From Actinomycetes bacterium (GTDB lineage: Bacteria > Actinomycetota > Acidimicrobiia > Spongiisociales > UBA5794): a stretch of 64,000 bases of DNA. Location of the stretch: the NCBI GenBank assembly GCA_023336815.1, contig JAMBLJ010000036.1:13991-77990 (forward strand), read 5' to 3'. Both the position numbers and the translations under genes were made by a program. Of the stretch, positions 1-64,000 are shown piece by piece; the first letter of the stretch is position 1, and each line of letters opens with the position of its first letter. The notes beneath the pieces were generated by a model. The model saw nothing but the letters and a program-made list of their open reading frames with translations, had not been told where the DNA came from and ran no database searches.

Positions 1-23
1 GTTCCGATCGGTTCTTTCGCCAC

Positions 24-1019
24 GTGACCGCCCCGACTGACGCTTTTCTCACCGGCGGAAGCGGCCTCGTCGGTGGGCATCTTCTCCAACGCCTCGTGCA
101 GAACGGATCAGCGGTGAAAGCACTTGCACGCACCGACTCCGCGCAGCAGCGAGTGGCTGTTCGCGGGGGCACTGTAGTGAGCGGAGACGTCTTCGATAAC
201 GCCGCGCTGGCTGCGGGGATGGCTGGCGTGGACACTGTGTTTCACGTTGCCGGAGTCAACACAACCTGCGTTCGAGACCCTGATGCGATGGATCGCGTGA
301 ATATCGAAGGCACACGTGAGATCGTAAGGGCGGCATCCTTGGCTGGTGTACGACGTGTGGTCTATACATCGTCCGCAGCGGTGATCGGCGAACGGCACGG
401 TTCGGTTGGTAGCGAGACAACGATCCATTCCGGTGAATTCCTATCACCGTATGCGCGGTCGAAGTACCTTGCCGAGATTGCTGGATTCGCGGAGGCCGAA
501 CGATGCGGCGTGGACTTCGTGGCTGTCAATCCCTCGTCGGTACAAGGTCCAGGGCGGTCCATGGGTTCGGCCGAGATCCTCCTCAAGGTCCTACAGGCAC
601 GTCGGCCCGTGTTGGTTGACGCGTTCTTGTCGATCGTCGACATCGAGGATTGCACGGATGGTCACATCGCCGCGGCGACTCGCGGCATCGCTGGTTCGCG
701 CTACATCTTGTCAACTCCCGCCATGCGCATGACTGAAGCCGTTGAGATGCTTTCAGTGGCAACGGGCAAGGCGATCGACCCGCGATGGCTTGGTGCGAGG
801 ACGGCCAGGTTCGTCGGGCGCCCGGTAGCGAAACTGATGTCGGCGGTTCGCCCAGATTCCGGGATATGTGTGGCGTTGATCGACACACTGCTCCACGGAC
901 ACCGCTTCGATGGAACGCTTGCAAGCAGGGAGTTGGGAATCGACTACCGACCATGGACCAACACTCTCGAAAGGACAGTTGCATGGTTCCGGTCGGAGGG
1001 TCTGCTGACGAGCGACTGA
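24..1019 (+). CDS. NAD-dependent epimerase/dehydratase family oxidoreductase (extended SDR)
   Basis: N-terminal Rossmann motif TGGSGLVGGHL right after the GTG start; length 331 aa typical for extended SDR epimerases; no in-frame stop upstream of position 24 so N-terminus could extend beyond window. Confidence 0.7.
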   Translation: MTAPTDAFLTGGSGLVGGHLLQRLVQNGSAVKALARTDSAQQRVAVRGGTVVSGDVFDNAALAAGMAGVDTVFHVAGVNTTCVRDPDAMDRVNIEGTREIVRAASLAGVRRVVYTSSAAVIGERHGSVGSETTIHSGEFLSPYARSKYLAEIAGFAEAERCGVDFVAVNPSSVQGPGRSMGSAEILLKVLQARRPVLVDAFLSIVDIEDCTDGHIAAATRGIAGSRYILSTPAMRMTEAVEMLSVATGKAIDPRWLGARTARFVGRPVAKLMSAVRPDSGICVALIDTLLHGHRFDGTLASRELGIDYRPWTNTLERTVAWFRSEGLLTSD

Positions 1020-1047
1020 GTGCAGCAGCGCAGTACGATGATTCATT

Positions 1048-4000
1048 GTGCCTGCGCCATTGTCCTCGCTTGTCGATCGGTGGGATCGCAACCTCGACCC
1101 TCAGATTCCTGGTCGCGTTGTGGTGCCTCCCTCGGCGCGCGCCATCGTGCTTGCCGCCATCGAGCGCCATGCAGATGGACCGATGCTCGCCATCGTGGCG
1201 GGGGAGAGAGAAGCCGAGGAACTGACAGAGGATCTGGCACTGTTCACCGAGGCGGTGATCCAGATGCCGGCATGGGAGACGCTCCCGTTCGAGCACGTGT
1301 CTCCGAACGTCGTCACCATGGCAAGACGAATCGAAGCACGCTCCCGGCTACGATCCGATGAACCGTTCGCGGTTGTTGCTTCCGTGCGAGCTGTCACACA
1401 ACGCGTATCTCCATCGACGGTTTCGCCGATGACCCTCCAACGATCATCGACCTATGACTTCGATACAGTGGTTAGGGGTCTCGTCGAGATTGGCTACGCC
1501 AGGACAGACCGAGCCGAGGCGCGGGGTGACGTGGCTGTGCGTGGCGGGATCATCGACATCTTTCCTCCGAATGCCGATTCGCCCATACGTCTCGATTTCT
1601 GGGGAGATCAACTCGACGAGATCAGAACGTATCACCCTGCGACACAGCGCTCCGAGAAGGAGCTCAACAGCGTACAGATATTCCCTGCCAGGGAAGTGAT
1701 CCTCGACGAGGGTATTCGTACTCGGGCGAAGGAGCTACTTGCTGATGCCCCATGGGCTTCTGACCGGTGGGACAGGATGATGGAGGGTGTGACCTTCCAG
1801 GGGATGGAGTCCTGGCTCCCGTGGCTCGCTGCACCGAGGATGGCGATCGATGAATTTGCCGGTCCCGTTGTCGTATTCGATCCTGCCCGATGTGCGGAGC
1901 GAGCATCAGACTTGATTACCGAAGAAGCCGATCTCGCATCCGCGCTTGCGGGTACCTGGGGATCAGACAGCCCTGATGCGGGCGCGCACCCTCCGCTCTA
2001 CCTTCCGCTAGACCTCGGAGCGGTGGCTGACCGGGTTCTGGAGTCGCCTCCCCATCCACGAGGCCCAGGCGATGAGAGCTACGAGATTCGATCCCTTGAT
2101 GCTGTTGCGGGTGATCCCGAGTCGGTTGCCGATGCGATCAACCGGTGGAAGACGCGATCGGTCGACATCATCGTTGCGATGGACGGCGCAGCAGCAGCTC
2201 ATCGAGTCGCCTCCGTCCTCGGAGAGCACGGTGCGGACCTTCCTGTGGTGACGACGGTGGAATCGCTGTCCGCGGCGGTGACGCCGGTTGGAATCCACAA
2301 TGGGTTCGTATTCCCTGCGCTCGGGTTCGGTGTTGTCGGGGAACGCGAGGTTGCCGGACGCAGACGCGCACATCGCACGGCGCGCCGGGGTACGCGCCGT
2401 CAGACTGCTGACGCCTACAGGGATCTGAACCCTGGAGACTTCGTCGTCCATCACCACCACGGTATCGGACGATTTTCGGGTCTCGTCCATCGAGAGATCG
2501 CCGGAGTCGAGAGGGACTACCTCCTCGTCGAGTACGCAGGTGAAGACCGCTTGTACGTTCCGACGGATCAACTGGCGGCTGTCACCCGATACACGGGAGG
2601 GGAGTCACCGCGATTGTCACGTATGGGTGGGGCAGAGTGGGGCCAGACGCGAGCACGCATCCGCAAGGAGGTCGCCGTCATCGCTGACCAGGTGGTAGCG
2701 CTTCATCGAAAGCGGGCAGCCGCACCCGGGCATGCGTTCGCCCCCGACACACCCTGGCAAGGCGAGTTCGAAGCGGCGTTTCCGTTTGAGGAAACACCTG
2801 ACCAGATGCAGGCCATCATCGATGTCAAGACCGATATGCAGGCCGAGCGTCCGATGGATCGTCTCATTTTCGGCGACGTCGGCTTCGGGAAGACGGAGGT
2901 AGCGATCAGGGCAATGTTCAAGGCCGTTCAGGACGGCAAACAGGCTGTGATGCTCGTCCCGACCACGCTGCTTGCACAGCAACACTTCGCCACCTTCGAG
3001 GATCGTTTTGACCCGTATCCGGTTCGAGTCGAGATGCTGTCGAGGTTCCTCACCGCCAGACAGCAGAAACAGGTGATCCAGGGCATCGGTGATGGCAGCG
3101 TCGACATCGTGGTTGGAACGCACCGACTTCTCAGCGACGACATCGTGTTCCCGAACCTGGGTCTTGTCGTCATCGATGAGGAACAACGATTCGGTGTGTC
3201 TGCCAAGGACACTCTCAGAGAGCTCCGGTCGAGTGTCGATGTACTCACACTCACCGCAACACCGATCCCGCGTACGCTCGAAATGGCTTTGACCGGTATT
3301 CGCGAGGTTTCCAGTATCCGGACCGCTCCCCAGGACCGTCATCCGATTCTCACGTATGTCGGCCCGTACGATGAGAACGCCGTATCGGCGGCAATCCGCA
3401 GGGAGATGCTTCGTGAGGGTCAGGTGTACTACGTACATAACAGAGTGCAATCGATCGACCACGCTGTAGTGCGCCTCCGCGAACTCGTACCGGACGCCCG
3501 GATCGGCGTTGCCCACGGTCAGATGAGCGAGGGACAACTCGAGCAGGTTATGTTCGACTTTTGGAACCGGGAGTTCGACGTCCTCGTGGCGACAACCATC
3601 ATCGAGTCAGGACTTGATATCCCCCAGGTCAATACGCTCATCGTTGAACGGGCTGACAGACTCGGCCTCGCCCAGCTCTATCAGTTGAGGGGCCGAGTGG
3701 GGCGGTCTAGCCAGAGGGCCTATGCCTATCTCTTTCATCCGACCGAGGAACGACTCGGAGAAACAGCATATCGCAGACTCGAGGCGATCGGCCAGTTCGC
3801 TGAGCTCGGTTCAGGATTCGAGCTTGCAATGCGGGATCTCGAGATACGAGGAGCTGGCAGCATCCTGTCCGAGACCCAGTCAGGGCACATCGCGGCCGTC
3901 GGCTTCGATCTCTACACCGAACTCGTCGCCGATGCCGTGAAAGACCTTCGAGGCGAGAGCCCGATCGTCGACGAACCTGCTCCCATCCGGATCGACCTCA

Positions 4001-4398
4001 TGGTGGACGCTCACCTCAGGGATAGCTACGTACCAGGTGTAGAGGCCAGGCTCGAGGCGTATCGTCGGCTTGCGGCTGCCATAACCGCAGAGGCCGTTGC
4101 AGATGTCGTCGCGGAATGGGAGGACCGTTTTGGTCCCCTAACGGACAACGCGCAGCGGCTCATCGATGTTGCCGAACTCAGAGTCGAAGCCCTACGTATC
4201 GGTATCACCGAGATCGTTCAGAATCGGAGGGAGGTGAGAATCGAACCGGTGACGATGAAAGCATCTCAAGAGGTACGCCTCGAGCGGATCGCCCGCGGAG
4301 CGCTTCTGCGTGGGTCGACCCTGTATCTGCCCTCACCCGAGGAGTCGCCGGCAACGATGATTACCCGGTTCCTCCGTACAATGTGGCCAGACTCATGA
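1048..4398 (+). CDS. mfd: transcription-repair coupling factor Mfd
   Basis: 1116 aa; UvrB-homology N-terminal region, Walker A GDVGFGKTEVA, DEEQRFG helicase motif II, TRCF C-terminal domain; stop overlaps next start (ATGA). Confidence 0.93.
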   Translation: MPAPLSSLVDRWDRNLDPQIPGRVVVPPSARAIVLAAIERHADGPMLAIVAGEREAEELTEDLALFTEAVIQMPAWETLPFEHVSPNVVTMARRIEARSRLRSDEPFAVVASVRAVTQRVSPSTVSPMTLQRSSTYDFDTVVRGLVEIGYARTDRAEARGDVAVRGGIIDIFPPNADSPIRLDFWGDQLDEIRTYHPATQRSEKELNSVQIFPAREVILDEGIRTRAKELLADAPWASDRWDRMMEGVTFQGMESWLPWLAAPRMAIDEFAGPVVVFDPARCAERASDLITEEADLASALAGTWGSDSPDAGAHPPLYLPLDLGAVADRVLESPPHPRGPGDESYEIRSLDAVAGDPESVADAINRWKTRSVDIIVAMDGAAAAHRVASVLGEHGADLPVVTTVESLSAAVTPVGIHNGFVFPALGFGVVGEREVAGRRRAHRTARRGTRRQTADAYRDLNPGDFVVHHHHGIGRFSGLVHREIAGVERDYLLVEYAGEDRLYVPTDQLAAVTRYTGGESPRLSRMGGAEWGQTRARIRKEVAVIADQVVALHRKRAAAPGHAFAPDTPWQGEFEAAFPFEETPDQMQAIIDVKTDMQAERPMDRLIFGDVGFGKTEVAIRAMFKAVQDGKQAVMLVPTTLLAQQHFATFEDRFDPYPVRVEMLSRFLTARQQKQVIQGIGDGSVDIVVGTHRLLSDDIVFPNLGLVVIDEEQRFGVSAKDTLRELRSSVDVLTLTATPIPRTLEMALTGIREVSSIRTAPQDRHPILTYVGPYDENAVSAAIRREMLREGQVYYVHNRVQSIDHAVVRLRELVPDARIGVAHGQMSEGQLEQVMFDFWNREFDVLVATTIIESGLDIPQVNTLIVERADRLGLAQLYQLRGRVGRSSQRAYAYLFHPTEERLGETAYRRLEAIGQFAELGSGFELAMRDLEIRGAGSILSETQSGHIAAVGFDLYTELVADAVKDLRGESPIVDEPAPIRIDLMVDAHLRDSYVPGVEARLEAYRRLAAAITAEAVADVVAEWEDRFGPLTDNAQRLIDVAELRVEALRIGITEIVQNRREVRIEPVTMKASQEVRLERIARGALLRGSTLYLPSPEESPATMITRFLRTMWPDS

Positions 4399-5315
4399 AA
4401 CGTTCACACCGACTCACCCCTCTGCTCGTCGCTCTCGGCTTGATTCTCGCAAGCTGTAGTAGCGCAGGGATCGCTGCAACGGTGAACGGGAGCGACATCT
4501 CCGATGAGAAAGTGCTCTCCCTTTCGACGGAACCACTCGATGGTCCGGTCATCCCCGGCCCAAACTTTCGGAACCTGTTGCTGAACGCGATCTTCACCGA
4601 GGCGATGGTCACGGGTGCCGAGCAGGATTTTGGTTTGGCCGGTCTGGACTCCAAGCAATCGATCGATGCCTTCGTTCAGAGCGCCACACCCCAGGAGACA
4701 GATGTCCTTCGGTCTATCTCGGAGAACTCAGAGCTCTCTGAGAGTGCCGTGGAGCTCGTGGCAGTGCAGTTGCTCACGAGAAGAAGTGTTCAGGAGGAAC
4801 TCGCTCAGGATCCCGAGATCATCACAAGCGTCTGGGAGGAGGATCGGGATCTCCTTGTTCAGGCGTGTGCCAGGCACATCGTGCTCGCAACCGAAGCCGA
4901 GGCCGAGGTTGTACAAGGTCGGATCGAAAGCGGCGAGGGATTTTCAGATCTGGTAGCTGAGGTCTCGCTCGATACCCAGTCTCCGGGTGGTGCGTTTCCA
5001 TGTCCGCTGAACCCGAGCTCACTCGGCGATCCGTTCAGAACGGTTCTGTCCACGGCACCGGTCGGCGAGGTCACGGCTCCGGTCCAGTCGCGACTCGGAT
5101 GGCACGTGATCCTCGTGGACTCGCGCGAAACACCAGCAACGTTCGAAGCCTTCGCCGAAGATCCCGCTCTCTGGATGCCAGCATCGGTTCTTGACGCTGA
5201 GTGGACGACATGGCTCAACGACACGCTTGCAGAGTCGAGTATCGATGTCCGATCACAAATCGGAGAATGGGTTTCTACGAGCGATGGGATCCTTCCACCT
5301 CCCGCATCACCTTGA
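4395..5315 (+). CDS. lipoprotein with parvulin-type (PpiC) peptidyl-prolyl isomerase domain, SurA/PrsA-like
   Basis: ATG at 4395 overlapping mfd stop; signal peptide with lipobox LILASC; C-terminal parvulin signature ...ARHIVLATEAEA...GWHVILV; ORF track start at 4116 is an in-frame upstream extension inside mfd. Confidence 0.7.
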   Translation: MKRSHRLTPLLVALGLILASCSSAGIAATVNGSDISDEKVLSLSTEPLDGPVIPGPNFRNLLLNAIFTEAMVTGAEQDFGLAGLDSKQSIDAFVQSATPQETDVLRSISENSELSESAVELVAVQLLTRRSVQEELAQDPEIITSVWEEDRDLLVQACARHIVLATEAEAEVVQGRIESGEGFSDLVAEVSLDTQSPGGAFPCPLNPSSLGDPFRTVLSTAPVGEVTAPVQSRLGWHVILVDSRETPATFEAFAEDPALWMPASVLDAEWTTWLNDTLAESSIDVRSQIGEWVSTSDGILPPPASP

Positions 5316-5316
5316 C

Positions 5317-6780
5317 ATGGCTTCCACAGCGCAGGTGAGCATCGTTGGGCTAGGTCCGGCGGGGATCGACCGCCTCGCAGCCGATGCGAAATCGATTTTG
5401 CTCGACCTCGATGCAACCGTGGTGCTCCGGACGACACATCATCCAACAGCTGCAGCGATCGCAACACAGCGCGATGTCACCACTTGCGACGATCTGTACG
5501 ACACGCTTCCCGAGTTCGATGAAGTCTATGAAGCGATAGCTGAGAGAGTTATCGTCGCCGCATCCCGCCGACGGGTCGTGTACGCCGTGCCAGGAAGTGC
5601 AGTGGTTGGCGAACGGGCCGTTGGAATGATCGTTGCCAGGTGCCGCGAGATCGGGATAGCCGTCGATGTATATCCAGGGCTGTCGTTCCTCGATCTCGCT
5701 TACATCGCTGTTTCTATCGATCCCATCACCGACGGTGTCCAGGTACTCGATGCGCGGGACCTACCCGACCCTCTCCCGCTTCATATCCCCACGCTGATTA
5801 CCCAGGTAGATTCGCCGCTTCGCGCATCGGATGTGTCTCTGGCCCTGACGCGCACACTCGACCCGGAGGCGCCGATCACGATACTCGATGCCCTCGGAGA
5901 CGATGATGAAGTCGTTGAGGTGACGACGGCTGCCGCACTGGCGAGATACGCCGGCGGATCGCGAACGACGGTCTTCGTTCCAGCGTCGTCCTCGGGGATT
6001 CTCGGATTGATCGCTACGAACAGGATCTTGCGCGAGACCTGTCCCTGGGATAAGAAGCAAACCCATCACACACTGCTCACACACCTCGTGGAGGAAGCCT
6101 ACGAAACGGCGGACGCGATCGCATCGCTCCCGGTTGGGGCACCTGAGGGCGATGCGGACTTCGGTGCATATGCAGAGGTCGAGGAGGAGCTCGGTGATCT
6201 GCTGCTTCAGGTCGTGTTTCACGCGACGCTTGCATCGGAGGCCGGAGCGTTCGACGTCGACGAAGTTGCTGAGGGGATACGACGCAAGCTCGTGGCACGT
6301 CATCCGCACGTATTCGGAGATGTGTCGGTTGAAGACGCCGACGAGGTACTTGCCAACTGGGAAGAGCTCAAGCAGAAGGAGAAGGGTCGCACAAGCCTCA
6401 TGGACGATGTACCCGTTGGGATGCCAGGGATCGCTAGAGCGACGAAAGTGCAGAACCGCGCGAGAAGCGTTGGCTTCGATTGGAGCGATATCGAAGACGT
6501 CGTAGACGTGTTGCGCGGTGAGATCGATGAACTCGTCGAGGCTGGTTCGGATGCTGAAGCGGTTGCTAGCGAGCTCGGAGACGTCCTCTTCTCCGCCGTC
6601 AACATCGGACGTCATCTTGGTGTCGATCCGGAGGTAGCGCTTCGCGGATCGGTCGATCGTTTCATGCAACGTTTTCGACTCATGGAGGAAGCGTTCATAA
6701 GCACAGGCACATCCATGCGCGAGGCATCGAACGAGATGCTCGAGAACGCGTGGGAGAATGCAAAGGAGACCCTGTCGTAG
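5317..6780 (+). CDS. mazG: MazG-family nucleoside triphosphate pyrophosphohydrolase with N-terminal tetrapyrrole-methylase-like domain (YabN-like)
   Basis: ATG at 5317 two nt after lipoprotein stop; N-terminal SIVGLGPAG methylase-like fold; tandem MazG EExGE-type helices (EELGDLLLQVVFHA, ELGDVLFSAVNIGRHLG, WEELKQKEKG). Confidence 0.8.
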   Translation: MASTAQVSIVGLGPAGIDRLAADAKSILLDLDATVVLRTTHHPTAAAIATQRDVTTCDDLYDTLPEFDEVYEAIAERVIVAASRRRVVYAVPGSAVVGERAVGMIVARCREIGIAVDVYPGLSFLDLAYIAVSIDPITDGVQVLDARDLPDPLPLHIPTLITQVDSPLRASDVSLALTRTLDPEAPITILDALGDDDEVVEVTTAAALARYAGGSRTTVFVPASSSGILGLIATNRILRETCPWDKKQTHHTLLTHLVEEAYETADAIASLPVGAPEGDADFGAYAEVEEELGDLLLQVVFHATLASEAGAFDVDEVAEGIRRKLVARHPHVFGDVSVEDADEVLANWEELKQKEKGRTSLMDDVPVGMPGIARATKVQNRARSVGFDWSDIEDVVDVLRGEIDELVEAGSDAEAVASELGDVLFSAVNIGRHLGVDPEVALRGSVDRFMQRFRLMEEAFISTGTSMREASNEMLENAWENAKETLS

Positions 6781-6823
6781 GACAATGCATCGACCAGCGC
6801 ACGTGTCGGTCTACCCTCGGTGA

Positions 6824-8533
<1,710 letters not shown>

Positions 8534-8559
<26 letters not shown>

Positions 8560-9076
8560 CCGGTCGATCGTTGAGATCCAGATCGACCGCTCGGTAAGGT
8601 CCAGGGTCGACGTCCGTACGCGGTGTCATCTCGGACTTCCCGTCGTGATCGACGTGCCACCACTCCTGGAGGACGGTACGCCGTTCCCCACCATGTTCTG
8701 GCTGACCTGTCCACTCGCGAGGCTCAGGGTCTCGCGCATCGAGTCATCGGGCGGAGTGAGAGCTGCTGATGCTCTGATCGAGTCCAACGCGCTGGTCGCC
8801 GAGCAGCACGCCGCAGCCATGCAGCGATATGAGAGCGAGCGAAGCGCCTTGATCCCAGACGACTGGGATGGTCCGAAGCCCAGCGGAGGTGTCGCTGGGT
8901 CGTCGGGTGGTGTCAAGTGTCTCCACGCTCACTACGCCGACACGGCCGCCGGCAATGACAACCCTGTCGGTGAAGATGTCGCAGAGCGGATCGAGCCTCT
9001 TGCGTGTACCGCGCCGTGTGTGATCGCGAACGAGACCGGGATGGAACGCAATCCAGCCTGGGTTGAACCCCGATGA
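8534..9076 (+). CDS. DUF501 domain protein
   Basis: In-frame ATG at 8534 (alt 8552) after ftsB-like stop; conserved DUF501-like core PVVIDVPPLLEDGTPFPTMFWLTCP; conserved eno-ftsB-DUF501-ppx synteny; ORF track start 8279 is an overlapping upstream extension. Confidence 0.6.
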
Positions 9077-9972
9077 CAGTTGCGGCCATCGACATCGGAT
9101 CGAACTCCCTGCGCCTGCTCGTCCTCGATCGGACGGGGGTAGAGCTTGAGCGCGATGTCACGGTCACGGGGCTTGGCTCCGGGATCGAAGCTACGGGTAC
9201 CTTCGATCCGCACGCAGTGGAACGTACACTCGATGTGATTAGCCGATACGCCGATGTGATCGCAAGTCACCCTGTGGAATTGCTGAAGGCGGTCGCGACG
9301 TCTGCGTCACGCGATGCCGCCAACGGTGAAGAGCTCATGATCGCGATAGATAACGCGCTGGGTGTCCGACCCGTCATCATTGATGGAGCCACCGAAGCGA
9401 GCCTTGCCTTCTTCGGTGCGACCATTGAGTCGTACCCTTCGGACCGGAAGCTCGTGATCGATATCGGAGGTGGCTCCACTGAGGTCGTCGTCGGCTATGA
9501 ATCTGTTACCTACGCAACGAGTATTGACATAGGTTCCGTCCGGTTGACCGACGCCTTCGTAGCCGACCGTCCGGTGGCACCGGACGTCCTCGACGCGATG
9601 CGAGCTCACACAGATAGAGCATTCGGTCAGGTTGCGTTGGTCGGCCCCGTAGATCAAGCGATCGGTGTGGCGGGTACGCTGACCAATCTCTCAGCGATGG
9701 CGATGCATCTGGAGATGTACGATCGCTCGGTCGTTGACGGGTCGTATATTTCCCTCGCCGTGATCTCTGATCTCATCGAGGAACTTTCCACGCTCACGAT
9801 CGCTGAGACCGAGATGATCCCTTCTCTCGATCCGAAGAGGGCCAGAGTCATCCTGGCTGGAGCGGTCATTGCTCACAGCATCATGACACGTTGCGATATC
9901 AGTGGCCTCCGTATCTCCGAGAGGGACCTGCTCGACGGACTCGCTAGGGAACTGCTCCAGGCGATCGACTGA
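9073..9972 (+). CDS. Ppx/GppA family exopolyphosphatase/guanosine pentaphosphate phosphohydrolase
   Basis: ATGA overlap with previous stop; N-terminal AAIDIGSNSLRLLV actin-like ATPase fold motif of Ppx/GppA; 299 aa (short actinobacterial form). Confidence 0.88.
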   Translation: MTVAAIDIGSNSLRLLVLDRTGVELERDVTVTGLGSGIEATGTFDPHAVERTLDVISRYADVIASHPVELLKAVATSASRDAANGEELMIAIDNALGVRPVIIDGATEASLAFFGATIESYPSDRKLVIDIGGGSTEVVVGYESVTYATSIDIGSVRLTDAFVADRPVAPDVLDAMRAHTDRAFGQVALVGPVDQAIGVAGTLTNLSAMAMHLEMYDRSVVDGSYISLAVISDLIEELSTLTIAETEMIPSLDPKRARVILAGAVIAHSIMTRCDISGLRISERDLLDGLARELLQAID

Positions 9973-9977
9973 CATAG

Positions 9978-12038
9978 TTATTCCTTGGCAGCTGCCATGG
10001 CCTTGGCGACCAGATGCGAGGGGAGCTCCTGATAGTGGTCGAGTTCTGCGGTGAACCTGCCCCAGCCGTTGGTCAGCGATCTCAGATCGATCGCGTATCG
10101 AAGAATCTCGCTCGATGGGATATCTGCCTCGATCGTCTGGGAACCGTCGGACGCCGTCTGTGAGCCCTGCACAGCACCCCTGCGAGCGGCGATATCCCCC
10201 ATGACGTCACCCTGATACTGATTCGGAACAGTGATGGCGACTTTCGATACCGGCTCGAGAACGATGGGATTTGCACGGTCGAACGCCTCTCTGAAACCTG
10301 CACGCGCGGCGAGCTTGAACGCCATCTCGGAGGAGTCGACGGCGTGGTACTTCCCATCGTCGACGGTGATCTGGATATCCACGACTGGGTAGCCGTGGGA
10401 TCCTCCGTTCTCCATCGTCTCGATCGCGCCCTTCTCGACGGCGGGAATGAACTGTCTTGGGATGCTGCCGCCCTTGACCTTGTCCACGAACTCGAAACCA
10501 GCGCCCCGCTGACGGGGCGAAAGGATGAGATGGCATACGCCGTACTGCCCATGACCGCCCGACTGCTTCTTGTGTTTCCCATCGGCATCCGCGGTTGCGG
10601 TGATCGTTTCCCTGTACGCAACCTTCACCGGCACTTGGTCGACCTGGACACCGAACTTTCGGTCGAGCTTCTCAAGGGTAATCAGGAGATGCGTTTCGCC
10701 AAGACCGCTGAGGAGGGTCTGATGGGTCTCCTGGTTCTGTTCGACCTTCAAGGATGCATCCTCATCGATGATCCGCTGGAGGGAGGTTGACAGCTTGTCG
10801 TCGTCTGACTGGGTCCGTGCAACGATCGCGGTTGCGAGTACGGGTTGGGGTCTGTCGATGCCTGGGACCGTGACCGGGGCGTTTTTCGGGGCGAGCGTAT
10901 CGCCGGTCTTGGTGTCCAGCAGCTTCGCAGCGGCGATGATATCTCCGGCTGGTGCGGCCGACACGAGTGTTGTTTCCTTGCCGAACATCGTCGCGATCTT
11001 GGCGAGTCGTTCGTCCTGACCGGACCGGCCGTTGGTGAGGTGTGTCTCTGGCTTCAGCGTGCCCGACATGACCTTCATCAACGAGATCTGTCCGACATAC
11101 GCATCGGCGAGTGTTTTGAATACGAAGGCGAGGGGTTCCTGGTCAGGGTCCTTTGTTATCTCGATTTCCTCACCGCCTGCGAGAACTCTTGCAGGCGGTC
11201 GATCCTGGGGTGACGGCCCGATCTCGACGATGAAATCAGCGAGCCGGTCAACGGCGATCGGGCCGGTCGCAGAGCCACATACAACGGGGAAGACCGTTGC
11301 GTTCGCGATGCCGAGAGCCATGGTGGCCTCGAGCTCCTGCACACTCGGAATCGTTCCTTCCAGGTAGCCTTCGAGCAGATCGTCGTCTGCAACCACGATC
11401 CCTTCCACGAGGTTGTCGTGAACCTCATGCTCTTTGTCAGCGATCTCCTGGGGAATATCGACAACCTCGGCGGAGCCGGAGTCGTACACGTAGGCCTTGT
11501 CACGAAAGAGCCCAACAACCCCGCGGAAACTCGCCTCAGAGCCGATCGGCAGTTCGATCGGTGCGATACCTGCGCCGAACCTGTCGCGAAGCTCTTTGAG
11601 CGTCCGCTCGAACGATGCACGTTCCTTGTCGAGTTTGTTGATGAAGATCATGCGCGGGACCTGGAGCTTCTCGGCGATCCTCCATGCATACTCTGTCTGC
11701 ACCTCAACGCCCTCGACCGCACTTACGACGAATACGGCGAGGTCCGTGACGCGCAGAGCAGCGTGAACATCCCCAGAAAAATCCGCGTACCCCGGTGTGT
11801 CGATGAGATTGATCTTGTAGCCGAGCCACTCGAAGGGAGCCATTGCCATGGTGACGGTCATCTGGCGGGCATGTTCCTCAGGGTCGTAATCTGTGACGGT
11901 ATTCCCCGCCTCAACCGTTCCGATTCTTCCGATCGCACCGGCACGGAACAGGAGAGCTTCCGCAAGGGTCGTCTTGCCAGCACCGGAGTGACCAACAAGA
12001 GCGACGTTGCGGATCTTCTCAGGAGGGAAGACATTCAC
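9978..12038 (-). CDS. elongation factor G family GTPase (EF-G paralog)
   Basis: G1 motif GHSGAGKTT, DTPGYADF G3 motif, full EF-G domain series to C-terminus; likely start is GTG at 12038 preceded by AGGAG (12050-12046) rather than the ORF-track start at 12125 which abuts the tRNA. Confidence 0.85.
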   Translation of the reverse strand: MNVFPPEKIRNVALVGHSGAGKTTLAEALLFRAGAIGRIGTVEAGNTVTDYDPEEHARQMTVTMAMAPFEWLGYKINLIDTPGYADFSGDVHAALRVTDLAVFVVSAVEGVEVQTEYAWRIAEKLQVPRMIFINKLDKERASFERTLKELRDRFGAGIAPIELPIGSEASFRGVVGLFRDKAYVYDSGSAEVVDIPQEIADKEHEVHDNLVEGIVVADDDLLEGYLEGTIPSVQELEATMALGIANATVFPVVCGSATGPIAVDRLADFIVEIGPSPQDRPPARVLAGGEEIEITKDPDQEPLAFVFKTLADAYVGQISLMKVMSGTLKPETHLTNGRSGQDERLAKIATMFGKETTLVSAAPAGDIIAAAKLLDTKTGDTLAPKNAPVTVPGIDRPQPVLATAIVARTQSDDDKLSTSLQRIIDEDASLKVEQNQETHQTLLSGLGETHLLITLEKLDRKFGVQVDQVPVKVAYRETITATADADGKHKKQSGGHGQYGVCHLILSPRQRGAGFEFVDKVKGGSIPRQFIPAVEKGAIETMENGGSHGYPVVDIQITVDDGKYHAVDSSEMAFKLAARAGFREAFDRANPIVLEPVSKVAITVPNQYQGDVMGDIAARRGAVQGSQTASDGSQTIEADIPSSEILRYAIDLRSLTNGWGRFTAELDHYQELPSHLVAKAMAAAKE

Positions 12039-12125
12039 CAAAGGACTCCTTCTTCGATTGCCCCAAGAATACGCAAGTCCAGAGTGCTGAGCGAAGTTGG
12101 CTGTACGGTATTCTCGTGACAACAA

Positions 12126-12212
12126 GCCCGGGTGGCGAAATCGGCAGACGCGGCGGACTTAAAATCCGCTATCCGAAAGGATGTGTGGGTTCAAGTCCCG
12201 CCCCGGGCACCA
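12126..12212 (+). tRNA. tRNA-Leu (anticodon UAA)
   Basis: 87 nt incl. CCA; acceptor stem GCCCGGG/CCCGGGC, D-arm GCG..CGC, anticodon stem GCGGA/TCCGC with loop CTTAAAA (anticodon TAA), long class-II variable arm, T-arm GGTTCAAGTCC, discriminator A + CCA. Confidence 0.9.
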
Positions 12213-12234
12213 TGTTTCTGGCGAGATGGCACTG

Positions 12235-12591
12235 TCACGACGCGGGCACTCCGAGAAGGTCTCGTTTCGCCGCGAGGTACACCTCATCGGTGAGGTTCCC
12301 ATCGCTGTGCTCTGCATGGAGACGCTCGATCTCGGACACGAGGATGGAAGAGTGATCGACCGTGTGACGGATGCCTTTCCCGTACGGCGGTCTGATCGGG
12401 CGTACGGCGAAGTAGATCAACACTCCGACGTGTCCTGTGAAGATGACAAGCGCAGCCCACATCGCCTTCTTGATGATCGGAAGGTCGCGACGTCGTGTCA
12501 GGTCGATGAACGATGCAGCCCAGAGCAAGAAGATGGTGCCGCTGATGGCTATCGCCAGAAGAAACTCGACAGACACTCCGAAGACTTTCAT
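12235..12591 (-). CDS. small membrane protein, PLDc_N (phospholipase-D/nuclease N-terminal) domain + C-terminal SHOCT domain
   Basis: Two TM helices with conserved PLDc_N-like IDL..RR.....KA.WA..V...P..G...Y pattern; C-terminal SHOCT-like helix pair LHAEHSDGNLTDEVYLAAKRDLLG. Confidence 0.65.
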   Translation of the reverse strand: MKVFGVSVEFLLAIAISGTIFLLWAASFIDLTRRRDLPIIKKAMWAALVIFTGHVGVLIYFAVRPIRPPYGKGIRHTVDHSSILVSEIERLHAEHSDGNLTDEVYLAAKRDLLGVPAS

Positions 12592-12593
12592 GA

Positions 12594-12944
12594 TCAGCCC
12601 AGGATCCTTGTCTTCATGGTCGAAAATTCTTCATCTGTGATGGCACCGGAGTCGTGGAGGTCCGACAGCTTCTGTATCTGGGCGATTCGTTCATCGCTGA
12701 GCGTTGCTGCCTGTTCCTCTGCATAACGGGTGGCCGGATCCATTGGCATGGCAGTGTCATCGGGTCTCGTGATGAAGTAGAAGACCATTCCAAGGAGGGG
12801 AAGAAAGACGACAGCGATGGCCCAAAGTGCCTTGGCAAGTCCCGAGACGTCGTCGCGTCGTGCTAGGTCGATGAGGGTGAACACCCACAGGATCGTGAGT
12901 GGAACGAAGATGAGGAACAGGAAGAACAGATTCCAAAACGTCAT
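12594..12944 (-). CDS. small membrane protein, PLDc_N + SHOCT domain (tandem paralog)
   Basis: Same architecture as neighbour (LIDLARRDD...KALWAIAVVFLPLLGMVFYFITRP; C-terminal KLSDLHDSGAITDEEFSTMKTRILG); likely start MTFWNLFF at 12944 (ORF track 12977). Confidence 0.65.
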   Translation of the reverse strand: MTFWNLFFLFLIFVPLTILWVFTLIDLARRDDVSGLAKALWAIAVVFLPLLGMVFYFITRPDDTAMPMDPATRYAEEQAATLSDERIAQIQKLSDLHDSGAITDEEFSTMKTRILG

Positions 12945-12988
12945 GCGCCCTCCAGGTTGAGATCTTTCGCTCCCCATCGTACATCCGG

Positions 12989-14497
12989 GTGTGGGCGAGC
13001 GTAGGCAATCCCTTTACTCACGGACGCTGCGTGCCGAAAGAGTGTCATGGTGCATCCTCCTCACCGCTCATGCTGATTCTCGCCGCTCTCGCTGGATTGA
13101 CCGTTGTCAGCGCTGCGGTGCTGGGCTTCGTGTACCTCAAGCGACGCAGCTCCGATAGGCGGCTCGGCTATCTAGCCCAGTACGACCAACTCACAGGCCT
13201 CATCAATCGAACCCTCTTCCAGGACAGACTCAATAGCGCCATAGCGCGCGCCCGGAGAGAAGGTGGACTCGTCACCGTCATGTTCCTGGACATCGATGGG
13301 TTCAAGGACGTCAACGATCGCTTTGGCCATGCGATCGGAGACGAACTCCTCAGACAGATCTCGTCTCGCCTCGTTGCCTGCTTGCGTGAAACGGATACGG
13401 TCGCCCGTCTTGGTGGGGACGAATTCACCGTGATCCTTGAGGGCGGGCAGCGTGTTGAGGACGCAGGGCAGGTTGCCACGAAGATCCTCAAGACGATCGG
13501 GACGCCGTATCAGATCGGGAACAGGGAAGTTGTCATCACGACGTCGATCGGGATCGCCGTGTATCCCCTCGATGGCGATACATATCAGGATCTCGTGAAG
13601 GGTGCTGACACGGCAATGTACCAATCGAAGGCAGCCGGGAGGAACACTTACCAGTACTTCACACGAGCCCTTCGAGACCGCACATCGGATCGCATGGCGA
13701 TCATGGAGGATCTCAGAACCGCCATCGACGCTGGCGATCAGTTGCGTATCGAGTACCAGCCAAAAGTCGATATCGCCAGAGGTGTCGTCGTGGGTCTCGA
13801 GGCGCTGATTCGTTGGGAGCACCCGGAACGGGGTCGAATGATGCCAGGCCAGTTCATTCCTCTCGCTGAAGAATCAGACATGATCATCACCATGAGCGAG
13901 TGGCTCATCAACGAAGCGTGTCTCGACATGCGCTCGTGGATCGATAAGGGCATGAGACCCATGCGTGTTGCCGTGAACTCATCGGACAGGCTCTTTCGTG
14001 ATGCCAATCTCGTTGAGATGATCGCTATCGCACTCGCCGCTGCCGACCTCGATCCCAGACACTTCGAGGTCGAGGTGACTGAGCGAACCCTAACCCAGGA
14101 ATCAGAGCGTGCAGGGCGGGCGATAGAGAGACTCGCTGACATGGGTGTCAAGGTGTCGATCGATGACTTCGGCACGGGATATTCGTCGCTTCGTCAGATC
14201 CAGAGTCTGCCGATCGGGGCCCTCAAGATCGATGACTCATTCGTCCGAGAGGCCAACCGGCGGCCGGAATCAGTTGCGATCGCTGACTCGATCATCTCCA
14301 TAGCTCGATGTTTCGATCTCGAGGTGATCGCTGAGGGTGTAGAGACCCAGGAGGAGCTTTCGACGATGCGTGCTCTCGGTTGTAATCGGGTGCAGGGGTA
14401 TCTTGTGGCCAAGCCTCTTCCTTCTTCGGACGTACTTGCGTTCGTTGAGAGCTACGACAAGACGCTGTCCTTCCAGCCTGTCGACCGGGCCGAGTAG
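12989..14497 (+). CDS. membrane-anchored GGDEF-EAL protein (diguanylate cyclase/phosphodiesterase)
   Basis: Single N-terminal TM helix (LMLILAALAGLTVVSAAVLGF), GGDEF motif RLGGDEFTVIL with RxxD-like I-site region, EAL domain with EALIRWEHPERG and DDFGTGYSSL; true start may be the in-frame ATG at 13070. Confidence 0.88.
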   Translation: MWASVGNPFTHGRCVPKECHGASSSPLMLILAALAGLTVVSAAVLGFVYLKRRSSDRRLGYLAQYDQLTGLINRTLFQDRLNSAIARARREGGLVTVMFLDIDGFKDVNDRFGHAIGDELLRQISSRLVACLRETDTVARLGGDEFTVILEGGQRVEDAGQVATKILKTIGTPYQIGNREVVITTSIGIAVYPLDGDTYQDLVKGADTAMYQSKAAGRNTYQYFTRALRDRTSDRMAIMEDLRTAIDAGDQLRIEYQPKVDIARGVVVGLEALIRWEHPERGRMMPGQFIPLAEESDMIITMSEWLINEACLDMRSWIDKGMRPMRVAVNSSDRLFRDANLVEMIAIALAAADLDPRHFEVEVTERTLTQESERAGRAIERLADMGVKVSIDDFGTGYSSLRQIQSLPIGALKIDDSFVREANRRPESVAIADSIISIARCFDLEVIAEGVETQEELSTMRALGCNRVQGYLVAKPLPSSDVLAFVESYDKTLSFQPVDRAE

Positions 14498-14561
14498 AAC
14501 GATTCCCTGGAGTACGGGGTATCGTTCCCGAACCCCAACCCCTGTACCAAAGGCAACGCGC

Positions 14562-16154
14562 ATGCTCCTTGTTCGAAATGTCACCATCGAAGCTGGTGCC
14601 CGCACCCTTCTCAGCGATGTTTCCTTCAGTGTGCAGAAGGGCGACAAAGTTGGGCTGGTCGGTCCCAATGGCGCTGGAAAGACCACTCTGATGCGTGTCC
14701 TCGCCGAAGGCGGGCAGCCGAAAGTTGGCAACGTCACACGTGCGGGCAAGATCGGGTACCTCGCCCAGGAGGTACCCATTGCTGAGGTCGACGATGAGTC
14801 GGCACTCGAACGGATACTGACGGCACGTGACATCGGTGCGATAGAGCGCACGATGGAGGCAACCCGTCTTGCGATGGAGGATGCAACCGACGAAGAACGT
14901 GATCGCCTCATCCATCGTTTTTCTCGCCTCGACGACGAGTTCACATCGAAGGGCGGGTACGTGGCCAAGGCTGAGGCGAAGCGCTTCGCAGCAGGGTTAG
15001 GCATCGGTATGGGTGAACTCGATCAGCCGGTAGCAACGATGTCGGGGGGCCAGCGCAGACGTGTCGAACTCGCACGCATCCTGTTCGCCGACACGGAGAC
15101 GCTGATCCTGGATGAGCCGACCAACCATCTGGACCTCGACGCAAAGGCTTGGCTGATGCAGTTCCTTGCGGACTATTCGGGAGGGGTGCTGCTTGTGAGC
15201 CATGACCTCCCGTTGCTCGATGCGGCGATCACATCGGTGCTTGCCGCCGGTGATGGGACGGTCGAGCCGTATCGGGGCAACTACTCGTTCTACGTGACCG
15301 AGCGCGAGCGTCGCCATGAACAACGTCTGGCAGAACGAAAGCGTCAAGATGCTGAGATCGCTCGACTCGAAGAGGGGATCCGACGGTTCAAAGGTTCAAC
15401 AGCCAAGATGGCGCGACGAGCGAGTTCGTGGGAGACGCGGGTGGAGCGTATGCAGGCAGGGCTCGTCGAGACAGCCAGGGAGAACCGTGCGATCAATGTA
15501 ACTTTCCCTCAGCCGGAACCATCGGGCAAGATTCCGTTGCGAGCGGAAAACCTTGCCAAGGCGTATGGGCACAATGTGGTGTTCGTTGACGTCGACGTGA
15601 TCATCGACCGGGGCGATCGGCTGATCATCATGGGACTCAACGGTGCAGGCAAGACCACCCTCCTGCGCATCCTTGCTGGCGTCGAGACACCCGACCTCGG
15701 TGAGGTCGACATCGGCTATCGGGTTTCTGTTGGGTACTACGCACAAGAGCACGAGGACATCCATCCAACCCGTAGTGTGCTTGAACACATGAAGGAGGTC
15801 TCAGGGCTTCCCGATCGTGAATTGCGGGGGATACTTGGACTCTTTCTCCTTGCAGACAAGATCGATCAGGAGGCTGGCACATTGTCAGGTGGGGAGCGCA
15901 CGAAGCTCGCACTGGCGAGAATCGTCGTTGGCAGACACAACGTGCTGCTCCTCGATGAGCCGACCAACAACCTCGATCCGCAGGCGAAAGAGGCACTTCT
16001 CATGGCACTCCAACGATACGAGGGGACCGTCATCCTTGTGAGCCACGATGCCCATTTCGTGGCGCAGCTCGGGCCCACGAGAGCGATCATCATGCCCGAT
16101 GGCGATGCCGACTATTTCGATCAATCGATGCTGGAGCTCGTATCGCTGGCGTGA
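14562..16154 (+). CDS. ABC-F family ATPase (tandem ABC domains, no TM domain)
   Basis: ATG at 14562 (ORF track start 14370 overlaps GGDEF-EAL gene); two Walker A motifs GPNGAGKTTL and GLNGAGKTTL, two LSGG signature motifs (MSGGQRRRV, LSGGERTKL), linker between domains. Confidence 0.9.
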   Translation: MLLVRNVTIEAGARTLLSDVSFSVQKGDKVGLVGPNGAGKTTLMRVLAEGGQPKVGNVTRAGKIGYLAQEVPIAEVDDESALERILTARDIGAIERTMEATRLAMEDATDEERDRLIHRFSRLDDEFTSKGGYVAKAEAKRFAAGLGIGMGELDQPVATMSGGQRRRVELARILFADTETLILDEPTNHLDLDAKAWLMQFLADYSGGVLLVSHDLPLLDAAITSVLAAGDGTVEPYRGNYSFYVTERERRHEQRLAERKRQDAEIARLEEGIRRFKGSTAKMARRASSWETRVERMQAGLVETARENRAINVTFPQPEPSGKIPLRAENLAKAYGHNVVFVDVDVIIDRGDRLIIMGLNGAGKTTLLRILAGVETPDLGEVDIGYRVSVGYYAQEHEDIHPTRSVLEHMKEVSGLPDRELRGILGLFLLADKIDQEAGTLSGGERTKLALARIVVGRHNVLLLDEPTNNLDPQAKEALLMALQRYEGTVILVSHDAHFVAQLGPTRAIIMPDGDADYFDQSMLELVSLA

Positions 16155-16168
16155 TCGGTAGGTGACCT

Positions 16169-16750
16169 TCAGCTCTGTGGTTCGGTGCGGCTGACAACCT
16201 CGATCCCATCATCCCTAAGTGTTGCTTGAACGCTCCACACCTTGAGGTTCGACGAGAACAGGACAGCAATAGAGGTGTCGTCAGCTGATCGCGTGTCGGC
16301 TACGAAACCTGGAGAGGGTGTTGCCCAGAGCAAGATGAGATCGCCGTGCATGACAACGAACGCCGCCTTACCTCCTTCTACGGTGGCTATGCGCACAGTC
16401 CCCACCTCATCAGGATCATCAAGGTTGACACTCCGTAGATCCTCGGGATCTGCGGTGCTCCCCCCGGTCGCATCCGGCTCTTGTGAGCCGGGCTCGACTG
16501 TGTCGCTCCCGTCGGTGGACTCACCGGTGGTCGAATCGAGGCCGCCGGAGGCTTGGGGCTCGAAATCTACAGACGAGTCCACTTGCACGACAGGGAGCGC
16601 TGCAACCTCTGCAGCAGTGAGTGGTCTCAGGGGACGGTCAAGAACCTGCCCACCCGCTACCGTCACTGCGCCAGAGGCGACAAGTACCGAGCCGACGGCT
16701 GCTGTAACCCAGCCGGCGACCAGGAGGAGTCTCTGCCGCATTGATGCCAT
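16169..16750 (-). CDS. hypothetical secreted/membrane-anchored acidic protein
   Basis: N-terminal hydrophobic signal/anchor LLLVAGWVTAAVGSVLVASGAV, Asp/Glu/Thr/Gly-rich low-complexity linker, C-terminal globular part; divergent from two-component system; alternative + strand ORF 16242..16772 lacks such features. Confidence 0.45.
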   Translation of the reverse strand: MASMRQRLLLVAGWVTAAVGSVLVASGAVTVAGGQVLDRPLRPLTAAEVAALPVVQVDSSVDFEPQASGGLDSTTGESTDGSDTVEPGSQEPDATGGSTADPEDLRSVNLDDPDEVGTVRIATVEGGKAAFVVMHGDLILLWATPSPGFVADTRSADDTSIAVLFSSNLKVWSVQATLRDDGIEVVSRTEPQS

Positions 16751-16831
16751 CGTGCAGTCCCTCGGGTTGTGACGTTTCCAACAGGATGTTAAGGAGTTGC
16801 TAAGGCGTCCACCATCTGTTTAATTGTTCGT

Positions 16832-17512
16832 ATGGCTTCAGTTGTGATCATCGAAGACGACCAGCGTATCCGTGAACTCATGGCGCATGTTCTCGCTGGA
16901 AAGGGATACGAGGTCGAGGGCGCTGCAACAGCGCTCGATGGTCTCCAACGGATCGTTGCTACCTCCCCGGACGTGGTTGTGTTGGATATGGGTCTGCCCG
17001 ATCTCGATGGAGCTGAGTTGCTGAAGATGATCAGAGCAGTCACAGATGTGCCCGTCATCGTTGCTACAGCGAGGAGCGAGGACACAGACGTGATCCGCAC
17101 GCTTGACGCAGGTGCGGATGACTACCTCGTGAAGCCGTTCTCGGTCGAGCAACTCGAGGCGCGTTTGCGAGCAGTTCTCAGACGATCAGCGAGCAATGGT
17201 GCGGCACCCGCCATCATCGTTGGTGATCTACGGATCGATTCCGGTTCTCGCATCGCGACGCTCGAGAACACAGCGTTGCAGCTGAGCCCCAAGGAGTTCG
17301 ATCTCCTCGTGTATCTCGCCGAACGTGTGGGTATCGTCGTCTCAAAGCGCCAGCTCATGGCCGAGGTCTGGCGTCAGCCGTACGGCGGTTCAGAGAAGAC
17401 CGTCGATGTACACATCTCCTGGTTGCGTAAGAAACTGGGAGAGACCGCGGCGGCACCCCGGTATCTCGAGACCGTGTATGGGGTGGGCATCAAACTTATC
17501 GACCCTACATGA
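16832..17512 (+). CDS. OmpR-family two-component response regulator
   Basis: Receiver domain (IIEDDQRIRELM..., conserved D in VVVLDMGLPDLDG, K in DYLVKPF) plus winged-helix trans_reg_C (LSPKEFDLLVYLAERVGIVVSKRQL...YGVGIKL). Confidence 0.92.
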   Translation: MASVVIIEDDQRIRELMAHVLAGKGYEVEGAATALDGLQRIVATSPDVVVLDMGLPDLDGAELLKMIRAVTDVPVIVATARSEDTDVIRTLDAGADDYLVKPFSVEQLEARLRAVLRRSASNGAAPAIIVGDLRIDSGSRIATLENTALQLSPKEFDLLVYLAERVGIVVSKRQLMAEVWRQPYGGSEKTVDVHISWLRKKLGETAAAPRYLETVYGVGIKLIDPT

Positions 17513-18822
17513 GAAAGCGGCTCGCTCTCTTGAGTCTTGCCGTGGCATCGCTCGTCGTGGTTGCGTTTCTTGTACCCGTTGCTGTTCTCATCAGGAACCA
17601 GGCACAGACAAGGGCGCTGTCCGGTGCAGAACGTGATGCACAGTCCGTGGCTGCGGTGCTGGCGGTATCGGGTGGTGCGAACACGGGCGGTGATATCAGC
17701 ACACGTCTCGTGGAGACCGTTCTCGACGCGTTCGGCAACCCCATCGGTCTCAGCATCATCTTCTCCGAGTCGCGGGTTGTCGGAGCTCCGGTGAGCTGGT
17801 CATCCAACATAGAACAAGCACAGAGGGGGGCGGCCTTCGCTGCGAAATCCGACGGCGGCGCCGAGGTTCTGGTTCCCGTACTCGTACCCGACTCACCGGG
17901 ACCCAGTGGAACGATCGTCGTCCGTGCGTTCGTGACCGATGCCGAGCTGACGGCCGGTGTACCCCTTGCATGGGCGATGCTCGGCGGTCTTGGTGTTTTT
18001 CTCATCGCCGTTGCGATGTTCGCGGCCGACCGACTCGGGCGATCGGTTGTGAGGCCTGTCACTGAACTGTCGGACGCAGCGCATCGCTGGGGTGAAGGGG
18101 ATCTGGATGTTCGCGTGACCCCTGGTGGACCTGATGAGATAGCTGAAGTGGGCCAGGCGTTCAACACGCTCGCTGGACGCCTCGATTCCCTTCTCGTGGC
18201 GGAGCGGGAATCGGTCGCGGATTTGTCCCATCGGCTGAGGACACCCCTCACAGCGCTGCGGCTCCAGGCAGAGATGCTGTCCGATCCGATGGAGAGTGTT
18301 CAGCTCAAGGCCGACATCGATGATCTCGAACGAGCTGTTGATGACCTCATCCAGGCGGCACGATCGCGTTCGGTGAGAGCCTCACCCGTTGAAATGGTCG
18401 ACCTGGGAGAGGTGGTCACCCACAGAGCTGGCTTCTGGCGCATCCTTGCCGAGGAGCAGAACCGGCCAACATCGGTCACGATCGAGGAAGGTGATCATCC
18501 CGTTTCGCTTGCTCGCTCAGATCTCGGAGCTCTCGTTGACGTTCTCATCGAGAACGTTTTTGCCCATACGCCTGTCGGCGTTGGGTACAGGCTCGACGTT
18601 CGGAATCGAGGTATCGGCGGCCAGGCTTTCACCGTGTCCGACGATGGTCCAGGCTTTAGCGACATCAACGTGATGACGAGAGGGAAGAGCGGAGCGGGTG
18701 GTACCGGTCTCGGTCTCGACATCGTGGTGCGGACGGCGGAACGCACAGGTGGCACGATCCGTGTCGGCACATCCGCAACGGGTGGCGCGGAGATCGAGAT
18801 CGCCTTCGGAGCAGCGGGTTGA
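17509..18822 (+). CDS. sensor histidine kinase (TM-HAMP-HisKA-HATPase_c)
   Basis: ATGA overlap with regulator stop; two TM helices flanking a periplasmic loop, HAMP, H-box LSHRLRTPLTAL, G-boxes DDGPGF and GTGLGLDIV. Confidence 0.9.
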   Translation: MRKRLALLSLAVASLVVVAFLVPVAVLIRNQAQTRALSGAERDAQSVAAVLAVSGGANTGGDISTRLVETVLDAFGNPIGLSIIFSESRVVGAPVSWSSNIEQAQRGAAFAAKSDGGAEVLVPVLVPDSPGPSGTIVVRAFVTDAELTAGVPLAWAMLGGLGVFLIAVAMFAADRLGRSVVRPVTELSDAAHRWGEGDLDVRVTPGGPDEIAEVGQAFNTLAGRLDSLLVAERESVADLSHRLRTPLTALRLQAEMLSDPMESVQLKADIDDLERAVDDLIQAARSRSVRASPVEMVDLGEVVTHRAGFWRILAEEQNRPTSVTIEEGDHPVSLARSDLGALVDVLIENVFAHTPVGVGYRLDVRNRGIGGQAFTVSDDGPGFSDINVMTRGKSGAGGTGLGLDIVVRTAERTGGTIRVGTSATGGAEIEIAFGAAG

Positions 18823-18834
18823 GCGGTCTGTGAC

Positions 18835-19179
18835 TCAGGCCTGACTCACCAGTTCTGCGGGGTCCAGGAACCGGGCGAGGTCCTCCAGGGCCTCGGCTGA
18901 TACGGAGAAGTACGCCCACTTGCCGCGCTGTTCTCTGTTGAGGAGACCTGCGTCGGTGAGCACCTTGAGGTGATGGCTCACGGTCGGCTGGCTCACGTGG
19001 AGAGGTTCGGTGAGATCACACGCACATTGCTGTTCCTGTGAAGCAACGAGGCTGAACAGTCGCAAACGTGTCGGATCGGCAAGCGCCTTGAGTCTTGTGG
19101 CCATCTCGAGGGCATCCGCTTCGCTGAGCGGTTCACAACATACGGGGGAGCAGCAGGCGTCCATGCGATGAGTATACAT
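18835..19179 (-). CDS. ArsR/SmtB-family metalloregulator (CadC/ArsR-like, alpha3N-type Cys site)
   Basis: HTH_5 core LADPTRLRLFSLVA...CACDL...SQPTVSHHLKVLTDAGLL; CAC in alpha3 (cf. ELCVCDL) plus N-terminal Cys cluster CCSPVCC as in CadC-type thiol metal sites. Confidence 0.8.
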   Translation of the reverse strand: MYTHRMDACCSPVCCEPLSEADALEMATRLKALADPTRLRLFSLVASQEQQCACDLTEPLHVSQPTVSHHLKVLTDAGLLNREQRGKWAYFSVSAEALEDLARFLDPAELVSQA

Positions 19180-19182
19180 TTC

Positions 19183-19233
19183 ACATAGACAACTGTCTAT
19201 GTTCGGTTATAGTCGTATCGACAGATGTCTATA
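19183..19233. promoter_or_regulatory. two operator-like inverted repeats in the divergent arsR-like/VOC intergenic region
   Basis: Perfect 9-2-9 palindrome ACATAGACA-AC-TGTCTATGT (19183-19202) and related imperfect copy TATCGACA-GA-TGTCTATA (19216-19233), centres ~32 bp apart; followed by AAGGAG RBS for the + gene. Confidence 0.55.
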
Positions 19234-19248
19234 TAAAGGAGCGATGTC

Positions 19249-19674
19249 ATGTCACAAGCCGAAGTCCCAACCACGGGAAGGGTGCAGCTAGCACTCAACG
19301 TCACGGATCTCGAATCATCCGTTGATTTCTACACGAAGCTGCTTGGTGTTCCCCCAGTGAAAGAGAAGCCGGGATACGCGAACTTTGCCGTTGCAGTCCC
19401 ACCTCTGAAACTCGTCCTGTTCGAGTCGAGCGATGGGGGCACGATCAACCATCTTGGCGTTGAGGTATCTGACACCGCTGCAGTGGGTCGAGCGATCGAA
19501 CGACTAGAAGACGCGAAACTGACGACGGAAACCGAAGCCGAAGTTTCGTGCTGCTATGCCAAACAGGACAAGGTGTGGGCAACGGGTCCTGATGGCGAGA
19601 AGTGGGAGTATTACACGGTTCTCGAGGCGACCCCGGACCAACAACAGGCATCAGAGGTGGCGTGCTGCGCTTGA
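19249..19674 (+). CDS. VOC (glyoxalase/bleomycin-resistance/dioxygenase) family protein, CadI/ArsI-like
   Basis: 141 aa; VOC fold pattern (RVQLALNVTDLESSVDFYTKLLG, INHLGVEVSD); vicinal cysteines CCY mid-protein and C-terminal VACCA; divergent from ArsR-type regulator as for cadI/arsI. Confidence 0.6.
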   Translation: MSQAEVPTTGRVQLALNVTDLESSVDFYTKLLGVPPVKEKPGYANFAVAVPPLKLVLFESSDGGTINHLGVEVSDTAAVGRAIERLEDAKLTTETEAEVSCCYAKQDKVWATGPDGEKWEYYTVLEATPDQQQASEVACCA

Positions 19675-19710
19675 TCTCCTGCCCACTCGTCGAAACGTTT
19701 CCTGTGCCCT

Positions 19711-19740
19711 CGATTCCACGGGGGCACAGGGAGGTGCCAG
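19711..19740 (+). terminator. GC-rich hairpin downstream of VOC gene
   Basis: CCTGTGCCC (19711-19719) / GGGCACAGG (19732-19740) 9-bp perfect stem, 12-nt loop; no U-tract (common in high-GC actinobacteria). Confidence 0.35.
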
Positions 19741-19767
19741 AATCGGGGTTGTAGCGAAAGAGAGCAC

Positions 19768-22524
19768 ATGGCAACGACCACCGTTTCGACAACCATCACC
19801 GACCCGCCAGAGCGGTACCCGGCCGAATGGGAACAGGATGCCGTGCTCAAGGACGGCGGAACGATCAGGATCCGACCGATCGTTCCCGAGGATTCCGACG
19901 CCCTGCAGGAATTCGTCCAGAACATGTCGACACAGAGCAGCTACTTCCGGTTCTTTCGTGTCAAACGTGAACTCGACGCGGACGAGCTCAAGACATTCAC
20001 CCAGGTCGACTACAAGGCCGACATGGCATTCATCGGGATCGTCGACGGAGAACTCGTAGGCGTTGGTAGGTACAACGCCCTCGAAGATGACCCATCGACC
20101 GCGGAGATAGCGTTCACCGTTCGTGACTCGTTTCAAGGGATGGGTATCGGTACGTTGCTCGTCTTTCGGATCTCCGCATATGCGCGTGCGCTCGGGATCG
20201 AACGCTTCAGAGCATTTCTCCTTGCCGATAACCATGCGATGATGCGGGTATTTCGCAACGCTGGTTTCGCACTCAACCGTGAAATCGACGAAGGTGTCTA
20301 CACGGTTGAGATCCCAACAGAAGAGTCCGACTCTGTTCTTGCTGCCGAAGGTAAGGCTGAGCAGATCTCGACGGCAGCGAGCCTCATGCCTCTCTTCTAC
20401 CCCCACTCCATCGCCGTTATCGGTGCGAGTAGGAACAGGGCGTCCATCGGCGGTCGACTATTCAACAACATCCTCAACGCGGACTTCATGGGTCCGCTCT
20501 ATCCGGTGAATCCAAGGACATCGGTTGTTCGGTCGATACCGACCTTCGCCTCCGTCAAGGACATACCGGGACCGATTGACCTTGCTTTCATCGTTGTGCC
20601 GTCCCAGCATGTCGCTGATGTCGTGAGAGAATGTGCGGAGAAGGGTGTCCGGTCGCTCGTTGTGATCTCCGCCGGATTCTCCGAGGTCGGGGGTTCCGGT
20701 GCGGAGGCTGAGGCCGAGATTCTCGACATCGTGAGGACGGCAGGGATGCGGATGGTCGGACCGAACTGTATGGGTCTGCTGAACACCGATCCGGTTGTCA
20801 ACCTCGATGGTCAGTTCGGTCCGATCATGCCCCCACGAGGGAACGTGGCGATGCTCTCCCAGAGTGGTGCGTTAGGTCTTGCCATACTCGACTACGCAAC
20901 CGAGCTTGGTATCGGTATCTCGACGTTCGTGTCGGTGGGAAACAAGGCGGACGTTTCAGGCAACGACTTGCTGCTGTACTGGGAAGAGGACCCGAACACT
21001 GATGTCGTTCTCCTCTACCTCGAGTCCTTTGGTAACCCCCGCCGATTCTCGAGAATCGCCAGGCGCATTGGTATGAAGAAGCCGATCGTCGTCGTGAAGT
21101 CGGGCCGAACAGCCGCAGGAGCTCGGGCGGCGTCGAGTCACACGGGGTCACTCGCAAGCCTCGACACGGCGGTGGATGCGCTCTTTGATCAGGCTGGTGT
21201 CATTCGCGTCGACACGCTAGAGGAACTCTTCAATGTCGCATCGCTTTTGTCGAGCCAACCACTGCCACGAGGTCGCAACGTTGGGGTGATCACCAATGCC
21301 GGGGGTCCCGCGATCCTGGCGGTCGACGCTCTCGAGTCTCAGGGGCTGCACGTCCCCCATCTTTCGGACGAACTCCAGAAACAGTTGCGAGAGTTCCTGT
21401 CAGCCGATGCAGCGGTGTTCAATCCAATCGACATGATCGCCGCGGCTGGTCCTGAGGAGTACAAGAAGACGATCCAGGCATTGCTCGCAAGTGACGAGAT
21501 TGATGCGCTCATCACCGTCTTCATCCCCGCTTCAGACGTGGGTGTCCCCGAGACGGCAACTGCGATTCGTGAGGCCGCGGAGGAATCGAGTGGCGAGAAA
21601 GTCTTCCTCAGCGTCTACATGAACTCATCGGGAGTTCCAACGGAGCTCTCGTCGGCGACTGCCCAGTTTCCGGTATTCCCGTTCCCGGAGCGTGCGGCAA
21701 TGGCCCTGCGCAAGGCGGTCGAATACGCCGAGTGGCGTGAGAAGCCTGCCGGCACGTTCGTGCGCCCCGAAGGTATCGACAAGACCGAGGCTCGCAGGAT
21801 CCTCGACGCTGCGTGTGAGGGCCTCCCCCCGGATGGCGAGTGGCTTGCCCCCGAAGCTGTGGATGGGATCCTCACTGCATACGGTCTCCCTGTCCCGCGA
21901 ACGGGGGTTGTTCATTCGCTCGAAGAGGCACGTGCGTTCGCGGAGAGCATCAGTGGACCGGTCGTGTTGAAGGTGATCTCGCCATCGGCTGTCCATAAGT
22001 CCGATGTTGGTGGTGTTGCTCTGGACGTGAACGGCCCTGAGGAAGTGAAGGCTGCGTACGAACAGGTCACATCTGCGGTCCCCGACCCCGAAGGTGTGCT
22101 GGTTCAAGAGTTCGTGGTCGGTGGCCATGAGGTGCTCATCGGCATGGTGGAGGATCCGAACTTCGGGCCACTTGTCGTGTTCGGTCTCGGGGGTGTGTTC
22201 GTCGAATTGATCGGCGATGTTGCCTTCCGCATCCATCCGTTGACCGATCATGATGCGGCCGAGATGATCGCAGATGTGAAGTCGGCACGGTTGCTCGAGG
22301 GATACCGGGGTGGCGACAAGGGTGATATCGATGCTGTTATTGACGCCCTGCTAAGGGTGTCCGCAATGATCGAGGATCTTCCGGAGGTCTTCGAGATGGA
22401 TCTCAATCCGGTGAAAGTCGGCACACCGGGCTCAGGTGTGCGTATCGTGGACGCACGGATAAAGGTTCGCCCGATAGAACACAGCTGGATCCCGTCTCGT
22501 ACGGACCTGCCATCGATGTTGTAA
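19768..22524 (+). CDS. bifunctional GNAT acetyltransferase / NDP-forming acyl-CoA synthetase-like protein (Pat-type protein lysine acetyltransferase, actinobacterial domain order)
   Basis: 918 aa; N-terminal GNAT (ELVGVGRYN...FQGMGIGTLL), then CoA-binding domain (HSIAVIGASRNRASIGGRLFNN, VVISAGFSE), CoA-ligase and ATP-grasp domains (VVLKVISPSAVHKSDVGGVAL). Confidence 0.82.
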   Translation: MATTTVSTTITDPPERYPAEWEQDAVLKDGGTIRIRPIVPEDSDALQEFVQNMSTQSSYFRFFRVKRELDADELKTFTQVDYKADMAFIGIVDGELVGVGRYNALEDDPSTAEIAFTVRDSFQGMGIGTLLVFRISAYARALGIERFRAFLLADNHAMMRVFRNAGFALNREIDEGVYTVEIPTEESDSVLAAEGKAEQISTAASLMPLFYPHSIAVIGASRNRASIGGRLFNNILNADFMGPLYPVNPRTSVVRSIPTFASVKDIPGPIDLAFIVVPSQHVADVVRECAEKGVRSLVVISAGFSEVGGSGAEAEAEILDIVRTAGMRMVGPNCMGLLNTDPVVNLDGQFGPIMPPRGNVAMLSQSGALGLAILDYATELGIGISTFVSVGNKADVSGNDLLLYWEEDPNTDVVLLYLESFGNPRRFSRIARRIGMKKPIVVVKSGRTAAGARAASSHTGSLASLDTAVDALFDQAGVIRVDTLEELFNVASLLSSQPLPRGRNVGVITNAGGPAILAVDALESQGLHVPHLSDELQKQLREFLSADAAVFNPIDMIAAAGPEEYKKTIQALLASDEIDALITVFIPASDVGVPETATAIREAAEESSGEKVFLSVYMNSSGVPTELSSATAQFPVFPFPERAAMALRKAVEYAEWREKPAGTFVRPEGIDKTEARRILDAACEGLPPDGEWLAPEAVDGILTAYGLPVPRTGVVHSLEEARAFAESISGPVVLKVISPSAVHKSDVGGVALDVNGPEEVKAAYEQVTSAVPDPEGVLVQEFVVGGHEVLIGMVEDPNFGPLVVFGLGGVFVELIGDVAFRIHPLTDHDAAEMIADVKSARLLEGYRGGDKGDIDAVIDALLRVSAMIEDLPEVFEMDLNPVKVGTPGSGVRIVDARIKVRPIEHSWIPSRTDLPSML

Positions 22525-22534
22525 GTGAGGTTGC

Positions 22535-23146
22535 ATGCATGTACGTGATCTGATGACCACCGACGTGGTCGCGGTCGCTCCGTCGACGACAGTGCGAGAC
22601 GCCGCCCGGATGATGTTCCGATACCGGGTGTCAGGCCTGCCCGTCGTCGATCCAGATGACCACCTGCTCGGGATCATCACCGAAGGCGACTTCCTCGCCA
22701 TGGAAGTCGAACGGGCAGATACCGGCCAGGCTGCGGAGTTCGTTGAAGAGGTCATGTCGCATTCTGTGCTGACAGTACCTCCAGACCTCGAGATCATCGA
22801 AGCGGCACGTTTCATGCATACGAATGACGTCAAGCGTGTGATTGTGGTCGAGGACGACAAGATGGTCGGCATTATCTCTCGTTTCGATGTCGTTGCTGGC
22901 TTCACCCGTCCAGACGACCTCATTGAAGACGAGATCCGGGAGGATCTGATCCGACGTGTGCTGTTCGTCGATCCCGAGACTGTCGACGTCGTGGTGAGCA
23001 ACGGGGTGGTTACATTGTTCGGCAAGATCGGCACGCGCACCGAGGTGCGGCTGATGGAGGAGCTCACCCGTCGGTTGGACGGAGTCGTCGATGTGGAGAA
23101 CAAATTGCAGTGGCGGATCGACGACACGGCTGTTTCTGAGCGGTGA
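22535..23146 (+). CDS. CBS-pair + BON domain protein
   Basis: Two CBS motifs (MTTDVVAVAPSTTVRDAARMMFRYRVSGLPVVD; VLTVPPDLEIIEAARFMHTNDVKRVIVVED), C-terminal BON-like VVVSNGVVTLFGKIGTRTE...VDVENKL. Confidence 0.75.
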   Translation: MHVRDLMTTDVVAVAPSTTVRDAARMMFRYRVSGLPVVDPDDHLLGIITEGDFLAMEVERADTGQAAEFVEEVMSHSVLTVPPDLEIIEAARFMHTNDVKRVIVVEDDKMVGIISRFDVVAGFTRPDDLIEDEIREDLIRRVLFVDPETVDVVVSNGVVTLFGKIGTRTEVRLMEELTRRLDGVVDVENKLQWRIDDTAVSER

Positions 23147-23955
23147 CCGAGGACGATTCTCCCTCGCCACAAGCGACGGAAGGGGCGGGAGCCTATCCAA
23201 CCGTCGTTTTCGCGCATGCGAACGGATTCTGCAAGGAGGTGTGGCGCCCCGTTGTGGCTGAACTTGGCGCCCTCACGTCCGACGTTTCGTGGTTGTCCGT
23301 CGACCTACTCGGCCACGGAGACAACCTGGATGGCGACGGCCCGTTCAGTCTGGACACCCTCTCGCGTGATCTCTCGCGAAGACTCTCGGACGTCACCGGT
23401 GCTGTGGGTGTTGGCCACTCGTCAGGTGGCGCGGCGATAGCGAGGGCCGAGACACTCGACCCTGGGACTTTCTCACATCTTGTTCTGATCGAGCCGATCA
23501 TCTTTCCTCCGCCGTACAGGGTCATCGACATCCCCCTCGCGCACGCCGCGGAGAAGCGCAGGGTTGTCTTCAGCGATCGGCAGGCGGCGTACGACCGGTT
23601 CGTGAACGGTCCCTTTGTGTCATGGCGACAGGACGCACTCGATGCGTACGTTGACTTCGGCTTCGTTGACACCCCGAACGGATGGCGGATCAAGTGTCAA
23701 CCAGCCGTCGAGGCTGAGGTCTTTCGCCAGGGACTCAACCATGACACCTGGGACCGGATCGAGCGGATCGAGGTGCCGGCGACGATCGTTGCGGGCGAGT
23801 CGTCTGAGACACATCGTGAGCCGTACCTCTCAAGCCTTGCAGACCGCTTCGTGGAGAGCGAGGTCATCATCGTGCCAGAGACGGGACACTTCGTGCCGAT
23901 GGAACGACCCGATCTCATCGCGTCGATCATCGCTCAGGTTCTGGGTGACCTGTGA
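23143..23955 (+). CDS. alpha/beta hydrolase (candidate MenH, SHCHC synthase)
   Basis: ATGA overlap with previous stop; nucleophile elbow VGHSSGG, 270 aa; sits immediately upstream of menF in a menaquinone cluster. Confidence 0.55.
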   Translation: MTEDDSPSPQATEGAGAYPTVVFAHANGFCKEVWRPVVAELGALTSDVSWLSVDLLGHGDNLDGDGPFSLDTLSRDLSRRLSDVTGAVGVGHSSGGAAIARAETLDPGTFSHLVLIEPIIFPPPYRVIDIPLAHAAEKRRVVFSDRQAAYDRFVNGPFVSWRQDALDAYVDFGFVDTPNGWRIKCQPAVEAEVFRQGLNHDTWDRIERIEVPATIVAGESSETHREPYLSSLADRFVESEVIIVPETGHFVPMERPDLIASIIAQVLGDL

Positions 23956-23982
23956 CACATTGAGCCAGGTACCATCGCACTG

Positions 23983-25299
23983 ATGCTCCTCGTATCACGC
24001 TCACAGGTCGATGCCATACGACAGCAGCTCGATGGACGGTCGGGTCTTCGCGTCGCCCATATCGATGTCTCGTTCGACCCGTTCGATTTCGCAAGAACGG
24101 GCGCGGCCCTCGTCGATCGAGCTGTTGCCTATTCCACTCCAGGAGGCGATCGCATTGCCGGTCTTGGTACGGCGTGGCGTGCCACCGCAGCTGGAACCAC
24201 CCGATTCTCGATTCTGCGCGACGAGAGGGCGAATGTCGGACACCACGATCTCACCTCGTTCGTCGGGTTCTCATTCTCGTCCGACGGCCCGAAGACATCG
24301 ATATGGGATGGCTACGGCGCAGCAGAAGTATTCATTCCAAGGATCACGATTGAGGGAACTGAGAGCGGATCGTCGCTCACCGTGGTCGTGCCCGAGGACG
24401 AAACCGTCGACGCAACGCTTGAACTGCTTACCGCAATGCGACACCCAAAGTGGATCGCCGTGGATGACACGGGAGATCATTCGATCGAGTCACATCCCCA
24501 CGTGACCGCATGGGCAAGTGCCGTGGCTACCGCGATCGACGCCATCCACTCAGGCGACCTCGACAAGGTGGTGCTTGCTCGGTCGGTGATCGTGAACTCA
24601 ACGGAACCGGTCGCGATCCTGCGTGTGTTCCGCGCCCTGGTGGAGCGATACCCACAGTGCTACAACTTCGCATGGAAGTCCGGAGACTCGGTCTTCCTCG
24701 GAGCGAGTCCGGAACTGCTCGCAGACGTTCGGGGAAGTCGCCTCACATCAAATCCGCTCGCGGGCTCGGCGAGACGGGGGGAGGGTGATGCTGATGACGA
24801 ATCGATCGGGCACGCGTTGCTGACATCTGACAAGGACAGGGAAGAGCATCGGCTCGTTGTTGAGGACCTCACAAGCCGCCTATCCGGGCTGACCACGGAG
24901 TTGCATGTCCCCAGCAGCCCATCGTTGAAGAAGATGGCGACGGTACAGCACCTTTCGACCGAGATAGCGGGGACCCTTGTCGAGGACGTGGGGATCCTCG
25001 ACGTCATCTCTGAAGTCCATCCGACCCCGGCAGTTGGCGGTGTCGAACGTGAAGCTGCGCTGCAATTCATCTCCGATGTCGAGCAGATCGATCGAGGGTG
25101 GTACACCGGTGGCGTCGGTTGGATCAACGGTCGTGGTGAGGGGGCGATCTGCATCGGATTGCGATGCGGGTTGATCCATGAAGGAAGAACTCACCTCTTC
25201 GCCGGTGCCGGTATCGTTGCGGATTCCCAGCCCGAGTCAGAGGTTGCCGAGACGCGTCTCAAACTGAGACCGTTGTTCGATCTCCTAGCGACGAGTTGA
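23983..25299 (+). CDS. menF: isochorismate synthase (menaquinone-specific)
   Basis: Chorismate-binding enzyme C-terminal core: LSTEIAGTL, HPTPAVGG, RGWYTGGVGWI, GAGIVADSQPESEVAETRLK. Confidence 0.85.
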   Translation: MLLVSRSQVDAIRQQLDGRSGLRVAHIDVSFDPFDFARTGAALVDRAVAYSTPGGDRIAGLGTAWRATAAGTTRFSILRDERANVGHHDLTSFVGFSFSSDGPKTSIWDGYGAAEVFIPRITIEGTESGSSLTVVVPEDETVDATLELLTAMRHPKWIAVDDTGDHSIESHPHVTAWASAVATAIDAIHSGDLDKVVLARSVIVNSTEPVAILRVFRALVERYPQCYNFAWKSGDSVFLGASPELLADVRGSRLTSNPLAGSARRGEGDADDESIGHALLTSDKDREEHRLVVEDLTSRLSGLTTELHVPSSPSLKKMATVQHLSTEIAGTLVEDVGILDVISEVHPTPAVGGVEREAALQFISDVEQIDRGWYTGGVGWINGRGEGAICIGLRCGLIHEGRTHLFAGAGIVADSQPESEVAETRLKLRPLFDLLATS

Positions 25300-26973
25300 T
25301 GCAAGCGCCTCAGCGATAGCTGTCTTGATAGTTTTGTGATGTGTTGTGTTGGCAGTTCGGTCGGTCACGACCTCGACGAGATCGGTCCCGCAAATGGGGG
25401 CTTGTATACGTTCGACGAAATCGTCGAGCGATGACGGCTCGGACGTGGGTACGCCCAGTGCGTCCGCGATCGGTGAGATCCTGTGACCATGGGGTGTTCC
25501 CCAATGGCGTTCGAATGTCCGGTGATCTACCACAGGACTGGTCGCCTGTGGCAGGAAAGAGAAGATCCCGCCTCCGTTGTTGTTGACAACGATAATGCGG
25601 AGTTGTGCGTCGAGTCTGGCGAGTTCGGCGAGGCTGCCGAGATCGTGAAGCGCAGCAACGTCTCCGATGAGCAGGGCTGTTGGTTGTCCGGAGAGCGCTA
25701 CTCCGAGGCCAGTGGCGATCAACCCATCGATGCCGTTGACGCCACGGTTAGCGAGGATACGAATATCCGAACGCGGTTGTGCGTACGCGTCGACGTCGCG
25801 GATAGGTCGCGATGATGCAACGACAAGGTTCGTTCCGGGAGGTAGATTCTCAACGGTAGACCGAGCGATCTGAGGTTCGTTGGGAAATGGCAGACGCCAG
25901 ATTTCCTTGCGAAGGGTATCACCCACCACCCGATCCGCCTCGAGCCAGGCGCCCAGGAACGAGTTATCCTCGTGCGAAACGAGCCCCATCGTATCGAGTA
26001 TCGCTGGTACGTCTCCGTGCAGAGATGTGGTCGCCGAGGCAAGCGGGTCAGAGAGCCTTGACTCGTCGATGAGGATCTGATCGACGCCACACGTCTCCAA
26101 CCATGTGCACATCGCCTTCGATGTCGGAATCGCACCAACGCGTACCACGACGTCGGGGGCGTGTGTCACCAAGGGACCGCTCGGGATACCCGATGTTGCT
26201 GACACGATGAGGTCGGGGTTGCGGAGGATGTTGGGGCCGGTTGCATTGACCTGTGGGTCTGAGAATACAGGGGCGCGTAGCCGCTGGGAGAGATTATCGA
26301 TAGCGGACGCCAGCCTCGGAAATCCCCGGCCACCTGCAACGATCAGCACGGAACGATCACCCAGATCTCGCACCGATGCATCACGATCAGCCGGTGTGGG
26401 CGGAACGGCAGCGACGGGCTCTGGCGTTGCAGGACGGATTACTTGAGACGGCAAGAGTGGCTCGTCGAACGGCATGTTCGCATGTACAGGACCTTGAGGA
26501 GCGATCATCGCCCTGTGGGCGAGAGCTGTTGCGTCGTCCCGTGCTGACTCGATCCGGTTGGAATCGAGATCGACAAATCCTGTGACATGTGATCCGTAGA
26601 GGTCTATCTGGTCCATGGTTTGGGGAGCACTCGAGCCGCGGAGCCGAAGCGGACGATCCGCCGTCAGGATGAGCATCGGAGTCATCGACTGGTCCGCCTC
26701 GACGATGGCCGGGTAGTAGTGCGTCGCAGCTGATCCCGATGTACACGACACGACAGCAGGTTTCCCTGTGGCTTTCGCGTAGCCGAGAGCAATAAATCCC
26801 GCTGACCGTTCGTCGCGTATCGAGATGTCCTCGATACGCGACTCGTTCGCAAGGGCGATCGTGATCGGTGTGTTCCGGGAACCTGGCGATACGAACGCGA
26901 CGCTGACCCCGGCGTCGGCGAACCCACCGACGAGGGCAGCGGCGTATCGTGCGGACGTGTTTGTGCTGCTCAC
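25285..26973 (-). CDS. menD: 2-succinyl-5-enolpyruvyl-6-hydroxy-3-cyclohexene-1-carboxylate synthase (TPP-dependent)
   Basis: 562 aa; TPP N-domain YAAALVGGFADAGVSVAFVSPGSRNTP, TPP-binding GDVAALHDLGSL...NNNGGGIFS; menaquinone cluster context. Confidence 0.85.
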   Translation of the reverse strand: MSSTNTSARYAAALVGGFADAGVSVAFVSPGSRNTPITIALANESRIEDISIRDERSAGFIALGYAKATGKPAVVSCTSGSAATHYYPAIVEADQSMTPMLILTADRPLRLRGSSAPQTMDQIDLYGSHVTGFVDLDSNRIESARDDATALAHRAMIAPQGPVHANMPFDEPLLPSQVIRPATPEPVAAVPPTPADRDASVRDLGDRSVLIVAGGRGFPRLASAIDNLSQRLRAPVFSDPQVNATGPNILRNPDLIVSATSGIPSGPLVTHAPDVVVRVGAIPTSKAMCTWLETCGVDQILIDESRLSDPLASATTSLHGDVPAILDTMGLVSHEDNSFLGAWLEADRVVGDTLRKEIWRLPFPNEPQIARSTVENLPPGTNLVVASSRPIRDVDAYAQPRSDIRILANRGVNGIDGLIATGLGVALSGQPTALLIGDVAALHDLGSLAELARLDAQLRIIVVNNNGGGIFSFLPQATSPVVDHRTFERHWGTPHGHRISPIADALGVPTSEPSSLDDFVERIQAPICGTDLVEVVTDRTANTTHHKTIKTAIAEALASTRR

Positions 26974-27005
26974 CGATCACCAGAATACCGGGACATGGGA
27001 ACGGC

Positions 27006-27875
27006 TTAGAACACCATGCCGAGGGCGATGAAGAGTCCGGTGAACAACTGGAGCTGAGCCGTTCCCTTGAGCACGCCTATGAGGGGCGGTCCCGCTGTTT
27101 CGGTGAACACGGTTGTGACGAGTGGAACGCCGAGAGGGGCGACGACGAGCGCCATCAGACTCATCCCAGGGAGGGCCCCGACGCCAACGCTCAAGATGAT
27201 CGTTACGAACGCGGCGATGATCGTCGCCGCATAGAGCTTTCTCGCGCGTTGCCGACCGAGCATGACGGCGAGGGTCCTCTTGGTAGCGTCTCGGTCGGTG
27301 TCGATGTCGCGGATGTTGTTGACTTCCAGTATCGCCGCAGCGAGAAGTCCCATAACGATTCCGCCCGCCCAGACGGCGGCGGGTACCGAGTCCGAAAAGA
27401 CGTACCGTGTTCCGGCTGTTGCGACGAGGCCAAAGAAGATGAACACGAAGAGTTCGCCAAGTCCATAGTAGCCGTAGGGGATGGGACCGTTCGTGTAGCC
27501 GAGGGCAGCGATGATCGATACGACGCCGATGACGAATATAGGCCATCCTGCATACCAGATGAGGTAGATCCCGCCGAGTCCAGCGATCCCGAAGACGATG
27601 AACATGCCCCGTCTCATGTCGCGTGGCGTGATGACACCGGACGCTACCGCTCGTTGCGGCCCGATCCGAGCCTCCGTGTCCGCGCCCCTTGCGGCATCAG
27701 CGAGGTCGTTTGCAAAGTTCACGCCGATCTGGATGGCGAGGGCCGACAGGAGTACCACCACGAACGGGAGCAGAGCGAAGACGTCGTCCCTCCACGCGCT
27801 CGCCGTACCGATGAGAACTGGAGCGATCGAAGCGAGGAGAGTGGCGGGCCTCGCAGCCATGAGCCATGGGTTCAT
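27006..27875 (-). CDS. menA: 1,4-dihydroxy-2-naphthoate polyprenyltransferase (UbiA family)
   Basis: Start ATG at 27875 just after menB stop (27883); multi-TM UbiA prenyltransferase with NDxxDxxxD-like FANDLADAARGAD; ORF track start 28010 is an upstream extension overlapping menB. Confidence 0.8.
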   Translation of the reverse strand: MNPWLMAARPATLLASIAPVLIGTASAWRDDVFALLPFVVVLLSALAIQIGVNFANDLADAARGADTEARIGPQRAVASGVITPRDMRRGMFIVFGIAGLGGIYLIWYAGWPIFVIGVVSIIAALGYTNGPIPYGYYGLGELFVFIFFGLVATAGTRYVFSDSVPAAVWAGGIVMGLLAAAILEVNNIRDIDTDRDATKRTLAVMLGRQRARKLYAATIIAAFVTIILSVGVGALPGMSLMALVVAPLGVPLVTTVFTETAGPPLIGVLKGTAQLQLFTGLFIALGMVF

Positions 27876-27882
27876 CGTTCGG

Positions 27883-28830
27883 TCAGAACTGCCAGGGGAA
27901 CGCCGAGTAGTCCTGGTCCCGCTTCTCGAGAAATGCATCGCGTCCTTCTTGGGCTTCGGCCGTTCCATAGGCGAGACGCGTCGCCTCTCCGGCGAACAGC
28001 TGCTGGCCAACCATGCCGTCGTCTGGCAGATTGAATGCGTACTTCAACATCTTCTGTGCCGTCGGGCTCTTTGCGGTGATCTCCGCTGCCCATTCGAGTG
28101 CCGTCGCCTCGAGGTCGGCGTGCGGGATGGCAGCATTGACCATACCCATCGCAACAGCCTCGCTCGCCGAGTAGTTCCTGCCAAGGAAGAAGATCTCGCG
28201 TGCGCGCTTCTGCCCAACCTGTCGCGCAAGGAGCGCGGATCCGTATCCACCGTCAAAACTTGCGACATCGGCGTCTGTTTGTTTGAAGACAGCGTGCTCC
28301 GATGAGGCGAGGGTGAGATCACACACAACATGCAAGCTGTGGCCGCCGCCGACTGCCCAGCCAGGTACCACAGCGATGACGACCTTCGGCATAAACCGGA
28401 TCAGACGCTGGACCTCAAGAATATGGAGACGCCCCAGCCGTGCTGGATCGACGCCATCATCCCCTTCGTACTTGTATCCGTCCTTGCCGCGGATCCGTTG
28501 GTCGCCACCAGAACAGAAAGCCCAGCCGCCGTCCTTGGGTGAGGGGCCGTTGCCGGTCAGGAGTACACACCCAACGTCGGGAGTCATCCTTGCGTGGTCG
28601 AGGACGCGGTAGAGCTCGTCAACGGTTCCAGGACGAAAGGCGTTCCTGACCTCAGGTCGATCGAACGCTATCCGTACAGCGCGGACATCCTTTGCCCTGT
28701 GGTAAGTGATATCGGTGAGGTCGAATCCCTCGACGGGATCCCACATGTTCGGATCGAAGATATCGGATACCACAGTTCCTCCCGTGGTGATTGCACCGGC
28801 GATACTGTAGTAACCGATGGCGAACGACAC
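27883..28830 (-). CDS. menB: 1,4-dihydroxy-2-naphthoyl-CoA synthase (crotonase fold)
   Basis: Crotonase-fold MenB signatures RIAFDRPEVRNAFRP, LTGNGPSPKDGGWAFCSGGDQ, VVPGWAVGGGHSLHVVCDLT; N-terminus may start at an internal Met. Confidence 0.88.
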   Translation of the reverse strand: MSFAIGYYSIAGAITTGGTVVSDIFDPNMWDPVEGFDLTDITYHRAKDVRAVRIAFDRPEVRNAFRPGTVDELYRVLDHARMTPDVGCVLLTGNGPSPKDGGWAFCSGGDQRIRGKDGYKYEGDDGVDPARLGRLHILEVQRLIRFMPKVVIAVVPGWAVGGGHSLHVVCDLTLASSEHAVFKQTDADVASFDGGYGSALLARQVGQKRAREIFFLGRNYSASEAVAMGMVNAAIPHADLEATALEWAAEITAKSPTAQKMLKYAFNLPDDGMVGQQLFAGEATRLAYGTAEAQEGRDAFLEKRDQDYSAFPWQF

Positions 28831-30100
28831 CCCATACGGTTGGCTCGAAGCAACTGCCGAATCGTCCCCGGATGCGCCGGCTCTGTTCTTTCCTGCAGGG
28901 GTCGTGTCGTACCGCGAGCTTCATACGCAGGTGATGGCAAGGGTGCGCTCGCTACGCAGTGAGATCGTCGAGGGGTCCATCGTGCCTGCAGTGATGCAAC
29001 TCGACCTTCCGTCGATTATCGAGATGCTTGCGATCATGCGATGTGGTGGCGTGCTGCTTCCGTATAGGTCGTTACGACCCGGCTTTCCATCCATCGAACG
29101 TGATGGGGCTGCTGTGTGTATCCCAACATCTGGCTCAAGCGGCGAATCCCAGCTCGTGCCGCTGAGCTACACGAACATCAGCGCATCGGTCGCTGCGTCG
29201 CGCGAGAGACTCAATACGGGCCCCGACGACCGGTGGCTGGCGACACTGCCACTCGATCATGTCGGAGGGCTGTCTGTCCTGTGGCGATCCCTTGAGGCAG
29301 GTGGCGCAGCGGTCGTATCGCCGTTCGGTCCCTTGCTCCCTGGATTTATCGACGATGTCAGACCGACGATCGCATCTCTCGTCCCCACCATGGTCCATCG
29401 TCTGCTCGACTGGTCTCCCGATTCCCTTGCGTCCATCGGATCGATCCTTACCGGTGGTGCTGGCACGTCGTCCGGCTTGTTGGATAGGGCTCACACGTGT
29501 GGTGCATCGATCATCGTGACGTATGGTCTCACGGAAGCCTCCTCCCAGGTCGCAACAGCAATACCAGGATCGCCTGAGCGATCGTCGGTCGTCGTCGGAC
29601 CACCCCTTGACGGTTTCTCGATACGTATCCTCGGTCCTCACGGTGAGGTAGGCCCTGGCGAACAGGGAAGGATCGAGATCGATGGACCTGCCGTCTTCAA
29701 CGGATATCTCGGTCAACCGCCCCGATCTGAGCCGTTCCTGACCTCCGATGTCGGATTCGTCACAGAGGATGGTTCACTCGGTGTGGTTGGACGAAGTGAC
29801 GACATCATCGTTGTTGGCGGTCGCAACGTGAGCACACGCGCTCTTGGCGACATGATCGTTGCTACGGGTCTGGTACGGGATGCGATGGTTGTTGGCATCC
29901 CGGATCCCGAATGGGGCTCCATACCTGTGGCCATCGTCGACGTCGCTCCGCCGAATTCGCTACGAGCGGTCGAGGAAGCTCTCGCCGAGATAGGAGAGAC
30001 GGGCCACGCACCCCACCGCTGGATAGAGGGTGGCGTGCCGTTACTCCCGAATGGCAAACACGATCGAGTCTCCGCTCGGCGGATGTTCGGAGCGGGGTAG
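28817..30100 (+). CDS. menE: o-succinylbenzoate--CoA ligase (AMP-binding)
   Basis: AMP-binding motif TSGSSGESQLV, YGLTEASS, C-terminal K of adenylation fold (LLPNGKHDR); men cluster context. Confidence 0.78.
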   Translation: MANDTPYGWLEATAESSPDAPALFFPAGVVSYRELHTQVMARVRSLRSEIVEGSIVPAVMQLDLPSIIEMLAIMRCGGVLLPYRSLRPGFPSIERDGAAVCIPTSGSSGESQLVPLSYTNISASVAASRERLNTGPDDRWLATLPLDHVGGLSVLWRSLEAGGAAVVSPFGPLLPGFIDDVRPTIASLVPTMVHRLLDWSPDSLASIGSILTGGAGTSSGLLDRAHTCGASIIVTYGLTEASSQVATAIPGSPERSSVVVGPPLDGFSIRILGPHGEVGPGEQGRIEIDGPAVFNGYLGQPPRSEPFLTSDVGFVTEDGSLGVVGRSDDIIVVGGRNVSTRALGDMIVATGLVRDAMVVGIPDPEWGSIPVAIVDVAPPNSLRAVEEALAEIGETGHAPHRWIEGGVPLLPNGKHDRVSARRMFGAG

Positions 30101-30109
30101 GGTGTCGAT

Positions 30110-30892
30110 ATGGATCTGAACCTGCGAGGAAAGCGTGCCATCGTTGCAGCGGCTTCCAGGGGTCTTGGAGCTGCGATCGCATCGAGCCTTGCATCCGAGG
30201 GATGTATCGTCGAGATCTCCTCCCGTTCGTTGTCCAACGCCACCGCCACCGCATCTCAGATCTCATCCGATACCGGTGCAACGGTGACCGCTGCTGAAGT
30301 GGATGTCAGCGATAGAGAAGCCATCCGCTCATGGGTTCACGAGACAGGCGCTCGACTCGGGGGGCTTGACATCGTCATCCCGAACGGTGGGGGACCTCCT
30401 GCAGCAACGTTCGATGAGACGGGCCCTGTCGACTGGGATGCAGCGTACGCTCTGACGTTGCGCTCAGCGATGGCGTTTGCCCAAGCAGCACGCCCTCACA
30501 TCGGACGCGGAGGCACGATGTTGTTCCTGACATCCACATCGGTGAAAGAACCGATCGCCGCTCTATCCATGTCGAACGTCTTCCGTGCAGGTGTCGGGTC
30601 GCTGGCCAAAACTTTGGCGAACGATTGGGCCCATGACGGTATCCGCGTGAACCATCTGATACCTGGTCGGATAGCGACCGAGCGGCTCACCGACCTCGAC
30701 GGATCGGCGGCGCAACGGCTCGGACTCGGGATCGAGGACATTCGATCGACAAACGAGTCGTCGATACCGCTTGGCCGATACGGTGAAGTGGTCGAGTTCG
30801 CCGCCGCTGCGACATTCCTCGTTTCCCCCGCGGCGTCCTACATCACAGGTGCAACTCTCCAGGTTGATGGCGGTGCGATCCGGGGCCTCTAG
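30110..30892 (+). CDS. SDR family oxidoreductase
   Basis: GKRAIVAAASRGLGAAIA cofactor motif, NGG, catalytic Y..K region (SNVFRAGVGSLAK variant), 260 aa. Confidence 0.75.
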   Translation: MDLNLRGKRAIVAAASRGLGAAIASSLASEGCIVEISSRSLSNATATASQISSDTGATVTAAEVDVSDREAIRSWVHETGARLGGLDIVIPNGGGPPAATFDETGPVDWDAAYALTLRSAMAFAQAARPHIGRGGTMLFLTSTSVKEPIAALSMSNVFRAGVGSLAKTLANDWAHDGIRVNHLIPGRIATERLTDLDGSAAQRLGLGIEDIRSTNESSIPLGRYGEVVEFAAAATFLVSPAASYITGATLQVDGGAIRGL

Positions 30893-30911
30893 CGACACGT
30901 GGCCGATGCAA

Positions 30912-31895
30912 CTAGTTCTCGAAGCCTGGGCCTATCACGACAGTGATCGGGAGATGGTTGGCTCCAAGGTCTGGACCGGTCTTCAACTCGAGTGGTGTCA
31001 GCGTCGAGTCCATGAGAACGACGTCGATCGGGAGTCCCAGCCATCCGCCGATGACAGGGAAATCGGATACCGGCGATGTGGCAAGGTAGCCCGAACCCTC
31101 TGCCGCGTTGCGCAGGTTCGCTGTCGACATCAGCGACCTCAAGCCTTTCGTCCAAGATGTTGCTCCGATGTTGCCTATGACCGCAACAGGGTTCCCCGTC
31201 TCGTCGATCGACGTGCCGATAGCATCCAGACGAGCCGAGAGGGCCTCTGCCCGTTCTCCGGATGTACCCATCGGCCCGACAGCCGTGACGATGTCGAGTA
31301 CCTGTGAACCTGACGACACGGAAACCCTGTACACGATCTGACCATCTTCGGCTGCAGTTGTAGTGACATTCCACTGTTCCGTTCCCAAGATCACAATCCC
31401 TGTGGAGCCCGAAGGGGGGAATGCGAGCATCGTGTACGGTGAGCCATCGGCAACAAGTGGTAATGCTCGGTCTCTCGTGATACCTGCAAGAAAGATCACG
31501 TCCCCTTCTGTGTTGAAGAGCCACCGGAGTGTTGCCTCCATGTCGGCAACTCCGCCGCCGAGGTCTGCGTGGATTACGAGTACTCCGTCCTCGCCGGTTG
31601 CGGGCGGCTGGTTTCCCATCCACAGCGGAGCGATGAGGAAACCGTTCACAATCGCCGCACCAAGAAATACGATGATCGTTATCCCGCGAGCCGAGAGTGC
31701 GTAGAGAATCGACACAAGGAGGAGAAACCACATGAGATGCCATCGATAGTTCGCGGCAAGATCGAATCCCCACCAGATATCGCCGAAGAACGCTGCAACC
31801 GTAGCGATCGTCGCGATTGTGCCGAAAACGGCGAGGACGATGACGAACGTAGCACGCAGACCTGCGCCGACCCCCGAGTCACCCATTCCCATCAT
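30912..31895 (-). CDS. endonuclease/exonuclease/phosphatase (EEP) family membrane protein
   Basis: Start ATG at 31895 forms ATGA overlap with upstream gene stop; 3-4 N-terminal TM helices then EEP-like domain ending in NHLPITVVI (cf. SDHxPV motif). Confidence 0.55.
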   Translation of the reverse strand: MMGMGDSGVGAGLRATFVIVLAVFGTIATIATVAAFFGDIWWGFDLAANYRWHLMWFLLLVSILYALSARGITIIVFLGAAIVNGFLIAPLWMGNQPPATGEDGVLVIHADLGGGVADMEATLRWLFNTEGDVIFLAGITRDRALPLVADGSPYTMLAFPPSGSTGIVILGTEQWNVTTTAAEDGQIVYRVSVSSGSQVLDIVTAVGPMGTSGERAEALSARLDAIGTSIDETGNPVAVIGNIGATSWTKGLRSLMSTANLRNAAEGSGYLATSPVSDFPVIGGWLGLPIDVVLMDSTLTPLELKTGPDLGANHLPITVVIGPGFEN

Positions 31896-33496
31896 GAGCC
31901 GAAAGCGTACATGAATCCGTCGCGAGAACCTACGTATATGGTGCCGTTCCATACGGCAGGCGTGGATTCGATGCATCCGTTCGTTGCCGGCGTCGTCCAC
32001 ATCTCGGTCGGGTTCCTGGGATCGCTCACGTCATATGCCCTGAGTCCTGAGTCCTCTGAGAAGCAGTCGATGGCGATCACGAGGGTGTCGTCTACGATCA
32101 CAGGCGATGACCAGGCGTTGACACCTATGTCGTCCTCCCAGAGTCTGTCGCCTGTTTGTGTGTCGACCGCTACGAGCTCGCCGCTATCCGTGGCGACGAA
32201 TATCACGCCATCAGGATGGAGGGCCGGTGTCGCCCAGGCGCCGGTGTCCTGACCACGGGCAGCTGGAAGCTCGATGCGCCATACGATCGGGTCAACACTT
32301 TGCAGGTCGTTCGCCGGGATCGATGTATCCAGTTTCATGAGGGATCCGATCTCCCGCACCCTCCTCGCCGCGAGATTGCTGTCCTTCTCGTGGTCGGCGT
32401 GAGATACGACGTAGATGAAGCCCTCGTCGTCGATCGAGATGGTTGCGTCGGTGTCGTCCCCTGTCCAAAAATCGAAGAACACCTCTGCATTGCCGTTTTC
32501 GATATCGGTGAGGTCGACTCCCTGGATGCGACCCGCACTGTTCGCAAAGTAGGCCTTTTGACCGAACACTGCAGTCGAGTTCTCGACCGACTGGTCGCGC
32601 CCCAGTTCCTCCAGGAGTTCGTCGGACCACGCTTTCGTTTCCCATACGACCTTTGGATCGACCGTTACGTTGCCGTCCTCGTCGTACCCTCTGTTGAGCT
32701 TGACCGCGAACCACCAGGAGTTCTCACCACCCTGATACAACATGTCGTCGACGATCACTGGGTTCGAGTCCCAGTCATCGTTCCAGATCCCCTCGACGGA
32801 CTTTGCATGCAACGACCAGACTTCACGAACCTCGTCACCATCGATCGCGAGGATCCGGAATCGTGGATCTCGTGACCCGGTATAGACGAGGGGGAAGCCA
32901 TCGGGATCCAACGTGACGCTGCCTTTGATGATGTCGCCCATGTCGAAGGACGGTCGTAGATCGGTGCCGGTGTCCGCATCCACGAAGTGGATCTTCTTGT
33001 CATATGCGCCGAAGATCATCTCGGTTTTTCCGTCTTCCCTCTCGTAGACGACGGGTTGGCCGGTCCAGCCCGTACCCGACCATGTCTTTGGCTCGCGCCC
33101 GACGGGAGAAGAGCCTGTCATAGCGTGCTCCGGATATCGCCAGAGTTGGGATGGCGCTGTTTTGGGCACGGGACCGCTTCCAAAGAAGGTCCTTGTCGGA
33201 TTGCCCCGGAACATGGTGAGTCCGTTGACGCTACCCCACGGTTTGTACACAGATTCAGCGGTCACGACTCCGGCCGGCCGAGGGGGCACGGTGGTCGTGC
33301 TGCTCGTTGTGGATGAATCCACTATCGAAGAGTCAGTCACCCCTGTCGGTTTCGTGGACGATGGTGTTGGGGCGATCGGCGGCAGCGTCGTAACGGACGA
33401 TCCGCCTGGCCCAGCTGAGATCAGATTGTCGTTGCCCGCAACGCATGCGGACGCGAGCAGGGCGAGCGAGACGGAGAGAAGGACAGCTTTTCGCAT
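31892..33496 (-). CDS. PQQ-like beta-propeller repeat lipoprotein
   Basis: Probable start MRKAVLLSVSLALLASAC (lipobox) at 33496; Ser/Thr-rich linker; repeated beta-propeller blades with W/G-rich motifs (..VYVGSRDGFMYAF); translationally coupled to EEP protein. Confidence 0.6.
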   Translation of the reverse strand: MRKAVLLSVSLALLASACVAGNDNLISAGPGGSSVTTLPPIAPTPSSTKPTGVTDSSIVDSSTTSSTTTVPPRPAGVVTAESVYKPWGSVNGLTMFRGNPTRTFFGSGPVPKTAPSQLWRYPEHAMTGSSPVGREPKTWSGTGWTGQPVVYEREDGKTEMIFGAYDKKIHFVDADTGTDLRPSFDMGDIIKGSVTLDPDGFPLVYTGSRDPRFRILAIDGDEVREVWSLHAKSVEGIWNDDWDSNPVIVDDMLYQGGENSWWFAVKLNRGYDEDGNVTVDPKVVWETKAWSDELLEELGRDQSVENSTAVFGQKAYFANSAGRIQGVDLTDIENGNAEVFFDFWTGDDTDATISIDDEGFIYVVSHADHEKDSNLAARRVREIGSLMKLDTSIPANDLQSVDPIVWRIELPAARGQDTGAWATPALHPDGVIFVATDSGELVAVDTQTGDRLWEDDIGVNAWSSPVIVDDTLVIAIDCFSEDSGLRAYDVSDPRNPTEMWTTPATNGCIESTPAVWNGTIYVGSRDGFMYAFGS

Positions 33497-33625
33497 CGCG
33501 GCGAGTGTAGAAAGGCGTCCCCGATACTCGATGCACCCAGCCAACCCATCGAAGATCTCGCCAAGGTCGTTGGCTTGTCATGTTCGTGATGTCTGCACTG
33601 CTACGCCTCTGGTTAGGCTCGCCGT

Positions 33626-34537
33626 GTGAAACGAGCGATCGACTTCGGTATGGCGGCGTACTCCTCCACGATGGAGCAGTGGAGGCGCGGTGACCCGATG
33701 CTCATGGGTGCAGCTATCGCTTACAACTCGCTGTTCGCCCTCGTCCCGCTTGCGATAGCTTTCCTGTCGATCGTTGCCCTGTTCGACCGATCGAATAGCG
33801 CGTTGTTCAAGCTGGTCGACCTCATCACGCAGACATTTCCTCCGGAGATATCGACATTCCTGGTCGATCTGCTCCAGCAGTCCAACCAGTTCGTGAGCGA
33901 CGACTCGGCGCTTCTCCTTACGGTCTCGATACTCATCGCCCTGTGGTCCGGGTCACGGGCCGTGTACGCAGCGCAGAAGGCGCTCAGGCTTGTCGACGGC
34001 GGCGAAGACGAACGCGGGTACATCCGTGGACGGCTCACGGGAGTCGTGGTCACCGTGGGGGCTGGAGCGTCCGTGATGGTCGGCTACGGGTTATTGCTCC
34101 TTGGCGAGGATGCATGGAATGCGATCGCATCGTTCCTCGGTCTCGGACGTACGGGGTACGCACAAGCAGTGGTATCCGTCCTCGCTCTTCTGTGGATGTT
34201 CGGCTTGTTGTGGGTCTTATACAGGTTCGGACCGCCGGTTCCTGTTGAACATGCTGGGGTATTGGCAGGGATCGTCACGACTGTGCTGGTTCTTGGTACA
34301 TGGCTGGCCTTCAATCTGCTCCCCGGTGGTACGAACGAGTCCCTTGCCGTGTTCGGATCACTTGGATTACTCCTGATCTGGCTCTACTTCGTCGGGATCG
34401 CGGTAGTGGCTGCACCGATCGTAGTTCTCGGCATCTGGGCCGCGTGGAGCGATCTGACCGACCGGTACCCTGTTGAAGATGGTGGAAAGTCAGGCGAAAC
34501 TCAGGGATCTGAAGACGGGACTGCAACTCCTTCTTAA
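33626..34537 (+). CDS. YihY/BrkB family membrane protein
   Basis: N-terminus GAAIAYNSLFALVPLAIAFLSI typical of YihY/BrkB (formerly RNase BN) family; 6 predicted TM helices. Confidence 0.75.
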   Translation: MKRAIDFGMAAYSSTMEQWRRGDPMLMGAAIAYNSLFALVPLAIAFLSIVALFDRSNSALFKLVDLITQTFPPEISTFLVDLLQQSNQFVSDDSALLLTVSILIALWSGSRAVYAAQKALRLVDGGEDERGYIRGRLTGVVVTVGAGASVMVGYGLLLLGEDAWNAIASFLGLGRTGYAQAVVSVLALLWMFGLLWVLYRFGPPVPVEHAGVLAGIVTTVLVLGTWLAFNLLPGGTNESLAVFGSLGLLLIWLYFVGIAVVAAPIVVLGIWAAWSDLTDRYPVEDGGKSGETQGSEDGTATPS

Positions 34538-36236
34538 GATTCTGAGCGGGTATCGATCGATCGCCCTCATCTCCATCCTTGGAGCGTTGATCTGGATGGC
34601 GATGATCGTCGTTATTCCATATCTTGTTGGATCGATCGTCGACGAGGCAGTGACTGCACGAGATACATCGGCGATATGGCCGATTCTGGGAATCATGCTC
34701 GTTGCGGGTGCCATCCAGGCCCTCGGCATAGCGATGCGCCGGTACTTTGGCTTCAAACTGTCCTATCGGGCTGAGGCAGATGTCAGAAATAGGATCTTCG
34801 CCCATATCCAGCGGATGGCGTTCAACTTCCATGACACGACGTCAACGGGTGAGCTCATGGCCCGTGCATCCTCAGATCTGTCACAGCTGCGGCTGATCTT
34901 GTCGATGCTCCCGATCACGCTTGCGAACCTTGCGATGTTCCTCGTCGTCTCGGCTGTTCTCATCGTGATCGATCCTGTACTCGGTCTTACCGCGTCGTTG
35001 ATGGTGCCGGCCCTTCTGCTCACGTCTGGCCGCTTCGCGAGCCGCGTTGTCGGTTTCTCGTTCGATCTCCAGGCAAGGCTTTCTGCACTGTCCCACGTCG
35101 TTGAAGAGTCGATTTCGGGCATCGAAGTGGTCAAGAGTTACGGGCAGGAGTCTCGCCAACTCGACAGGCTGGAGGAGAAGGCTGAGGTCATCTATGACTC
35201 GTCCATGTCCATGGCGCGAGAGCGAGCGATTCACCGCCCCCTGTTCGAGATCATTCCCGCGCTTGGAACCGTTGCAGTCCTCGCCGTTGGAGGCATCCGC
35301 GTTGTCGATGGCGCCATCACCATCGGTGAATTCGTCTCGTTCACGCAGTACCTCGCGGTGATGGTCCTCCCTCTCATGATCACTGGCTGGTTCTTTGCAA
35401 ACCTTCCTCGTTCCGCCGCCGCGGCGTCGAGGATCGACATTCTTCTCGAAACCGCACCCGAGATCGCAGACCCGAGGCGACCGGTGCACCTGCCTCAGGG
35501 ACCGGGCCAGATCGAACTCAGACATGTGTCGTTCGCCTACCCGGACGGGACCGCAGTTCTCGAAGATGTCTCGCTGACGATCCCTGGAGGTACTTCCGTA
35601 GGGCTCGTTGGTGTCACAGGATCGGGAAAGTCCACGATTGCTCACCTGATACCGCGGTTCTATGACGTTTCTGATGGGTCGATTCTCCTCGATGGGATCG
35701 ATATCCGTGAGATCAGCCTTGACCAGCTCCGGAGCGAGGTTTCCGTTGTCTTCCAGGAGACGTTCCTCTTCTCCGCGTCCGTCGTCGACAACATTCGCGT
35801 CGGGGATGCGCTCGCATCCGATGAGCAGGTGCGATCGGCTGCCCGGCTTGCGCGAGCACACGACTTCATCTGCGCGATGCCAGATGGATACGACACGGTG
35901 GTGGGTGAGCGTGGAGCGACCCTGTCTGGGGGTCAGCGGCAGCGCGTCAGTCTCGCCCGCGGTGTGGTGCGTGATCCGAGGATCCTGATCCTCGACGATG
36001 CCACCTCGTCTGTCGATGCCGTTGTCGAGGCTGAGATCCAGGAGGCTCTCCGCCAGGTTATGTCAGGTAGGACGACGTTAATCGTTGCGCACCGGACATC
36101 GACACTGGCGCTCGTTGACAATGTAGCGTTCATCGAAGACGGCAGGCTCGTAGCGTTCGGACCCCACGACACCTTGCTGAGGGAAATCCCGCGATACACC
36201 GAGGTGCTCGCGGCGGAAGAGTCGGTTGTTGGATGA
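34473..36236 (+). CDS. ABC transporter permease/ATP-binding protein (type I exporter half-transporter)
   Basis: 6-TM domain then NBD with Walker A GVTGSGKST, signature LSGGQRQR, Walker B ILILDDATS, H-loop AHR. Confidence 0.9.
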   Translation: MKMVESQAKLRDLKTGLQLLLKILSGYRSIALISILGALIWMAMIVVIPYLVGSIVDEAVTARDTSAIWPILGIMLVAGAIQALGIAMRRYFGFKLSYRAEADVRNRIFAHIQRMAFNFHDTTSTGELMARASSDLSQLRLILSMLPITLANLAMFLVVSAVLIVIDPVLGLTASLMVPALLLTSGRFASRVVGFSFDLQARLSALSHVVEESISGIEVVKSYGQESRQLDRLEEKAEVIYDSSMSMARERAIHRPLFEIIPALGTVAVLAVGGIRVVDGAITIGEFVSFTQYLAVMVLPLMITGWFFANLPRSAAAASRIDILLETAPEIADPRRPVHLPQGPGQIELRHVSFAYPDGTAVLEDVSLTIPGGTSVGLVGVTGSGKSTIAHLIPRFYDVSDGSILLDGIDIREISLDQLRSEVSVVFQETFLFSASVVDNIRVGDALASDEQVRSAARLARAHDFICAMPDGYDTVVGERGATLSGGQRQRVSLARGVVRDPRILILDDATSSVDAVVEAEIQEALRQVMSGRTTLIVAHRTSTLALVDNVAFIEDGRLVAFGPHDTLLREIPRYTEVLAAEESVVG

Positions 36237-38008
36237 AGTACATGTCATCTGCGGGCGACTACAGGGTCGAGAGGCCAGGACGTCTGACCGCCAGGGCAGC
36301 CCGACTGTCGACTGGTCTCGGATGGCCGATCACCGGCGCCCTTGTTGTGACGCTTGTGGCGACGATCGTTCGGTTGCTTGGGCCACTCGTGATCCGCGGT
36401 GGTATCGATGACGGGATAGCGGCGGACGACAAACAGACGATCCTCATAGCAGCGGGCGTCTACGTTGGACTTCTGGTTGTTCAGTACTTCGTGACCGCTG
36501 CGTCCCAATGGAGCGTTGCCTACGTGGGGGAGCGATACCTGGTTCAACTTCGTTCGGTTGTTTTCTCGAAGATGCTGCGGCTCGACATGGGGTACTTTTC
36601 GAGGACCAAGAGTGGTGTTCTGGTGTCGCGAATGACGGCCGATATCGAGTCACTCCAGGAGTTCGCATCGGATGGTGCAGTCATGGCCCTTAGCAACCTC
36701 CTGACGGTCGTTGGGGTGGCGGCGGCGCTGGCGCTCGTCGATTGGCAGATGGCCCTTGCGGTGTTCGGTGTTGTCACCGTCCTTCTCGGCGTGTCTGTTG
36801 TGTTCCAGCGCCAGGCTCGCAAGGCGTACGACATGGTGCGCGAACGTATCGGCCGCGTCCTCGCCACCCTTCAGGAGGGCATCACAGGTGTCAGGGTCGT
36901 GCAGGCATTCACACAAGAGAGCACGCAGGCGTCGACGTTCGGGAGAATTAACGAACGCCACTTCGAAGCGAATATGGCCGCCGCTCGGGCCATCTCATGG
37001 TACTTCCCCGTCGTAGCGTTTCTCCGAGTGGTAGCGATGGTCGTGACCCTTGGTATCGGGGCTACGCGGGTGATCGATGGCTCTATGACCGTTGGAACAC
37101 TTGTTGCGTTCCTTCTGTATCTTGACTGGTTCTTTCAGCCGATCATCAACCTTTCGAACGTGTACAACCTGCTTCAGTCGGCGCTTTCAGCACTTGCAAA
37201 GCTGTTCGAGGTCATGGACGAAGACGTCGCTGTCGACGAGAGGCACGGAGCGTACGATCTCCCGGACCCCGTACGGGGAGCGATCGTCGTCGATGGGGTA
37301 GCGTTCGCCTACAACCCGGCTGTTCCTGTACTGAGCGACATCGACATCACCGTTTCCCAGGGTGAACGAGTGGCGATCGTTGGAGAGACGGGATCCGGCA
37401 AATCGACCATCGCAAAGCTGATGATGCGCTTCTACGACCCTTCGAGTGGTGTGATCACGCTCGATGGGGCCGATCTGAGGGATCTCACGATCTCCTCGAG
37501 GCTCGATGCAATGGCACTCATACCGCAGAACGGATTCCTCTTCGCGGGCACCCTGCGCGAGAACTTCACCTACGCCCGATCAGGAGCAACCGATGAGGAC
37601 GTCTGGCGCGTTCTCGAGGTTATGGGGATCGACGACTGGATCAGGTCGCTCCCCGAACAACTCGACACCGAGGTACGCGAACGCGGATCCCGATTCTCCG
37701 CAGGGGAACGCCAGCTCGTTGCCCTCGCCAGAGCGTTTCTCGCCGATCCGTCTGTCATAGTCCTCGACGAGGCAACATCGAACCTCGATCCAGAAACAGA
37801 GATCAAGGTAGAGGGTGCTCTGCGGGCCCTGCTCTCCGGTCGGACATCCATCGTCATCGCTCATCGTCTCCGTTCGGCTGAGAAAGCAGACCGCGTCATC
37901 ATGGTAGATGCTGGGAGGATCATCGCTGAGGGCACCCACAACGAGCTCGTGGATGGATCCGATGCGTATCGTGAACTGGTCGAGGTGTGGCAGCGAGGTC
38001 TCGCCTGA
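36233..38008 (+). CDS. ABC transporter permease/ATP-binding protein (heterodimer partner)
   Basis: ATGA overlap with previous gene; Walker A GETGSGKST, signature FSAGERQLV (degenerate), Walker B VIVLDEATS, H-loop AHR. Confidence 0.9.
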   Translation: MKYMSSAGDYRVERPGRLTARAARLSTGLGWPITGALVVTLVATIVRLLGPLVIRGGIDDGIAADDKQTILIAAGVYVGLLVVQYFVTAASQWSVAYVGERYLVQLRSVVFSKMLRLDMGYFSRTKSGVLVSRMTADIESLQEFASDGAVMALSNLLTVVGVAAALALVDWQMALAVFGVVTVLLGVSVVFQRQARKAYDMVRERIGRVLATLQEGITGVRVVQAFTQESTQASTFGRINERHFEANMAAARAISWYFPVVAFLRVVAMVVTLGIGATRVIDGSMTVGTLVAFLLYLDWFFQPIINLSNVYNLLQSALSALAKLFEVMDEDVAVDERHGAYDLPDPVRGAIVVDGVAFAYNPAVPVLSDIDITVSQGERVAIVGETGSGKSTIAKLMMRFYDPSSGVITLDGADLRDLTISSRLDAMALIPQNGFLFAGTLRENFTYARSGATDEDVWRVLEVMGIDDWIRSLPEQLDTEVRERGSRFSAGERQLVALARAFLADPSVIVLDEATSNLDPETEIKVEGALRALLSGRTSIVIAHRLRSAEKADRVIMVDAGRIIAEGTHNELVDGSDAYRELVEVWQRGLA

Positions 38009-38036
38009 GTGCCAGTCGCCTCGGTATCATGGCCTC

Positions 38037-38678
38037 ATGAAACCATCCTCCGAACGCGCCACTGTCAAGCGACTCCCGGAGCGGGGCGTCTATGACGAAA
38101 CAACCATCAACGAGGTTCTCGACGAGGCGTTGATCTGCCACATGGCATTCGTGACGGATCGTGGACCTGTGGTGATCCCGACCATCCACGCTCGCATCGG
38201 CCGAACACTATATTTGCATGGGTCTCACGCTTCGCGCATGATGCGGTCAACGCCTGATGAGGACGTGTGCGTTGCAGCCACGATCGTCGACGGCATCGTT
38301 GCTGCTCGCTCGGCCTTCCACCATTCGCTCAACTATCGGTCGGTTGTGATCTTCGGCACACCACGCAATGTCACGGACGGTGGTGAGCGTTCGCGTGCGT
38401 TCGAAGCGATAACCGAACATGTCCTCCCCGGCCGCTGGGACGAGGCGCGCCAGCCCAACGAGAAAGAGGATGCCGGTACCAAACTCCTTGCGATCGACAT
38501 CACCGAAGCATCGGCCAAGGTGCGATCCGGTCCTCCGGGCGATGACGAAGAGGACATGTACTCAGGCATCTGGGCCGGGGTTATCCCGCTTGCGGTGACA
38601 CCGGGACCAGCGCAAGCGGCACCCGATCTCGAACCGGGGGTCGACGTACCACCCTCGGTGAAGAACTACGGAGCTTGA
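38037..38678 (+). CDS. pyridoxamine 5'-phosphate oxidase-related FMN/F420-binding split-barrel protein
   Basis: ATG at 38037 with MKPSSERATVKRLPERGVYDETTINEVLDEALICHMAFV... PPOX-like split barrel; ORF track start 37908 overlaps ABC gene. Confidence 0.6.
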   Translation: MKPSSERATVKRLPERGVYDETTINEVLDEALICHMAFVTDRGPVVIPTIHARIGRTLYLHGSHASRMMRSTPDEDVCVAATIVDGIVAARSAFHHSLNYRSVVIFGTPRNVTDGGERSRAFEAITEHVLPGRWDEARQPNEKEDAGTKLLAIDITEASAKVRSGPPGDDEEDMYSGIWAGVIPLAVTPGPAQAAPDLEPGVDVPPSVKNYGA

Positions 38679-38683
38679 CCGGG

Positions 38684-39469
38684 CTACGCGTTCGTGTCGT
38701 CCCTCCAGGCCAACCACTCCTTGACCTGTGAGAAGTCATATTTCGGTCCGTTCAGACCGATCGTGAACTCATCGGCACCCGCAGCCCGATAGCTATCCGC
38801 AAGTTCGATCTTGTCAGCCTCCACGCCGATCGAGCGCTCGATCTCGCCGGGGTCACGCCCGATCTTGGCGCACCACTCGTCGAGAACCGCGTTCTTGTGC
38901 GTGAAGACGTCGACATCGCCGAATCCGTGCCATATGTCGGCATATTCGGAGACGATTCGCAGTGTCATCTTCTCGCCACCACCACCGATGAGGATCGGGA
39001 GCGAACCCGTCGGCTGGGGATCGAGCTCGCTGAGCCGCTCCTTGATGACAGGCATGGCCTCGTCGAGGATCTTGAGGCGACCGACTGCCGTACCGAATTC
39101 GTACCCGTATTCGTCGTAGTCCTTCTCGAACCACCCAGATCCGATACCGAATATGAGCCTCCCACCAGAGATGACGTCGACGGTACGGGCCATGTCGGCA
39201 AGGAGTTGCGGGTTGCGGTAGGAATTGCACGTAACGAGTGCACCGATGCGGATCGATTCTGTTGCTTCCGCCCAAGCGCCGAGCATCGTCCAGCACTCGA
39301 AATGTTTTCCAACGTTGGCGTCGGGTTCTCCTCCGTACAACGGGTAGAAATGATCCCAGTTGTAGAGCACATCGACGCCGAGTTCTTCGGCCTCAGCTGC
39401 TGCACGCCTGATGTCGGCGTAGTTGGCATGCTGGGGATGAATTTGAACGGCTATGCGCGCCTTTGCCAT
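38684..39469 (-). CDS. LLM-class F420-dependent oxidoreductase (luciferase-like monooxygenase family)
   Basis: 261 aa TIM-barrel LLM pattern (GVDVLYNWDHFYP, RLIFGIGSGWFEKDYDEYGYEFG); GGAGGA RBS upstream. Confidence 0.75.
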   Translation of the reverse strand: MAKARIAVQIHPQHANYADIRRAAAEAEELGVDVLYNWDHFYPLYGGEPDANVGKHFECWTMLGAWAEATESIRIGALVTCNSYRNPQLLADMARTVDVISGGRLIFGIGSGWFEKDYDEYGYEFGTAVGRLKILDEAMPVIKERLSELDPQPTGSLPILIGGGGEKMTLRIVSEYADIWHGFGDVDVFTHKNAVLDEWCAKIGRDPGEIERSIGVEADKIELADSYRAAGADEFTIGLNGPKYDFSQVKEWLAWRDDTNA

Positions 39470-39544
39470 GGGAGTCCTCCTTGGTGGTTCCCATCGACCC
39501 TACCGTTCCTGCGCTGCCTTGGTCGCGATGCATAAGCTCTCGAC

Positions 39545-40780
39545 ATGAGCGATATCGAGATACGTCCCGTAACAGAAGCAGAGTTCGGAAACTTCACCGC
39601 TGCCATCTCTGAGGGATTCTCGAGCGATCTACGGGAAGTCATCGCCGAACGCGACCGCAGGGCCTTCCCTGTCGAACGCACCCTCGCTGCGTTCGACGGT
39701 GCGACGATCGTTGGAACCTTCGGAGGTCTCGATCTGACCCTCACCGTACCCGGCGAACAACAGATCGCCATCGAGGGGACGACCATCGTCACCGTGTTTC
39801 CTACGCACCGCCGCATGGGTCTTCTTCGGTCCATGATGGATCAGCATCTTGAACTCGCGTACCAGCGTGGAGATGCTCTGGCCGGGCTGTGGTCGTCGTC
39901 CAGCGACATCTACGGTCGGTTCGGATACGGCATCGCAACACACAGCCGGTCGCTGGCGATCGAGGGATCGCAGATCATATTTCGCGACAGCGTTGCGGTC
40001 GAACGGGTCCGACGTGTGTCCCCAGAGACCGTTGAAAGTGAGATCAGGGATGTGTATGGCAGAGTTGCTCTGCGTACCCCTGGGATGTTCGCCCGCGATG
40101 ACCTCATATGGCGTGATCATGTACTCGCTGATGACGAGTGGAAGCGGGAGGGGAGTACGACACATCGCTTCGTTGTGCATGATGGACCAAAGGGCGTCGA
40201 TGGGTATGCGATCTATCGACAGAAGGCGTCTGAGTCCAACGACGGGCATCCCAACGGAACGGTCTCGATTGTCGAGGTCATCGCTGAGTCCGCGGTCGGC
40301 CGTGCCTCGTTGTGGGCATATCTCACCCGGATCGATGGGTGCCCGAACGTGCGGGTGGGCAACGCTCCGCTCGTGGACCCGCTCTCAGCAATGGTGACGC
40401 AGCCTCGACGTGTTGCGGTGACGGCTGTGTACGACGCCCTCTGGATCCGGGTGCTTGATGTCGCGACCGCTCTTAGCACCCGACGATATGAGACCGATGG
40501 GTCGCTCGTCTTCGAGGTACTGGATTCGTTCCGCCCCGAATCAGCCGGTATCTATCGGCTCACCGTCGAGGGAGGGATCGGTACGTGTGGACGTAGCGAC
40601 GCCGACGCCAACGCTGACCTTCGTATCGACGTCGAAGCGCTCGGCGCCCTGTATCTCGGTGGAGGAAATGCCAACCACCTTGCTGATGCTGGCAGGGTTG
40701 TTGGATCGGCGGAGGCACTGCGTACGTTGCACCGCATGTTCCATACCGACGAACAACCCTGGTGCAACTGGGTGTTTTAG
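39545..40780 (+). CDS. GNAT family N-acetyltransferase, Eis-like (GNAT + central + C-terminal SCP2-like domain)
   Basis: 411 aa; N-terminal GNAT (MGLLRSMMDQHLELAYQRGDALAGLWSS, YGRFGYG), overall length/architecture of Eis family. Confidence 0.7.
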   Translation: MSDIEIRPVTEAEFGNFTAAISEGFSSDLREVIAERDRRAFPVERTLAAFDGATIVGTFGGLDLTLTVPGEQQIAIEGTTIVTVFPTHRRMGLLRSMMDQHLELAYQRGDALAGLWSSSSDIYGRFGYGIATHSRSLAIEGSQIIFRDSVAVERVRRVSPETVESEIRDVYGRVALRTPGMFARDDLIWRDHVLADDEWKREGSTTHRFVVHDGPKGVDGYAIYRQKASESNDGHPNGTVSIVEVIAESAVGRASLWAYLTRIDGCPNVRVGNAPLVDPLSAMVTQPRRVAVTAVYDALWIRVLDVATALSTRRYETDGSLVFEVLDSFRPESAGIYRLTVEGGIGTCGRSDADANADLRIDVEALGALYLGGGNANHLADAGRVVGSAEALRTLHRMFHTDEQPWCNWVF

Positions 40781-40782
40781 GT

Positions 40783-40866
40783 AGACAGCAGACAGCAGAC
40801 AGCAGATGACAGATGGCAGATGACAGACGGCAGACAGCAGACGGCAGACAGCAGATGACAGACGGC
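40783..40866. repeat. 12 tandem copies of 7-bp repeat AGA(C/T)(A/G)GC (consensus AGACAGC)
   Basis: Read directly: agacagc x3, agatgac, agatggc, agatgac, agacggc, agacagc, agacggc, agacagc, agatgac, agacggc in perfect 7-bp phase. Confidence 0.95.
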
Positions 40867-40868
40867 AC

Positions 40869-40903
40869 GTTTTCCGTTTTCCGTTTTCCGTTTTCCGTTT
40901 TCC
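40869..40903. repeat. 5 perfect tandem copies of GTTTTCC
   Basis: gttttcc x5 contiguous, 2 nt after the AGACAGC array. Confidence 0.97.
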
Positions 40904-40984
40904 GAAGAGGGTGTAGGTGGGCGGCGACGAATGCCGCGTGCTGATCAGTGCCGCAGCACCGGTTCGTCTTCTTGATTCCTGCCT

Positions 40985-41054
40985 CGGAGAACGGAAAACG
41001 GAAAACGAAAAGGCCATCAGCCATCAGCCGTCAGCCGTCAGCCGTCAGCCGGAA
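40985..41054. repeat. 10 phased heptamers: CGGAGAA CGGAAAA CGGAAAA CGAAAAG then GCCATCA x2, GCCGTCA x3, GCCGGAA
   Basis: Read directly; GGAAAAC units are the reverse complement of the upstream GTTTTCC array (inverted symmetry about an ~80-bp core containing CTGATCAG). Confidence 0.95.
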
Positions 41055-41071
41055 CCTGCAACGGTTTCTTC

Positions 41072-41094
41072 CCGGAGAACGGGAAACGGAAAAC
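41072..41094. repeat. direct repeat of CGGAGAACGG(G)AAACGGAAAACGA (second copy of 40985-41007)
   Basis: cggagaacgggaaacggaaaacga vs cggagaacggaaaacggaaaacga, 23/24 identical, flanking the GCCGTCA array. Confidence 0.9.
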
Positions 41095-41234
41095 GATGTC
41101 TCCTCCTTTCTCAATTCGTCTGCTTCTCCGTTCCGTGATAGGTTCAGCAATCCTCCCCGGGCCGGGCATCGACCCGAGAGGCTTGACAGCTCAACGTTGC
41201 CCGCTCCTTGAGGATGATTCCGAGGAGACGACAG

Positions 41235-44200
41235 ATGAGCACAAGATTCCCGCTGTACAACCCGCTGGAGCACCACGATGCGTGTGGTGTCGGGTTCATC
41301 GTTGACCGGTCGGCTACAGCATCGCACCGTATCGTTCGCCAGGGTGTCGAGTGTTTGCACAATCTCGACCATCGCGGTGCCCGTTCTCAGGATGGAACGG
41401 GTGATGGAGCAGGGATGATGACGAGGATCCCGTTTCGTCTCATCGAACGAGATCTTCGCACGAAGGCGATCGCTGTCCCCGACCGCAGCCGTATCGGTGT
41501 GATCACTGCGTTCCTCGACCCTGACGAAGCCGTGGGGGCTCGAAAGGCAGTAGAACGAGCCGTCGCTGACAACGACATGACCACGCTCACGTGGCGCCCC
41601 GTTCCAATCGATCCAAACATTCTGTCGGAAACTGCACGTGCATCGATGCCCGTGATCGAACAAGCGATCATCGAGTCATCCGAAGTCATATCCTCGTCAG
41701 ACCGGTTCGAGCGGTCGCTGTTCCTCGCTCGCAAGTCCATCGAGAACCGCCCGGTTGCGGGATGTGAGATCGTTTCGGCGTCAAGCCGAACGATCGTCTA
41801 TAAAGGGTTGTTCACCGCAGACACGATCGAAGCCTTCTACTGGGATCTGCGGGACCCGGTGTACGAGTCCGATTTCGTCATATTCCACCAGCGGTATTCA
41901 ACGAACACGAAACCTTCCTGGGCCCTGGCGCAGCCATTCAGGATGCTCGCCCATAACGGCGAGATCAACACAGTGCAGGGCAACAGATCGTCCATGGCTG
42001 CACGGTCGAACGACCTCGTCGAAGGGGTGTGGGGGACGCGTGTCTCTGAACTCGCCCCTCTCGTGCGATCGGGGATCGGTAGTGACTCAGCAAGCCTGGA
42101 CGAGGCTGTCGAGGTGCTTGTTCGCTCCGGGCGAGACCTCACTCATGTGAAGGAGATGCTGATACCCCAGGCGTGGGAGAACGTTCCCGATCTCGATCCG
42201 AAGTTGCAGGCGTTCTACGAGTACCACGCATTCCTTACCGAGCCGTGGGACGGACCGGCGGCTATCGCTGCAAGCGATGGGCTCACACTCATCGCAGGTC
42301 TCGATCGCAACGGTTTACGTCCAGCGCGGTGGACGGTCACACCAGATACTGTGCTTATTGCGTCGGAAGCCGGCATCGCTCCTGAGGTCGAGGTGCTCGC
42401 CACTGATACGGGCCAGCTTGGGCCAGGTGAGGTCATCGAAGTGGATCTCGCCGACGGGACGCTTCGATTCTCTGACCATGTCAAACGTCGGCTTGCGGCG
42501 AAAGCTCCCTACGCGGATTGGATCACAACGAACACGCTCTACGTTCGTGATCCGTTCGACGACCTCCAGGATGACCGCTTTGATGCCGAAGCCCTGGCGC
42601 GTGTGTTCGGCTACACCGCCGAGGAGCGCAGGCTCCTGCTCGAACCGATGGCCGGGGGTATCGATCCCATCCTGTCGATGGGTCACGACTCCGGTCTTGC
42701 GGTCCTTTCCGAGTTCCCACAGCGGCTTCCGCGGTTCTTTCACCAAGCGTTCGCTCAGGTTACGAACCCGCCGATGGATCCGATCCGAGAGAAACTTGTC
42801 ATGTCGTTGCGAACCTATGTTGGCCGGCACGGGTCGCTGCTGGAGGAAACCGAACAACAGGCGCACATGGTGGAACTGTCATCTCCGATCCTGTCGGATG
42901 CGGACGTCGAGGAGCTGTGCACGCTCACTGACCCGGCGTTCCGGTCTAAGTGGTTTGATATCCTTTTCGACCCCTCAGCTGGATCGATGGTTGACCGACT
43001 GGACGAGATCTGTTCTGCGGTCGAGGACGCTGTTCGCTCAGGGGTGTCGATCATCGTGCTGAGCGACAGGGGAACCACTCCCGAGCTCGCCCCCATCCCC
43101 ATCGTGCTTGCTGTTGGCGCTGTTCACCACAGGCTCATCGACACGGGTCTTCGGCTCCATGCGTCGATCATCGCCGTTTCGGGAGAACCGCGCGATGCGC
43201 ATGACATCGCGTGTTGCGTCGGGTTCGGTGCTGCCGCGGTGAATCCGTATCTTGCTATCGAGCAGGTTCGGGCACTCGCAGTAGAAGGCGCCATCACGCT
43301 TGGCGCCGTCGAGGCACAGGAGAACTACCGGTCAAGCCTTGAGAATGGCTTGCTGAAGGTCATGTCGAAGATGGGGATCTGCACCGTCAAATCGTACCGG
43401 TCGTCGGAGCTGTTCGAGGCGATCGGGCTTGATCCTGAGGTCTGTCAACTTGCATTCCGCAACGTGCACAGCAGGGTTGGCGGCCGCGGTCTCGCAGCGA
43501 TCCAGGACGATGCCGTCGCGCGTCACTCCAGGTACGTGAGCGAGGAAGCCGAGGTTGAGGGGTACTACAAACACCGCAGGGGCGGGATGCCGCATGTGGC
43601 CGCACCGATGGCAGTCCTGGCACTTCAGAAGGCTGTAAGAAGTGGTGACCAGATCGATTTCGAGCGATATCTGGATCTGGTTCAGGAAAGTCGCCCGGCC
43701 CTCGAACTCAGAGACCTGCTCGAGATAATGCCGTTCGGCCCCCCCGTTGCTGTTGAGAACGTCGAACCGATCGAGTCGATCATGCGTAGGTTCGTTACGG
43801 CAGCCATGTCGATGGGTGCGGTATCGAAGGAGGTCCACGAGACCCTCGCCGCGGCCATGCACAGGATCGGTGGCCGGTCGAATTCTGGTGAGGGCGGAGA
43901 GGATCCCTCGCGATTCGCTACGGACCGAAACTCCGTGATCAAGCAGGTTGCGAGCGGGAGATTTGGTGTGACTCCCGGATACCTCGCTTCTGCCGACGAG
44001 ATCCAGATCAAGATGGCACAGGGATCGAAACCTGGTGAAGGGGGCCAGCTGCCTGGGCACAAAGTATCTGTCGAGATCGCACGGCTCAGACACACCGAGC
44101 CGGGTATCACACTCATCTCGCCACCGCCCCACCATGACATCTACTCGATCGAGGACCTCGCCCAACTGATATATGACCTCAAGACGTTCAAGCCGACGGC

Positions 44201-45644
44201 GCGTGTTGCGGTAAAGCTCGTATCGGGGCCTGGTATCGGAACGATCGCTGTTGGTGTCGCCAAGGCATCTGCAGACGGGATCACCGTCTCCGGCAATGCC
44301 GGGGGCACGGGGGCATCGCCTGTCGTGTCGATGAAACACGCAGGGTCGCCATGGGAACTCGGTCTCGCTGAGGCGCATCAATCGCTCGTAGCCAACGGTC
44401 TGCGTTCTGCGGTCAGCGTCGAAACGGATGGCGGCTTGCGAACGGGACGTGACATCGTGGTCGCTGCCCTGCTCGGTGCTGATCGGTTCGGGTTCGGCAC
44501 CCTGCCCCTGCTTGCTCTGGGGTGCAAGATGGTGCGCCAATGCCACGAGAACACCTGCCCTGTCGGGATCGCAACACAACGCGACGATCTGCGAGCCAAG
44601 TACACCGGTTCCGTGGAACAGGTCGTCGCCCTGTTCGAGTTGATAGCGAGCGACGTGCGCTCGATCCTGGCCAGGATGGGCGCACGATCCCTCGACTCGA
44701 TCATCGGTCGCGGTGATCTGCTCGCGGCAACTGACGAAGGCCCGGGATCAGACCTCGCCTCGATGCTGGTGAGCGCACGGTCCGAGACGGATCGACGTTT
44801 CCGCGAACTCCCCGCGTCACCGCTTGGCGAGCAGTTGGCCTTCGCTGGTCGCTCGGTGCTCGATGGGAGGGATTCGCTCTCTGTTGCGTATCCCATCAGG
44901 AACACGGATCGGGCTGTAGGAACGAGACTCTCTGGTGAGATCGCAGCACGTCACGGAGATGCCGGATTGGTCGACCGGCGCTTCACTGTCCGTCTATCAG
45001 GTACAGCCGGTCAGTCGTTCGGTGCGTTCCTTGTGGAGGGTGTACATCTGGACCTCGATGGTGTTGCAAACGACTACGTTGGCAAAGGGATGGCAGGCGG
45101 TTCGATCGTGATCCGACCATTTACGGATTCACCCTCGATCCCGCACGGTGGTGGAAATGCCTGTCTCTATGGAGCCACGGGTGGCGAGTTGTTCATCGCC
45201 GGCAGCGTTGGTCAACGCTTCGCGGTCCGTAACTCCGGAGCCACCGCTGTCGTGGAGGGTGCGTCTGACCATGCGTGTGAATACATGACGGGGGGCAAGA
45301 TCGTCGTTCTCGGCCCTGCCGGTCGCAACATCGCTGCGGGTATGAGCGGGGGAGTGTTGTTTCTGTACGACGAAGCGATGACGATCAAGGCGCACATGTC
45401 CGACACAGCGCCTGCTGCAACGAGACTCGCGGCGACCGACCGTGACGAGCTACGGCTTCTCTTGATGGAGCACCTGGCCCGCACCGGGTCACGTGCAGCG
45501 GCAGCGCTTCTCGGTGGCTGGCACCAAGCCCAGGACCGATTCTGGGTGGTGAGACCAAAGGCGCCTCTGACTGATGGTGCGTTGGATGTCACGGAGGTTG
45601 AAGCGCAGAAATCAGACACCAGACACCAGACGACAGACACATAG
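41235..45644 (+). CDS. gltB: glutamate synthase large subunit (GOGAT alpha)
   Basis: 1469 aa; N-terminal Ntn amidotransferase Cys (HDACGVGF), central domain, FMN domain (GEGGEDPSRF...), C-terminal GXGXG beta-helix domain; ATG at 41235 chosen over TTG at 41208. Confidence 0.95.
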   Translation: MSTRFPLYNPLEHHDACGVGFIVDRSATASHRIVRQGVECLHNLDHRGARSQDGTGDGAGMMTRIPFRLIERDLRTKAIAVPDRSRIGVITAFLDPDEAVGARKAVERAVADNDMTTLTWRPVPIDPNILSETARASMPVIEQAIIESSEVISSSDRFERSLFLARKSIENRPVAGCEIVSASSRTIVYKGLFTADTIEAFYWDLRDPVYESDFVIFHQRYSTNTKPSWALAQPFRMLAHNGEINTVQGNRSSMAARSNDLVEGVWGTRVSELAPLVRSGIGSDSASLDEAVEVLVRSGRDLTHVKEMLIPQAWENVPDLDPKLQAFYEYHAFLTEPWDGPAAIAASDGLTLIAGLDRNGLRPARWTVTPDTVLIASEAGIAPEVEVLATDTGQLGPGEVIEVDLADGTLRFSDHVKRRLAAKAPYADWITTNTLYVRDPFDDLQDDRFDAEALARVFGYTAEERRLLLEPMAGGIDPILSMGHDSGLAVLSEFPQRLPRFFHQAFAQVTNPPMDPIREKLVMSLRTYVGRHGSLLEETEQQAHMVELSSPILSDADVEELCTLTDPAFRSKWFDILFDPSAGSMVDRLDEICSAVEDAVRSGVSIIVLSDRGTTPELAPIPIVLAVGAVHHRLIDTGLRLHASIIAVSGEPRDAHDIACCVGFGAAAVNPYLAIEQVRALAVEGAITLGAVEAQENYRSSLENGLLKVMSKMGICTVKSYRSSELFEAIGLDPEVCQLAFRNVHSRVGGRGLAAIQDDAVARHSRYVSEEAEVEGYYKHRRGGMPHVAAPMAVLALQKAVRSGDQIDFERYLDLVQESRPALELRDLLEIMPFGPPVAVENVEPIESIMRRFVTAAMSMGAVSKEVHETLAAAMHRIGGRSNSGEGGEDPSRFATDRNSVIKQVASGRFGVTPGYLASADEIQIKMAQGSKPGEGGQLPGHKVSVEIARLRHTEPGITLISPPPHHDIYSIEDLAQLIYDLKTFKPTARVAVKLVSGPGIGTIAVGVAKASADGITVSGNAGGTGASPVVSMKHAGSPWELGLAEAHQSLVANGLRSAVSVETDGGLRTGRDIVVAALLGADRFGFGTLPLLALGCKMVRQCHENTCPVGIATQRDDLRAKYTGSVEQVVALFELIASDVRSILARMGARSLDSIIGRGDLLAATDEGPGSDLASMLVSARSETDRRFRELPASPLGEQLAFAGRSVLDGRDSLSVAYPIRNTDRAVGTRLSGEIAARHGDAGLVDRRFTVRLSGTAGQSFGAFLVEGVHLDLDGVANDYVGKGMAGGSIVIRPFTDSPSIPHGGGNACLYGATGGELFIAGSVGQRFAVRNSGATAVVEGASDHACEYMTGGKIVVLGPAGRNIAAGMSGGVLFLYDEAMTIKAHMSDTAPAATRLAATDRDELRLLLMEHLARTGSRAAAALLGGWHQAQDRFWVVRPKAPLTDGALDVTEVEAQKSDTRHQTTDT

Positions 45645-45660
45645 GCCACGTCTGTCGTCT
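45613..45660 (+). terminator. heptamer repeat (CAGACAC x4) forming the gltB 3' end plus 11-bp-stem hairpin spanning the stop codon
   Basis: cagacac cagacac cagacga cagacac (45613-45640); stem AGACGACAGAC (45628-45638) / GTCTGTCGTCT (45650-45660) with the TAG stop in the loop. Confidence 0.5.
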
Positions 45661-45956
45661 CACATCTGGAATCTGTTGGCTGTGAACTGATAGCTTCTTC
45701 TTCCTCTTCTTCTGCCGTCTTACCGACATTCTCTGGAACATTGCGGGTGTGCTTGACGTTGTCTGTATACGAGTTGCGGCTCTCCCGGGTGGCCCGGTCT
45801 TCCCCCACTCCCACTCGCAGTCACCCGGGTGAGTCGCACCAAGCTCACCTCCAACTGCTTGAGAAACATCGGTGTTCAACCTTCGAAATCCAGGTACACT
45901 GGTTTCACCTAGCCGCGTAGTGCAATCTCGGTTAGACCCATCAACGAGGAGCGATC

Positions 45957-47360
45957 GTGACCACAGTCGATATCGATCTTGGCAGCTATCAGCTCGGCTG
46001 GTCCGACGAAGAAGACTACGTTTTTAAGCCTGAGAAGGGTCTCGACGAGGAGCTCATCCGCACGATCTCGTCGATGAAGGGCGAGCCGGAGTGGATGCTT
46101 GACTTCCGTCTCAAGGCGTACAAGCGGTTCCTCAACAAGCCGACACCTCAGTGGGGTGGTGGTGGTCGTCTCGATGAGATCGACTACGACGACATCTACT
46201 ACTACATCAAGCCAACCGAGGGCCAGGCCAAGGATTGGGACATGGTTCCCGACTCCATCAAGGAGACGTACGAGAAGCTGGGTATCCCTGAGGCCGAGCG
46301 CAAGTTCCTCGCCGGTGTGACAGCGCAGTACGAGTCCGAGGTCGTGTACCACCGCAACCGTGAAGACCTTGAGAAACTCGGTGTCCTGTTCTGTGACATG
46401 GACACCGCGGTTCGGGAGTACCCCGAGCTCGTTCAGGAGTACTTCGGCACGATCATCCCGCCGAACGACAACAAATTCGCTGCGTTGAACTCGGCCGTAT
46501 GGTCCGGTGGCTCGTTCATCTACATTCCACCGGGTGTTCATCTCGAGGAGCCCCTTCAGGCGTACTTCCGTATCAACGCTGAGAGCATGGGTCAGTTCGA
46601 GAGAACACTGATCATCGTTGACGAGGGTGCGTTCTGTCACTACGTCGAGGGCTGTTCAGCCCCTACGTACACATCAGATTCTCTCCACGCAGCGGTTGTC
46701 GAGGTCGTCATCAAGGAAGGCGGCAGATGTCGCTACACGACGATCCAGAACTGGTCGAACAACGTCCTCAACCTCGTCACCAAGCGCGCAGCGGCATACA
46801 AGAACGCCACGATGGAATGGATCGATGGCAACCTCGGCTCCGGGCTCACGATGAAGTATCCGGCCGTGTGGCTGATGGAAGAGGGTGCGCACGGCGAGGT
46901 TCTCTCGATCGCCTTCGCCAACACAGGTCAGGTTCTCGATGCCGGAGCCAAGATGGTTCATGTTGCATCGAACACAACGTCACATATCACGTCAAAGTCG
47001 ATCAGCAAGGGTGGCGGACGTTCGATGTACCGGGGTCTCGTACGTGTTGAAGAGGGCGCAACGAACGCCAAGTCCTTTGTTATGTGTGACGCCCTGTTGC
47101 TCGACGAGGACTCTCGATCGGACACATACCCGTATATGGAGATCGAGGAGTCCAACGTCGACATCGGTCACGAAGCAACAGTGTCGAAGGTTGGTGAAGA
47201 TCAGTTGTTCTACCTCATGAGCAGGGGTCTCAGCGAGGCCCAGGCAACAGCCATGATCGTCGCAGGTTTCATCGAGCCGATCGTCAAGGAACTCCCGATG
47301 GAGTACGCAGTCGAGCTGAACCGCCTGATAGAGCTTCAGATGGAGGGCTCCATCGGATAG
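45957..47360 (+). CDS. sufB: Fe-S cluster assembly protein SufB
   Basis: 467 aa; GTG start with AGGAG RBS; SufB core ([22 protein letters not shown], beta-helix region) ; no sufC/sufD/sufS downstream. Confidence 0.85.
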
Positions 47361-47407
47361 CGTTCGCTCGAACGCACCACCTACCGATGTGAGTAGTCTC
47401 GCATACC

Positions 47408-48067
47408 ATGCGTATTCGAATAGCTGAGTGCACTGTCCGCTATGAGGGACGTCTCAACGCGTATCTGCCATCAGCCACGCGTCTGGTGATGGTCAAGGCC
47501 GATGGTTGTGTTGCCATCCATGCAGATGGTGGTGCGTACAAACCGCTCAACTGGATGAACGCTCCGAACACGTTGACCGAGGACGATCACCAGTGGATCG
47601 TCATCAACCCGAAGGGCGAGAAACTTATCATCGACTTCGGTGAGATCCACTTCGAGACTGCTCTCGAGATGGGCGAGGATCCCGGTCTTCAGAAGGATGG
47701 CGTGGAACTGGAGCTACAGCGGCTCCTGGCCGAAAGACCGGAAACCTTTGGCGAACGCATGGAACTTGTGCGACGTGAGTTCCCAACCCCCATCGGCCCT
47801 GTGGACCTCCTGTGTAGAGATGGCGACGGTGTCTCGGTTGCCATCGAGATCAAGCGTCGTGGCGAGATCGACGGTGTTGAGCAGCTGACGCGATACCTCG
47901 ACTTCTTGAATCGGGACACGAGGTTGGCTCCCGTTCGTGGCATATTCGCCGCCCAGTCAATCAAACCGCAGGCGAAGCTTCTCTGCGAGGACCGTGGCAT
48001 CGTATGGGTAGAGGTCGACTACGACGATCTCAAAGGGACGGATTCCGACGTGATGAAGCTCTTCTGA
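47408..48067 (+). CDS. nucS: endonuclease NucS (EndoMS, mismatch-specific RecB-like nuclease)
   Basis: 219 aa; N-terminal [21 protein letters not shown]...[14 protein letters not shown] closely matching mycobacterial NucS pattern; C-terminal RecB-like nuclease motifs (D..E.K: [20 protein letters not shown]). Confidence 0.88.
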
Positions 48068-48119
48068 GGAGCTTCGGCTAGCGATGTCGGATTCCTCGCG
48101 AGCGTGCTAGTTTGGGACG

Positions 48120-48674
48120 ATGGGCCTCGGATCCACACCAACAGCTGTCCTGCGCGACGAACATCGGTTGATCCTGGAGGTTGCCGATGCGCTTGATCAG
48201 CTGTTCGCAGTCGAGCCAGGCGGAGCAGCGCTTGACTTCGATGCCGTTGATCGCTGTATCACCTTCTTCAGACTCTTCGCTGATGCCTGTCACCACACCA
48301 AGGAAGAGGATCTTCTCTTTCCCGAACTCGAGAGGGCAGGGCTTCCACACGATTCTGGCCCGATCGCGGTCATGCTCAACGAACACGAGCAGGGGCGTGT
48401 GTTCGTTCGTGCGATGGCTGACGCCATAGAGACGGCGCGAACTGGGGAATCCTCGAGCCTCGCGGACCTGCGAGCCGCTGCAGATGGCTTTGTCTCGCTG
48501 ATCGTTGCCCATATCGCCAAAGAGGACGGTGTATTGTTCAACATGGCTGATGGCATGATCGTCGGACCCGAATGTCGAGAGCTGTGTGCTGCCTACGACA
48601 CCGCGTGCAGCCGCAGATTCGAAGGGCAGTCGAAAGAGGATCTTGAGCGGTTGGGTGCAGCGATCCTCGGTTGA
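48120..48674 (+). CDS. hemerythrin-like (HHE cation-binding) domain protein
   Basis: Four-helix pattern with His/Glu ligand motifs: LRDEHRLI, FADACHHTKEEDLLFPELE, LNEHEQG, AHIAKEDGVLF. Confidence 0.75.
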   Translation: MGLGSTPTAVLRDEHRLILEVADALDQLFAVEPGGAALDFDAVDRCITFFRLFADACHHTKEEDLLFPELERAGLPHDSGPIAVMLNEHEQGRVFVRAMADAIETARTGESSSLADLRAAADGFVSLIVAHIAKEDGVLFNMADGMIVGPECRELCAAYDTACSRRFEGQSKEDLERLGAAILG

Positions 48675-48686
48675 TCTCCCTATCAG

Positions 48687-49355
48687 CTACTTCCCCCTGA
48701 GTGCTAGCGCAACGGCCTCAACGCGACTGTGAACTCCGAGTTTTGCCAGGATGTGCTGGATGTGGTTTCGGACAGTTGCCGGTGAAAGGAACAACTCTTC
48801 GGCGATCGCCTTGCCATCGAAACCTTCGGTGAGCAACTGGAGCACGTCGCGTTCCCTCGGGGTGAGCGCTGAGAGATGCTCGTTCGATGCTGCAGTGGCA
48901 GGAGTGCGGCCATCGAGTCGCTGCACGATCAGTCGCTCGAGTTCCGGGGGAAGCGAGACCTCGCGGATGAGGTGGATCAGCCGACAAGCCTCGCGCATCT
49001 CGATGGGGGGTACGATCGTTGAGGCGCTCAGCCACAGTGTCGCCCCTGAGGCGGAGCGTCCGAGTACTTCTTTCGTCTCAACCGTCTCGTCTTCCGTGCC
49101 AATCTCGGCTGCGGGACACATTCCGTTGCACACGACGTCGCCGCAGCGGTCCCGCCAACATAGGATCTCGTGACATGGACGGCCGAGAGCCTCGTCTGAT
49201 CGGTAGCCGAGAAGATCCGTCGCGGCGTCGTTCCAGGCGACGATGCGCAGATCCGGCCCGATCGCAACCATCGCGTCGCTCGTTCGTCCCATCACGTCGA
49301 GAAGTTCGACGAGAGACCCCTCGATTCCCGGTTCTATCGCTGTGACACTGGCCAT
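48687..49355 (-). CDS. PAS-domain LuxR-family transcriptional regulator (Cys-rich PAS)
   Basis: N-terminal PAS-like fold with CHEILCWRDRCGDVVCNGMCP (5 Cys), C-terminal GerE/LuxR HTH LTPRERDVLQLLTEGFDGKAIAEELFLSPATVRNHIQHILAKLGVHSRVEAV. Confidence 0.8.
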   Translation of the reverse strand: MASVTAIEPGIEGSLVELLDVMGRTSDAMVAIGPDLRIVAWNDAATDLLGYRSDEALGRPCHEILCWRDRCGDVVCNGMCPAAEIGTEDETVETKEVLGRSASGATLWLSASTIVPPIEMREACRLIHLIREVSLPPELERLIVQRLDGRTPATAASNEHLSALTPRERDVLQLLTEGFDGKAIAEELFLSPATVRNHIQHILAKLGVHSRVEAVALALRGK

Positions 49356-49412
49356 GAGTGCTACCGACTGTACGGACCGACACCAAGCGGCGTCAAGGAC
49401 GGCCAGTTGCTG

Positions 49413-49913
49413 CTACCCATTGGCGCGGGTCCGCAACACCTCGAGGATCCCTCCTGCGGACAGGATCGTCCGCATTTCTTCTGGCAGAGAGTCGCCCTGG
49501 TATGTGTCACCCGTTGTGCGGTTGGTGACGGCTCCTGTGGCAAGGTCGACCGCGATCACTTGACCCTCCTCGAACACGTCGTGTACACCTTCACATACGA
49601 GAACAGGCAACCCGACTGCAACTGCGTTTCGCATGAAGATTCGAGCAAGCGACTCTGCGACCACACAGGCCACACCTACCGCCTTCAAGTTCTCGGGGGC
49701 TGTCTCCCTACTCGATCCACAGCCAAAGTTGGATCCCCCAACGATGACATCGCCTGGTTGACATTCCGATGCGAAGACGGGGTTCACAGATTCGAGTACA
49801 TGCAGCTTGCGTATCTCAAGTGGTGCAACAGCGTATGTGCCGGGCGACAGAACATCGGTACTGATGTCGTTTCCGAACCTCCACACCCTGCCTTGTACCA
49901 GTGTCTCAGGCAT
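49413..49913 (-). CDS. 3-isopropylmalate dehydratase-type small subunit (LeuD-like, archaeal/short type)
   Basis: 166 aa; GRVWRFGNDISTDVLSPG and VIVGGSNFGCGSSRE swivel-domain motifs of aconitase-family small subunits. Confidence 0.85.
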   Translation of the reverse strand: MPETLVQGRVWRFGNDISTDVLSPGTYAVAPLEIRKLHVLESVNPVFASECQPGDVIVGGSNFGCGSSRETAPENLKAVGVACVVAESLARIFMRNAVAVGLPVLVCEGVHDVFEEGQVIAVDLATGAVTNRTTGDTYQGDSLPEEMRTILSAGGILEVLRTRANG

Positions 49914-51177
49914 GTTTCACTCCCTGATCTCGCGGATCGGCGATCGCACCGGCAAGCGCTGAGGCGGCTACGGTCGCTGGTGATGCAAGGAAGATCTCTG
50001 CGTCTGGGCTTCCCATACGTCCGATGAAGTTACGATTGTGGGTCCCGATGCAGCGCTCGCCCGGAGCCATCAGACCACCGTGGCCACCGAAACACGGGCC
50101 ACATCCGGGTGGAAGGACAGATGCACCTGCGTCGACGAGAGTCGCCAGTACTCCGGTTTCCATTGCCTCCTTCAGGACGTCGCGTGAGGCGGGTACGACG
50201 AGTAGTCGCACACCCGGTGCGATATGTTTTCCGGCAAGCACCTCGGCTGCTGCCCTCAGGTCCTCGATCCGGCCGTTGGTGCACGAACCAAGGAAGGCTT
50301 GCTGGATGGTGAGTCCCTCGGCATCAGCGATCGGGCCGACTCTGTCGACCTCATTAGGCATGGCGATCTGTGGTTCGAGGTCCGAAAGCGAGATCTCATG
50401 CACCGTCTCGTAGACGGCGTCGTCATGCGGGCCGAACGGCTCACACCCGATGCCTCCGTGATCAAGGAGGTACGAGTTCGTGATGTCGTCGGCTGCGAAC
50501 AGACCGAACTTCGCCCCCATTTCCACCGCCATGTTCGCGACAGTGAGCCTGCTCGACATGTCAGCCCTGGAGGCTGCTTCGCCTCCGAACTCCATGGCTT
50601 TGTACTGGGCGGCATCCGCGCCGAAGCGACCTGCCAGGTACAGGATCACATCTTTCCATGTCACTGTCGGCTGGAGGGAGCCTGTGAGTTCAAACCGGAT
50701 CGTCTCGGGAACACGGAACCACAACCTTCCCGTTGCAAGCGCGTAGACCATGTCGGATGTTCCGATCCCGGTCCCACCCGCTCCGAGCGCACCGTAGGTT
50801 GTTGTGTGCGAGTCGGTGCCAACGACGAGTGACCCCGGCCGAATGTGACCGTGTTCGGGGAGGAGCTGATGACAGATTCCCGTGCCTGAGTCGTAGAAGG
50901 CCTCGATTCCGAGGCGAGTGACGTGGTCGCGGATCCGTTGATGGATAGCCGCCGCTTCAGCGGATGGCGCAGGGACGAGGTGGTCTATGACTACAACCGT
51001 CCGTTCGGGATCGAACACATCATCGAATCCGACATCCGCAAGCGTGTCGAAGACCTGGGCAGCGAATATGTCGTGCAGCAGAGCGAGGTCGATGTCGGCG
51101 ACAATGAACTCGCCAGCGACCACAGATTCGTTTCCTGTCGCTCTGGCCAGGATCCGTTCTGCCTGTGTCATTCCCAT
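49906..51177 (-). CDS. 3-isopropylmalate dehydratase/homoaconitase-type large subunit (LeuC-like, short type)
   Basis: Aconitase-family large subunit with Fe-S ligand Cys regions (GSCTNGR, PPGCGPCFGG); likely start MGMTQAERIL at 51177; overlaps leuD-like start by 8 nt. Confidence 0.85.
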   Translation of the reverse strand: MGMTQAERILARATGNESVVAGEFIVADIDLALLHDIFAAQVFDTLADVGFDDVFDPERTVVVIDHLVPAPSAEAAAIHQRIRDHVTRLGIEAFYDSGTGICHQLLPEHGHIRPGSLVVGTDSHTTTYGALGAGGTGIGTSDMVYALATGRLWFRVPETIRFELTGSLQPTVTWKDVILYLAGRFGADAAQYKAMEFGGEAASRADMSSRLTVANMAVEMGAKFGLFAADDITNSYLLDHGGIGCEPFGPHDDAVYETVHEISLSDLEPQIAMPNEVDRVGPIADAEGLTIQQAFLGSCTNGRIEDLRAAAEVLAGKHIAPGVRLLVVPASRDVLKEAMETGVLATLVDAGASVLPPGCGPCFGGHGGLMAPGERCIGTHNRNFIGRMGSPDAEIFLASPATVAASALAGAIADPRDQGVKHA

Positions 51178-51193
51178 TGTCGTGACTCCGTGT

Positions 51194-51940
51194 TCATCCT
51201 GCACCAAGGCTTCGACCACCGCACACGTACAGGGTCTGTCCTGTCACGTAGGAAGACTCATCCGCAGCGAAGAAGAGTGCAGCGTTTCCGATATCGCTCG
51301 AGGTCCCAACACGCTTGGCAGGGATCGTTTTGATAAGTCGTTCCTGGACCTCCTCCTTCAATCCACGGAACAACGGTGTGTCCACCAGGGCTGGTGCGAT
51401 AGCGTTGGCCGTGACACCGTAGCGAGCCATCTCGAGTGCCAGAGATCGGGTGAGGCTGATCACAGCACCCTTGGATGCGGCGTAGTTGGCCTGGCCCGGC
51501 CCACCGAGCCACGCCCTCGATGAGATGTTGACGATCCTGCCGTATTCCTGCTCCATCATGTGTGGCGCAGCCGCCCGACACGTGAGGAACTGTGACTTGA
51601 GATTGACCTGAAGGACGGTGTCCCAGTCCTCCTCGCTCATCTTCGCTAACCATCCGTCCCGAGCCATACCTACGTTGTTGACGAGAATATCGATGCGTCC
51701 GTACGAGTCGATAGCAGCCTGGATGAGCGAGTTCGCACCTGCTGACATCGACACATCTGCGGCATGGCCTGTGACTTCGTGCCCAGCGTTGATGAACTCA
51801 TCGACGACCTCGTCCACCTTGTCAGGGAACAGATCGTTGATGACCACCTTTGCACCCGCGGCACCGAGCGTCTCAGCGATTCCTTTGCCAATGCCCTGAC
51901 CCGATCCTGTGACGACCGCAACCCGATCTTTGACGTTCAT
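51194..51940 (-). CDS. SDR family oxidoreductase (FabG/3-hydroxyacyl-CoA dehydrogenase-like)
   Basis: ATG at 51940 with GAGGAAAACA RBS; TGSGQGIGKGIA, NNVG, catalytic YAASK; ORF track N-terminal 184-aa extension is spurious. Confidence 0.85.
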   Translation of the reverse strand: MNVKDRVAVVTGSGQGIGKGIAETLGAAGAKVVINDLFPDKVDEVVDEFINAGHEVTGHAADVSMSAGANSLIQAAIDSYGRIDILVNNVGMARDGWLAKMSEEDWDTVLQVNLKSQFLTCRAAAPHMMEQEYGRIVNISSRAWLGGPGQANYAASKGAVISLTRSLALEMARYGVTANAIAPALVDTPLFRGLKEEVQERLIKTIPAKRVGTSSDIGNAALFFAADESSYVTGQTLYVCGGRSLGAG

Positions 51941-51953
51941 TGTTTTCCTCTCT

Positions 51954-52793
51954 TCATCGTCCGGTGAACTCGGGCGGTCGTTTGTCGATGAACGCCTGGA
52001 TCCCCTCGTCTCTGTCCTGGCTCGCACGGAGAACGGCATGGCTGGTCGATTCGAGTTCGAGTCCTGTCTCGAGATCGGTTTCGGTCGCTCGATTGACGAG
52101 TACCTTGACGCGGTCATGGGAGAGCGGTGCACGGCTTGCGATGCGCTCGGCAAGCGCCATCGTTGCTTCCATGAGATCGTCGTCCGGCACGACACGGTTG
52201 ACGAGACCCATACGAAGCGCATCCTGTGCGCTGATGTGATCCGCTGTGAACATGAGCTCCTTGGTGAAGCCGGGCCCGATGAGACGGGTCGCACGCTGGG
52301 TACCACCCGCACCAGGAAGGCTTCCGACCTTCGCTTCAGGGAAGCCGAGTCGCGAGCTCTCGGTACACACGCGCAGGTCACCCGACAAGGCCAGCTCGAG
52401 TCCTCCACCGAGGGCGTACCCCGAGATCGCCATGATGACGGGCACGTGCATGTTCTCGAAACGACCGAAGACGTCGCGCACGAGGATGCCAAGCGGATCG
52501 TGTATCAATCCGGCCTCGAAATCCTTTCCCCTACTTTTGAGATCAGCCCCAACACAGAACGCCTTTGTACCGGATCCCGTCACGACAAGTACACGGGTCG
52601 CAGCGTCGGATTCGACGGCCTGAACGATGCTCTTCATCGTTTCGAGCATCGGCACGGTCATGGCGTTCATCGCGGTTGGCCGGTTCAACGTCAGGACACC
52701 AACTGCGCCCTTGCACTCGTAGAGGACAGGTGCCTCGGCGGAGGTGCTGTCTCGATCATCTGTCACGGTTGATCCCTTTCCTGGTGTGCTCAT
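51954..52793 (-). CDS. enoyl-CoA hydratase/isomerase (crotonase) family protein
   Basis: [42 protein letters not shown] oxyanion-hole/catalytic motifs. Confidence 0.88.
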
Positions 52794-53995
52794 GTCTTTG
52801 ACGCAGCCATCACCACGCCGTCCTCGTTGAGCTGCTCGATATCGGATGGTGTGAACCCGAATTCGTGGAGGATCTCATTGGTGTGTTGGCCAGCGATTGG
52901 GGGTGCTGGCCCTGTCGGGTCACAGGGTGTGTGTGAGAAGCGCCCGGGGAAGCCAGGAGAGCGAACCTCTCCCGTGGAGGGATGGTCGACCGTGACGATC
53001 GATCCACCCTGTGTGATGTGATCTTCGGCCATCAGTTCTGGATAGGACAGCAGTGGTCCGCAGAGGATGTCCGCTTGATCGAGGGCCTCGACCCAGTCAG
53101 CGGTACATCGTTCAGAAAAGAGTGGTTCCACGATCTCTCTGAGGGCAGCACGATGGTTGACCCGCTTCTCGTTCGAATCGAATCGATCGTCGACAGCGAG
53201 ATCGGGAATTCCCAGGACCCCGCAGAGCGCCACCCATCGTTTCGGGGTGTAGGCGGCGATCATGACATATCCGTCCTTCGTCCGGTATGCCTCGTTCGGC
53301 GCGGCGTAGGGCGCAGCACTGCCGAGCCGCTGTGGCGACTTCCCGCTGGCCAAGTACATCGAAAGCGGGACAACCTGATACGAGAGCAGAGCATCGAGGA
53401 GCGACACATCGATTCGCTGGCCGCCGCCTGTGCGCTCTCTCGCGTAGAGGGCTGCCAGGATCGATTGGGAAGCGAACACCCCGCCAGCCATGTCGGCCGC
53501 GGGTACACCAACCTTCACTGGAGGACCGTCCGGTGTTCCCGTCACACTCATGATGCCGCCCATTGCCTGTGCAACACCATCGACGCCAGGGCGATCACGC
53601 CACGGCCCCGATTGGCCGAACGCGGATATCGCTGCATAGATCGCCATGGGATTGGCTTTGGCGATGGCGTCGTAGCCGACCCCGAGCCTGTCGGCGACAC
53701 CGGGCCGGAAACTCTCGAGCACGATGTCGGATCGTTCGGCGAGACGCAATACGACTCCTGTTCCGCCATGTCGTTTGAGATCGACAACGATGCTTCGCTT
53801 GTTCCGATTCATACCGAGGAACGCAGCTGCGACATCACCAACGAATGGTGGTCCCAACCCTCGTCCCCATTCACCGCCTGGCGGTTCCACCTTGATGATG
53901 GTGGCGCCGAGGTCACCGAGATGCATCGCACACGTTGGACCGGCCGCTCCCTGTGAGAGGTCGAGAACGGTGACGCCATCAAGTGCTCCGCGCAT
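52790..53995 (-). CDS. CoA-transferase family III (CaiB/BaiF) protein
   Basis: [39 protein letters not shown]-terminal signature of family III CoA-transferases; ATGA-type overlaps on both sides. Confidence 0.88.
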
Positions 53996-54605
53996 GCACC
54001 TGTTCCTCCCGGGTCAAACCGAGTGTTGGGGCAGGCGATGCACCACGAACTACGAACTCGGCGATCTCGGCGGCTATCTCTTCAGGGGAGTATCGACCGG
54101 ACGGCTGGTACCAGCGAACGACGGAATTGCACATGCCAAGAATGGCCTTCGCCGCGATCCCAACGTCCTGCTCAACGAAATCGCCCGTTGCGATGCCCTC
54201 CTTGAGCATGTCTCGAAAGATACGTTCGTATCGATCCCGATTCGCGATATGTGTTGTCATGAAGTCGGGACTCAGATAGCGACCCTCTTCGATGAAACAT
54301 GCAATCGCATCCCTGTCACGGATCGCTGCCACCGTGTGAAGAGCGATGGCAGTTCTCACACGTTCAGCAATCGGGAGGTCGGACTCAGCAACCTCGCTCA
54401 CAACCGGAGTGACCCGGTTGACGGTCAACTCGATGATTTCCGAGAGGAGCGCCTGCTTGCTCGAGAAGTGGTGATACAAACTTGATTTCGAGATCCCGAC
54501 TTCTGTTGCGAGGTCGGCCATACTCGTCCCGTTGAAGCCCTTGTTGCGAAATAACGCCGCGGCTTCGAGCCGGATTCGTGCCCTGGTGGTGATCTCGTCC
54601 GTCAT
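53979..54605 (-). CDS. TetR/AcrR family transcriptional regulator
   Basis: N-terminal HTH RIRLEAAALFRNKGFNGTSMADLATEVGISKSSLYHHFSSKQAL; embedded within operon (overlaps both neighbours). Confidence 0.88.
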   Translation of the reverse strand: MTDEITTRARIRLEAAALFRNKGFNGTSMADLATEVGISKSSLYHHFSSKQALLSEIIELTVNRVTPVVSEVAESDLPIAERVRTAIALHTVAAIRDRDAIACFIEEGRYLSPDFMTTHIANRDRYERIFRDMLKEGIATGDFVEQDVGIAAKAILGMCNSVVRWYQPSGRYSPEEIAAEIAEFVVRGASPAPTLGLTREEQVHARST

Positions 54606-55138
54606 GGAGATGTTTCACGGACGAGGTGAGCTCCAGCCTCGAGAGCCTTGAGGTTCATGTCGCGGTGTTTCGCTGGAACACGTGCGGCCACGGCGGTGCG
54701 TAGCGCCTCGTCCTCGACCACGTCCGCGACTGCCTGGAGTACTCCAAGAGCGACGACACCCGTCACGAGCTGGCTGCCAGATATCGCTCTCGAGGTGTCG
54801 ACAACGGCGAACTGACGTGCGGTCCCTGCCAGGCTGGCTGGTGCACATCTACCATCGACGATCAATCGTCCGTCCGGTGAGAGCTCGGGCTGGTATCTCG
54901 TATATGCCTCTGCGCTCAGCACGATGAGGAGATCTATGTCGTCTGCAAGGGGAAATCCGATCGGTCCGGTCGCTATCACGACATCCGATCTGCTCGCGCC
55001 GCCCCTGGACTGTGGCCCATACACCTGGCTGTGAGTTGCGTGACTTCCCGAAAGGATGGCGGCCTCGGCGAGGATCCTGCCAGCGGTGACAACACCCTGT
55101 CCACCGGCTCCGGCGATTCGGATCTCGTTGCGGTTCAT
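54602..55138 (-). CDS. 2-oxoacid:ferredoxin oxidoreductase gamma subunit
   Basis: IRIAGAGGQGVVTAGRILAEAA...QVYGPQSRGGASRSDV (PorG/KorC family). Confidence 0.85.
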   Translation of the reverse strand: MNRNEIRIAGAGGQGVVTAGRILAEAAILSGSHATHSQVYGPQSRGGASRSDVVIATGPIGFPLADDIDLLIVLSAEAYTRYQPELSPDGRLIVDGRCAPASLAGTARQFAVVDTSRAISGSQLVTGVVALGVLQAVADVVEDEALRTAVAARVPAKHRDMNLKALEAGAHLVRETSP

Positions 55139-55953
55139 GACCTCCCGACCTTTCGTACCCCGGAGAACACGGGGCGCAGCTCGTTGTGAAGCACTCCTGT
55201 TGCCAGACCGGGAGGTGGGGCTGATGACGGGATGTGGTTGACGAAACGTTTGTCGGACAGTGGCCCGGAGACTCCTTCATCGCGCACTGACATCCACGTC
55301 AACATTTCAGCTCCACCACCGACCTTGTTGTACCGACCGAAGTACTCAGGGCAGTCGCTGATGACCTCGATAAACGAAAAACCGGGATGGTTCAATCCAT
55401 CGGCCATGACCTTTGTCATGTCCATCGGATTCGCTGCGAGGACTCTGGCCACGAACGAGGCACCAGCGCCGATGAGGAGTTTGCAGGCATCGAAGTTCGG
55501 TTCGGTGTTGCCGGCAGGTGTTGTCGATGCGATCGCCCCTTCCGGGGTCGTTGGAGCAGCCTGTCCACCGGTCATCCCGTAGATCGAGTTGTTGAGCAAG
55601 AGCACAGTGATATCGATATTTCGTCGAGCGGCATGGATCAGATGGTTGCCGCCGATCGCCAGGGCATCACCATCACCAGTCACCACGACGACATTGAGAT
55701 CCGGGCGTGCGAGTTTGAGCCCCGTTGCGAACGCTGGTGCCCTGCCATGTGTTCCGTGCAGGGTGCAGAAGTCAACATATCCCGCGAGGCGGCTGCTGCA
55801 CCCGATCCCCGCGACCATCGCGATCTTGTCCTGATCCAGTTGGAGTTGGTCAACCGCGGTGAGGAACGACCGCAGAACGATGCCGTGGGCACACCCCGGG
55901 CACAGGACATGGGGCATCGCCCATTCTCTGAGATATGATTTCACATCCGTCAT
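55135..55953 (-). CDS. 2-oxoacid:ferredoxin oxidoreductase beta subunit (TPP-binding)
   Basis: CPGCAHGIV N-terminal Cys motif, TPP-binding GDGDALAIGGNHLIHAARRNIDITVLLLNNSIYGMTGGQ. Confidence 0.88.
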   Translation of the reverse strand: MTDVKSYLREWAMPHVLCPGCAHGIVLRSFLTAVDQLQLDQDKIAMVAGIGCSSRLAGYVDFCTLHGTHGRAPAFATGLKLARPDLNVVVVTGDGDALAIGGNHLIHAARRNIDITVLLLNNSIYGMTGGQAAPTTPEGAIASTTPAGNTEPNFDACKLLIGAGASFVARVLAANPMDMTKVMADGLNHPGFSFIEVISDCPEYFGRYNKVGGGAEMLTWMSVRDEGVSGPLSDKRFVNHIPSSAPPPGLATGVLHNELRPVFSGVRKVGRS

Positions 55954-57116
55954 TGGCGCACCTTCTCTGCATGCAGGATCTCTTCGAGCAGGGTCGTCGG
56001 TGTTATCGGTTCGCCGTCAGCCTTGAGATATCCGAGGACCTCGGCATTGCCTGCCACGGCACGTTCGACTTCTCCGATGAGTTGACCGAGGTTCATCTCT
56101 GCAACGAGAATGGTGTCGACCCTTGATGCGACGGCAGCGACTTCTCTTGCTGGGAACGGCCACAGGGTCACAGGGCGAATGAGTCCGACCTTGATCCCGG
56201 CATCGCGCGCCCGTTCAACCGCCTCGCGGGCAGATCGTCCGACGATGCCATACGCGAAGATCGCGATGTCCGCGTCGTCGAGCATGTAGGTGTCCACCTC
56301 GACGATCTCATCGAGGTGAGCCTCTATCTTGCGATGAAGACGAGCGACAAGAGCTTCAGCTACCTGAGCGTCGTTGGTAGGAAAGCCTCGTTCGTCGTGA
56401 GCGAGACCTGTGACATGGAACCGGTATCCATCGCCAAAGGCTGGGAGCGGTGGTGTACCGTCCGGCGGTGCGACCATCGGCCAGAAGTCGTCCGGATCAT
56501 CATGTGGCTGTTCACGATCGATCACATCGACCGTCGCGGGGAGTACGACGCTCTCACGTGTATGTCCGATGATCTCGTCGTAGAGGACGATGACCGGTGT
56601 GCGAAACCGCTCCGCGAGGTTGAAGGCCTTGACCGTGACGTGGAATACCTCTCCGACAGACGACGGTGCGAGCACGATGATGGGGTGATCTCCATGGGTG
56701 CCCCAGCGTGCTTGCATAACATCTCCCTGGGAGGGGGACGTTGGGAGTCCGGTGCTCGGACCACCCCGCATGACGTTGACGATCACACACGGGACTTCGG
56801 TCATTGCGGCGAATCCAATGTGTTCTTGCATGAGCGAGAACCCTGGCCCGCTTGTTGCGGTCATCGACTTCATTCCACCGAGTGATGCGCCTACAACGGA
56901 TGCGAGAGATGCGATCTCGTCCTCCATCTGCACGAAGACCCCTCCGATGTTTGGGAGCAGTCTCACCATGTGCTCAGCGATCTCCGACGATGGTGTGATG
57001 GGATACCCACCGTAGAACCGACACCCTGCTGCGAGGGCACCTTTGACACAAGCTTCGTTTCCCTGGATCAGTTGGGCCTGAGCGAGCGGAATCTCCGGTA
57101 GTCGGGTTTCGGTCAT
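55950..57116 (-). CDS. 2-oxoacid:ferredoxin oxidoreductase alpha subunit
   Basis: GNEACVKGALAAGCRFYGGYPITPSSEI, domain I/III of PFOR-like alpha subunits. Confidence 0.88.
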   Translation of the reverse strand: MTETRLPEIPLAQAQLIQGNEACVKGALAAGCRFYGGYPITPSSEIAEHMVRLLPNIGGVFVQMEDEIASLASVVGASLGGMKSMTATSGPGFSLMQEHIGFAAMTEVPCVIVNVMRGGPSTGLPTSPSQGDVMQARWGTHGDHPIIVLAPSSVGEVFHVTVKAFNLAERFRTPVIVLYDEIIGHTRESVVLPATVDVIDREQPHDDPDDFWPMVAPPDGTPPLPAFGDGYRFHVTGLAHDERGFPTNDAQVAEALVARLHRKIEAHLDEIVEVDTYMLDDADIAIFAYGIVGRSAREAVERARDAGIKVGLIRPVTLWPFPAREVAAVASRVDTILVAEMNLGQLIGEVERAVAGNAEVLGYLKADGEPITPTTLLEEILHAEKVRQ

Positions 57117-57991
57117 CAGGCGCTCGATTCATTCGTGGTGTTCGTTCCGACGACCGCCAGCTCCCGTGGTGCATGGATATCAATGGCGAAATCGGGACAG
57201 AGAATCTCGCACAACCTGCACCCTGTGCAGGCTTCTGGATCGACGATGGTCAGCTTTCCGTCTACGTCGACCGCAAGGCAGTACTCGGGACAGACCCTCG
57301 AACAGATGTCGCAGCCCTTGCACCAGTCGTGTCGGATCTCGATCTCGTGAGGTCCGGAGAACCCGTCTGGATCCTGCGCGGCATCGGGTACTCGCGCCTC
57401 AGCGACCTGTCGACCCGCTCGGAACGCCGCGAGGTTGATCTTCTCGGTCCCGGCAGGGACCAGATCTGCGATCGCTGCTTCCCAGTGGACGTCGTCGATG
57501 TCGATGAAGGCTGCCACCGTGCCGAGGATCACGCTGTTGGCGGCACGAACGTTGCCGAGATCCGTTGCAGTTGCCGTTGCGTCGATGAGTCGCGTCTTGA
57601 GATGGCGGCTATCGAAAAGCTCGCCATCGATACCGGGGTAGCGCCGCAACCATGAACGTCGATCAGTGCATGCACCAGGGGGCACGATCGTTCGGATGTC
57701 TGCGACAACCGCTCCTCCGTCTCGAACGTACTCGACCCACCGCACCGCTTCGGCCCACTCGAATGCTGCAAGGACCTCCGCGCTCCCGAGGGGGACGAGC
57801 GGACTATCGACTCGCTCACCCCACCGAATATGGCTGAACACGGATCCTCCGCGCTGAGCCATTCCGTGGACCTCGCTTTGTTTGACATCATGACCTGCAC
57901 GCATGAGCGCGTCCGCAACGATCATGCTCGCCAGGATCACTCCCTGGCCCCCGACACCAGCCAGCAGCAGGCCTCGTGACCCCTCAGGCAT
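57116..57991 (-). CDS. iorB: indolepyruvate:ferredoxin oxidoreductase beta subunit fused to 2x[4Fe-4S] ferredoxin domain
   Basis: N-terminal GVGGQGVILAS...EVHGMAQRGGSV (IorB/gamma-type), C-terminal CKGCDICSRVCP...CTGCRLCEILCP ferredoxin motifs. Confidence 0.8.
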   Translation of the reverse strand: MPEGSRGLLLAGVGGQGVILASMIVADALMRAGHDVKQSEVHGMAQRGGSVFSHIRWGERVDSPLVPLGSAEVLAAFEWAEAVRWVEYVRDGGAVVADIRTIVPPGACTDRRSWLRRYPGIDGELFDSRHLKTRLIDATATATDLGNVRAANSVILGTVAAFIDIDDVHWEAAIADLVPAGTEKINLAAFRAGRQVAEARVPDAAQDPDGFSGPHEIEIRHDWCKGCDICSRVCPEYCLAVDVDGKLTIVDPEACTGCRLCEILCPDFAIDIHAPRELAVVGTNTTNESSA

Positions 57992-59798
57992 GGGAAACCT
58001 CCGCTGTGTTCACGAGGACGATCGCACGTGGGGGACACAGTTGAACACACAGGGTGCAACCGGTGCAGGTAATGGGGTCGATGACAACTTTGCGTCGCCC
58101 TTCGAACAGTTCGTCTGACCATACGATCGACGGACATCCTGGTGTCATACATGCCTGGCAGGCGGTGCATGCCTCAGCGAGAACGGTGAACGGTGTGTCT
58201 CTTACCTTCATCGGTGCTTCGACGCACGGCCTGTTCGTGATCACGACCGACGGGCCTGCGTGACTGATAGCGTCCCCGAGCGCTCCGTAGGTTGCTGCGA
58301 GGTCGTACGGATCGATGACCTTCACATCCTTGACCCCGACGGCTGTGCACATCGCAACCAGGTCCACCGGAGTCGCTGCGGTGCCTTGCAGCGTGACTCC
58401 GGTGCCTGGATGTTCCTGGCCGCCGGTCATGGCAGTGGTGCCGTTGTCGAGAATGAGAACCGTGATGTTGGCATGTGCGTACACCGCATCCGCCAGTGCG
58501 GCGACGCCACTGTGGAGGAAGGTCGAGTCTCCGATCGTCGCTACGACCGGTCCATCCGCTCCTCCGGAGGCGGCCATGCCGACTGCCATTCCGATACTGC
58601 TTCCCATCGCGACGCACGTGTCCATCGATGAGAGGGGTTCGAGCGCAGCAAGCGTGTAGCAGCCGATATCACCGGTTACGACTGCGCCCAATCTCTTGAG
58701 TGCCAGGAACGGAGGAGTGTGCGGGCAGCCCGGGCACATCAGCGGTGGTCTTGTGACCGTTGATGGGGCAGCCACGATCGGTATGCCCTTCGATACCAGG
58801 CCTGCTTCCGCAAAGCCGGCCCGGACCACATCCGGACTCAGTTCGCCGATCTGGGGGAAAAGCGACTTGCCCTCCACGTCGATTCCCGCTGCTCGAAGAT
58901 CGTTCTCCACATACGGGTCGAGTTCCTCGACGACGAACAGGCGGTCAACCGAATCGGCGAACCGTCTGATGCGCTCCATGGGGAGCGGATAGCTCATACC
59001 GAGCTTGAGGATGCGTGCATCGGGGAGCACCTCGCGGACGTAGTGGTGTGCGATCCCGGACGTGATGACGCCAAAATCGGTCCCCGATCCGAACGCTTCC
59101 GTGAGCGGACTTTCTTCGACGTAGTCACGCATGTCATCCAGACGCTTCAGTACCACGGGTCGTCGTCTTCGGGCATTTCCTGGGATCATCACGTACTTCG
59201 CTGGATTCTTCGTGAAGCCGAGGACAGGTCGGTCCAGTCGTTCCGCTAGTTCGACAAGACCCCTGTTGTGCGAAACACGTGTGGTCGTACGTACGAGCAC
59301 CGGTGTGTCGAAGGTTTCAGAGATCTCGAAGGCAAGCGCTGTGTATGCCTTTGCCTCAGCACTGTCGCTTGGCTCGAGGAGCGGCACTGCCGCCATGCGA
59401 GCGTACGCCCGGTTGTCCTGCTCGTTCTGGGAACTGTGCATGCCGGGGTCGTCTGCGCTGATCACAACGAGTCCAGCGCCTACGCCCGTATATGCGGCCG
59501 TCATGAACGTGTCGGCCGCCACGTTAAGACCAACATGTTTCATGGTGACGAGAGCCCGTACCCCACCGAGCGACGCTCCGAGTCCCACATCGAGTGCTAC
59601 CTTCTCGTTCGGTGACCAGCGAACGTCGATGTCATCACGATTCGCTATCGATTCGAGGATCTCGGTGCTCGGCGTACCCGGATATCCGACTGCCACGAGC
59701 ACACCCGCTTCGACCGCCCCCCTCGCAACCGCCTCGTTCCCTGACATCAGGACACGAGTGACCTCGTCGGCTTTCGAGGCAGTTGGCGCGGTGATCAC
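57984..59798 (-). CDS. iorA: indolepyruvate:ferredoxin oxidoreductase alpha subunit
   Basis: 604 aa; LMSGNEAVARGAVEAGV...GYPGTPSTEI, TPP-binding domain, C-terminal Cys clusters CTACQACMTPGCP / CTGCTLCVQLCP. Confidence 0.85.
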   Translation of the reverse strand: MITAPTASKADEVTRVLMSGNEAVARGAVEAGVLVAVGYPGTPSTEILESIANRDDIDVRWSPNEKVALDVGLGASLGGVRALVTMKHVGLNVAADTFMTAAYTGVGAGLVVISADDPGMHSSQNEQDNRAYARMAAVPLLEPSDSAEAKAYTALAFEISETFDTPVLVRTTTRVSHNRGLVELAERLDRPVLGFTKNPAKYVMIPGNARRRRPVVLKRLDDMRDYVEESPLTEAFGSGTDFGVITSGIAHHYVREVLPDARILKLGMSYPLPMERIRRFADSVDRLFVVEELDPYVENDLRAAGIDVEGKSLFPQIGELSPDVVRAGFAEAGLVSKGIPIVAAPSTVTRPPLMCPGCPHTPPFLALKRLGAVVTGDIGCYTLAALEPLSSMDTCVAMGSSIGMAVGMAASGGADGPVVATIGDSTFLHSGVAALADAVYAHANITVLILDNGTTAMTGGQEHPGTGVTLQGTAATPVDLVAMCTAVGVKDVKVIDPYDLAATYGALGDAISHAGPSVVITNRPCVEAPMKVRDTPFTVLAEACTACQACMTPGCPSIVWSDELFEGRRKVVIDPITCTGCTLCVQLCPPRAIVLVNTAEVSHA

Positions 59799-61051
59799 TG
59801 TGGTGCGGATGTGCTCAGCAGCGGCATGATCTCGTCCTCTGCGAGGACATGGTCAGATTGCTTTGCTGCGGCGAGGATCTTGTCGACCGTTGCATCGTCG
59901 AAGCTATGTCCGCGTTTCATGAGCCAGGCGACAGCGTTGGCCTTTCCACTCATCGGTCCGACGGTGATCTCCTGCTCACGTCCGAGCTCGTCTGCGGGTA
60001 CGCCGCTGTAGATGCGGTTCGCGAGCCATGTGTCTCCTGTGCGGAGCGCCTTGAGGACGGCAGCGGCGTGGACACCGGTGCTCGTCTCGAACGCGTCCTT
60101 ACCAACACTGGGACAGTTGTTCGGGACAACGGTCTCCGTTGCGGTAGAGATAGCTCGACAGTACTCGGGCAGAGCGTGAAGATCGGTGTCGAGCCATCCG
60201 AGCAGCTTGAGATTCACGAGCAGCGTCTCCATTGGTGTGTTGCCGACGCGTTCGCCGATACCGAGACCGCACCCGTGAACTCTGTGGGCACCAGCCGAAA
60301 GTGCAGCAAGCGAATTGATCACGGACAGGTTGCGATCGCGGTGCCCGTGCCAGTCGATCTTCACCTCTTCGCCGGAATCCGCGACGATCTCGACGGCGAG
60401 AGCAACGAGAGCTCTGGTTCCCCACGGGGTGGCATGCCCGACCGTATCTGAGAGACAGATCCGCCGCGCCCCTGCTTCGATCGCTGTTTGGTACACCTTG
60501 CGTAGAACCTCTGGTCGTGCACGAGTTGTGTCTTCGGTCACGTACATGACCTCGAGCCCCGATTCACGGGCAAGCGTTACGGCATCGTGTGTTGTACGAA
60601 CAAGGAAGTCGACGTCCCACCCCTCAACGAACTGTCTGATGGGGCTTGAGCCGAGGAAGAGGGCGGCCTCTATCGCAACACCCGAGCGTTGCTGCGCCTC
60701 AGCGATAGGAAGGATGTCGGCTGCGTGGGTTCGTCCTGCGCAGTTCGGCTTGACGTTGAGTCCCGCCTTGTCGATCTCGGTTGCAAGCGCTACCACGTGG
60801 TCGAGAACCACCGGATCCGCACCGGGGTACCCGATGTCTGCGGCATGGATGCTGAGGGCTTCGATCCGGTGCAGGATGTCGAGCTTCTCATCAAGGGTTG
60901 GCTGGCGCACGGATGGACTCTGAAGTCCATCCCTGAGGGTTTCGTCGTCGAGTTCAACTTCGGTTGGCGGCGAGATATCGCCTTCTCCTATGAGGTTCCA
61001 GTCGTAGAGCAGCTGTTGTTCCCGTGTCTCGGAGGTTTCTTTCGTGGTCAC
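59795..61051 (-). CDS. DRE-TIM metallolyase, 2-isopropylmalate/homocitrate/citramalate synthase-like (short form, no regulatory domain)
   Basis: DETLRDGLQS, HGHRDRNLSVINSLAALSAGA, GIGERVGNTPME motifs of LeuA/NifV/CimA family; 418 aa; first gene of minus-strand operon. Confidence 0.75.
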   Translation of the reverse strand: MTTKETSETREQQLLYDWNLIGEGDISPPTEVELDDETLRDGLQSPSVRQPTLDEKLDILHRIEALSIHAADIGYPGADPVVLDHVVALATEIDKAGLNVKPNCAGRTHAADILPIAEAQQRSGVAIEAALFLGSSPIRQFVEGWDVDFLVRTTHDAVTLARESGLEVMYVTEDTTRARPEVLRKVYQTAIEAGARRICLSDTVGHATPWGTRALVALAVEIVADSGEEVKIDWHGHRDRNLSVINSLAALSAGAHRVHGCGLGIGERVGNTPMETLLVNLKLLGWLDTDLHALPEYCRAISTATETVVPNNCPSVGKDAFETSTGVHAAAVLKALRTGDTWLANRIYSGVPADELGREQEITVGPMSGKANAVAWLMKRGHSFDDATVDKILAAAKQSDHVLAEDEIMPLLSTSAPQ

Positions 61052-61283
61052 GTCGCCTCCCTGCGCATGTACCGTCCGGCCGTTCGGTTGGCTCCGTTAC
61101 AGGGTCACAGCCAGCCGGACTCCTGACAATCCGCCCGATGTGTCATATTCCTGATACGTCTGCATCAGATGTCGGTTCGGTCATCGGGCCGGGAAAGCGG
61201 GTGATGGGTGGCCCAGAGGGATCGGTGTGGGGTCGATGCATCAGGGAAATGGCGCCCGTGGCTCATTGACGCATCGGTGTGGG

Positions 61284-61781
61284 ATGGAGACACTCGTGGA
61301 GTCGACCGAACGGCCGGACGGTTGCACGATCATCGTGGCTGATCCGACTGGTGAAGGAGGAACATTGAGCGGATCAGCTGTTGCGGTGTCGTTCCGACCA
61401 GCCGAACTGGAGGTGCGACCCGATGGGTCTGGCAACCTCCTCGGGAGCAGATGTCAATCGTGTGGTGCCCACTTCTTCCCGATCAGGGAGGCATGCTCGG
61501 GTTGTCTCAGCAGAGACCTCGACGACGTCAGGTTCTCGACGAACGGAACGCTGTACACGTACTCCGTCGTTCGCCAGTCGACTCCAGCGTTCGAGGTGCC
61601 CTACGTACTCGGCTACGTCGACCTGCCGGAAGGTGTCCGCATCATGGGACAGATCACAGGATGTCCGATCGAGGACATCTCGATCGGCATGGCGGTGGAA
61701 ATGGTGCTTGAACCCTTTGGTACCGATGACGATGGGAACCCTCTCACCGGATTCCGATTCCGACCAGCGGAGGCATCATGA
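61284..61781 (+). CDS. DUF35 OB-fold/Zn-ribbon protein (thiolase partner; BbsA/ChsH2-C-like)
   Basis: Zn-ribbon CQSCGAHFFPIREACSGC followed by OB fold (YTYSVVRQS...GYVDLPEGVRIMGQI); start ATG 61284 or TTG 61365 after GAAGGAGG; stop overlaps thiolase start. Confidence 0.75.
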   Translation: METLVESTERPDGCTIIVADPTGEGGTLSGSAVAVSFRPAELEVRPDGSGNLLGSRCQSCGAHFFPIREACSGCLSRDLDDVRFSTNGTLYTYSVVRQSTPAFEVPYVLGYVDLPEGVRIMGQITGCPIEDISIGMAVEMVLEPFGTDDDGNPLTGFRFRPAEAS

Positions 61782-62923
61782 TGACCGGTGTCCATGTAGT
61801 GGGGGTCGGGATGACCCGGTTCGGGAAACACCCTGACAGCGATGCGACCGACCTCGGATCGGCAGCCCTTCTCGAAGCCATCGACGATGCAGGTATCGAC
61901 GCACGTCTCATCGAATCTGCGTACGTTGGTCACGTGTTCCAGGGAATGGTCACAGGCCAGCGGATCCTGGCACAGGTCGGCCTAGCTGGGCTACCGCTTG
62001 CCAACGTCGAGAACGCGTGCAGCAGCGGAGCTACAGCCATTAGGGAAGCGTCGCTTGCGATCCGGGCGGGTGAGAACGATGTGGTAGTGGCCATCGGCAC
62101 CGAACACCTCACGAGTAAATTCAGCGGGGCGCTGACACCGGATCCGAGCGATCCTGAGGCCGCAGTCGGGGCAACGATGCCTGGTGTATACGCCATGCGC
62201 GCACGTCGGTACATGGAAGAATTCGGGATGACCAGGGAACAGCTCGCGCTGATCCCTGTCAAGAACAAGGCGAACGCTGCGAGGAACCCGCTTGCCCACT
62301 TCCGCAAAGAGATCACCGTTCAAGATGTGCTCGACTCACGCCCGATCGCCGACCCGCTCCATCTGCACGATTGCTCACCCGTGACCGACGGTGCCGCAGC
62401 GGTGATTCTCATGAGCGACAAAGCTGCGAAACGGTTCGCCAACGGAAGGGGTGTTCGGCTTGCTGCGTCAACCCTCCGTTCCGGATCGGTCGATGTCACT
62501 CCCACATCGATGACGTTCGAACCTCTCACCTGGGACACGGCCAAGGATGCTTACGAACGCGCAGGGATCGGTCCTGATGAAGTCGACTTCGCCGAAGTTC
62601 ACGACTGCTTCAGCATCGCAGAGGTGTTGCGTGTCGAGGGGCTCGGTCTCTTCGAACAGGGAACCTACCCCTGGGCAGTCGAACGAGGTGAGGCGAACAT
62701 CGGAGGGCGACTTCCGATCAACCCGAGTGGCGGACTGATCGGCAAGGGTCACCCACTCGGCGGAACCGGTGTCGCACAGGTGGTTGAGGTCGTCAGACAG
62801 CTGCGAGGCGAGTCGGGCGATAGGCAGATCGAGGGCGCCAGGGTTGGTGTTGCCCACTGCCGTGGAGGAAAGGCAGTCGGCATCGAAGGAGCGGCGTGCA
62901 CGGTTCAGATACTGGTTCGCTGA
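61778..62923 (+). CDS. thiolase-like protein, SCP-x/nonspecific lipid-transfer-type (propanoyl-CoA C-acyltransferase-like)
   Basis: VHVVGVGMTRFGKH, active-site region NVENACSSGATAIREA, C-terminal GHPLGGTGVAQVVEV; 381 aa. Confidence 0.85.
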   Translation: MMTGVHVVGVGMTRFGKHPDSDATDLGSAALLEAIDDAGIDARLIESAYVGHVFQGMVTGQRILAQVGLAGLPLANVENACSSGATAIREASLAIRAGENDVVVAIGTEHLTSKFSGALTPDPSDPEAAVGATMPGVYAMRARRYMEEFGMTREQLALIPVKNKANAARNPLAHFRKEITVQDVLDSRPIADPLHLHDCSPVTDGAAAVILMSDKAAKRFANGRGVRLAASTLRSGSVDVTPTSMTFEPLTWDTAKDAYERAGIGPDEVDFAEVHDCFSIAEVLRVEGLGLFEQGTYPWAVERGEANIGGRLPINPSGGLIGKGHPLGGTGVAQVVEVVRQLRGESGDRQIEGARVGVAHCRGGKAVGIEGAACTVQILVR

Positions 62924-62928
62924 CACCC

Positions 62929-64000
62929 GTGGTCCCGAGCGGGCAACCCCTCCCGTTCGTTCTCATGCGGGGAGGAACGAGCAAGGCTGTGTTCCTCCGT
63001 GGCTCAGACCTCCCCCGGGACGTCGACGAGCGTGATGCCACGATTCTCTCGCTGTTCGGAAGCCCGGATCCCAGACAGATCGATGGACTTGGTGGCGCCG
63101 ATCTGCTCACAAGCAAACTGGCAATCATCGACCCACCGACGCACCCCGAGGCGGATATCGACTACACGTTCGCCCAGGTCAGCATCTCGGAAGCGGTCGT
63201 CGACTATGACATCAACTGCGGCAACATCTCTGCCGCCGTTGGTGCCTACGCGGTCGATGAAGGTCTCGTCGTTTCTGTCACGGAGCCGATCACCGTTGTC
63301 CGCATCCACAACACCAACACGGATCGAATCCTCCTTGCCCATGTGCCAACACACGGTGGGCGCGCCGCGGTCGATGGTTCCTATGTCGTTCACGGTGTAC
63401 CGGGGTCCGGTGCGCCGATCGGCCTTGATTTCGGGGCAACGGCAGGTGGCATCACTGGATCGCTCTTCCCGACAGGGAACGTCCTCGATGAACTCGTCAC
63501 CCCCTTTGGGTCGGTGCCAGTCTCCATCGTCGATCTTGCGAACCTGACAGTCTTCTTTGCTGCACGGGATGTTGGGATGGTTGGTACGGAGGGACCATCG
63601 GACATGACCGACGACATGTTCGCCAGGGTTGCAGCGATCAAGGCGGCAGCGGCGGAAGCGCTTGGTATCGACGGTGGCGGGCTGATCCCTGTCCCCGCCA
63701 TGGTTGCGGCACCTGCCAGCTACACGGCCTTTGCGTCTGGAACACGAATCGATGCCGAAGATGTCGATCTTCTTGCGAGGGTCGTTGGCGGTAGACCTCC
63801 TGTCCTGCACAAGGCATACCCTGGCACTCTTGCAGCATGTACCGGTGCAGCTGCCCTCATTTCCGGGACGACGGTCCATCGGGTTGCCAGGCAGCGCGAT
63901 TCAGATGAGGTGAGGATCGGCCACACAAGTGGTGTCATGCCCGTCAGCGCCAGGGTTGCGAGCGATGGGCAGGGGTGGTCTGTTGAGAGTGCGGTGTACA
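62929..64000 (+). CDS. PrpF/AcnD-accessory/3-methylitaconate isomerase family protein (3' partial, runs off window)
   Basis: Own translation: ...VVPSGQPLPFVLMRGGTSKAVFLRGSDLP...DYDINCGNISAAVGAYAV... (PrpF signatures MRGGTSKG and INCGNxSAAVG); no stop before window end; absent from ORF track; start GTG 62929 or ATG 62965. Confidence 0.75.
   Translation, partial: MVPSGQPLPFVLMRGGTSKAVFLRGSDLPRDVDERDATILSLFGSPDPRQIDGLGGADLLTSKLAIIDPPTHPEADIDYTFAQVSISEAVVDYDINCGNISAAVGAYAVDEGLVVSVTEPITVVRIHNTNTDRILLAHVPTHGGRAAVDGSYVVHGVPGSGAPIGLDFGATAGGITGSLFPTGNVLDELVTPFGSVPVSIVDLANLTVFFAARDVGMVGTEGPSDMTDDMFARVAAIKAAAAEALGIDGGGLIPVPAMVAAPASYTAFASGTRIDAEDVDLLARVVGGRPPVLHKAYPGTLAACTGAAALISGTTVHRVARQRDSDEVRIGHTSGVMPVSARVASDGQGWSVESAVY

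Follow-up and report, generated by a model that had tools for sequence, protein, structure and literature searches.

The three genes at the end of the analysed stretch of DNA (64,000 nucleotides, hereafter the window), coding for a DUF35 protein, a thiolase and a PrpF-family protein, are real and lie on the plus strand. Their operon may form half of a catabolic unit under shared control, in which arylpyruvates (from Phe and Tyr, possibly arylacetates) would become aroyl-CoA that feeds the anaerobic benzoyl-CoA pathway. We give this reading a probability of about 0.55; it is an in silico reading of sequence and gene neighbourhood, in which the substrates are deduced from homology at 42-54% identity. 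If true, it would represent an undescribed anaerobic route from the keto acids of Phe and Tyr to benzoyl-CoA, via enzymes that have until now been associated with toluene degradation; no published description of a route from arylpyruvate through benzylidenesuccinate to benzoyl-CoA was found in the literature.

The first gene (61365..61781, plus strand) encodes a BbsA-like DUF35 Zn-ribbon/OB-fold small subunit of 138 aa, with the Pfam domains zf-ChsH2 (41 bits) and OB_ChsH2_C (73 bits) and an intact, canonical C-x2-C-x10-C-x2-C zinc finger. Its sole NCBIfam match is BbsA (85 bits, cutoff 250), and in the PDB it matches 6ESQ_E (68.7 bits) and BbsA 7PXP_A (64.6 bits). The preliminary description rightly placed this gene on the plus strand opposite the LeuA-like gene, but its start at ATG 61284, leaving a gap of 232 bp, probably does not hold. 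The ORF is open from 61227, and ATG 61284 has a conserved TTGACG-17 nt-GACACT pair on one side and a conserved operator box on the other; the gene is called as a 139-140 aa protein in relatives, and the codon TTG 61365, preceded by the SD GAAGGAGGA, marks the onset of similarity in the more distant ones. Judged by the SD, the homologue lengths and the onset of similarity, the true start is probably TTG 61365, which makes an intergenic region of 313 bp likelier than one of 232 bp.

The DUF35 stop codon (TGA, 61779-61781) overlaps ATG 61778 of the thiolase gene (ATGA), as had been described, and the two genes are translationally coupled. The product of the latter (61778..62923, plus strand) is an SCP-x-type, BbsB-like thiolase of 381 aa with the domains Thiolase_N (105 bits) and Thiolase_C_1 (125 bits). 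Its top PDB match is the benzoylsuccinyl-CoA thiolase BbsB (7PXP_C, E 2e-84, 287 bits; next 230), to which it is 42.2% identical over the full length, and alignment to BbsB shows that the NACSSG Cys, HDCF and GHP motifs are all kept. HDCF where BbsB shows HDAF counts against a Bbs-like function, and the protein scores far under the NCBIfam BbsB equivalog cutoff (317 vs 750). Two arrangements had been offered as models for this gene pair: BbsA/BbsB is borne out by BbsB as best solved homologue of the thiolase and BbsA as sole NCBIfam match of its partner, while ChsH2/Ltp2 was rejected, given that Ltp2 is an aldolase using paired Tyr residues (PMC12329534) and the protein here retains thiolase motifs.

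The third gene (62896..64000, plus strand) matches PF04303 with 326 bits (profile positions 5-346 of 371). As noticed previously, it has no stop before the window end: the frame stays open up to base 64000, and the gene was missing from the ORF list because it runs off the window. Followed past this point in the source genome, it encodes an intact protein of 393 aa, not a pseudogene (P0001; NCBI MAG, 85.5-kb contig), which is 100% identical to the window part and can be aligned with the Mii structure as far as residue 376 of its 391; tblastn places residues 1-368 of 393 inside the window, leaving just the last 25 codons outside it. The nearest solved relative is Mii (3G7K), with 53.6% identity and 355 bits against 211 for PrpF, and the invariant residues K74 and C108 align with the catalytic Lys62 and Cys96 of Mii; the protein falls under the TIGR02334 cutoff (225 vs 441). 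Homology thus supports a delta-isomerase of the 3-methylitaconate isomerase (Mii) type, not PrpF proper. The earlier family assignment (itaconate/maleate isomerase) stands with Mii as best match, and the start then proposed, GTG 62929, 5 nt after the thiolase gene, becomes one of two possible starts: PrpF gene calls in loci L089 and L090 likewise begin past the thiolase stop, and deposited P0001 begins at GTG 62896, after GAAGGAG and with a 28-nt overlap with the thiolase end.

Across the divergent promoter, Pfam and NCBIfam profile matches locate the LeuA-like and LeuCD-like genes where they had been reported. The LeuA-like Claisen condensing enzyme (59795..61051, minus strand; HMGL-like 134 bits), a proposed benzylmalate synthase, has no regulatory domain, lies under every NCBIfam LeuA, NifV and HCS cutoff and has a top PDB match of just 115 bits. 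Conservation of its pocket residues A105/M169/V171/C199/H259 is complete or at least 90%; the equivalent positions read L/E/S/N/E in IPMS, H/R/T/S/H in HCS and, in the benzylmalate synthase HphA, whose Ala (A73) governs arylpyruvate selectivity (PMC12961565), A/D/A/M/S. The pocket therefore holds the HphA-type selectivity Ala where IPMS has Leu, and Met/Val/Cys in place of the Glu/Ser/Asn of IPMS and the Arg/Thr/Ser of HCS; that it shares only one of the five positions with HphA counts against the proposed reading. The operon continues on the minus strand with an indolepyruvate (arylpyruvate):ferredoxin oxidoreductase (IOR), comprising an alpha subunit (57984..59798; TIGR03336 669 bits, cutoff 651) and a beta subunit that carries a fused 2x[4Fe-4S] ferredoxin domain (57116..57991; Pfam POR, with Fer4 at residues 215-270; best models IOR beta), and with a three-subunit 2-oxoacid:ferredoxin oxidoreductase (OFOR; 54602..57116), whose alpha subunit (55950-57116) passes NF006412 (582 bits, cutoff 411), whose beta subunit (55135-55953) has a 2-oxoglutarate:Fd oxidoreductase beta model as top match, and whose gamma subunit lies at 54602-55138.

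Beyond these genes, on the same strand, a dicarboxylate-type family III CoA-transferase (52790..53995; CoA_transf_3 418 bits) has succinate-glutarate CoA-transferase as first and succinyl-CoA:mesaconate CoA-transferase as further top NCBIfam match, far under its cutoff (282 vs 750); in the PDB it scores 270 bits with SUGCT, and 159 and 120 bits with the benzylsuccinate CoA-transferase subunits, a ranking that speaks against the proposed reading. It is followed by a crotonase-family enoyl-CoA hydratase (51954..52793), with the crotonase signature, NCBIfam enoyl-CoA hydratase models up to 247 bits and a putative BbsH-like role, and by a BbsD-like SDR of 248 aa (51194..51940; Pfam adh_short), which had been listed as an over-extended ORF of 432 aa. 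For the SDR, BbsD (7PCS_B, 261 bits) outranks about 200 other SDRs, the best FabG reaching 212 bits. The last two genes encode an aconitase-family dehydratase with a LeuC/HacA/DmdA-type large subunit (49906..51219; NF001614 547 bits, cutoff 385; TIGR01343 538, cutoff 386) and a LeuD/DmdB-type small subunit (49413..49913; TIGR02087 163 bits, cutoff 109).

Both operons begin with the same operator-like 18-mer, kept in relatives: box B, ACCGAACGGCCGGACGGT (61305..61322, plus strand), lies just upstream of the DUF35 gene, and box A, identical on the other strand (61071..61088, minus strand), immediately upstream of the LeuA-like gene. No further match exists across the 64 kb (two found, 0.11 expected); the boxes stand one per divergent gene start and form an inverted pair (61071-61095 / 61298-61322); in L013, where the two operons are 7.8 kb apart, each still has its own box. 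A TetR-family regulator encoded within the minus-strand operon (53979..54605, minus strand; TetR_N, TetR_C_24), conserved in the cluster, is a candidate binder of both boxes, and such a repressor acting at each promoter would switch the two operons jointly.

The cluster recurs in 12 related genomes, counted as 12 non-redundant loci, with genes for the LeuA-like, LeuCD-like, CoA-transferase, crotonase and SDR proteins divergent to those for DUF35, thiolase and Mii-like isomerase. This core is kept in L007, L010-L014 and L018, and L002-L005 and L090 agree with it as far as their sequence extends. Such synteny, together with the box shared by both operon starts, favours the single functional unit suggested earlier, although it exceeds the roughly 15 genes then proposed. 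IOR and OFOR are accessory, because neither accompanies the core in L014 and L018; that these conserved minus-operon genes, six in number, lack a necessary role in the proposed scheme speaks against it; in L017, L020, L076 and L080, LeuCD and LeuA accompany IOR and thiolase/PrpF are absent within the flanks. Possible feeders were seen as well, namely a PaaK-type ligase, which in L017 lies between LeuD and LeuA and in L013 adjoins DUF35, and an aminotransferase upstream in L015; immediately upstream in L017 there are also genes for a crotonase and an acyl-CoA dehydrogenase. The core clusters examined have no LeuB-type (Iso_dh) or acyl-CoA dehydrogenase gene, which fits entry at the enoyl level.

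The link to aromatic compounds rests on these relatives, since the window stops inside PrpF and none of the genes Had, Oah, Hcr and Bcr was found by tblastn in its 64 kb. PrpF precedes Hcr-like genes in nine loci and adjoins Had directly in two, and Had plus Oah were found in eight of the nine loci that reach far enough; where the sequence extends sufficiently past PrpF, the operon, one locus excepted, holds 4-hydroxybenzoyl-CoA reductase-like genes, Had, Oah and Dch, with benzoyl-CoA reductase-like genes in three loci. The equivalog cutoffs are exceeded in L004 by both Had (449 bits against 339) and Oah (569 against 464), and the remaining downstream genes have HcrCAB, Dch and BcrA/B/D as best matches, the HcrB-like protein bearing a Cys-rich insertion. 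The link reappears in differing arrangements in L014, L039 and L046; L018 has the core with no Had or Oah nearby, which counts against the proposed reading. Because the relatives' operon continues into benzoyl-CoA-pathway genes, the substrates are taken to be aromatic (benzyl-substituted) and not generic alkylmalates.

In the proposed route, the LeuA-like enzyme would condense phenylpyruvate or 4-hydroxyphenylpyruvate with acetyl-CoA to 2-benzylmalate, the LeuCD-like dehydratase would convert this to 2-benzylmaleate, and the Mii-like isomerase would move the double bond to give benzylidenesuccinate (phenylitaconate), with the same chemistry as for dimethylmaleate and methylitaconate. The CoA-transferase, with succinyl-CoA as probable donor, would then form the CoA ester, to be hydrated by the crotonase and oxidised by the BbsD-like SDR to benzoylsuccinyl-CoA, which the DUF35/thiolase complex would cleave into (4-hydroxy)benzoyl-CoA plus succinyl-CoA. 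The net reaction would be phenylpyruvate + acetyl-CoA + NAD+ + H2O -> benzoyl-CoA + succinate + NADH, involving neither a decarboxylation nor an acyl-CoA dehydrogenase step. After thiolysis, the 4-hydroxybenzoyl-CoA reductase-like, Had, Oah, Dch and class I benzoyl-CoA reductase-like enzymes of the relatives would take over. The 2-oxoacid:ferredoxin oxidoreductases probably provide reduced ferredoxin for ring reduction; alternatively, IOR may interconvert arylacetyl-CoA and arylpyruvate.

The same genes could serve a one-carbon elongation, in which LeuA-like, LeuCD-like and a housekeeping LeuB-type enzyme convert phenylpyruvate to 2-oxo-4-phenylbutyrate, IOR/OFOR yield 3-phenylpropionyl-CoA, and beta-oxidation by an acyl-CoA dehydrogenase, crotonase, SDR and DUF35/thiolase gives benzoyl-CoA and acetyl-CoA. 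This would give IOR a direct role, explain the LeuC-LeuD-LeuA-IorAB sub-module of L017, L020, L076 and L080 and agree with the beta-oxidation genes immediately upstream in L017, and BbsD- and BbsB-like enzymes could equally take unbranched aryl-3-hydroxyacyl- and 3-oxoacyl-CoA. We nevertheless consider it unlikely: the two dehydrogenases it requires are those missing from the core clusters, the core persists in L014 and L018 without IOR/OFOR, and no task would be left for either the dicarboxylate-type CoA-transferase or the isomerase, whose gene is translationally coupled to that of the thiolase.

A generic alkylmalate/alkylidenesuccinate pathway, which is the preliminary description taken literally, would instead convert non-aromatic 2-oxoacids (e.g. 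from branched-chain amino acids or methionine) to acyl-CoA and succinyl-CoA, the benzoyl-CoA neighbourhood being incidental. The chemistry suits any R-CH2-CO-COOH, the OFOR and IOR families accept many 2-oxoacids, Mii itself uses small aliphatic substrates, and the core of L018 stands apart from Had/Oah; it seems improbable, however, as the operon-level fusion with Hcr-like and Had-Oah-Dch genes recurs in at least three arrangements, the best structural homologues of three enzymes are toluene-pathway proteins, and the LeuA-like pocket carries Ala at the aromatic-selecting position of HphA. A role in the lower benzoyl-CoA pathway, with SDR, crotonase and DUF35/thiolase taking 3-hydroxypimelyl-CoA via 3-oxopimelyl-CoA to glutaryl-CoA and acetyl-CoA, the CoA-transferase acting on glutarate/succinate, and LeuA-like, LeuCD-like and PrpF on some aliphatic dicarboxylate, appears very doubtful. 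Adjacency to Had, Oah and Dch in relatives and the succinate-glutarate CoA-transferase as first NCBIfam match speak for it, yet that match scores well short of its cutoff, the most tightly linked partners (LeuA-like, LeuCD-like and Mii-like) would have no coherent role, and BbsB-type SCP-x/DUF35 thiolases and BbsD-like SDRs are not enzyme types known for pimelyl-CoA beta-oxidation.

The arylpyruvate route proposed here would combine elements of several known systems. Mii and the dimethylmaleate hydratase DmdAB belong to nicotinate fermentation in Eubacterium barkeri (Mii: PDB 3G7K). The isomerase here, 54% identical to Mii with both catalytic residues conserved, is likewise paired with a LeuCD/DmdAB-type aconitase-family hydratase, and on its substituted succinate or maleate it would bring about the same exo-methylene/internal double-bond shift; the proposed direction is however reversed (malate -> maleate -> itaconate type), the substituent would be benzyl instead of methyl, the malate would be supplied by the LeuA-like synthase, and 2-methyleneglutarate mutase and dimethylmalate lyase are absent. 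HphA and HphCD, the homophenylalanine/homotyrosine homologation enzymes (PMC12961565), similarly join a LeuA-family enzyme without regulatory domain, which would make benzylmalate from arylpyruvate and acetyl-CoA, to a LeuCD-type partner, and the selectivity-determining Ala is common to both. Unlike in that system, four of the five pocket positions differ, no HphB/LeuB-type dehydrogenase is present, the context is catabolic and not biosynthetic, and the product would exit the Leu-type route at the maleate stage. With PrpF/AcnD of the 2-methylcitrate cycle II the cluster shares a PrpF-family fold and an aconitase-family dehydratase, but Mii is much nearer than PrpF (225 against the TIGR02334 cutoff of 441), and AcnD, PrpC and PrpB are all absent. 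A DUF35 protein bound to a thiolase-fold protein also occurs in the ChsH1-ChsH2-Ltp2 and Shy-Sal steroid side-chain aldolases and in the archaeal thiolase/HMG-CoA synthase/DUF35 complex (PMC12329534); here DUF35 is free-standing and not hydratase-fused, the NACSSG Cys, HDCF and GHP are kept where the aldolases Ltp2 and Sal have other catalytic residues (PMC12329534), and the HMG-CoA synthase gene of the archaeal complex is absent.

The Bbs beta-oxidation steps of anaerobic toluene degradation are catalysed by BbsEF, BbsG, BbsH, BbsCD and BbsAB (PMC10818641). In contrast to Bbs, the core clusters lack a BbsG-type acyl-CoA dehydrogenase, one SDR replaces the BbsC/BbsD pair, the CoA-transferase is a single-gene enzyme nearer SUGCT/mesaconate transferases than BbsEF, and the thiolase has HDCF in place of HDAF; entry would be at benzylidenesuccinate via the LeuA-like, LeuCD-like and Mii-like enzymes, whereas Bbs follows fumarate addition to toluene, and the genes with Pfam annotation in L002-L005, L007 and L090 include no benzylsuccinate synthase. 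Both systems have in common a DUF35 Zn-ribbon subunit with an SCP-x-type thiolase (BbsB being the best solved homologue here), an SDR with BbsD as best solved homologue, and both a crotonase and a family III CoA-transferase, and the products proposed here, benzoyl-CoA and succinyl-CoA, would likewise lead into benzoyl-CoA-pathway genes.

The plus-strand operon that runs to the end of the window consists of three genes, coding for a DUF35 protein, an SCP-x-type thiolase and a PrpF-family protein. In the DUF35 protein the Pfam domains zf-ChsH2 (41 bits) and OB_ChsH2_C (73 bits) were detected, and the thiolase, a protein of 381 aa encoded at 61778-62923 (+), matches Thiolase_N (105 bits) and Thiolase_C_1 (125 bits). 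As stated in the preliminary description, the thiolase start overlaps the DUF35 stop in an ATGA, and the PrpF-family gene is missing from the ORF list because its reading frame is still open at base 64000; the translation previously made by hand for this gene is correct. Its product matches PF04303 with 326 bits (cutoff 27), in an alignment that spans positions 5-346 of the 371 in the profile and is clipped at the window end. The gene, whose possible interruption beyond that point had been raised, is intact, since P0001, its full-length protein from an NCBI MAG (393 aa), is 100% identical across the part covered by the window (residues 1-368 by tblastn); the alignment of P0001 with a homologue of known structure runs almost to its last residues. 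For the DUF35 gene the start first assigned, ATG 61284, is unlikely and TTG 61365 is favoured, since the DUF35 proteins of relatives are 139-140 aa long, similarity in more distant relatives starts at the residue encoded by this TTG, GAAGGAGGA precedes it, and ATG 61284 sits between conserved non-coding blocks; if translation begins at TTG 61365, the intergenic region reported as 232 bp becomes 313 bp. P0001 as deposited begins at GTG 62896, which is preceded by GAAGGAG and gives a 28-nt overlap with the thiolase end; the PrpF gene calls in two related loci (L089 and L090) begin past the thiolase stop, like the GTG 62929 proposed earlier.

The closest PDB entry to the thiolase is BbsB, the benzoylsuccinyl-CoA thiolase subunit of Geobacter metallireducens (7PXP_C, E 2e-84, 287 bits, against 230 for the runner-up), with 42% identity over the full length. 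The NACSSG cysteine and the motifs HDCF and GHP are kept and align with BbsB, in which the second motif reads HDAF. The DUF35 protein is a separate subunit with a C4 zinc ribbon and an OB fold, its gene adjoining that of the thiolase, and its C-x2-C-x10-C-x2-C finger is the canonical one (PMC12329534). Its PDB matches include an archaeal DUF35 protein (68.7 bits) and BbsA (64.6 bits), and BbsA is its sole NCBIfam match. The pair had been described as a BbsA/BbsB or ChsH2/Ltp2 arrangement; the first half of that proposal is upheld by the BbsB match, and the second half fails, since Ltp2/Sal aldolases acting with ChsH2/Shy do not agree with a free-standing DUF35 protein of 138 aa, with no fusion to a MaoC-type hydratase, nor with the presence of the thiolase motifs, in whose place those aldolases use a different catalytic set. 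Ltp2 itself (6OK1_A) reaches just 107 bits against the thiolase. An archaeal-type thiolase/HMGCS/DUF35 complex was likewise rejected, as no HMG-CoA synthase gene adjoins the pair in the window or in relatives.

The third gene had been placed in the PrpF/AcnD-accessory/methylitaconate-isomerase family, an assignment that holds at the family level (PF04303) and on the methylitaconate isomerase side, the protein scoring 355 bits against Mii (3G7K; 53.6% identity) versus 211, 193 and 177 bits against PrpF, YbhH and oxalomesaconate isomerases, respectively. At the positions of K62 and C96 in 3G7K, reportedly the catalytic pair of Mii, P0001 has K74 and C108, and both are invariant in 15 homologues. 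By these sequence comparisons the "PrpF" is much closer to the 3-methylitaconate delta-isomerase Mii than to PrpF. PrpF proper, and with it an AcnD-type methylcitrate reading, was discarded on the same grounds and on a TIGR02334 score of 225 bits below the cutoff of 441; AcnD and prp genes were found neither in the window nor in relatives. The 4-oxalomesaconate tautomerase assignment also fell short (267 bits for a cutoff of 440, PDB relatives at just 172-177 bits), and nicotinate fermentation by Mii with DmdAB was rejected because no mutase, enamidase or dimethylmalate lyase is encoded, CoA-dependent beta-oxidation genes being present instead. Since the DUF35 protein (85 bits for a BbsA cutoff of 250), the thiolase (317 bits for a BbsB cutoff of 750) and the isomerase all score below the NCBIfam equivalog cutoffs, they are, by that standard, relatives and not orthologues of the named enzymes.

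On the minus strand, the order outward from the divergent promoter is a LeuA-like synthase without regulatory domain, IorA and an IorB-ferredoxin fusion (the indolepyruvate:ferredoxin oxidoreductase, IOR), a 2-oxoacid:ferredoxin oxidoreductase of three subunits (OFOR), a TetR regulator, a family III CoA-transferase, a crotonase, an SDR, and LeuC-like and LeuD-like proteins. The IOR beta subunit (57116-57991, -) has 291 aa, some 100 aa above the usual length, the extra part being a 2x[4Fe-4S] ferredoxin domain at its C-terminus; the fusion is kept in relatives (290-292 aa). The crotonase (51954-52793, -; 279 aa) lies in a different frame from the SDR (51194-51940, -; 248 aa) and is easily missed, having been hidden by a 432-aa ORF of the mechanical list that is an over-extension in the 51194-52793 region (-). 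The best PDB match of the SDR is BbsD (261 bits, against 212 for the best FabG), with about 200 other SDRs behind. The CoA-transferase belongs to the dicarboxylate type and matches succinate-glutarate CoA-transferase (270 bits) and succinyl-CoA:mesaconate transferase; the benzylsuccinate CoA-transferase subunits score 159 and 120 bits. For three proteins of the unit, the DUF35 protein included, the closest characterised relatives thus include proteins of the toluene pathway, and the unit also holds a hydratase and a CoA-transferase and no acyl-CoA dehydrogenase. The next gene after LeuD on its strand, 57 nt downstream, encodes a PAS-LuxR regulator (48687-49355, -) and is adjoined by a hemerythrin gene (48120-48674, +); in the relatives the flanks covered reach as far as LeuC. 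The region 23983-36236 was set aside as unrelated to the unit, consisting of menaquinone biosynthesis and an ABC exporter; its menaquinone-type set (23983-30892: isochorismate synthase, MenD-like ThDP enzyme, MenB-like crotonase, MenE-like ligase, SDR) is housekeeping.

The LeuA-like protein matches the HMGL-like superfamily (134 bits), and its best named-family score is 180 bits for a cutoff of 517. Isopropylmalate synthase (IPMS), homocitrate synthase (HCS) and citramalate synthase were rejected for this gene, as no equivalog cutoff was passed and the pocket differs, lacking in particular the Arg/His/Thr set of homocitrate synthase. Five pocket positions have been proposed to select the substrate in LeuA-family enzymes (PMC12961565). 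Here they read Ala/Met/Val/Cys/His, every position being invariant or at least 90% conserved, as against Leu/Glu/Ser/Asn/Glu in IPMS, His/Arg/Thr/Ser/His in HCS and Ala/Asp/Ala/Met/Ser in HphA. It has been shown experimentally that the selectivity of HphA is controlled by its pocket Ala (PMC12961565); this Ala is common to both proteins, but it is the only one of the five positions that is, and the pocket lends the proposed use of arylpyruvates weak support.

Relatives were sought as contigs encoding homologues of the PrpF-like or of the LeuA-like protein; one genome per species was scanned with the LeuA-like alignment, and every window protein was used in tblastn. The complete arrangement was found again in MAGs of Acidimicrobiia and Microthrix (L002-L005, L007, L010-L013, L016 and L090, the L numbers denoting related loci). 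In L014, and in L018, which comes from a Gaiellaceae MAG, only the core is found, that is LeuA-like, TetR, CoA-transferase, crotonase, SDR, LeuC and LeuD on one side and DUF35, thiolase and PrpF on the other; IOR and OFOR are absent from these two loci and are therefore accessory. Neither a LeuB-type dehydrogenase nor an acyl-CoA dehydrogenase lies inside the core at any locus. As for bss and bbsG, the genomic company expected of a BbsAB thiolase, no glycyl-radical enzyme and no acyl-CoA dehydrogenase is found in the Pfam annotation of the core clusters of L002-L005, L007 and L090. LeuA-like homologues of 52-60% identity (most of L021-L088, from Acidobacteriota, Gemmatimonadota, Planctomycetota and other phyla) mostly occur without other cluster genes, and probably form a sister clade with a different function, not to be pooled with that of the window.

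The genes past base 64000 were read from the closest relatives, L089 (PrpF 91% identical) and L002 (77%). In nine loci PrpF is followed by three genes that, in NCBIfam, best match the 4-hydroxybenzoyl-CoA reductase (Hcr) subunits gamma, alpha and beta; the alpha subunit scores 872 bits, the next family reaching 514, and the beta subunit carries a Cys-rich insertion. In the nearest relative, L089, Hcr-like genes come after PrpF. The Hcr-like genes are followed by the benzoyl-CoA-pathway genes Had and Oah, which in L004 score 449 bits (cutoff 339) and 569 bits (cutoff 464), respectively, and by a Dch-like hydratase. Had and Oah are present in eight of the nine loci that extend far enough, and Had lies directly 3' of PrpF in L002 and L090. 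Elsewhere the link to Had, Oah and Dch takes other forms: in L014 these genes follow LeuD, and in L039 and L046 they diverge from a LeuA-like gene of 56% identity. L039 and L046 are exceptions among the more distant homologues in adjoining Had, Oah, Dch and Hcr-like genes. Beyond these genes, on the opposite strand, L004, L005 and L090 encode two ATPases of the BcrA/D type and one or two HGD-D subunits, the latter with benzoyl-CoA reductase B as best match. In L090 (14071-18516) and L004 (18017-21179) these make up a class I benzoyl-CoA-reductase-like enzyme of four subunits (two ATPases, two HGD-D) together with a Cys-containing protein of 91-93 aa; the same Acidimicrobiia MAGs encode the 4-hydroxybenzoyl-CoA-reductase-like Mo enzyme, and both enzymes score below the equivalog cutoffs throughout. 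Within the 64-kb window, which stops inside PrpF, searches for Had, Oah, Dch, Hcr and Bcr homologues returned only weak cross-matches to crotonases, so that for this genome we infer the link to the benzoyl-CoA pathway from its relatives. PaaK-type (AMP-binding_C_2) ligase genes were seen in L017 (8635-9945, between LeuD and LeuA) and in L013 (2433-3740, beside DUF35), and a class I/II aminotransferase gene upstream of the core in L015 (1212-2390); these neighbours are a hint that the feedstocks may be arylacetates and aromatic amino acids.

The 18-mer ACCGAACGGCCGGACGGT, an imperfect palindrome, occurs exactly twice in the 64 kb, against 0.11 copies expected, at 61071-61088 (-) and 61305-61322 (+), each copy just upstream of one divergent gene. 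Both boxes are conserved in relatives and, in L013, where the operons are 7.8 kb apart, one box is kept at each. The co-regulation of the two operons, a check on which was called for in the preliminary description, thereby gains computational support, and ACCGAACGGCCGGACGGT is probably an operator, with the cluster TetR as the obvious candidate binder. Conserved hexamer pairs just upstream of each box, TTGACG-17 nt-GACACT (+) and TTGTCA-17 nt-GACCCT (-), suggest putative promoters by their conservation alone; a scan of 60950-61450 for canonical sigma-70 promoters and terminators gave none. Further non-coding blocks are conserved at 61125-61170 and 61235-61296 (TCAT-N6-TGATGCA; GATGCATCA...AAATGG), and in L003 the TCAT-N6-TGATGCA block forms a perfect palindrome, CATCATTTACATGATG. 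With the hexamer pairs, these blocks may represent binding sites of a second regulator and non-canonical promoters.

Considered as a whole and in silico, the core gene set fits one chemically coherent scheme in which no gene is left over and none is missing, a reading we rate slightly above even. The LeuA-like enzyme would condense an arylpyruvate with acetyl-CoA to 2-benzylmalate, for which HphA offers a precedent, and the LeuCD-like enzyme would dehydrate benzylmalate to benzylmaleate. The Mii-like isomerase would then move the double bond so that it becomes conjugated with the ring, in a 1,3-shift like that between dimethylmaleate and methylitaconate, to give benzylidenesuccinate, which the CoA-transferase would convert into its thioester. 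Crotonase, BbsD-like SDR and BbsAB-like thiolase would carry out the last three reactions of the Bbs pathway, the benzylsuccinate beta-oxidation of toluene degradation (PMC10818641), yielding benzoyl-CoA and succinyl-CoA. Entry at the enoyl level would account for the lack of a BbsG-type dehydrogenase, and departure from the Leu-type route at the maleate stage for that of a LeuB-type enzyme. With 4-hydroxyphenylpyruvate as substrate the product would be 4-hydroxybenzoyl-CoA, which would explain the Hcr-like genes directly behind the isomerase. In Thauera, benzoyl-CoA reductase depends for the regeneration of its ferredoxin on a 2-oxoglutarate:ferredoxin oxidoreductase that is encoded alongside the pathway genes; the OFOR would fit this precedent, and the IOR could do likewise or carboxylate arylacetyl-CoA to arylpyruvate.

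An alternative in which the Leu-type enzymes perform a one-carbon elongation, followed by decarboxylation by the IOR and ordinary beta-oxidation, is kept alive by four loci (L017, L020, L076 and L080) where LeuCD and LeuA are accompanied by IorAB and the flanks contain neither thiolase nor PrpF. For the core, however, such an elongation needs two enzymes that are absent from it, and it leaves both the isomerase and the CoA-transferase idle.

Taken together these data point, with a probability of about 0.5, to an undescribed anaerobic peripheral benzylmalate/benzylidenesuccinate route, from arylpyruvates and acetyl-CoA through benzylidenesuccinate and a Bbs-like beta-oxidation to (4-hydroxy)benzoyl-CoA and succinate, which would involve neither fumarate addition nor phenylacetyl-CoA alpha-oxidation, may also take arylacetates through a reverse IOR reaction, and would be widespread among Acidimicrobiia without cultured members, occurring also in MAGs that bear the labels Gaiellaceae and Kiloniellaceae. 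The unit would amount to a module of the Bbs type whose entry is new and involves no radical reaction. In the literature searched, no catabolic benzylmalate, benzylmaleate or phenylitaconate/benzylidenesuccinate route to benzoyl-CoA was found. The occurrence of bbsA and bcrBC in sediment Acidimicrobiia has been read as a potential for anaerobic toluene degradation (PMC12008989). In the present gene context this reading is probably wrong, since no bss was found in the stretches examined and the partners are LeuA, LeuCD and Mii; if the proposed route exists, metagenomic bbsA/bbsB hits in such a context more likely mark aromatic amino acid catabolism. Metagenomes hold hundreds of members of the LeuA-like clade, which is large and well conserved, and hundreds of the Mii-like clade, in each case with an identity of at least 65%, and the route would give both clades a first physiological role. 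Two anoxic ways are known from C6-C2 and C6-C3 aromatic acids to benzoyl-CoA, the alpha-oxidation of phenylacetyl-CoA and the beta-oxidation of cinnamate or phenylpropionate; the route proposed here would be a third, in which all carbons are conserved and succinate is the product rather than two CO2.
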